28,661 nt of DNA from Archangium sp. (GTDB lineage Bacteria; Myxococcota; Myxococcia; Myxococcales; Myxococcaceae), in the NCBI GenBank assembly GCA_031367385.1, contig JANLPS010000449.1, forward strand, positions 1 through 28,661. Direction: 5' to 3'. This document shows, piece by piece, positions 1 through 28,661 of this stretch. Numbering within the stretch: the stretch's first letter is position 1; the number at the start of each line of letters is the position of its first letter. The notes beneath the pieces were generated by a model that was not told the origin of the DNA, did not search any database, and saw nothing but the letters and a program-made list of their open reading frames with translations. The position numbers and the translations under genes are program-made.

Positions 1-2
1 CC

Positions 3-560
3 CAGCTGTTCGAGGCGATGGAGAAGATGGCGACGACCGACGGGCTGACCGGCCTGCTCAACCACCGCACCTTCCAGAGCCGCTTCGACGAGCAGCTGGC
101 CACCGCGCGCCGCTACTCGCGCAAGCTCTCGTTCATCCTCACCGACATCGATCACTTCAAGTCGGTCAACGACACCTACGGGCACCCGATGGGCGATCAG
201 GTGCTCAAGGGCGTCGCCCGTATTCTGCGGGAGTGTGCGCGCGATACCGACATCGTGGCCCGGTACGGCGGCGAAGAGTTCGCGTTGATCATGCCCGAGG
301 CCGACACGAAGAACGCCTACGTGGTCGCCGAACGCATTCGCGAGCGGGTGATGAAAGAGATTTTTCAGACCGAGCAGGGCCCGCTGAAGATCACCTTGTC
401 GCTCGGCATCGCGACGTACCCCGATGTCGGCGCCGAGAAGCAGACGTTGATCGATCTCTCAGATCAGTGCCTCTATTTCGCCAAACGACACGGTCGCAAC
501 CAGTCGGTCACGGTGCAGCAGATGAACGCCGGTCGACCTCGGGCCAGTGAAGGGGCCTGA
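3..560 (+). CDS. Diguanylate cyclase, GGDEF domain (5'-truncated by the window edge)
   Basis: The frame is open from the window edge (QLFEAMEKM...). It has TDGLTGLLNHR, DIDHFKSVNDTYGH, the active site RYGGEEF and an RxxD I-site (RDTD). Confidence 0.95.
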   Translation, partial: QLFEAMEKMATTDGLTGLLNHRTFQSRFDEQLATARRYSRKLSFILTDIDHFKSVNDTYGHPMGDQVLKGVARILRECARDTDIVARYGGEEFALIMPEADTKNAYVVAERIRERVMKEIFQTEQGPLKITLSLGIATYPDVGAEKQTLIDLSDQCLYFAKRHGRNQSVTVQQMNAGRPRASEGA

Positions 561-561
561 C

Positions 562-1083
562 GTGGCGATCACGGTGCGACGCGTGACCGGCTCCGAGGCG
601 GGGGCGTCGGTCGAGGCGTTGGCGGCGGTGCTGATCGATTGCGTCGAGGGCGGCGCGTCGCTCAGCTTCATGTGGCCCTTGTCGCGCGAGAAGGCCGTCT
701 CGTTCTGGCAGGAGGTCGCCGATGAGGTCGCGCGGGGCTGCCGGGCGCTGGTGGTTGCCGAAGACGAAGCGGGGCACCTCATCGGTACCGTTTCGTTGAT
801 TCTCGACTTGCCTGAGAACCAGCCGCACCGAGCCGACGTCGCCAAGATGCTGGTGCACCGCAGCGCTCGACGGCGGGGCGTTGCGCGGCAATTGATGAAC
901 GAAATCGAGCGTGTGGCCCGGGTCGAGGGTCGAACGGTGCTGGTGCTCGACACCTTGACCGGTGGGGCGGCCGAGCAGCTCTACGCCCAAGCCGGCTGGC
1001 ACCGCGTCGGAGTCGTGCCTCGCTTCGCGTTGCTGCCCGACGGCCAGCCCTGCGACACGACGTATTTTTTCAAGCACCTCTGA
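562..1083 (+). CDS. GNAT family N-acetyltransferase, Ttr (tabtoxin resistance)-like
   Basis: Motifs VEGGASLSFM, NQPHRADVAKMLVHRSARRRG (acetyl-CoA binding) and LVLDT, with a C-terminal TTYFFKHL. Start moved to the in-frame GTG at 562, which follows AAGGGG; the ORF track starts at 547. Confidence 0.9.
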   Translation: MAITVRRVTGSEAGASVEALAAVLIDCVEGGASLSFMWPLSREKAVSFWQEVADEVARGCRALVVAEDEAGHLIGTVSLILDLPENQPHRADVAKMLVHRSARRRGVARQLMNEIERVARVEGRTVLVLDTLTGGAAEQLYAQAGWHRVGVVPRFALLPDGQPCDTTYFFKHL

Positions 1084-1094
1084 CGGCGCTCAGA

Positions 1095-1123
1095 TGAACG
1101 TTTGCCGGGCTCGTGGCATAGAC
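1095..1123 (+). promoter_or_regulatory. Putative ECF sigma promoter P1 (TGAAC-N17-CATAGAC)
   Basis: Resembles the motifs at 2050-2079 and 4966-4994. Its position would place the transcription start at about the GTG at 1129 (leaderless). The -10 deviates from CGT. Confidence 0.45.
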
Positions 1124-1128
1124 GAGCG

Positions 1129-2052
1129 GTGAAGTTCGTGGCGTTGGTGACATTGCTGACCGCGGTTGAGGGGCTCGCCTCGGTGGGCGTGGCTGTCTTG
1201 CCGATGGTGGGCGACCCTTCGCCTGGCTGCCGCGCCGATGCGCTCTTGGCCGCGCGGCTGGGCTCATCGCCCGTTGCCCGCATCGAGCCCGCTGAGAGCG
1301 CCGAGTGGTTGGTGGCGGTCGCTGCGTTGGCCGATGCCTGGAGGGTGACGCTCGAGCGCAGAGACGGCTCGAAGAAGATTCAACGTGACCTCAGCGATGC
1401 GCAGGGGTGCGATGACGTGGTCCTGGCAGCGCACTTGATCGTCGAACGCGCCCTGCGTGAGCTCGGCCCGGTGCCGTTCGATGACCCTGATCTCGCCGAC
1501 CCTGACCGCGCGGGCGTTGCTCCGCCGGCCCATCGCGCGTGGGGGCTGACGGCGACGGGCGCACTCCGGGCGGTGGCGATGGCCTTCGGTGGTGGGCTGC
1601 ACGCGCATGTTCGAATCACTGATCGGTGGCAGATGGGTGTGCTGGCGTCGATCACCACTGGCGATGTGTCGACGGTGACGATCGATGGGCTGACCCGGGG
1701 CACGATGACGATGACCCCGGGCACGGTCTGGCTGCACGCGGGGCCCTGCTTCGGGTCGACGAAGGTCAAGGCGTGCCCCGAGTTGGTGGCTGGCGTTCGG
1801 CTTTGGCAGGCCCGTGCCGCGGGCGAATATCTCTTTCAGGCGAGAGACACCTGGGCCGCTAACCCCCTGGTTGGACTCGCTGTTTCCGGTCGGGTCGACC
1901 TCCCGTTGCACCTGTTGCTCGAGCTGGGAGCGGTGGGCCTGTGGGCCCCCCTCGTGCCAGTTTTCGGGATTGCGGGTACGACCGACCCGACGTTTTCGCC
2001 TCCGCCCCTGGAGGTCGACTTCTTCGTGGGTCTCGGGTTTCATTTTGATTGA
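1129..2052 (+). CDS. Exported protein: N-terminal alpha/beta domain plus predicted C-terminal outer-membrane beta-barrel
   Basis: Signal-peptide-like start MKFVALVTLLTAVEG and a Pro/Asp linker. The C-terminal half is alternating-hydrophobic beta-strands ending VDFFVGLGFHFD (beta-signal-like). Two Cys pairs after the signal region. The ORF track starts at 1102. Confidence 0.7.
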   Translation: MKFVALVTLLTAVEGLASVGVAVLPMVGDPSPGCRADALLAARLGSSPVARIEPAESAEWLVAVAALADAWRVTLERRDGSKKIQRDLSDAQGCDDVVLAAHLIVERALRELGPVPFDDPDLADPDRAGVAPPAHRAWGLTATGALRAVAMAFGGGLHAHVRITDRWQMGVLASITTGDVSTVTIDGLTRGTMTMTPGTVWLHAGPCFGSTKVKACPELVAGVRLWQARAAGEYLFQARDTWAANPLVGLAVSGRVDLPLHLLLELGAVGLWAPLVPVFGIAGTTDPTFSPPPLEVDFFVGLGFHFD

Positions 2053-2079
2053 ACGCGACGACAGTGAGCCGACGTCTAC
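2050..2079 (+). promoter_or_regulatory. Putative ECF autoregulatory promoter P2 (TGAAC-N18-CGTCTAC)
   Basis: Typical ECF AAC...CGT geometry directly upstream of the ECF sigma gene. Confidence 0.55.
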
Positions 2080-2089
2080 GTCTGCCACG

Positions 2090-2674
2090 ATGTTGCTTTC
2101 ACTCGCCCTCAGCCCTGCCATGACTCCATCGAGTGACGCCTCGGTGCTGCTGGAGGCCTGCCGTCAAGGCGACTCCGCCGCCTGGAAACGCTTGTACGAC
2201 GTTCACTTCGAGTTCGCGCACCGCACCGCGCGGCGCCTCGGGGTCAGCCCGGGTGACGTCGAAGACGTGGTTCACGAGGCGTTCACCGTGGCCTGGCGAA
2301 AATTGGCCGACTTTCACACCGGGCGGTTCTCGACCTGGTTTTACCAAATCATCAGCCACGAAGTGACCGCGTACCTTCGCAAGAAGCGCGTGCGCGCGTT
2401 TTTCACCGGGCGGTGGGCCGACGAGACCGATCACGAAGTCTCTTCGGCCGAGGGCAGCGTGGCGGCGCGGCATTCACTGAGCCAGGTCGAGCAGGTGCTC
2501 GCCAAGCTCTCGAGCAAGAAGCGCGAGGTCTTCGTGTTGTTCGAGCTCGAAGGCCTGCCGCATGAACAGATCGCTGAGATGGTCGGGTGCCCGCCGCAGA
2601 CGGTGCGCACGCGGTTGCATTCGGCGCGCAGAGACTTCGAAGCGATCGCGCGCAAGCGGGGGGTGTGGCCATGA
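2090..2674 (+). CDS. ECF-type RNA polymerase sigma-70 factor
   Basis: Region 2: GDSAAWKRLY...DVEDVVHEAF...FSTWFYQI. Region 4: KREVFVLFELEGLPHEQIAEMVGCPPQTVRTRLHSAR. Start is ATG 2090 or ATG 2120. The stop overlaps the next gene (ATGA). Confidence 0.93.
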   Translation: MLLSLALSPAMTPSSDASVLLEACRQGDSAAWKRLYDVHFEFAHRTARRLGVSPGDVEDVVHEAFTVAWRKLADFHTGRFSTWFYQIISHEVTAYLRKKRVRAFFTGRWADETDHEVSSAEGSVAARHSLSQVEQVLAKLSSKKREVFVLFELEGLPHEQIAEMVGCPPQTVRTRLHSARRDFEAIARKRGVWP

Positions 2675-4959
2675 CTCCACGCGACGAAGAGCTGGAGCGG
2701 TTTCGGGCCCAGACGGCCGAGGTCGATGCGGGTGCGAAAGACCGGGTGTGGCGGCGGTTGGCTGTTTCGACGGCGCCCGAAGCGAGGCGTTCGTGGTTCG
2801 GCCCGGCGCTGATTTTGACGGGGTGCGCGGCGGCGATTGTCGCGCTGGTGTCGGCTGTCGCTCGGCCTGCGGCGTTCGAGACTCGCGGGGCGCAGTTCGT
2901 CGCCCGTGGCCACGCGGAGGTTCGTGCGGCGGCTCCGGGCCAGCTCATGGTGACCCGCGGTACGCTGGCGGTTTCGGCGTGGGGTGATCGGGTGACCGTG
3001 CAAGCTGGGGCGCACACGATCGTGGCTTCGTCGGCGGTGTTCGGGCTGAAAGTCGCCGCCGAGTCGATCACCGTTGAGGTTCGCCGCGGGGTAGTGCTGG
3101 TCGATGGCGCCGAGGTGACGAGGCGGTGGCCGGCCGGGGCTCGGGCGCTTGAGTTTGATGAGCTGGAGGTGGCTGCGGGTGCGACTGCGAACAGTGGTGC
3201 TGCAGACCCGGCGTCGACCACGATGCCGGCAGAACGGTCGAGCGTCGGCGGCAATGACCTCGCACCAGCCGTGCGGTCGGGTGAATTGGGCGCGGCCATA
3301 GGTGGTGCGGCCTCTGGTGCGTCGAATGGCGCGGCTGCTGCACAACTGGCCGGGGCTGCGACCGCGGCGGTGGGTGGTGCTGCGAGTCGCTCCGGTGCTT
3401 CGAATGGAGCGACTGCTGCACAACTTTCTGGGGCTGCGAACGCGGTGGTCGGTGGGGTCGTGGTTCCCTCCGGTGGGTTGAATGACGAGACTGCTGCTCA
3501 ACTTGCCGTGGCGGCGAACGAGGCGGTCGGCGGTGCTGCGAGACGCTCCGGTGGGTCGCACGGCGCGACGGCTGCGCAACCGGCCGTGGCTGCGACCGCG
3601 GCGGTCGGTGGTGCTGCGAGTCCCTCCGGTGCTTCGAATGGAGCGACTGCTGCACAACTTTCAGGGGCTGCGAACGCGGTGGTCGGTGGGGTCGTGGTTC
3701 CCCCCGGTGGTTTGAATGACGAGACTGCTGCTCAACTCGCCGTGGCTGCGAACGAGGCGGTCGGCGGTGCTGCGAGACGCTCCGGTGGGCCGCACGGCGC
3801 GACGGCTGCGCAACCGGCCGTGGCTGCGAGCAAGGCGGTCGGCGGTGCTGCGAGACCGTCCGGTGGGTTGAATGACGAGACTGCTGCTCAACTTGCCGTG
3901 GCTGCGAGCAAGGCGGTCGGCGGTGCTGCGAGACCGTCGCGTGGGTCGAATGGCTCGACGCAACTCGCTGGGGTTGCGAGCGCGACGGTCGGTGGTACCT
4001 CCGGTGCGCCGAATGGCGCGACCGCTCAGCGTCTCATTGAAACTGGGGCTGCGAAAGCGACGGCCGGTGCCGTTGGTGCGTCGAATGGCGCGACGGCTGC
4101 GCAACCGGCTGAGACCTCGAACGCGACGGGCGATCGTGCCGTGAGTCGAGCAGGTGCGTGGAATGGTGCGCCGCCGCGTCACGGCGCGATCTCAAAAACA
4201 GGTATCGATCTTCGCGAAACTGCGCGGGTCGGGCCCGACGCCGCCAGCGCAACGGTCGGCGGAGTGGTGACTCAAGCCTCAGGTGAAGCAGCCCCGCGCA
4301 ACGCGAAAATGGGCGTTGGTTCGGTCGCCGGTACGCGCACCCCGAGCGGGGCCGACGGGCGGGCTGCGAATGGTGCGGCTGCAACGGAGACCGCGGGTAT
4401 TTCAAATGCACCTTCGCCAGACGCGACTCGCGGAGCGACACAATCGGGAGTTGCTTCTGGCGCCACCCACCTCACTGCTCCCCAACCTGCCGCCGGAGTC
4501 TTGAATGGTGGTCTTTCGCGAGACGCGACGGTCACTCCGCCGATCGCTTCACGAGACGCCACTGGCAACGTGGTGACCGGTTCAAGCCCACCTGTCGCTC
4601 GGGCTGAATCGTTTGGCTCGTGCGAAGGAGGCACGGCTCGCAGCGCGTCGAAGAGTGAGCCCGCCGCGCTGACGAATGCACTTCGCGAAGAGGCAGCGTT
4701 GCTTCAACGAGGCGAATACGAGCTTCGAACCCTGCGCGACGCGGCCGCCTCGTTGGGCACGCTCCAGCGCGCGGCGAGCAAGTTCCCCAGAGGGTCACTG
4801 CAGCAGGAGGTCGCGCTGACCGAGCTCGAAGCGCTCCGCGACTTGGAGCGCTGGCCCGAGCTGATCACGGCGGTCGAGGCCTTCGCCCGCCGCTACCCGC
4901 ACAGTGAGCGGCTCGACGAAGTGCGTGCCCTCGGTGCCTTCGCCGCGAAGCAGCGCTGA
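2671..4959 (+). CDS. Putative membrane anti-sigma factor: short cytoplasmic N-terminus, one TM helix, FecR-like beta domain, very long Ala/Gly repeat linker, C-terminal TPR-like domain
   Basis: ATGA-coupled to the sigma gene. N-terminus includes KDRVWRRL; TM is ALILTGCAAAIVALVSAVA; FecR-like segment LMVTRGTLAV...VFGLKV...VEVRRGVVLVDG; C-terminus LREEAALL...FPRGSLQQE...AFARRYPHS. Confidence 0.8.
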   Translation: MTPRDEELERFRAQTAEVDAGAKDRVWRRLAVSTAPEARRSWFGPALILTGCAAAIVALVSAVARPAAFETRGAQFVARGHAEVRAAAPGQLMVTRGTLAVSAWGDRVTVQAGAHTIVASSAVFGLKVAAESITVEVRRGVVLVDGAEVTRRWPAGARALEFDELEVAAGATANSGAADPASTTMPAERSSVGGNDLAPAVRSGELGAAIGGAASGASNGAAAAQLAGAATAAVGGAASRSGASNGATAAQLSGAANAVVGGVVVPSGGLNDETAAQLAVAANEAVGGAARRSGGSHGATAAQPAVAATAAVGGAASPSGASNGATAAQLSGAANAVVGGVVVPPGGLNDETAAQLAVAANEAVGGAARRSGGPHGATAAQPAVAASKAVGGAARPSGGLNDETAAQLAVAASKAVGGAARPSRGSNGSTQLAGVASATVGGTSGAPNGATAQRLIETGAAKATAGAVGASNGATAAQPAETSNATGDRAVSRAGAWNGAPPRHGAISKTGIDLRETARVGPDAASATVGGVVTQASGEAAPRNAKMGVGSVAGTRTPSGADGRAANGAAATETAGISNAPSPDATRGATQSGVASGATHLTAPQPAAGVLNGGLSRDATVTPPIASRDATGNVVTGSSPPVARAESFGSCEGGTARSASKSEPAALTNALREEAALLQRGEYELRTLRDAAASLGTLQRAASKFPRGSLQQEVALTELEALRDLERWPELITAVEAFARRYPHSERLDEVRALGAFAAKQR
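3319..3942 (+). repeat. In-frame 78-bp (26-aa) tandem repeat, 8 full units with a 234-bp higher-order period; degenerate copies continue to about 4170
   Basis: Units such as ASNGATAAQLSGAANAVVGGVVVPSG, GLNDETAAQLAVAANEAVGGAARRSG and GSHGATAAQPAVAATAAVGGAASPSG. AATGACGAGACTGCTGCTCAACT recurs at 3481, 3715 and 3871 (spacings 234 and 156). Confidence 0.95.
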
Positions 4960-4965
4960 ATACTT

Positions 4966-4994
4966 TGAACGTGAGCCCGGCACGCGACGTTCAC
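4966..4994 (+). promoter_or_regulatory. Putative ECF promoter P3 (TGAAC-N17-CGTTCAC), also an inverted repeat TGAACGT-N14-ACGTTCA
   Basis: Lies in the 68-bp gap before the lipoprotein gene, which has SD AGGAG at 5017-5021. Confidence 0.6.
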
Positions 4995-5027
4995 GCCGCT
5001 GCCTTCACCACCTTTTAGGAGAATGAA

Positions 5028-6473
5028 ATGAAAAGAACCGTCACGCTCACCCTCAGTCTGCTCGCCTGTTGCGCGCTGGTCGTTCTCAGCTGCGGTCGAG
5101 CCGACGTCGCGAGCCGATTCGTCAAGACCCAGTTGGTCAAATCCTCCGATGCGACGGTGATTACCGTCACCGCGACCGAGAGCGCCGCGCTCACAGGCAC
5201 CGTGCTCGCTCTCGAGAAGAACGCCCTGATGTACGACACGACGCTCACTCTCGAGCTTGGGCCCTCGATGGTCTCCGCAGACAACAACGCCGGGCCGGTC
5301 GCGGTCTGGGGCCCAAGCGGGCTTCTCTTTCACGCTCCCGTCACGATGACGCTGCCCTTCACCTTGCCTGCAGGCAAAAAGGTCACTGAGCTCAACATCT
5401 TGCAACGCGAGAGCGATGGCACGATCAAACGAATTCCCAGCTCGGCGCTGACCATCGATTCGACGCACTCACGGGTCACCTTCGCGGTGACTGGCTTCTC
5501 GAGCTTTCAAGCCAACACGGCCCCGTTCTCGGAGCTCGACGGCGGCCAGGTCGACATTGATGCCGGCACGAACACTTGCACGGTCAACGCCGACTGCGCC
5601 TTTGCGTACTACTGCGCCCATGGTCACTGCCAGAGCCAGTCGTGGATCGACGCTGGCGCCTGGCCCGTCGTGACCGACGCCGGAGTCGTTCATTGCGCGG
5701 ACAACGGCGACTGCGCGGCCGGCCTCTATTGCCACGGGCCCGAGTCAATCTGCGCGGCGGTGTGGTGCCAGCAAACGAGTGACTGCCAAGCCGATCAATC
5801 CTGCAGCAACTCCAGATGCGAGACGGCCACGGCGATCGACGGTGGAGCGACGTGCGTGCCGATCAAAGAAGTCTGCAACGGCATCGACGACGACTGTGAC
5901 GGCCTCGTGGATGAGGGCAGCAGCTGCGCCTCCGACGGCGGAGCGGCGTGCTACCCGACCCAGGAGCTCTGCAACGGCTACGACGACGACTGCGATGGCG
6001 TGATCGACGACGGAGCCTGCCCAGGTGATGGCGGCGCCGCCTGCTTGCCTCGCCAAGAGGCCTGCAACGGCTACGACGATGACTGCGATGGTCTGATCGA
6101 CGAGGGCGTCTGCGCTGACTTTGATGGCGGCGCGGCGTGCTACCCGACCCAAGAGGTCTGCAATGGGTACGACGACGATTGTGACGGGCTCATCGATGAA
6201 GCGGGTGCCTGCTCGAATGATGCCGGCTCGGCATGCTTTCCGACCCCGGAGGTCTGCAACGGCCTCGACGACAACTGTGACGGCTACGTCGACAACGCCT
6301 CGGCAGTCTTCTGCGGCATTGGCGCGTGCCGTCGAAGCGTCAATTCGTGCTTCGATGGCGGGTCGGCGACTTGTACGCCCGGCAGCCCGAACGCCGAGAT
6401 CTGCAACGGCATCGACGATGACTGTGACGGCATCGTCGACGACGGGCTGGCCTGTATCGACGGCGGCCGCTGA
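5028..6473 (+). CDS. Cys-rich lipoprotein with a ZU5-like N-domain and six MopE-related (putative metal-binding) repeats
   Basis: Strong SD and lipobox VLS-C. GPVAVWGPSGLLFHAPVTMTLP is ZU5-like. Three small Cys modules precede six ExCNGxDD(D/N)CDGx(V/I)D repeats. Confidence 0.88.
   Translation: MKRTVTLTLSLLACCALVVLSCGRADVASRFVKTQLVKSSDATVITVTATESAALTGTVLALEKNALMYDTTLTLELGPSMVSADNNAGPVAVWGPSGLLFHAPVTMTLPFTLPAGKKVTELNILQRESDGTIKRIPSSALTIDSTHSRVTFAVTGFSSFQANTAPFSELDGGQVDIDAGTNTCTVNADCAFAYYCAHGHCQSQSWIDAGAWPVVTDAGVVHCADNGDCAAGLYCHGPESICAAVWCQQTSDCQADQSCSNSRCETATAIDGGATCVPIKEVCNGIDDDCDGLVDEGSSCASDGGAACYPTQELCNGYDDDCDGVIDDGACPGDGGAACLPRQEACNGYDDDCDGLIDEGVCADFDGGAACYPTQEVCNGYDDDCDGLIDEAGACSNDAGSACFPTPEVCNGLDDNCDGYVDNASAVFCGIGACRRSVNSCFDGGSATCTPGSPNAEICNGIDDDCDGIVDDGLACIDGGR
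5868..6443 (+). repeat. Six coding repeats ExCNGxDDxCDGxxD
   Basis: Copies start at 5868, 5964, 6057, 6153, 6249 and 6396 (period 93-96 bp for the first five). Confidence 0.92.
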
Positions 6474-6484
6474 TTCACCGACCA

Positions 6485-6526
6485 GGGGCGACTGTCTGAT
6501 TGCATGACAGTCGCTCCAGGTTGTTT
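6485..6526 (+). terminator. Stem-loop after the lipoprotein gene, possible intrinsic terminator
   Basis: GGGGCGACTGTC (6485-6496) pairs with GACAGTCGCTCC (6506-6517): 12 bp with one G-U and a 9-nt loop. Only a weak U-rich tail (TTGTTT) follows. Confidence 0.55.
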
Positions 6527-6543
6527 CGTGTGTGGCATCGTCC

Positions 6544-6596
6544 GACACCCGAATCATCAGTGATCTCAAGCGGGTGTCACGCGTCACTGCTAACTT
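6544..6596 (+). promoter_or_regulatory. Possible extended -10 promoter (TGcTAACTT) with an upstream inverted repeat GACACCCG-N19-CGGGTGTC
   Basis: TG at 6588-6589 and TAACTT at 6591-6596, 13 nt before ATG 6610. Perfect 8-bp IR arms at 6544-6551 and 6571-6578. Confidence 0.35.
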
Positions 6597-6609
6597 GCCA
6601 CCGCCGAGC

Positions 6610-7887
6610 ATGGGTATTCGAGGGCAACTGACGCTGCTGATCCCCGCCGTTCTTTTGCTCGGCCTTGGCATCGTCTCGGCCATTTTTCTTCAAACTGAAC
6701 GTCGAGACGCGCTCGAAGACTTTCGGTTGCTCAATGAAAAAGTGCTGCAGACCATGAGCGTGACGGTCGCGGTGCAGGTCGCTCAAAACGACATGGGCGC
6801 GCTCGACACCTTGGTCGCGCAGCTCTCGGAGTCGCTCTCGGAGCGAGATCTGCGAGAGCTTGCCGTGCTCGATGAGAATGGTCGGGTGTTGGCACACAGC
6901 AAGCCCGAGACCTTCAACACCGTGCTGACCGATGACTTCACCAAGCAGGCGATTGTCTCTCCAGTGGCGACCTGGGCGCGCGAGGGCGAGGTGTTTCGCA
7001 TCTCGGTGCCAGCCATCTCTGGGGTGCGCTGGGCGACGGTGACCGCGACGTACTCCCTCGAACGCTTTCAAGCCGCGCTGAACCGAACCGTGCAGCGGTT
7101 GTTGGTGGGCTCGTTGCTGCTCTTCACCGTGATGGGCGGCGTGATGTTTCTCGGCGTCGGCCTGCTGGTGGTGCGCCCGATTCGAACCCTTCAGCAGACT
7201 GTTCGTCGCATGGGGGAGGGGCACCTGACGGCTCGAGTGCCTCGGTTGGCCGGGCGCGAAATGCGCGAGCTGTCAGACAACATCAATGGCATGGCGGCGG
7301 CCCTGCAGTCAGAGCGTGAAAACCTCGAGCGCAGCGTGGCCGAGCGCACCAAGGAGCTGCAGGAGCTCAACGCGCGTTTGCAGTTGCTGGCGGTCACCGA
7401 CGGGCTGACCGGGGTGTTCAACCACCGGCGATTTCAAGAAGCCCTGCAGACCGAGTTGGTGCGCGCCGAGCGGCACAAGCGGCCGCTGTCGGTCTTGATG
7501 ATCGACGTCGATTTCTTCAAGAAGATCAACGACGCGATGGGCCACCCCGCGGGTGACGACCTGCTGCGCCGCCTGGCCGAGGTGCTCGGCGCCGATCTGC
7601 GGCAGACCGATTTGATCGCCCGCTATGGCGGCGAAGAGTTCACCGTGCTGCTGCCAGAGACCACCAAGAACGAGGCGATTCAAGTCGGTGAGCGCATGCG
7701 CGCGGCGGTCGAAGAGAAGGTAAACCAGGGCAGCCCGTGGAAGCAGAAGGTCACCGTCAGTCTCGGCGTCGCCACGTACCCCGACGACGGCATGACGGGC
7801 GAGGGCGTGCTCGAGGCGGCCGATCAAGCGATGTACATCGCCAAACGCCAAGGTCGTAACCGTGTCGTTGGAGCGCGCGCTGCATGA
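6610..7887 (+). CDS. Membrane-bound sensor diguanylate cyclase (TM, periplasmic domain, TM, HAMP, coiled coil, GGDEF)
   Basis: Two TM helices; HAMP RPIRTLQQTVRRMGEGHL...EMRELSDNINGM; VAERTKEL signalling helix; RYGGEEF with RQTD I-site. Start moved from 6532 to ATG 6610. Confidence 0.92.
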   Translation: MGIRGQLTLLIPAVLLLGLGIVSAIFLQTERRDALEDFRLLNEKVLQTMSVTVAVQVAQNDMGALDTLVAQLSESLSERDLRELAVLDENGRVLAHSKPETFNTVLTDDFTKQAIVSPVATWAREGEVFRISVPAISGVRWATVTATYSLERFQAALNRTVQRLLVGSLLLFTVMGGVMFLGVGLLVVRPIRTLQQTVRRMGEGHLTARVPRLAGREMRELSDNINGMAAALQSERENLERSVAERTKELQELNARLQLLAVTDGLTGVFNHRRFQEALQTELVRAERHKRPLSVLMIDVDFFKKINDAMGHPAGDDLLRRLAEVLGADLRQTDLIARYGGEEFTVLLPETTKNEAIQVGERMRAAVEEKVNQGSPWKQKVTVSLGVATYPDDGMTGEGVLEAADQAMYIAKRQGRNRVVGARAA

Positions 7888-8786
7888 GGTGCCTGTTCGC
7901 GCTGGTCGTCATCGCCGCCTGTACGCCGCTCGCCGAGCATTCTGTGCCCACTGCGCCGGTGCCGGTCGCCGCGACGGGGGTGTACCTGCCGCCGCCAGAG
8001 CTCAAGAAGCTCCGCTTCGGCCTCATCCCCTACCTCACGAAGGAGACCATTCGGCGTGGGCACGTGCCCATGGGCGAATACCTGAGCAAGTCGCTCAACG
8101 TGCCGGTCGACCTGGTCATCGCCGACAGCTACGGCGACGCGATCAACCGGCTCGAGAAGGGCGAGTTCGATCTCGTCGAGTTGAGCCCGTACGCCTTCGC
8201 GCAGGCCGAGCGGCGGGTGAAGTTGCGATGTCTGGCCCAGAGCATTCTCAACGGCTCGGCCACGACCACCGGGTACATCGTGGTGCGCGACGACAGCCCG
8301 ATTCGCACCTTGGGCCAGCTCAAAGGCTCGCAGTTCGCGTTCGTCGACCCCTCGTCGACCGCCGGCTACCTCTACGCGGCGAAGTCACTGCGCGACAACG
8401 GCATCGACCCCAAGCGCGACTTCGCGACGGTCGATTTTCTGGGCAACCATGAGGCGGTGCTGCTGGCGATTTTCGAAGGCCGGGTCGACGCGGGCGCGAC
8501 GTACCAGGGGGCCTTTCACGCGCTTCAGGTCTCGAAGGGCATCGACCCGTTGTCGTTTCGGGTCATCGGCAAAACGCCGCGAATGCCGAACGATGTGCTG
8601 TGTGTGCCGGCGAGCACTCCAGGTCAGCTTGGTGACGCGATCGCGCGAGCCGTGCTCTCGTTGTCGAGCCGAAGCCGCGACGGCAGGGCTGTGCTGGGCC
8701 CGCTCAACATGAACGGGTACCAGGCCGCTGACGACAGCACCTTCGATGGAGTGCGGCGCATCGCGGCCGAGGTCGGGCCTCCTTGA
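7884..8786 (+). CDS. Phosphate/phosphite/phosphonate-type (PhnD-like) substrate-binding lipoprotein
   Basis: Lipobox IAA-C; LRFGLIPY; SYGD; AFVDPSSTAGY; GNHEAV; VDAGA; MPND. ATGA overlap with the cyclase gene. Confidence 0.88.
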   Translation: MRCLFALVVIAACTPLAEHSVPTAPVPVAATGVYLPPPELKKLRFGLIPYLTKETIRRGHVPMGEYLSKSLNVPVDLVIADSYGDAINRLEKGEFDLVELSPYAFAQAERRVKLRCLAQSILNGSATTTGYIVVRDDSPIRTLGQLKGSQFAFVDPSSTAGYLYAAKSLRDNGIDPKRDFATVDFLGNHEAVLLAIFEGRVDAGATYQGAFHALQVSKGIDPLSFRVIGKTPRMPNDVLCVPASTPGQLGDAIARAVLSLSSRSRDGRAVLGPLNMNGYQAADDSTFDGVRRIAAEVGPP

Positions 8787-9553
8787 CGTTGCCACTGATG
8801 GTCACCGTCAGCTCGAGTGGCGGGGCCGCGCTGAATTCACGCGCCCGCGCCGCGGCCGACCAGTGGCAGGTGCCGTTCTACGAGCGACGGCGAAACGCCG
8901 GCCTCGAAGCGGCGATGGGTCAGGTCGCGGAGGCATTTCTCGTTCTCGGCGGAGACGGGTGGACCTTGCGCGACGCCTCGATCGAGCTGCGCTTCACTCC
9001 GGGCATGGCGGCGCTGCGCATCAAGCGAATCGAAGCTGGGTACACGCTCGACGATCACCTGGTGAAGCTGACCGAGCTCAAGGCGGGCGACTCGGTGCTC
9101 GACGGCACGCTCGGGCTTGGCGCCGACGCACTGGTATGCGCGCATGTGGTCGGGCCGACGGGCAGGGTGATCGGCATCGAGTCGTCGTTGCCGATTTACG
9201 CGTTGGTCTCTGAGGGTGTGAAATCGCAGAACCTTTCGCTCGAGGTTCGACATGGAGACAACCTCGCGCTGATGCGGTCGATGCCGGCGGCGTCGATCGA
9301 CTGCGTGATGCTCGACCCGATGTTCGACCAACCGAAGAAGTCGTCGCCGCACTTCGAGCTGCTGCGCCGGTTCGCCGATCACCGGCCGCTCGACGTCGAG
9401 ACCCTCAGCGAAGCCCGCCGGGTGGCGCGGCGCTGGGTGGTGGTGAAGGGCGGCCGGTACACAAAGGAGTTCGATCGGCTAGGGCTCAAGCCGACCTTCA
9501 CTTCGCGCTTCAAGTCGACGGTGTGGGCCCGGGTCGGGCCCCTCGCTGCGTAA
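8783..9553 (+). CDS. Class I SAM-dependent methyltransferase (RsmJ/YhiQ-like)
   Basis: Motif I VLDGTLGLGADA and motif IV MLDPMF. Start is TTG 8783 (overlapping the upstream stop) or ATG 8798. Confidence 0.8.
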   Translation: MTLPLMVTVSSSGGAALNSRARAAADQWQVPFYERRRNAGLEAAMGQVAEAFLVLGGDGWTLRDASIELRFTPGMAALRIKRIEAGYTLDDHLVKLTELKAGDSVLDGTLGLGADALVCAHVVGPTGRVIGIESSLPIYALVSEGVKSQNLSLEVRHGDNLALMRSMPAASIDCVMLDPMFDQPKKSSPHFELLRRFADHRPLDVETLSEARRVARRWVVVKGGRYTKEFDRLGLKPTFTSRFKSTVWARVGPLAA

Positions 9554-9556
9554 CCT

Positions 9557-11200
9557 TCAGGGGATGTCGGTCGGCGCACGGTTGGTGGCCTTCGGCAACC
9601 CTTCGCTGCCCATCACGCCCATCTTGCCCGACAGCGCGCCGGCCTCTTCGTGAGGCATCAGGTCTCGCGACGATCGGTAGAAGAACATCGGCGAGTACGA
9701 GATGAAGTTCGAGACCCGGCTCGTGTAGAGGCAGGCGTATTGCTCGACCTGCTCTCCGAAGCGGGAGTTTTCGCTGCCCTCTTTGAAGTGCAGGCCCCAG
9801 TACGGGTTGAACCCCTGCTCGACGTCGGCCTCGAGGGTCGTGACGATGTCGCTGGTCTCTTTGAGCGCCTTGCGAACGCGGTCGAGCTCGGTCTTGGTCA
9901 GCTTGAAGTCTTCTTCGAGCTCGGCCTTCACCGTCTCGTCGAGGTCTTTCTCTTTCGCGATGCGGCGCTCGATTTGGTTGAGCCGCTGCTTTCGCCACGC
10001 GACCTCGTCGTCGAGCCGTGCCTGCAGCCGCTCGATCTCGTTGAGCCGATCGATCTCTCCGGCGCGTGACTCGAGGTAGCCGATCTCGTCTTCGATCTCC
10101 TGAACGATCATGCACGTGCGCCACATCGACGTTTTTCGTGACTTGAGAATGTCGCCGTAGATGTGGTCTCCGACGTAGAGCACCGTGCTGCCTGCGTGCG
10201 CCGTCATGCGCTCGAAAGCACCCAAGTTGCCGCCCTGGTAGACTTTGCCGCGCTCGAGGCTGGTGGCTTCTCCGATGACCCGGTTCTCGTCGGTGGTGCC
10301 GTCGATCTCGAGAAACGGGTTGTGCTCGCCGAAGAACTCGGGCTTGCGCGCGCCGGTGATCACGTAGTCGAAATAATTTCGCCAGCTGGGGTACTCGGGC
10401 AGCGCGCCGTCGAGCAGGTACTCCATCACCACGCGGGTGTAGTCCCACAGTGAATTGGTCAGCACGAACAGCTTCTTGCCGCCCGAGCGAAGCTTGTGCA
10501 ACGCGGTCGCAAGCTCCGGGTCTTTGAAGATGTAGCGGCTGATGTCTTCGCGAATCACGGCCTTGAGCGAGTTGTCGCGGTGCACCGTGTCGATGGCCTG
10601 GCGAATGTCGTCGTACAGCTTGACCATGTCGATCGGGCGCTTGAGCACCTTTTCGTAGAGGTCGATCATGCCGGTGTAGAGGCAGGCTTCGGGTAGGGCG
10701 AAGAGCGTATCGATCCACGCGTATTCGGGGTTCTTCAGGCGAATGCGCTCGTTTCGATAGAGCTTGGTCAGCTCTTCATCGGGCAGCGGCGTGCGCCCGT
10801 GAAAGGCGCGACCGACGACTCCGAAGCGATCGATCTTGAGCAGGTTGCCGTGGTGTTTGTCGACGAACAGCCCTCGCATCACGAAGGAGTGATCGTAGGG
10901 CAAGGTGCGTATTTCTTCAGGGTAGCCGAACGCGGTGATCAGCCTGGTGACTGTCATGTCGTACGACAGCTGCTCGATGCGCCGCAGGTGGTAGATCGCG
11001 AGCGTGTAGTCCATATCGAAGCCAACCATCTCGACTTTGGACATGTGCAGGTTGCGGTTGACGAAGACCTGTCGGGCGACGGCAATTTCTTTGCCGTGGC
11101 GGTGCGCGAGAACGCGCTGAAGCTCGGGGTCGTCGAGCACTCGCTGGGCCCGGGCTTCGGCCTCCATGGCTCGTGCTCGGTCGATCGGCCCCTGAAACAT
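9557..11200 (-). CDS. HAD-superfamily IG 5'-nucleotidase (cN-II/NT5C2-like)
   Basis: QVFVNR, GFDMDYTLA (motif I), LTNS, ARKPEFF, LYVGDHIYGDI and YACLYTSRVSN. Start estimated at ATG 11200; the ORF track extends to 11413. Confidence 0.92.
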   Translation of the reverse strand: MFQGPIDRARAMEAEARAQRVLDDPELQRVLAHRHGKEIAVARQVFVNRNLHMSKVEMVGFDMDYTLAIYHLRRIEQLSYDMTVTRLITAFGYPEEIRTLPYDHSFVMRGLFVDKHHGNLLKIDRFGVVGRAFHGRTPLPDEELTKLYRNERIRLKNPEYAWIDTLFALPEACLYTGMIDLYEKVLKRPIDMVKLYDDIRQAIDTVHRDNSLKAVIREDISRYIFKDPELATALHKLRSGGKKLFVLTNSLWDYTRVVMEYLLDGALPEYPSWRNYFDYVITGARKPEFFGEHNPFLEIDGTTDENRVIGEATSLERGKVYQGGNLGAFERMTAHAGSTVLYVGDHIYGDILKSRKTSMWRTCMIVQEIEDEIGYLESRAGEIDRLNEIERLQARLDDEVAWRKQRLNQIERRIAKEKDLDETVKAELEEDFKLTKTELDRVRKALKETSDIVTTLEADVEQGFNPYWGLHFKEGSENSRFGEQVEQYACLYTSRVSNFISYSPMFFYRSSRDLMPHEEAGALSGKMGVMGSEGLPKATNRAPTDIP

Positions 11201-11282
11201 GCCGTGAATGGATTCCAAGATTTTCCCTTCGATTACGACGCGTGCTCTTGTAGCGGGAATGGCGCGGCGCCGCAGCAGAGCA

Positions 11283-11564
11283 ATGAGTGAGGTCGAAAAA
11301 GGGGCATTGACCTCGCGGCTCGAAGAGTTGGAGCTGCGGCTCAAGTTGCTCGAGGCCCGGGTTCGCAGGTCAGCGGCGCCGAAGAAAAAGCAGGGCAGGG
11401 TCTCGAGGGCCAATCAAGCGGCTGCGGCAGGAGGCCATCGCTGCCCTGGCTGCACGCTCGAGCTGCCCAAGGGTCGCCGGGGTGAGGTCTGCGTCTGGTG
11501 CGGGTTTCGTTTCGACGGCGTGGCTTTGCTCGAAGCCTCGCGTCGCACCGCGTCTGAACGGTAA
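11283..11564 (+). CDS. Small coiled-coil plus Zn-ribbon protein
   Basis: LTSRLEELELRLKLLEARV heptads, then CPGC...CVWC. Alternative start ATG 11259. Confidence 0.7.
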   Translation: MSEVEKGALTSRLEELELRLKLLEARVRRSAAPKKKQGRVSRANQAAAAGGHRCPGCTLELPKGRRGEVCVWCGFRFDGVALLEASRRTASER

Positions 11565-11576
11565 GTTCGACGCATC

Positions 11577-13199
11577 GTGTATCGGCTGCTCGGGCGCCTC
11601 GAGACTGGTGATTTGTCTGAGCTCTTTCGGGCCGAAGTCGACGGTCAGCCGGTGGTGGTGAAGCTGTTTCACGCTCGAACGACTGACGCGGCCTACGCCA
11701 AGGTGGTGGCCGATGCCGCCATTCACCTCCGGCCGGTGTCGCACCGCGGCATTGCCAAGGTGCTTCGGGTTGGGCTTACGGGTACGCGGCTGGCGGTGGT
11801 GCGTGATGGGTTCGGGCGGTACACGCTAGGGCAGGCGCTGATTCGGCTGAATACCCGCGAGGTTCACTTGCCGCCGGCGGTCGCGCTGAGCGTGATGGTC
11901 GAGCTGCTCGAGGCCGTCGAGGCGGCGCATGGGGTCGGCGTGATTCATGGAGCGATCACTCCGGGCAACGTGTTGCTGGCCGAAGATGGTGCCGTGGGTG
12001 TGTCTGATTTTGGCGCGCTGGCGGCGTTGCAGGCCTCGCCTTCGCTGCGCCGCGCCTTCGCCGGCAAGGGGCGGGGCAGCTACCGGGCTCCGGAGCTTGG
12101 CGCGAATGAGGCCGCGACGGTGGCGAGTGACGTGTTTGCGCTTGGGGCGCTGATGTACGAGCTGCTGACGATGCGAGAAGCGTCATCGGGCAACTCGCAG
12201 TTGGCGGTGCGCCGTGAGCGAATACCGGTGCCCTCGCGAGTGGTGCGCACGTTGAATTCGCGAATCGACGGCGTGGTGATGCGGGCGCTCGAGACCGACC
12301 CGAATCGGCGCTTTGGGTCATGCGCTGCCTTCTCGGGCGAGGTGCGTGAGTACCTCGCGTCGAGCGGCGGGGTGCCATCGCAAGACGACCGCCGGAAGTT
12401 CGTCGACGCGCTGTTTCCAAAAGACGTGGTGCTCGGTGCGCTGGGCCCGGTGCCCTTCGAGCAGTTCGAGATCAGCGACATCACTGGGGTTTTGGCGATT
12501 GAGGCAGAGCTCTCGGAGGTAGCGACGCGGGCGCCGTTTTCGAGCGATCGGGTCGAGACTGAGCCAGAGGTCCCCGTCGTCCCGTGGGATGTGCCTCCCC
12601 CAGCAGTGCTCGCCGAACCCTCTCGTGCTGAGCCCCATTCTCATGGTGAGCCCGTCGAGCCACGAACCTCGGGCGATGGGCCGCGAACCCCGAAGCAGCC
12701 CAGAACCTCTCATGGTGAGCCTGTCGAACCGCGAGCCCCCGAGGCCCCGCCCGGCGACGCGCCCCCAGCGCGCACCGACGAAGAGATCTCGCACACCGGC
12801 CCTCGACCCGACCACCAATCACGAGCGGCACCCACCGATACAGATCACCCCTCACTCGCCTCGCGCCTCGCCCGAATCGCGCCTTTCGTCGTTGGCACGT
12901 TCATCGTCGGCGCCGTCGCCACCGCCCTGGTCTGGGCCTCACGCGCACCTCCCGAGAGCAACGGCTGCCACCAACCCCCTCCCGCCGCCGGAGCCGCGTA
13001 CCTCATGCTCGGCGCCCCCATCGGCTCCGAAGTACAAATCGACGGTTTGCGAGTCTGCACCAACCCCGCGAACCGCCTCGTGCTGGCGCCAGGTGACCGG
13101 CGCATTCGCGTCACCCACCTGAAAACCGGCCAGGTCTACGAAGCCTCGACCCACTTCGAGGCAGGCAAGACCGTCAAGGTCACCGCGGTGTTCAAGTGA
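11577..13199 (+). CDS. Membrane Ser/Thr kinase-like protein (probable pseudokinase) with Pro-rich linker, TM helix and PEGA-like C-terminus
   Basis: VVVK, DFG, YRAPE and SDVFALG are present, but the catalytic loop reads IHGAITPGN. TM is FVVGTFIVGAVATALVWA; C-terminus APIGSEVQIDG...LAPGDRRIRV. Confidence 0.88.
   Translation: MYRLLGRLETGDLSELFRAEVDGQPVVVKLFHARTTDAAYAKVVADAAIHLRPVSHRGIAKVLRVGLTGTRLAVVRDGFGRYTLGQALIRLNTREVHLPPAVALSVMVELLEAVEAAHGVGVIHGAITPGNVLLAEDGAVGVSDFGALAALQASPSLRRAFAGKGRGSYRAPELGANEAATVASDVFALGALMYELLTMREASSGNSQLAVRRERIPVPSRVVRTLNSRIDGVVMRALETDPNRRFGSCAAFSGEVREYLASSGGVPSQDDRRKFVDALFPKDVVLGALGPVPFEQFEISDITGVLAIEAELSEVATRAPFSSDRVETEPEVPVVPWDVPPPAVLAEPSRAEPHSHGEPVEPRTSGDGPRTPKQPRTSHGEPVEPRAPEAPPGDAPPARTDEEISHTGPRPDHQSRAAPTDTDHPSLASRLARIAPFVVGTFIVGAVATALVWASRAPPESNGCHQPPPAAGAAYLMLGAPIGSEVQIDGLRVCTNPANRLVLAPGDRRIRVTHLKTGQVYEASTHFEAGKTVKVTAVFK
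12621..12737 (+). repeat. Short direct repeats (TCTCATGGTGAGCC(C/T)GTCGA(G/A)CC) inside the kinase linker, resembling a REP-like element
   Basis: Copies at 12639 and 12708 (69 bp apart) both encode SHGEPVEPR. A partial copy TCTCGTGCTGAGCCC starts at 12621. Confidence 0.7.
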
Positions 13200-13858
13200 C
13201 CACTCTCACCTCGGTACGCGTCTTTGCCGTCGAAGATCAGCCCCAGCTGCTCAAGAGCCTGCTCAAGTCACTCGCGCTCTACCCGGAGCTCGAGGTGGTC
13301 GGCACCGCCCAAGAAGGCGAAGCTGCGATCGACCAGATCACCGTCATCAAGCCCCAGCTGGTGCTCCTCGACCTCGAGCTGCCCGGCATCGACGGCATCG
13401 AGGTCACCCGCCGCTTGAAACGGCGCGTGCCCGAGGTCGAAGTGCTCATCTTGACCTCGTTCGACGACGAGCAAAAAGTCTACGAAGCGATGCAGGCCGG
13501 AGCTGCTGGCTATCTCGTCAAGCGTGTCGGCCCCGCGAAGATTCGCTCGGCGATTCACGACGTCATGTCGGGCGGTACGGTGCTCGAGGCCATCATCGCC
13601 AAGCGCTTCTGGCACTATTTTCACTCGCTTCGAACCCAGCACGCGCAGCCCCAGAACCCCTGGCAGCTCACCCTGCCCGAGCTCGAGGTGCTGCGCTTCG
13701 TCGCAAAGGGGCTCTCGAACGCCGAGGTCGGGCAGGCGATGTCAATCGAGCGGCGCACCGTGAAGACCCACCTCTCCCACGTGTACCGAAAGATGGGAGT
13801 CCACTCCCATGTGGACGCGGTCGTTCTCGCCGTCAAAGCAGGCATCGTCGAGATCTAG
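13196..13858 (+). CDS. NarL/LuxR-family response regulator (REC plus HTH)
   Basis: VEDQ, VLLDLELPGIDG (phospho-acceptor Asp), ILTSF, GYLVK, and LTLPELEVL...GLSNAEVG...TVKTHLSHVYRKMGV. GTGA overlap with the kinase gene. Confidence 0.95.
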   Translation: MTTLTSVRVFAVEDQPQLLKSLLKSLALYPELEVVGTAQEGEAAIDQITVIKPQLVLLDLELPGIDGIEVTRRLKRRVPEVEVLILTSFDDEQKVYEAMQAGAAGYLVKRVGPAKIRSAIHDVMSGGTVLEAIIAKRFWHYFHSLRTQHAQPQNPWQLTLPELEVLRFVAKGLSNAEVGQAMSIERRTVKTHLSHVYRKMGVHSHVDAVVLAVKAGIVEI

Positions 13859-13936
13859 CGCGCTGCATTTCGCTAAGCGAAGTGGCCGGTCGGCAGCTAC
13901 GGTGTGTGCGCATTTCACGTCGCAAGGAGCTTCGAT

Positions 13937-15256
13937 TTGACCACCCGTTCAGCCCGCTCGTCGAAGGGGCCAGTGTTGCCTCCGGCGCTCACCGCCATCG
14001 CCAAGTCAGTCATCGAAACGAAGCTGCCCAACGGCCTGCGCGTTCGCTTGATGCCGAACAAGAACGCCCCGACCTGCAGCTACTACACGTTCTTTCGAGT
14101 CGGCTCGCGCAACGAACGCCCCGGCCTGACCGGCATCAGCCACCTCTTCGAGCACATGATGTTCAACGGCGCGAAACGCTACGGCCCGGGCGAGTTCGAC
14201 AGCACTCTCGAGTCGAACGGCGGCACCTCGAACGCGTACACCTCGAATGACGTCACCGTGTACTACGCCGACTTCATGTCTGAAGCGCTCGAGAAGGTCA
14301 TCGACCTCGAGTCTGACCGCATGAAGTCGCTCAACATCACGCCCAAGATGCTCGAGAGCGAGCGCCAGGTGGTGATGGAGGAGCGCCGCATGCGAGTCGA
14401 CAATGAAGCCGACGGCGTGATGGACGAAGAGCTCTCGACGCTGGTCTTCAAGGCCCACCCCTACCGCTGGCCCGTCATCGGGTGGATGGGCGACATCGAG
14501 AACATCAACCGCGACGACTGCATGTCGTATTTTCGCACCTATTACGCGCCCAACAACGCGACCATCTACGTGTGCGGCGACTTCGACCCCAAATCGACGC
14601 TCAAGATGATCAAGAAGTATTACGGAGGCATCAAGCCGGGGCCGGCCGCCCCCGCGGTGCTCGACTCGGAGCCCGAGCAAAAAGGTGAGCGCCGCGCCTC
14701 GGTCAAGTACCCGGCGCAGGCACCCTCGTTGTTGATCGCCTGGCGTGGCCCGCGCGCGGTCGACGCCGACACCCTCACGCTCGATGTGCTGCAGTACGCG
14801 TTGAGCGTCGGCCAATCGAGCCGGCTCACCAAGGCGCTGGTCTACGAGCAAGAGTCTGCCGTCTCGGTCTCGGTCGATTGGTCGTGGCGCTTCGACCCGG
14901 GCCTGTTTCTCATCTCAGTCGAGCTCAAGCCAGGCGCAGACCCCGCGAAGACCGAAGCGGCGGTGTACGAGCAGCTCGAGAAAATCGCCGCGAATGGCCT
15001 CGAGCCCCGCGAGCTGCAAAAGGCGCAGAACAACCTCTCGGCGATGATGTTTCGCGAGCTCTCGACCAACAACTCGCGCGCACACTCCTTGGGCAACTAC
15101 GAGATGATGCTGGGCTCGTGGCGTGAAGGGCTCGCGCTGCCGACGAAGTACGAGGCGGTCACCTGCGATGACGTCAAAGCCGCCGCCGCGAGATACCTGA
15201 CGGCCGATCGACGCAGCGTGGTCACTCTGGTGCCGACTCCCGAGGCGTCAGCGTGA
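13937..15256 (+). CDS. M16 family zinc metallopeptidase, catalytic subunit
   Basis: GISHLFEHMMF (inverted HXXEH), NAYTS, ERQVVMEERR and YYAPNNA. Start is TTG 13937 after SD AAGGAG (13924-13929). Confidence 0.95.
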   Translation: MTTRSARSSKGPVLPPALTAIAKSVIETKLPNGLRVRLMPNKNAPTCSYYTFFRVGSRNERPGLTGISHLFEHMMFNGAKRYGPGEFDSTLESNGGTSNAYTSNDVTVYYADFMSEALEKVIDLESDRMKSLNITPKMLESERQVVMEERRMRVDNEADGVMDEELSTLVFKAHPYRWPVIGWMGDIENINRDDCMSYFRTYYAPNNATIYVCGDFDPKSTLKMIKKYYGGIKPGPAAPAVLDSEPEQKGERRASVKYPAQAPSLLIAWRGPRAVDADTLTLDVLQYALSVGQSSRLTKALVYEQESAVSVSVDWSWRFDPGLFLISVELKPGADPAKTEAAVYEQLEKIAANGLEPRELQKAQNNLSAMMFRELSTNNSRAHSLGNYEMMLGSWREGLALPTKYEAVTCDDVKAAAARYLTADRRSVVTLVPTPEASA

Positions 15257-16593
15257 AGCGCGCGCCGCTGCGGCCCTTCGTCTTGCCCCCGCATCGTCGA
15301 CACACCTTGCCCAATGGGCTCACCGTGCACGTGATGACGCGCAGTGAGTTGCCCCTGGTCGGTGCGAAGATGATCATTCGGGCCGGTGATGTTGGCGACA
15401 GCCCAGGGCACCTCGGCGTGGCCGATTTCGCGGCCCGGTTGATGCGTCGAGGCGCCGCGGGCAAGAACGCCGACACCCTGAACGAAGAGATCGAGTTTCT
15501 CGGAGCCACCCTCAGTGGCTACGCCGAAGAAGAGCACACGACGCTCTCGGTCGGCTCGGCCACCAAACACCTGCCCGCGATGCTCGACCTGTTGTCGCAG
15601 GTGCTGCTGCGGCCCGATTTTCCCGACAAAGAAATCGAGCTCGCCCGCCGGCGATCACTCGCGCAATTGGTCAATGAATTCGATGACCCCGGTGCGTTGG
15701 CCGATCGCGCGATCAGCCGTGCGGTCTGGGGCCAGCACCCCTACGGCCACGAGATGCACAGTGGCCGCGCCGACCTCGAGGCGATCACCCGCGGCGACTT
15801 GGTTCGATTTCACCGCGAACGCCTGGGCCCGAAGATCGCGCACCTGTTCATCGTGGGCGATGCCGAATTCGATCGCACCGTGCCGATGATCGAGAAGCTC
15901 TTCGGTGGGTGGCAGGGTGGGCCCACCTCGAACCCCGTCGTGCCCGAATGGCAGGGCATGACCCGCGCCGGCGAGGTGATCATCGTCGACAAGCCTGATC
16001 AGACCCAGGTTCAGCTCCGCATCGGCGCCAAAGGCACCCGGCGTGGCCACGCCGACCTGTACCCGGTCACGGTGATGAACAGCGTGCTCGGTGGCGGGTT
16101 CACCTCGCGGTTGATCAACGAGATTCGCGTCAAGCGCGGCCTCTCGTACGGGGCCAGCAGCACCTTCGAAAACCTCGGGGTCGCCGGCATGTTCGACATC
16201 TCGAGCTTCACCAAGACCGAGAACGTCAACGCGCTCATCGACGTCGCGCTCGGCGAGGTGGCGAAGCTCAAGAAGAAGGGTGCCAGCCCCAAAGAGGTCG
16301 ACACCGTCAAGCGCTACATCATTGGCGTTTTCCCCTCGAGGCTCGAGACCAACGAGTCGATCGCCGGAGTGCTCAGCGACATCGAGAGCTACGGCCTCAA
16401 CGCAACGTGGATCGAGGACTACCGCGGCAACATCGACGCGGTCACCACCGCACAGGTCAACCAAGCCGCCGAGAAGTACCTCTTCGAGAAGAGCGGCAAG
16501 GTGATGGTGCTGGTGGGCAACGCCGCGCAGCTCGAGAAGCGCGTCAGCGCGTACGGCCAGGTCTCGGTGATCAAACCCAAAGACCTGGAGTAA
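15253..16593 (+). CDS. M16 family peptidase, non-catalytic partner subunit
   Basis: LPNGL, HPYG and VLGGGFTSRLINEIRVKRGLSY (R/Y pair); HXXEH is replaced by DFAAR. GTGA overlap with the catalytic subunit. Confidence 0.92.
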   Translation: MKRAPLRPFVLPPHRRHTLPNGLTVHVMTRSELPLVGAKMIIRAGDVGDSPGHLGVADFAARLMRRGAAGKNADTLNEEIEFLGATLSGYAEEEHTTLSVGSATKHLPAMLDLLSQVLLRPDFPDKEIELARRRSLAQLVNEFDDPGALADRAISRAVWGQHPYGHEMHSGRADLEAITRGDLVRFHRERLGPKIAHLFIVGDAEFDRTVPMIEKLFGGWQGGPTSNPVVPEWQGMTRAGEVIIVDKPDQTQVQLRIGAKGTRRGHADLYPVTVMNSVLGGGFTSRLINEIRVKRGLSYGASSTFENLGVAGMFDISSFTKTENVNALIDVALGEVAKLKKKGASPKEVDTVKRYIIGVFPSRLETNESIAGVLSDIESYGLNATWIEDYRGNIDAVTTAQVNQAAEKYLFEKSGKVMVLVGNAAQLEKRVSAYGQVSVIKPKDLE

Positions 16594-16610
16594 CCCGAAG
16601 TTCGAAAAGC

Positions 16611-17156
16611 TTACGGGCTCGACGGCTTGGCGTCAGGCGCGGGTGGCTTGTCGGCCGTGCCCATCACCACGCTGCCCGGCTTGGCGTGCGTGTAAGAGGC
16701 TTGGGTCTCGGCGCCTGACTTGCCGTGAATCAGGGTTTTGTCGAACGCCTTGAACGCCACTTCGACCTTGTCGAACCGAACCGCCGACACCAGGCCGAGG
16801 CCGAAGGTCGGGTGGTCGATGACGTCGTCAACCTTGTAGGTGTCTCGCGTCGAGTACTTGCGGGCGCGCGCCACGTCTTTGCCAGCGAGGCGCTCTTCCC
16901 ACGTGACTACGACCTTGCTGCTCTTGCTGGCGCGCGGCTTGGCGGCCTTCTTCACCTTGCCGGCGACCAGGGGCTGAACCCCTTTGTACGCATGCACGGT
17001 GTGGCAGGTGTTGCACTCGACCTTCACTACTTTCGGGCCGACCATCGCGATGATGGTGTGCGCGAGATTGAGCTCGCACTTGTTGCAGGCGGCGTCGATT
17101 TCACCACCGACGATGATCGATGGAGGAGGAATGGTCGCAGTCGTTTCGGTCGTCAT
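16611..17156 (-). CDS. Hypothetical protein: N-terminal Zn-binding module plus C-terminal Tudor-like domain
   Basis: CNKC...H...CNTCHTVH, a Lys-rich linker, then YKVDDVIDHPTFGLGLV...VEVAF. Confidence 0.8.
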   Translation of the reverse strand: MTTETTATIPPPSIIVGGEIDAACNKCELNLAHTIIAMVGPKVVKVECNTCHTVHAYKGVQPLVAGKVKKAAKPRASKSSKVVVTWEERLAGKDVARARKYSTRDTYKVDDVIDHPTFGLGLVSAVRFDKVEVAFKAFDKTLIHGKSGAETQASYTHAKPGSVVMGTADKPPAPDAKPSSP

Positions 17157-17336
17157 GGGCAAATGGAACGTTTCGTGAAGAGGGGGAAATGACGCGTAAT
17201 CCTTCGACAGCCGCAGAACAAGCCCTCGTTCACGATCACCCTCTGTAGGAGCACCACTCGATTGACTCTACCCGTCACCACCAGTACTCCACCCAAAGCG
17301 CGGGCGGGCAGCCGCTCGACGCGGTCTGAGCACCAC

Positions 17337-18506
17337 ATGCGCGAGCCACAGCCTTTTGCCGTGACCAGACGCCGGGCGCTCGACCACCTCATTCGGCCGA
17401 CCCGAGCTGAGATCTCAGCGACCGCCCTGCGTGCCAACTTGAGCCTCGCCAAGGGCCTGGCCGGCACCTCGGGCGTGATGGCCGTCGTCAAAGCCAATGC
17501 CTATGGCCACGGAGCCGTTCAGGTCGCCCGCGTGCTCGAAGCCGAAGGGGTCGATCTGCTCGGGGTGGCGCTGGTCGAAGAGGGGCTCGAGCTTCGAAAT
17601 GCGGGCGTGAAGGCCCCGATCTTGGTGATGGGGGGCTCGTACGAAGGCGCCTGGGAGCTGATGGTCGAGCACGACCTGACGCCGATGCTCTTTCGCTTCG
17701 AGCACCTCGATGGCCTGATTCGAGCCGCCACCAAAGTCGGGCACCGGGCCAAGGCGCACTTGAAGCTCGACACCGGCATGTCTCGCCTGGGCATTCAGCG
17801 CAGCGAATTGCCCAGCTATCTCGCGGCGTTGCGAGCGGCTCAGACGCACGTCGAGCTCGATGGGTTTCTGACCCACTTCGCCAACGCCGACCTCGAGGGC
17901 GATTCGGTGACCGTCGAGCAGATGCGGCGCTTCGATGAAGGGCTCGAGGTCGTGAGGGCGGCTGGCTTCGAGCCGAAATGGCGCCACATCTCGAATACGG
18001 CCGGCGTGCTGTCGATGCCGCCGAGCAACACCGTGAACCTCGTGCGACCCGGCATCATGCTCTACGGAGTGGCCCCCGACTCGTGGCTGCGCTCCAAGGC
18101 CCCGCTGCAACCGGTGCTGACGTGGAAGACGGGCGTGATTCACTTGAAGGCGCTCGAAGCGGGCACTCCGGTCTCGTACGGAGGCACGTGGTCGGCCACG
18201 CGAAGGTCGCTCATCGCCACGTTGCCAGTCGGGTACGCCGACGGGTTTGGCCGCATCTTCTCGAACCGCGGGCAGGTGTTGGTGCGAGGCCAGCGGGCTC
18301 CGGTCATCGGCCGCGTGACGATGGACATGGCGATGATCGACGTCACCGACGTGCCCGGGGTCACGGTCAATGACGAGGTGGTGCTGCTCGGGGCGCAGGG
18401 CACGGCCCGAATCGACGCCGATGAGCTCGCACGGCTCTCCGACACCATCCCCTACGAGGTGCTGTGCAGCGTGGGGGCGCGTGTGCCGCGGGTGCTGGCG
18501 CCCTGA
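17337..18506 (+). CDS. alr: Alanine racemase
   Basis: AVVKANAYGHG (PLP lysine), HLKLDTGMSRLG, THFA, VRPGIMLYG, VSYG, GYADG, GRVTMD and TIPYE. The start is uncertain (17262, 17337 or 17361). Confidence 0.97.
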   Translation: MREPQPFAVTRRRALDHLIRPTRAEISATALRANLSLAKGLAGTSGVMAVVKANAYGHGAVQVARVLEAEGVDLLGVALVEEGLELRNAGVKAPILVMGGSYEGAWELMVEHDLTPMLFRFEHLDGLIRAATKVGHRAKAHLKLDTGMSRLGIQRSELPSYLAALRAAQTHVELDGFLTHFANADLEGDSVTVEQMRRFDEGLEVVRAAGFEPKWRHISNTAGVLSMPPSNTVNLVRPGIMLYGVAPDSWLRSKAPLQPVLTWKTGVIHLKALEAGTPVSYGGTWSATRRSLIATLPVGYADGFGRIFSNRGQVLVRGQRAPVIGRVTMDMAMIDVTDVPGVTVNDEVVLLGAQGTARIDADELARLSDTIPYEVLCSVGARVPRVLAP

Positions 18507-18507
18507 G

Positions 18508-18633
18508 CTAAATGGGGCCGAAGGTGGTCACCTCAATCGTGAAGATCCCGTAGGCGCCGTCGGAGCCAGTGACGAAGACGTCGACGGTGAGCAAGACGAA
18601 ATTGAAGGTGCCGACCACCAGAGAAGTGCGCAT
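18508..18633 (-). CDS. Possible 41-aa small protein or gene fragment
   Basis: MRTSLVVGTFNFVLLTVDVFVTGSDGAYGIFTIEVTTFGPI. 34 of 40 post-start codons end in G/C, and the ORF sits in the alr-mlaE gap without overlapping either gene. Confidence 0.4.
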   Translation of the reverse strand: MRTSLVVGTFNFVLLTVDVFVTGSDGAYGIFTIEVTTFGPI

Positions 18634-18758
18634 GGCCCGGCGCCCAGCAAAAGCAAGACCAGTTGGCGGTCCCTCGGCCGTGCGAATGGGCGAAATGCGC
18701 GAATGCGACAACTCGGTCAGGGTGAAACGGCGATGGTGCGGTAAGGTCGGCGCGCGAA

Positions 18759-19583
18759 ATGTCTTCTGAGATCACCAAGCTCAATCCGCCACCGCCGAAG
18801 CCTCCAGGCCCGCTGTACTCGGCCGTCGAATCGCTGGGCAGCATTCTGGTGAACGTGATCGAAGACATCGGAGGGCTCTCGCAGCTCTTCGTGCAGGTCG
18901 CGAAGCTGACGGTGCGGCCTCCGTATCGCATCATGAATTTGTTTCTGCAGCTCGACTTCGTTGGCGTCGGCTCGATCTTCATCGTCGCGTTGAACGGCGT
19001 CTTCTCGGGCATGGTTTTCGCGCAGCAGAGCGCCCGAGCGTTCGAGATGTTCAACGCCGAATCACTCGTCGGCCCGACGGTCGCCCTCACCATCACCCGC
19101 GAGCTCGCGCCGGTGTTCACCGCGTTGATGGTGACCATGCGCGCCGGCAGCGCGATGTGCACCGAGCTTGGCACCATGCGCGTGACCGAGCAGATCGACG
19201 CGCTCGAGACGATGGCGGTCAACCCGATTCAGTACCTGCTCGTGCCGCGCGTGCTCGCCGGGCTGATCATGGTGCCGTTGCTCACCCTGGTGTTCGACTT
19301 GACGGGTCTGCTCGGCGGCTACTTCGTGTCGGTGGTGGTCAAGGGGCTGTCTGCCGGCTCGTTCATCACCCGCACCCAGCAGTGGCTCGACCCTGAAGAC
19401 ATCGCCGAGGGCTTGATCAAAGGCGCCGTCTTCGGCTTGTTCGTCGCGCTGGTCGCCTGTTTCAAGGGCTACTACGCGCATGGCGGCGCCAAGGGTGTTG
19501 GTCAGGCCACCACGCAGGCGATGGTGCTCTCGGCGCTCGGTATTTTCATGCTCGACTACTTCGTGGGCGTCATCCTCCACTAA
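18759..19583 (+). CDS. mlaE: MlaE family ABC transporter permease
   Basis: RELAPVFTALMVTMRAGS, ELGTMRVTEQIDALETMAVNP, PRVLA and GGAKGVGQATT. Confidence 0.95.
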   Translation: MSSEITKLNPPPPKPPGPLYSAVESLGSILVNVIEDIGGLSQLFVQVAKLTVRPPYRIMNLFLQLDFVGVGSIFIVALNGVFSGMVFAQQSARAFEMFNAESLVGPTVALTITRELAPVFTALMVTMRAGSAMCTELGTMRVTEQIDALETMAVNPIQYLLVPRVLAGLIMVPLLTLVFDLTGLLGGYFVSVVVKGLSAGSFITRTQQWLDPEDIAEGLIKGAVFGLFVALVACFKGYYAHGGAKGVGQATTQAMVLSALGIFMLDYFVGVILH

Positions 19584-19586
19584 CTC

Positions 19587-20363
19587 ATGGCGACGACTCC
19601 CGAACCGGCCTCCGATGATCGGCCGATCATTGAAATCATCGACCTGCACAAGTCATTCGGCTCGGCCGAAGTGCTCAGCGGCATCAACCTGACCGTGCCG
19701 CCGGGCAGCACCCTGGTGATCTTGGGCGGGTCTGGCAGCGGCAAGACGGTGCTGATGAAGCACATGATCGGCCTGCTCAAGCCCAACTCGGGGCAGGTGA
19801 TCGTCGACGGTGAAGACATCGTGCCTTTCGGTGCCGACGAGCTCGAGCGGGTACGTCAGAAGTTCGGCATGGTGTTTCAGGCCGCTGCGTTGTTCGACTC
19901 GATGACGGTGTACGAGAACGTCTCGTTTCCACTCCGCGAGCACAGCAAGCACGTGAAAGAAGACCAGATTCGCGAGATCGTTCGGCAGAAGCTGGGCATC
20001 GTCGGCTTGAAAAATGTCGAAGAAAAATACCCGTCAGACCTCTCGGGCGGCATGCGCAAGCGCGTCGGCCTGGCCCGCGCGATCATTCTCGACCCGAAGA
20101 TCGTGCTCTACGACGAGCCGACCACCGGCCTCGACCCGATCACCACCGACTACGTCGATGAGATGATTCTCGACGCCAAGAAACAACTGGGAGTGACCTC
20201 GGTGGTGATCAGCCACGACATTGCCAGCGCGTTCAAGGTCGCCGACAACATCGCGTTCTTGTACCAGGGGCTGATCGTCGATCAGGGCGCGCCCGAGAAG
20301 CTGCGGCACTCGCAACACCCGCAGGTCAAAGTGTTTCTTCAGACCTGGTTTGGGAAGAACTGA
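19587..20363 (+). CDS. mlaF: MlaF family ABC transporter ATPase
   Basis: Walker A GGSGSGKT, GMVFQAAALFDSMTV, signature LSGGMRKR, LYDEPTTGLDP and SHD. Confidence 0.95.
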   Translation: MATTPEPASDDRPIIEIIDLHKSFGSAEVLSGINLTVPPGSTLVILGGSGSGKTVLMKHMIGLLKPNSGQVIVDGEDIVPFGADELERVRQKFGMVFQAAALFDSMTVYENVSFPLREHSKHVKEDQIREIVRQKLGIVGLKNVEEKYPSDLSGGMRKRVGLARAIILDPKIVLYDEPTTGLDPITTDYVDEMILDAKKQLGVTSVVISHDIASAFKVADNIAFLYQGLIVDQGAPEKLRHSQHPQVKVFLQTWFGKN

Positions 20364-20402
20364 CGTGACTCCCTCGCTAGGGCAAGTAGGGTCGGCCTCA
20401 CT

Positions 20403-21956
20403 GTGAAGAAGCTTTTGACGCCCTTCCGCGTGGGCCTGCTGGTCATCGTGGCGGCCGCGATTCTCTTCACGTTTCTCACCTTCGTGAAGAAGGGGGGCAT
20501 GAAAGAGAACGAGTCGGTCACCGTGTTCGCGATGTTTCGTGACGCCTCGGGCCTCGGCAAGAAGTCTCGCGTGCAGATCGCCGGTATCGCCGTCGGAGAA
20601 GTCGGTGAAATCACCCTGGTCGGCACCAAGGCCAAGGTCAGCATGCGCATCAAGAAAGAGGTCGGGCTGCGCACCGACGCGACGCTGACCAAGCGCAGTG
20701 AGTCGCTGCTCGGCGACTACATGCTCGACTTGACCCCCGGCACCGACGAGGCGCCGCTGATTGAAAACGGCGGCGAGGTCACCCGGGTCATCGACGCCCA
20801 GGGCATGGAGCAGATCTTCAACTCGCTCAGCAGCATCACCGCCGACATCAAAGCGGTGACCGGCGCGCTGCGCACCGTGCTCGGAGGCGACAAGGGCGCG
20901 GGCTCGTTGGCGTCGATCGTCGACAACCTGGTGCGCATCACCGCCGCCGTCGACACCACCGTTCGGCAGAGCACCGATCGCCTTGATCAGATTCTGCGAA
21001 ACGTCGAGGCCGTGTCGGGCGATGTGCGCAAGCTCACCTCGGGCCAGACGCAGTCGATTCAAGACATCGTGGCCAACATCGACGCGATCTCGAAAGACGT
21101 GCGCGAGGTCATTGGTACCGTGAAGCGCGTCGTCGGCGAGAACGAGGGCGACGTCGCCGGCAGCGTCACCAGCGTCAAAGAGACGCTCGCCAAGCTCGAT
21201 CGCTCGTTGGCCAACGTCGAGGCGGTCACCCAGGGCGTTCGCGAAGGCAAGGGCGCGCTCGGGGCCCTCGTCGCCAATGACCGGCTCGGTCAGAAGATCA
21301 GCGACGCGGTCGATGACGTCACCGACCTGGCCGGCAAGATCACCGGCGTCGAGCTCGAGGTCGGCATTCGCAGCGAATACCAATTCAACGCGGTCGCGGC
21401 GAAGAACACCTTGTCGCTGCGGCTCACGCCCAAGCCCGACAAGTACTACCTGATCGAGGCCATCGACGACCCGCGTGGCTCGGTCGAGACGATTTACATT
21501 CAGCAGAACCCGCCGACGGCCGGGTCTCCGGCGGTGCAGAAGCAGACGGTCACCAAAGAGTCGCTCAAGTTCAGCGCCCAGTTCGCCAAACGCTTCTCGT
21601 TCTTGACCTTGCGCTTCGGCATCATCGAGTCGACCGGCGGCCTCGGCCTCGACTTCAACGTGCCGATCAAATTCTTCTATTATTCGCGGTGGCTCGAAGA
21701 CGCGTTGGTGTTCAAGGTCGACGCGTTCAACTTCTCGATTCAGGCGCTCACCTACCCACGCATTCGCGCGGGCCTGCGCTTCACGCCAATCGAGCACGTG
21801 TACGTCACCGTCGGCGGAGACGACTTGCTCAACGCCCCCAACCGCGACGTGCTCACCAACCGGTTGGTCAGCGGCCGCGACTTCTACTTCGGCGCGGGCA
21901 TCTACTTCACCGACAGCGATCTCAAGTCGATCTTGCCGCTCGTGCCCAAACCGTAA
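20403..21956 (+). CDS. mlaD: Elongated MlaD/MCE protein (TM, MCE, long helical region, C-terminal beta-rich domain)
   Basis: N-terminal TM and MCE motifs FRDASGL...VQIAGIAVGEV...SLLGDYMLDLTPG. About 180 aa of heptad helix follow, then amphipathic strands ending DFYFGAGIYFTDSDLK. Confidence 0.9.
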   Translation: MKKLLTPFRVGLLVIVAAAILFTFLTFVKKGGMKENESVTVFAMFRDASGLGKKSRVQIAGIAVGEVGEITLVGTKAKVSMRIKKEVGLRTDATLTKRSESLLGDYMLDLTPGTDEAPLIENGGEVTRVIDAQGMEQIFNSLSSITADIKAVTGALRTVLGGDKGAGSLASIVDNLVRITAAVDTTVRQSTDRLDQILRNVEAVSGDVRKLTSGQTQSIQDIVANIDAISKDVREVIGTVKRVVGENEGDVAGSVTSVKETLAKLDRSLANVEAVTQGVREGKGALGALVANDRLGQKISDAVDDVTDLAGKITGVELEVGIRSEYQFNAVAAKNTLSLRLTPKPDKYYLIEAIDDPRGSVETIYIQQNPPTAGSPAVQKQTVTKESLKFSAQFAKRFSFLTLRFGIIESTGGLGLDFNVPIKFFYYSRWLEDALVFKVDAFNFSIQALTYPRIRAGLRFTPIEHVYVTVGGDDLLNAPNRDVLTNRLVSGRDFYFGAGIYFTDSDLKSILPLVPKP

Positions 21957-21969
21957 AGTGACTTGAACA

Positions 21970-22629
21970 ATGGAACCTCTCGAAGCCCTGATTGATCGGG
22001 TCGACCCCGCGTGGCCCATCGTCGAGCGGTGGCTCTCGACCGGGGTCTCTGACGTGGTGCTGATCGAGCGTGACGCGGCCTCCAGCGAGGCGGCGTTGTT
22101 GCATCTGCAGGTCTCGACGCACTCGATTCTCGGCGCGCTCGCCTACGAGTGCGGCGGTCTGGTGGTGGGGTCACGGGTGAGGGTGCTCGGCGGTGGCACG
22201 CCAGAGGTCAAAGCCTCCCTCAAGTCGTGGAACGGGCTGCCCAGCGATGTGATGCCGATCACCCGGGGCATGGTGCGCGTCGGGTTCGACGTGTTCGGCG
22301 GCGTCTTTGCGCTCGACGGCGGAGCCCTCGGCACCGGCGACGGGTCGGTGCACTACTTCGCGCCTGATTCACTCTCGTGGGAGCCCCTCGAGCTGGGTCA
22401 CTCCGCGTGGATTCATTGGTTGATGACCGAGCCCGCCAAGCTCGAGAAGTTCTACGAGGCGTACCGGTTGGCCGACGGAGGTGCCCGTTTGCCCGGCCTG
22501 GCGTTCGATCAGGCCCTGGCGCTCACGCCGCCCCCCTGGAGCCCTCAGCAATCGACCTTCGAGTGTCGCCCCGCGCCGGCCCACGAGGTGGTCAAAGAGC
22601 TGCTCGAGGCGGCTGAGAAGAAAAATTGA
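21970..22629 (+). CDS. DUF2625-like protein
   Basis: LQVSTHSILGALAYECGG, RVLGGG, DVFGGVFALDGG and HYFAPDSLSWEPL match my recollection of the DUF2625 pattern. Confidence 0.75.
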   Translation: MEPLEALIDRVDPAWPIVERWLSTGVSDVVLIERDAASSEAALLHLQVSTHSILGALAYECGGLVVGSRVRVLGGGTPEVKASLKSWNGLPSDVMPITRGMVRVGFDVFGGVFALDGGALGTGDGSVHYFAPDSLSWEPLELGHSAWIHWLMTEPAKLEKFYEAYRLADGGARLPGLAFDQALALTPPPWSPQQSTFECRPAPAHEVVKELLEAAEKKN

Positions 22630-23561
22630 GGCTGACGCTCGATCTGAAGACGGCGGTTCAGCTGCTGACCCAGGGTGGCGTGTTCTGGGCCAAGTTCGCG
22701 CACGCAGGCACCGATCTGAACCCAGGTCAGATTCGGTCGTTGCTCGCGAAGCTCGACCTCCACCTGCGCAAGGCGAAGAACCCGCGCAACGCGCCGCTCG
22801 ACGCGGTCACCTACCTGCGCGCGATGATTGACGATTCGAGCGATGCGCGTCTGGAGCAGACCTGGCGTGAGGCGATGGTCGGCCTCGATGGGGTTCAGGC
22901 CTACCAGTACCCGTGGGGCAACAAGAACAAGACCAAGAAGCTGCGTGAGCTCGCGAAAGACGCCCGGGTGCTGCACGCGTTTCAGGCCTCGGCCGTCGCG
23001 TGCGAGAGCATCTCGCGTGACGTGCTGGCGTTGTTGATGATCGACGCGTCAGACGCCTCGGTCGATGCGCTGATGCCACACTTCGAGCGAGCGCTCAAAG
23101 ACCCAGACCGGCTCGAAGCACTCGAAGAAGTTCAACGCCATGAGTCGCCCGCGACCGCGGCACTCTTCTCGCGAGCACGAGGTGAGCTTCAGCAGATTCG
23201 AGCCGCTTCGCCAGTGCTCGAGCTGGGCCGGCAGTTCGGGCTCGCCAAGGGCGATCGCTTCAAGTTGACCGTCGAGCTCCGCGCGACCAAACCGGTGAAG
23301 CGAAACACCTTCGACGTCGCGATGATCTTCTTCGACAGCAACGAGTCGCCAGGCTTCACGCTGCGTCACGGTCAGGTCACGCAGACGCCCACCAGCCACT
23401 CTGCCTGGTGGAACGACGTCACTTCGACCTTGCCGGGCCTGGCGAAATCACTGGCGAAAGTGGCGAAAAAGCAAAACGTCGAGTGGAGTTTCGAGACGGC
23501 CATCACCAAACCGCTCGGCCGCGTGAAGGCCACCGGCTTGTTGGCGTGGCTTCAGCGCTGA
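22626..23561 (+). CDS. Hypothetical protein
   Basis: 311-aa ORF with host-like codon bias. TTGA overlap with the upstream gene. No recognised motif. Confidence 0.75.
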   Translation: MRLTLDLKTAVQLLTQGGVFWAKFAHAGTDLNPGQIRSLLAKLDLHLRKAKNPRNAPLDAVTYLRAMIDDSSDARLEQTWREAMVGLDGVQAYQYPWGNKNKTKKLRELAKDARVLHAFQASAVACESISRDVLALLMIDASDASVDALMPHFERALKDPDRLEALEEVQRHESPATAALFSRARGELQQIRAASPVLELGRQFGLAKGDRFKLTVELRATKPVKRNTFDVAMIFFDSNESPGFTLRHGQVTQTPTSHSAWWNDVTSTLPGLAKSLAKVAKKQNVEWSFETAITKPLGRVKATGLLAWLQR

Positions 23562-23646
23562 CGAATGACCGATGTCGCGATGTGTCGACCCACCTGTCGC
23601 GGAGTGCCCTTGGCGCAATCGACCGGTGCGGCTAGGAAGCACGCCA

Positions 23647-24126
23647 ATGGCTCCGAAAATCTCGAACGAAAACGTCGGGCAGATGCTCACCCGCGCCAAA
23701 GACGACCAGGCGATCACGCAGAAACAGTTCGACGAGCTGCTCGCCGGGCTCGAGCGCAAAGACACCCTTGGCGTGCTCGAGACTGCTTCGAAGATCGAGA
23801 CCGTGCTCACCAACGGCCTCGCCCCCCTGGAGGCCGAGACGGCCAAGGCCCGCAAGGCGTTCAGCGCCTCCTCGTTCGACGCGAAAGCCGACCCGACGCC
23901 CGACAAACTGTTGATCGCTGACGGCCGTGGCGAAGATCTCTCGGCAGCGGCGACCAACTTCTCGACCCAAATGACGAAAATGAGCGACGTGAAGAACATC
24001 GTTCGTGGCCTGCTCGCCGGCATCGACAAGGCGGGGCTCTCACCAGCCGATTCGAGCCGACTCAAAGCCGTCTTTGATGCCGAGCTCGTCAGCATCGCCA
24101 CGCGCATGCGCCTGGGTGGCGAATGA
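23647..24126 (+). CDS. Hypothetical helical protein
   Basis: ATG 23647 is preceded by AGGAAG; high GC3; ATGA overlap with the next gene. Confidence 0.75.
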   Translation: MAPKISNENVGQMLTRAKDDQAITQKQFDELLAGLERKDTLGVLETASKIETVLTNGLAPLEAETAKARKAFSASSFDAKADPTPDKLLIADGRGEDLSAAATNFSTQMTKMSDVKNIVRGLLAGIDKAGLSPADSSRLKAVFDAELVSIATRMRLGGE

Positions 24127-24404
24127 GCGCCGTCTTGAGCGATCAGACCATGGCGCTTGCCCGGGAGTTCACCGTCGCCAAGGGCCGCTTGGTGATGCCC
24201 GATGAAGCCTTCTCGAAGTGGCGCAAGTCGCACGCAACCCTCAGTGCCCCCCAGCGCAAAGAGCGCCGCGTCGAGCTCATCGCCCTGACGCTCACCTTTT
24301 CGCACCTCGGCACTGCCGCGAAGGGTGCGCTTGCGCAGCTGGTCGTGCTGTTGAGCGACCTCGTCGCTGAGCCCAAGCCGACGCGCGCCAAGGCCTGGCG
24401 GTAA
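24123..24404 (+). CDS. Small hypothetical protein
   Basis: 93 aa, translationally coupled by ATGA, with a hydrophobic helical C-terminal half (VELIALTLTF...LAQLVVLLSDLV). Confidence 0.7.
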   Translation: MSAVLSDQTMALAREFTVAKGRLVMPDEAFSKWRKSHATLSAPQRKERRVELIALTLTFSHLGTAAKGALAQLVVLLSDLVAEPKPTRAKAWR

Positions 24405-24412
24405 GCCCAGCT

Positions 24413-24826
24413 TCAGGCGCGGCCGGGCTTCTGCTTCCACGTGCGGCGTATCGGCTTCGGCAGGCCGGCTTTGCCATGCCACCGAAGGTCATGCACCGCG
24501 CCACCGACCTCGCCGTGCTCGACCTGCAACGCTGGGGTATCGGCCACGGGGGTCACGTCGAGCGTCACCTCCCACTCGTCACCGCTGGGCCTGAAGGTCA
24601 TCACGCTCGACTGGGTGAAGTTGACCTCGCACCAGGCCGTCATCGGGCGGGGCAGGGGCGGGGGCTGCAAGCGCACCCGGCGCGGAGGTGAGCAGAACGT
24701 CAGCTGCGGCCGGCGGCGGTCGGCCTGCGTCACCTTGGGAGGGGTGTCTTCGCTCACGAAAAACAGCAGCGAGGCAACCAACGTCAGGCCACTTGAAGCG
24801 AGCATGAGAAAGACGTCGGGGGGCAT
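24413..24826 (-). CDS. Hypothetical N-terminally anchored protein
   Basis: Starts MPPDVFLMLASSGLTLVASLLFF (hydrophobic). Fills the gap between 24404 and truA, with plausible codon bias. Confidence 0.55.
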   Translation of the reverse strand: MPPDVFLMLASSGLTLVASLLFFVSEDTPPKVTQADRRRPQLTFCSPPRRVRLQPPPLPRPMTAWCEVNFTQSSVMTFRPSGDEWEVTLDVTPVADTPALQVEHGEVGGAVHDLRWHGKAGLPKPIRRTWKQKPGRA

Positions 24827-24887
24827 TGGAGGCGCCCATGACAACCGATCACCAGCCCGAGTTCCAGGTGGGATATGTCGTGTGGCG

Positions 24888-25658
24888 ATGGCCCGCTTCA
24901 AGTTGGTGCTCGAGTACGACGGTACGAATTACGTCGGCTGGCAGATTCAGCCGAACGGCCCCTCGGTGCAGGGCCGGTTGCAACGCGCGCTGTTCGACCT
25001 CACCGGCCAATCAATCTCAGTCGTTGCCGCAGGGCGTACCGACTCGGGTGTGCACGCCCGTGGTCAGGTCGTCGCATTCGACTCTCCGGTCAACCTGCCG
25101 CTCAAGGCGTACCGCATGGGCCTCAACGGCCTGCTCCCCGATGACATCGCCGTGGTCAGGGCCGAAGAGGTCGACCCGGCGTTCGACCCGCGCCGCTGGG
25201 CGAAGGGCAAACGGTACCAGTACCGGGTAAGCAACCGTCGCACACGCTCCCCCCTGCTGCGCTTGACGCACTGGGAGGTCTTTCTGCCGCTGCAGTACCA
25301 GGCGATGGCAGAGGCCGCGACCTGCTTGCTGGGCGAGCATGACTTCTCGGCATTTCGCGCCGCCGATTGCCAGGCCGCCCACGCCAAACGAAAGATTCTC
25401 CGCGCCGACCTGAGCGGGGCGGTCGGCAGTGAAATCGTCGTCACCCTCGAGGGCACGGCGTTCTTGAAACACATGGTGCGCAACATCGTGGGCAGCCTGG
25501 TCGACATCGGCCGTGGCAAGCACCCCGCCTCGTGGTTGCGTGAGGTGCTCGAAGGAAAAGACCGAACCAAGGCCGGGCCGACCGCGCCTCCGCACGGCTT
25601 GTGCCTCGACGAGGTCTTCTATGGCGAGGGCCCGCGAGAAGAAGACGATGACGACTGA
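24888..25658 (+). CDS. truA: tRNA pseudouridine(38-40) synthase
   Basis: YDGTNYVGWQ, AGRTDSGVHA (catalytic Asp), GEHDFSAF, FLKHMVRNIVG and TAPPHGL. Start is ATG 24888, not the 24441 given by the ORF track. Confidence 0.97.
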   Translation: MARFKLVLEYDGTNYVGWQIQPNGPSVQGRLQRALFDLTGQSISVVAAGRTDSGVHARGQVVAFDSPVNLPLKAYRMGLNGLLPDDIAVVRAEEVDPAFDPRRWAKGKRYQYRVSNRRTRSPLLRLTHWEVFLPLQYQAMAEAATCLLGEHDFSAFRAADCQAAHAKRKILRADLSGAVGSEIVVTLEGTAFLKHMVRNIVGSLVDIGRGKHPASWLREVLEGKDRTKAGPTAPPHGLCLDEVFYGEGPREEDDDD

Positions 25659-26178
25659 CAAGCCGCCCAGCGCGTTGGCGACTGCCGAGCGTGCCGCGCG
25701 GCGCATGACGCTCACCATCGGCTCGGGCCTGGTGGCTTATGTGCTGGGCTCGATCGGCACTTCTGGCGTGGTTCGCCGGGTCGCGCCGGCGCTCGCCGAG
25801 ATGGAGTCGGATCTCTCGGTGATGTTGATCTCCGGGGTCTTGCAGTCGTTGTGGGTGTTGGTGGTGCTGCCGGCGTCGGGGTGGCTGGTCGGGCGCTACC
25901 TCGAGGTGCCGCCCTGGCGCTACGCCGTGCCCGCCGCGTTCACTGGCTTGTTCTTCGACCTGATGATCAGCGTCGCGGTCTTCGGCTCAGACTCGCTCTA
26001 CGTCGACTGGGTCGACGCGCTCTTTCGAGGGGTGCTGTTTTTCATCGGCATCGCGTTGACGATGCTCGCGGTTCGCGCGGGAGCGACGCGCTTCGTCGAG
26101 ACCCAGGTGCGCGCCAAGGCCGCCGCCGACTCGCAGCGGGCCGCGTACGAAGACTTCGCCAAGCGCAATCAGCCCTGA
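25648..26178 (+). CDS. Hypothetical integral membrane protein (about 4 TM helices)
   Basis: Several hydrophobic segments; overlaps the truA stop by 11 nt. Confidence 0.8.
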   Translation: MTTDKPPSALATAERAARRMTLTIGSGLVAYVLGSIGTSGVVRRVAPALAEMESDLSVMLISGVLQSLWVLVVLPASGWLVGRYLEVPPWRYAVPAAFTGLFFDLMISVAVFGSDSLYVDWVDALFRGVLFFIGIALTMLAVRAGATRFVETQVRAKAAADSQRAAYEDFAKRNQP

Positions 26179-26179
26179 G

Positions 26180-26367
26180 TGACCCGGTGACCGCGTCGAA
26201 CCGCTTCTTCAAGAACGCGATGCCCGCCTCGCCCTTCAGCTTGAGCTTCGAGAGCCCTCGCCCCGCCGCAGTGGCCTCTTCGAAGTCGACCTCGCAGCTC
26301 GAGGGCGGTCGAGCAGGGTGGGGTCGGGCTCTGCCGTCAGCAGGAGCCCCAGAATCGCTGCGAGCAT
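26180..26367 (-). pseudogene. Probable remnant of an exported-protein gene downstream of clpB
   Basis: An ATG 1 nt after the clpB stop gives MLAAILGLLLTAEPDPTLLDR and stops at 26236. Gene-like codons continue in another frame (EVDFEEATAAGRGLSKLKLKGEAGIAFLKKRFDAVTG). Confidence 0.45.
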
Positions 26368-26368
26368 T

Positions 26369-28660
<2,292 letters not shown>

Positions 28661-28661
28661 G

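Follow-up and report, generated by a model that had tools for sequence, protein, structure and literature searches.

How can an ECF sigma factor be informed about the cell surface when no TonB-dependent receptor is encoded next to it? This question is raised by a window of Archangium sp. DNA (the whole stretch analyzed, 28,661 nucleotides), in which an earlier sequence-only reading had noticed a signalling module without such a receptor. As described there, four ORFs were found on the same strand. The features of the block are as follows:

1095..1122, + strand, ECF-type promoter-like site before the barrel gene, TGAACG-N15-GCATAGA (15.4 bits)
1129..2052, + strand, gene for a 307-aa barrel protein (ORF; predicted fold)
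within 1129..2052, + strand, predicted signal peptide at the N-terminus of the barrel protein (read from the sequence)
about 1189-1464, + strand, periplasmic alpha/beta domain with a Cys pair, TolB-N/CsgG-like (structural matches)
within 1129..2052, + strand, Pro linker between the two domains of the barrel protein (sequence)
about 1525-2049, + strand, eight-stranded outer-membrane barrel, OmpA/OmpW-type (predicted fold)
2050..2078, + strand, ECF-type promoter before the sigma gene (14.1 bits)
2090..2674, + strand, ECF sigma gene, start at ATG 2090 or in-frame ATG 2120 (Pfam; NCBIfam)
2671..4959, + strand, putative anti-sigma gene, 762 aa (ORF, hydropathy, alignments, family Pfam)
start of 2671..4959, + strand, cytoplasmic N-terminus of the anti-sigma, ~45 aa (hydropathy)
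within 2671..4959, + strand, single TM helix, anti-sigma residues ~46-64 (hydropathy)
within 2671..4959, + strand, shortened FecR-like beta domain without the Gly-Thr motif (alignments)
3311..3959, + strand, 78-bp tandem array of 8.3 copies with a 234-bp higher-order unit, encoding a linker (repeat detection)
4636-4956, + strand, BamD/CpoB-like TPR at the anti-sigma C-terminus (profile search)
4966..4993, + strand, ECF-type promoter before the lipoprotein gene, TGAACG-N15-ACGTTCA (20.1 bits)
5028..6473, + strand, lipoprotein gene, 481 aa (lipobox, ZU5 profile, model)
within 5028..6473, + strand, lipobox VVLS-C22 with lipoprotein Cys22 (sequence)
about 5112-5531, + strand, ZU5 domain of the lipoprotein (profile, Pfam on the family, model)
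5493..5501, + strand, G156-F157-S158, equivalent of the ZU5/GAIN self-cleavage site, xF before S (model, structural alignment)
5868-6440, + strand, six PF11617-type repeats in the Cys-rich acidic tail (Pfam)
6485..6517, + strand, hairpin closing the block, 12-bp stem and weak U-tract (folding energy against shuffles)

The four-gene block is a real cassette, conserved across myxobacteria and their relatives. The gene order recurs at 48 distinct loci, one of which is a second copy in the Archangium sp. genome; these loci are mutually related, and some were found with profiles made from cassette members. Co-occurrence of the genes in other genomes was seen from three anchors. With the sigma factor as anchor, all four genes were found in 19 of 22 loci. 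With the barrel as anchor, 36 of 40 new regions contained the barrel, the sigma factor, and an anti-sigma with a TPR; 23 of these 36 also had the ZU5 lipoprotein, and 13 were three-gene loci without a ZU5 gene. With the ZU5 domain as anchor, 33 of 42 top matches were located inside known cassettes; of the nine new ones, three come after a sigma and a TPR anti-sigma gene and five are lipoproteins outside cassettes. The barrel gene adjoins in every uncut four-gene locus, and barrel and anti-sigma were separate genes in all 48. Distances among the four genes correlated pairwise (rho 0.26-0.53), which indicates co-inheritance only. The relatives with names were Myxococcota-type MAGs, and an Atlas look-up returned Myxococcota clusters only, with barrel families as leads below 0.9.

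The second gene encodes an ECF sigma factor, with matches to Pfam Sigma70_r2 and r4_2 and to TIGR02937. The cassette sigma factors form one clade (SH-aLRT 99) of 52 rows, which include all 48 four-gene loci and two orphans. The next-nearest group, in which Polyangiaceae predominate and to which Sorangium cellulosum So ce56 belongs, was found to lie outside the clade, without barrel or ZU5 matches. Among the published groups, the descriptions of ECF216 and ECF220 do not fit, and that of ECF210 is too sparse for judging the fit. Sigma and anti-sigma are coupled as had been noted, the anti-sigma ATG overlapping the sigma stop codon as ATGA, and the 4-base overlap was present in 42 of 49 related loci. 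The closing hairpin was also upheld: the segment 6470-6540 folds at -33.1 kcal/mol (z -4.2; equalled by none of 200 shuffles), and the hairpin is single copy in the genome. It was not called by a terminator scan, and a sigma-70 promoter/terminator scan gave nothing on the plus strand. A Ser/Thr kinase gene is located at 11577-13199, 5 kb beyond the cassette.

The motif TGAACG-N15/16-[AG]C[AG]T, reported earlier before three of the genes, was recovered at 1095, 2050, and 4966, each site beating 60 of 60 shuffles. The bit scores come from a matrix trained on 17 loci, all from other genomes, which has the consensus TGAA[CG]G-N15/16-[ACG]C[AG]TTCA. A site of at least 13 bits was found at the sigma gene in 44 of the 48 loci and at the lipoprotein gene in 41, and in 29 and 30 of the 31 loci left out of training. 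The corresponding position before the barrel gene reached 13 bits in 1 of 40 loci, that of the window alone, and the barrel is thus normally outside the regulon. None of the 13 three-gene loci had a site of at least 15 bits. At site 2050 the -35 TGA doubles as the barrel stop codon, and the -35 TGA coincided with the upstream stop codon in 29 of the 44 sigma-gene sites and 15 of the 41 lipoprotein-gene sites; part of the conservation of the site is therefore shared with coding needs. Genome-wide, 14 sites of at least 20 bits were found, compared to 0-4 with column-shuffled matrices, and both lipoprotein promoters were among them. Most of the other sites resemble chance, and a wider regulon is therefore not proposed. 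Since the lipoprotein gene is preceded by its own sigma-type promoter at 4966, the lipoprotein is likely the regulated output, as had been suggested.

The product of 1129-2052 was predicted to fold as a barrel (AlphaFold mean pLDDT 88.9), in agreement with the sequence-only reading. Its best structural matches were eight-stranded outer-membrane barrels with Z 16-17 (17.4 to 3dzm, 17.1 to OmpW), and Foldseek matched it to OmpA (E 2e-6). No Pfam or NCBIfam family was matched, and a search of the barrel profile against the sequences of solved structures gave nothing useful. In the model the N-terminal domain resembles TolB-N/CsgG/CT253 (Z 9.8 for CT253 and Z 9.7 for 6lqh_A, a chain of the curli complex), and the STN signalling domain was absent among the best 50 fold matches listed for the whole barrel protein. 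The adjacent outer-membrane gene is thus a 307-aa eight-stranded barrel and the locus has no TonB-dependent receptor; the 12 TonB-receptor matches of the genome were on other contigs. A crude length-and-C-terminus screen for such receptors flagged four ORFs in 61 locus records.

The anti-sigma had been labelled as a TM/FecR-like/TPR-like protein. The TM part held by hydropathy, whereas the FecR and TPR labels held at the family level and not in the window protein alone, which had no Pfam match to either at E<=0.01. Among 48 aligned anti-sigmas FecR was matched in 18 (best E 6e-10) and a YfiO/BamD-type TPR in 40; the window protein aligns to members with FecR matches, and it carries both labels because family members match. 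The TPR profile matched BamD (E 3e-6) and CpoB (E 3e-4). The 25 families listed for these 48 proteins do not include the FecR C-terminal domain, and the TPR is found in its place. The Gly-Thr self-cleavage motif of FecR-type anti-sigmas is absent from the window protein and was matched in 9 of 42 family members. The 78-bp array, which the earlier reading did not mention, encodes a lineage-specific Ala/Gly linker of ~480 aa. The window anti-sigma is the longest of 42 (range 266-762 aa), its same-genus orthologue having 350 aa. The repeat copy number is given as assembled, since independent contigs match the flanks yet break within 3420-3900.

The lipoprotein is a fixed member of the cassette, with a conserved ZU5 domain and a variable tail. 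The earlier description as a Cys-rich lipoprotein fits the window protein (lipobox, 41 Cys) but not the family, where the tail is exchangeable. Likewise, of the expected barrel-sigma-antisigma core with a variable lipoprotein, the core was found and the variability only in the tail: within the sigma clade the lipoprotein always starts with ZU5, and the Cys-rich tail alone varies. The ZU5 profile matched ankyrin ZU5 (E 2e-8), 18 of 19 members gave a Pfam ZU5 match at E<=0.1, and the model (pLDDT 94.6) matched the ankyrin ZU5 structure with Z 14.5. That the family serves copper binding through its PF11617 repeats was rejected, since 3 of 42 tails have such repeats and four contain no Cys at all. 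In the model F157 (model residue 137) ends the strand-loop preceding the last strand, and it is the last residue aligned to an NLRP1 fragment ending at 1212, which places it in register with NLRP1 1212/1213. The cleavage position is F-S/T in 32 of 42 cassette lipoproteins, with the canonical HFT in six, and 10 of the 42 lack the nucleophile. Most members have Gly at -2, and an N-terminal extension of ~35 residues is conserved. The ZU5 fold, which is also found in animal receptors, is possibly self-cleaving. A paper by Liao and colleagues from 2014 reportedly deals with bacterial GAIN/ZU5/Nup98 domains and may already describe such lipoproteins.

That the TPR might be the contact of the barrel protein had been suggested from the letters, and structure prediction agrees with this. 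The barrel N-domain and the TPR were predicted as a complex with ipSAE 0.79/0.79/0.75 compared to 0.17 for the best control, ipSAE being a model confidence and TPR grooves often taking up helices. Of 157 solved pairs 116 reached the mark used, as did 2 of 215 mismatched ones; this is a rough guide for the present case with its own alignments. The runs shared at least 90% of contacts, with a partner pLDDT of at least 84. For the predicted pair of barrel R87 (numbered in the mature protein) with E58 of the TPR, 32 of 45 loci have R/E and two more have R/D. The interface columns of the TPR were more conserved than the remainder (p 0.036), those of the barrel N-domain no more so (p 0.31).

In FoxA, according to the available part of PMC11637429, the N-terminal periplasmic domain of the barrel contacts the FoxR C-terminus and protects FoxR from proteolysis. 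We consider it reasonably probable that the cassette is a two-piece, TonB-independent trans-envelope switch, in which the periplasmic domain of the barrel holds the TPR tip of the anti-sigma and loss of this grip frees the sigma factor for its own operon and the ZU5-lipoprotein gene through a common promoter. The barrel would likely link the cell surface to the lipoprotein gene via the membrane-bound anti-sigma. As in FoxA/FoxR and Dma1/Das1, the anti-sigma N-terminus would hold the sigma factor and the barrel-TPR contact would shield the anti-sigma; a disturbance of the outer membrane or surface may expose it to periplasmic and RseP-type proteolysis. The genome encodes an RseP-like M50/PDZ protease (C273). 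Newly made anti-sigma would give negative feedback, and the amount of barrel, its gene normally having no such promoter, would be a fixed set-point. The lipoprotein would be the dedicated output, with a possible second role as a co-sensor that feeds back. As the lipoprotein tail is highly variable, the signal would most likely be the physical state of the outer membrane or surface and not one small ligand.

The lipoprotein could instead be the true sensor, self-cleaving between F157 and S158. As in NLRP1/CARD8 and adhesion GPCRs, its two parts would stay joined by the last strand, and a pull or binding at the tail would pass through the barrel to the anti-sigma. The fixed ZU5 with its swapped tail, the retained F-S/T including canonical HFT sites, and a ZU5/GAIN fold with its site in register with NLRP1 argue for this, as do the statements, in the part of PMC3210808 at hand, that Nup98 largely tolerates loss of the His at -2 and that CARD8 has Ser there. 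However, cleavage cannot be essential where 10 of 42 cassette lipoproteins have no nucleophile, and 13 loci of the wider family have the other three genes but no ZU5 gene. In addition, ankyrin ZU5 domains are the closest structures, and these are binding modules not known to cleave. We find it unlikely that the lipoprotein is the sensor. Equally unlikely is a bacterial analogue of adhesion-GPCR logic, in which a lipid-anchored, self-cleaved ZU5/GAIN lipoprotein whose adhesive tail can be exchanged rests on a small barrel and surface force or contact frees the ECF sigma via the barrel-TPR clasp, with no TonB and no transported ligand.

It is quite improbable that the barrel chiefly displays or anchors the lipoprotein, for which RcsF-OmpA is a precedent, with the TPR contact merely holding the module together and the anti-sigma sensing via its FecR-like domain. 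An eight-stranded barrel is too narrow for carrying a siderophore-sized ligand, and barrel and ZU5 distances correlate (rho 0.49). This is, however, about level with the other pairs and is predicted by co-inheritance alone; the barrel also stays beside sigma and TPR anti-sigma in the 13 loci lacking the lipoprotein, and it is generally not co-regulated with it. Ordinary FecR-type signalling, where the anti-sigma contacts a TonB-dependent transducer encoded elsewhere, or kinase control as suggested for ECF267, would make the barrel a bystander. The FecR matches in the family, the 12 TonB-receptor barrels plus one STN-domain ORF (C547) in the genome, and the kinase gene in the window are consistent with this. 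On the other hand, the STN ORF is not one of the 12 receptor matches, the TPR replaces the FecR C-terminal domain, and the barrel is adjacent throughout. Of 61 locus records, each about 9.7 kb long and counted with duplicates, only 6 had a kinase motif; these stretches are shorter than the 10-gene context of PMC7826278. We regard such control as very improbable.

We found no publication describing the four-gene cassette, judged from titles and abstract starts with most subscription journals outside coverage. The expectation that such cassettes recur in myxobacteria was borne out by the 48 loci, but the layout is not without published neighbours, namely ECF21 subgroups and ECF267 (PMC7826278, seen in part). 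ECF267 of Sorangium and Chondromyces shares, at the family level, a myxobacterial ECF sigma, a FecR-like and TPR-containing putative anti-sigma at +1, and no TonB receptor. In the portion of PMC7826278 at hand, its description gives 1-3 kinases nearby and no conserved promoter and does not mention a barrel or lipoprotein; compared to this description, kinases are rare in the cassette, the promoter is conserved (44/48), and barrel and lipoprotein are fixed. With ZU5/GAIN proteins (NLRP1, CARD8, PIDD, ankyrin, adhesion GPCRs, and bacterial surface proteins; parts of PMC3210808 and PMC3482391) the lipoprotein shares the predicted fold, xF followed by S/T before the last strand, and the N-terminal position in a secreted bacterial protein. 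It differs from those described there in being lipid-anchored, in having mostly Gly at -2 and the N-terminal extension, and in its link to an ECF cassette. A ZU5/GAIN-fold domain that keeps the cleavage position is here part of a bacterial signalling cassette.

In the literature found, the outer membrane is wired to an ECF sigma factor in two ways, by a large TonB-dependent transducer or, in Bacteroidota, by the fused Dma anti-sigmas. The cassette points to a third, modular wiring of a small barrel, a TolB-N/CsgG-like domain, and a TPR. Its predicted interface residues can be named, its promoter is defined, it has one dedicated target, and its parts are small enough for rebuilding in a laboratory host. 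It offers a concrete function for receptor-less myxobacterial FecR-TPR anti-sigmas and for an unnamed barrel family. FecI/FecR/FecA and FoxI/FoxR/FoxA (PMC11637429, in part) share with it the coupled sigma/anti-sigma, a FecR-like periplasmic beta domain, which in the cassette is assigned at the family level, and a barrel N-domain contacting the anti-sigma C-terminus, which is predicted here. In contrast to these, the cassette barrel is predicted to be eight-stranded with no plug and has no STN match, the TPR stands in place of the FecR C-terminal domain, Gly-Thr is absent, and the barrel gene is not an induced target. Dma1/Das1 (ECF21) of Bacteroides thetaiotaomicron and Reo/EcfO, as far as the accessible text of PMC10927553 goes, also combine an ECF sigma, a single-pass anti-sigma, a long disordered periplasmic tether, an eight-stranded barrel (a predicted one in the cassette), and a lipoprotein target (NigD there), with no TonB receptor. 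In Dma the barrel and anti-sigma are a single polypeptide, whereas here they would be joined by a predicted non-covalent contact at the TPR, the barrel being a separate upstream gene (-1) with its own TolB-N/CsgG-like domain; some ECF21 subgroups also have the barrel as a separate gene (supplement of PMC7826278, in part). The likely target here is a ZU5 lipoprotein, and the cassette belongs to Myxococcota rather than Bacteroidota, with TGAA[CG]G / CATTCA as its promoter in place of GCAACC / CGTCT. The best reading is that the cassette works like Pseudomonas cell-surface signalling and Bacteroides Dma/ECF21, while being a member of neither.

The four genes, for a barrel protein, an ECF sigma factor, a putative anti-sigma factor and a lipoprotein, were recovered as co-oriented reading frames with the ATGA coupling and closing hairpin of the sequence-only reading:

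1129-2052, plus strand: gene 1, barrel protein, no family match
2090 or 2120 to 2674, plus strand: ECF sigma factor, clear family match
2671-4959, plus strand: gene 3, putative anti-sigma factor, ATGA overlap with the sigma gene
3311-3959, plus strand: 78-bp repeat array inside the anti-sigma gene
5028-6473, plus strand: gene 4, lipoprotein, six PF11617 repeats and a weak ZU5 match
6485-6517, plus strand: strong hairpin (z -4.2) 3' of gene 4

In its flanks (1-560 and 6532-8786) this cassette has a diguanylate cyclase gene on either side and is preceded by a GNAT gene. The downstream cyclase is of the Cache-HAMP-GGDEF type, and its gene overlaps a phosphonate-type binding-protein gene. Since diguanylate cyclase and GNAT neighbours did not stand out at the other loci viewed, the cassette looks inserted. 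The surroundings at 11577-28639 are ordinary housekeeping ones, with genes for a Ser/Thr kinase, a LuxR-type response regulator, two M16 peptidases, alanine racemase, MlaE/ABC/MlaD, DUF2625, TruA and a Clp ATPase.

The cassette is a real, well-conserved module, its gene order, folds and promoter pattern all being shown computationally. The gene co-occurrence on which the sequence-only reading depended was found in other genomes, in counts of loci that are related by descent and so not independent. A sigma-anchored search matched 14 of 41 genomes (E ≤ 1e-30); 20 of the 21 matches outside the window's genome and its two own copies made up 22 loci. All four genes were present in order at 19 of these, the other three being one cut by a contig end, one orphan and the weakest match, which lacked the other genes. 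The barrel anchor matched 36 of 301 genomes of the phylum. Forty new regions were examined, with eight weak or contig-end places left out: 23 carried all four genes, 13 had barrel, sigma factor and TPR anti-sigma factor without the lipoprotein domain (three-gene loci), two were cut by contig ends and two gave no barrel match in this analysis. Lipoprotein-anchored scores fell into two groups: 42 places scored above 112 bits, and all others below 66. Cassette members already known accounted for 33 of the 42; the nine new places comprised three behind a sigma factor and TPR anti-sigma factor (one sigma of a different type), one cut locus and five orphans. At locus L096 (320-3760) a ZU5 lipoprotein gene without the cassette promoter lies behind an out-of-clade sigma factor and TPR anti-sigma factor, possibly by module reshuffling.

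In a sigma tree of 182 sequences (quick mode, midpoint root) all 48 four-gene loci fell inside one 52-row clade (SH-aLRT 99), together with two cut loci and two orphans. This clade is nested in a 78-row clade (SH-aLRT 99) shared with the three-gene loci. The best 17 named relatives were all MAGs, most of which carry the label Myxococcaceae, Archangiaceae or Myxococcales, and the two genera of the family with the most sampled genomes gave no barrel match (0/29 and 0/18 genomes). A second full cassette lies elsewhere in the window's genome (G000:C129:19051-22669, minus strand; L003). It has a short anti-sigma factor (266 aa) and the cassette promoter 5' of both sigma and lipoprotein genes, and its barrel gene start is lost at the contig end. 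The same genome holds an orphan sigma of the cassette clade (G000:C277:38691-39260, minus strand) without barrel, anti-sigma factor or lipoprotein, upstream of genes whose products look like a sigma-54 activator and a peptidase-ABC exporter accompanied by HlyD-like partners; the corresponding orphan (L015) is present in a genome of the same genus.

A promoter matrix trained on DNA upstream of sigma at 17 loci of other genomes gave the consensus TGAA[CG]G-N15/16-[ACG]C[AG]TTCA. A site of at least 13 bits stood 5' of the sigma gene at 44/48 loci, with 41/48 for the lipoprotein gene and 1/40 for the barrel gene; among the 31 loci outside the training set the counts were 29/31, 30/31 and 1/23. The sole barrel gene with a site is the window's own, so the motif reported to be shared by three genes stands for the window but does not extend to the barrel gene elsewhere. 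The promoter was not found 5' of the anti-sigma gene (0/19 at ≥10 bits) or in three-gene loci (0/13 at ≥15 bits). Its TGA is the stop codon of the upstream gene in 29 of 44 sigma sites and 15 of 41 lipoprotein sites; at 2050-2052 of the window the barrel gene ends in a stop codon that also serves as the TGA in the -35 box of the sigma promoter. Even where the TGA is shared, the -10 and the rest of the -35 fall outside the upstream gene. A genome-wide promoter scan for a wider regulon was too unspecific to define further targets. An orphan ZU5 lipoprotein gene (L097:7956-9306), in a genome with a cassette elsewhere, carries the cassette promoter (17.8 bits), and its product has an HFT site and, judged by eye, a fasciclin-like tail; the gene is a candidate target in trans.

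The model of gene 1 (30-sequence alignment, pLDDT 88.9) agrees with the barrel and N-terminal domain first proposed: an alpha/beta domain of about 92 residues is joined by a linker to eight long antiparallel strands, matching OmpA, OmpX, OmpW, NspA and OprF (3dzm, Z 17.4, rmsd 3.0, 161 aligned). The N-domain scored best against CT253 (Z 9.8, rmsd 2.3, 92 aligned), closely followed by a chain of the curli complex (Z 9.7); TolB was among the further matches. From these matches of the full-length model we read the domain as a predicted TolB-N/CsgG-like fold. Its R66 and C74 are invariant and C14 nearly so.

The product of gene 3 has one hydrophobic helix after a short N-terminal segment in which an ERVWRRL motif is conserved, and it gave just a faint BamD/YfiO match in the initial family search. 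Its earlier description as a TM/FecR-like/TPR-like protein was upheld for the helix and for the family, with Pfam FecR in 18/48 and YfiO-type TPR in 40/48 members, but the window's own protein matched neither at E ≤ 0.01. The TPR profile matches BamD (E 3e-6) and CpoB. The Gly-Thr motif of FecR is its self-cleavage site; it is present in 9 of 42 anti-sigma factors and absent from the window's. At 762 aa the latter is the longest of the 42 because of its repeat linker. Sediment metagenome contigs (four runs, two studies) match the cassette flanks nearly letter for letter and break inside the 78-bp array, so its copy number rests on this assembly. Low-complexity linker repeats expand either in the barrel protein (loci L007 and L008, up to about 715 aa) or in the anti-sigma factor (window 3311-3959), and bridge length therefore seems free to grow from both sides.

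The proposal that the TPR domain contacts the gene 1 N-domain gained support from the predicted complex (45-row alignment for each partner), with ipSAE of 0.79, 0.79 and 0.75 against 0.17 for the best control. In calibration 116/157 solved and 2/215 mismatched pairs attained the ipSAE mark, counts that are rough for our own alignments used here. At least 90% of contacts agreed between runs, and partner pLDDT was at least 84. In the predicted pose the last helix of the barrel N-domain occupies the TPR groove, and the predicted pair of R87 (barrel, mature numbering) and E58 (TPR) occurs as R/E at 32 of 45 loci. Columns at the interface were more conserved than the remainder on the TPR side (p 0.036) and no more conserved on the barrel side (p 0.31). 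The modelling supports a predicted binding of the barrel N-domain to the anti-sigma TPR.

Gene 4 matched ankyrin ZU5 in a profile search (E 2e-8), and its ZU5 model (pLDDT 94.6) matched ankyrin (Z 14.5, rmsd 2.3, 128 aligned), CARD8, UNC5b, NLRP1 and GAIN domains. The variable, Cys-rich character assigned to the lipoprotein applies to its tail (54 to 580 residues, 0 to 89 Cys, PF11617-type repeats in 3/42) but not to the lipobox and ZU5 domain, which are conserved. Between lipobox and ZU5 core, a conserved stretch (window 5094-5190, consensus VGSRYVKS...) marks cassette-type lipoproteins and may serve as a tag for docking or sorting; most generic ZU5 matches start only near profile position 35.

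We consider the cassette to be probably a two-piece bridge across the envelope. The periplasmic domain of the barrel would grip the TPR tip and shield the anti-sigma factor, as the FoxA signalling domain is reported to shield FoxR (PMC11637429). Outer-membrane disturbance would release the anti-sigma factor to proteolysis, and an RseP-like M50/PDZ gene was found in the genome. The freed sigma would then transcribe sigma and anti-sigma genes and the lipoprotein gene. Sigma sequestration, proteolysis and signal are what we infer here.

Less probably, by a good distance, the lipoprotein is a self-cleaved sensor. F157 of its G-F-S directly precedes the last strand, and the alignment to an NLRP1 fragment ending at 1212 stops at this residue; the NLRP1 nucleophile is Ser-1213, and according to PMC3210808 the His at -2 can largely be dispensed with. 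Of 42 lipoproteins, 32 retain F-S/T (22 GFT, 6 HFT, 4 GFS) and 10 have lost it, so self-cleavage appears possible in the window's lipoprotein and not essential to the family. That the barrel acts as a display partner we regard as unlikely, and trans control by a TonB transducer or a kinase as very improbable.

The bridge would work like cell-surface signalling and like Dma1/Das1, in which a barrel of eight strands is combined with a disordered tether and the targets are lipoproteins (PMC10927553), yet the cassette departs from both in defining features. In the part of the ECF reclassification consulted (PMC7826278), some ECF21 subgroups have the barrel as a separate gene, and ECF267 has FecR-TPR anti-sigma factors without a TonB receptor; by its description there, ECF267 is set apart from the cassette by kinase context and promoter conservation. 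A description of the cassette was not found in the titles and abstract openings searched or in passages of PMC12288465 and PMC3482391. Compared with these systems, the cassette adds to trans-envelope ECF signalling a variant whose interface is predicted, whose promoter is defined and whose ZU5 partner was unexpected.
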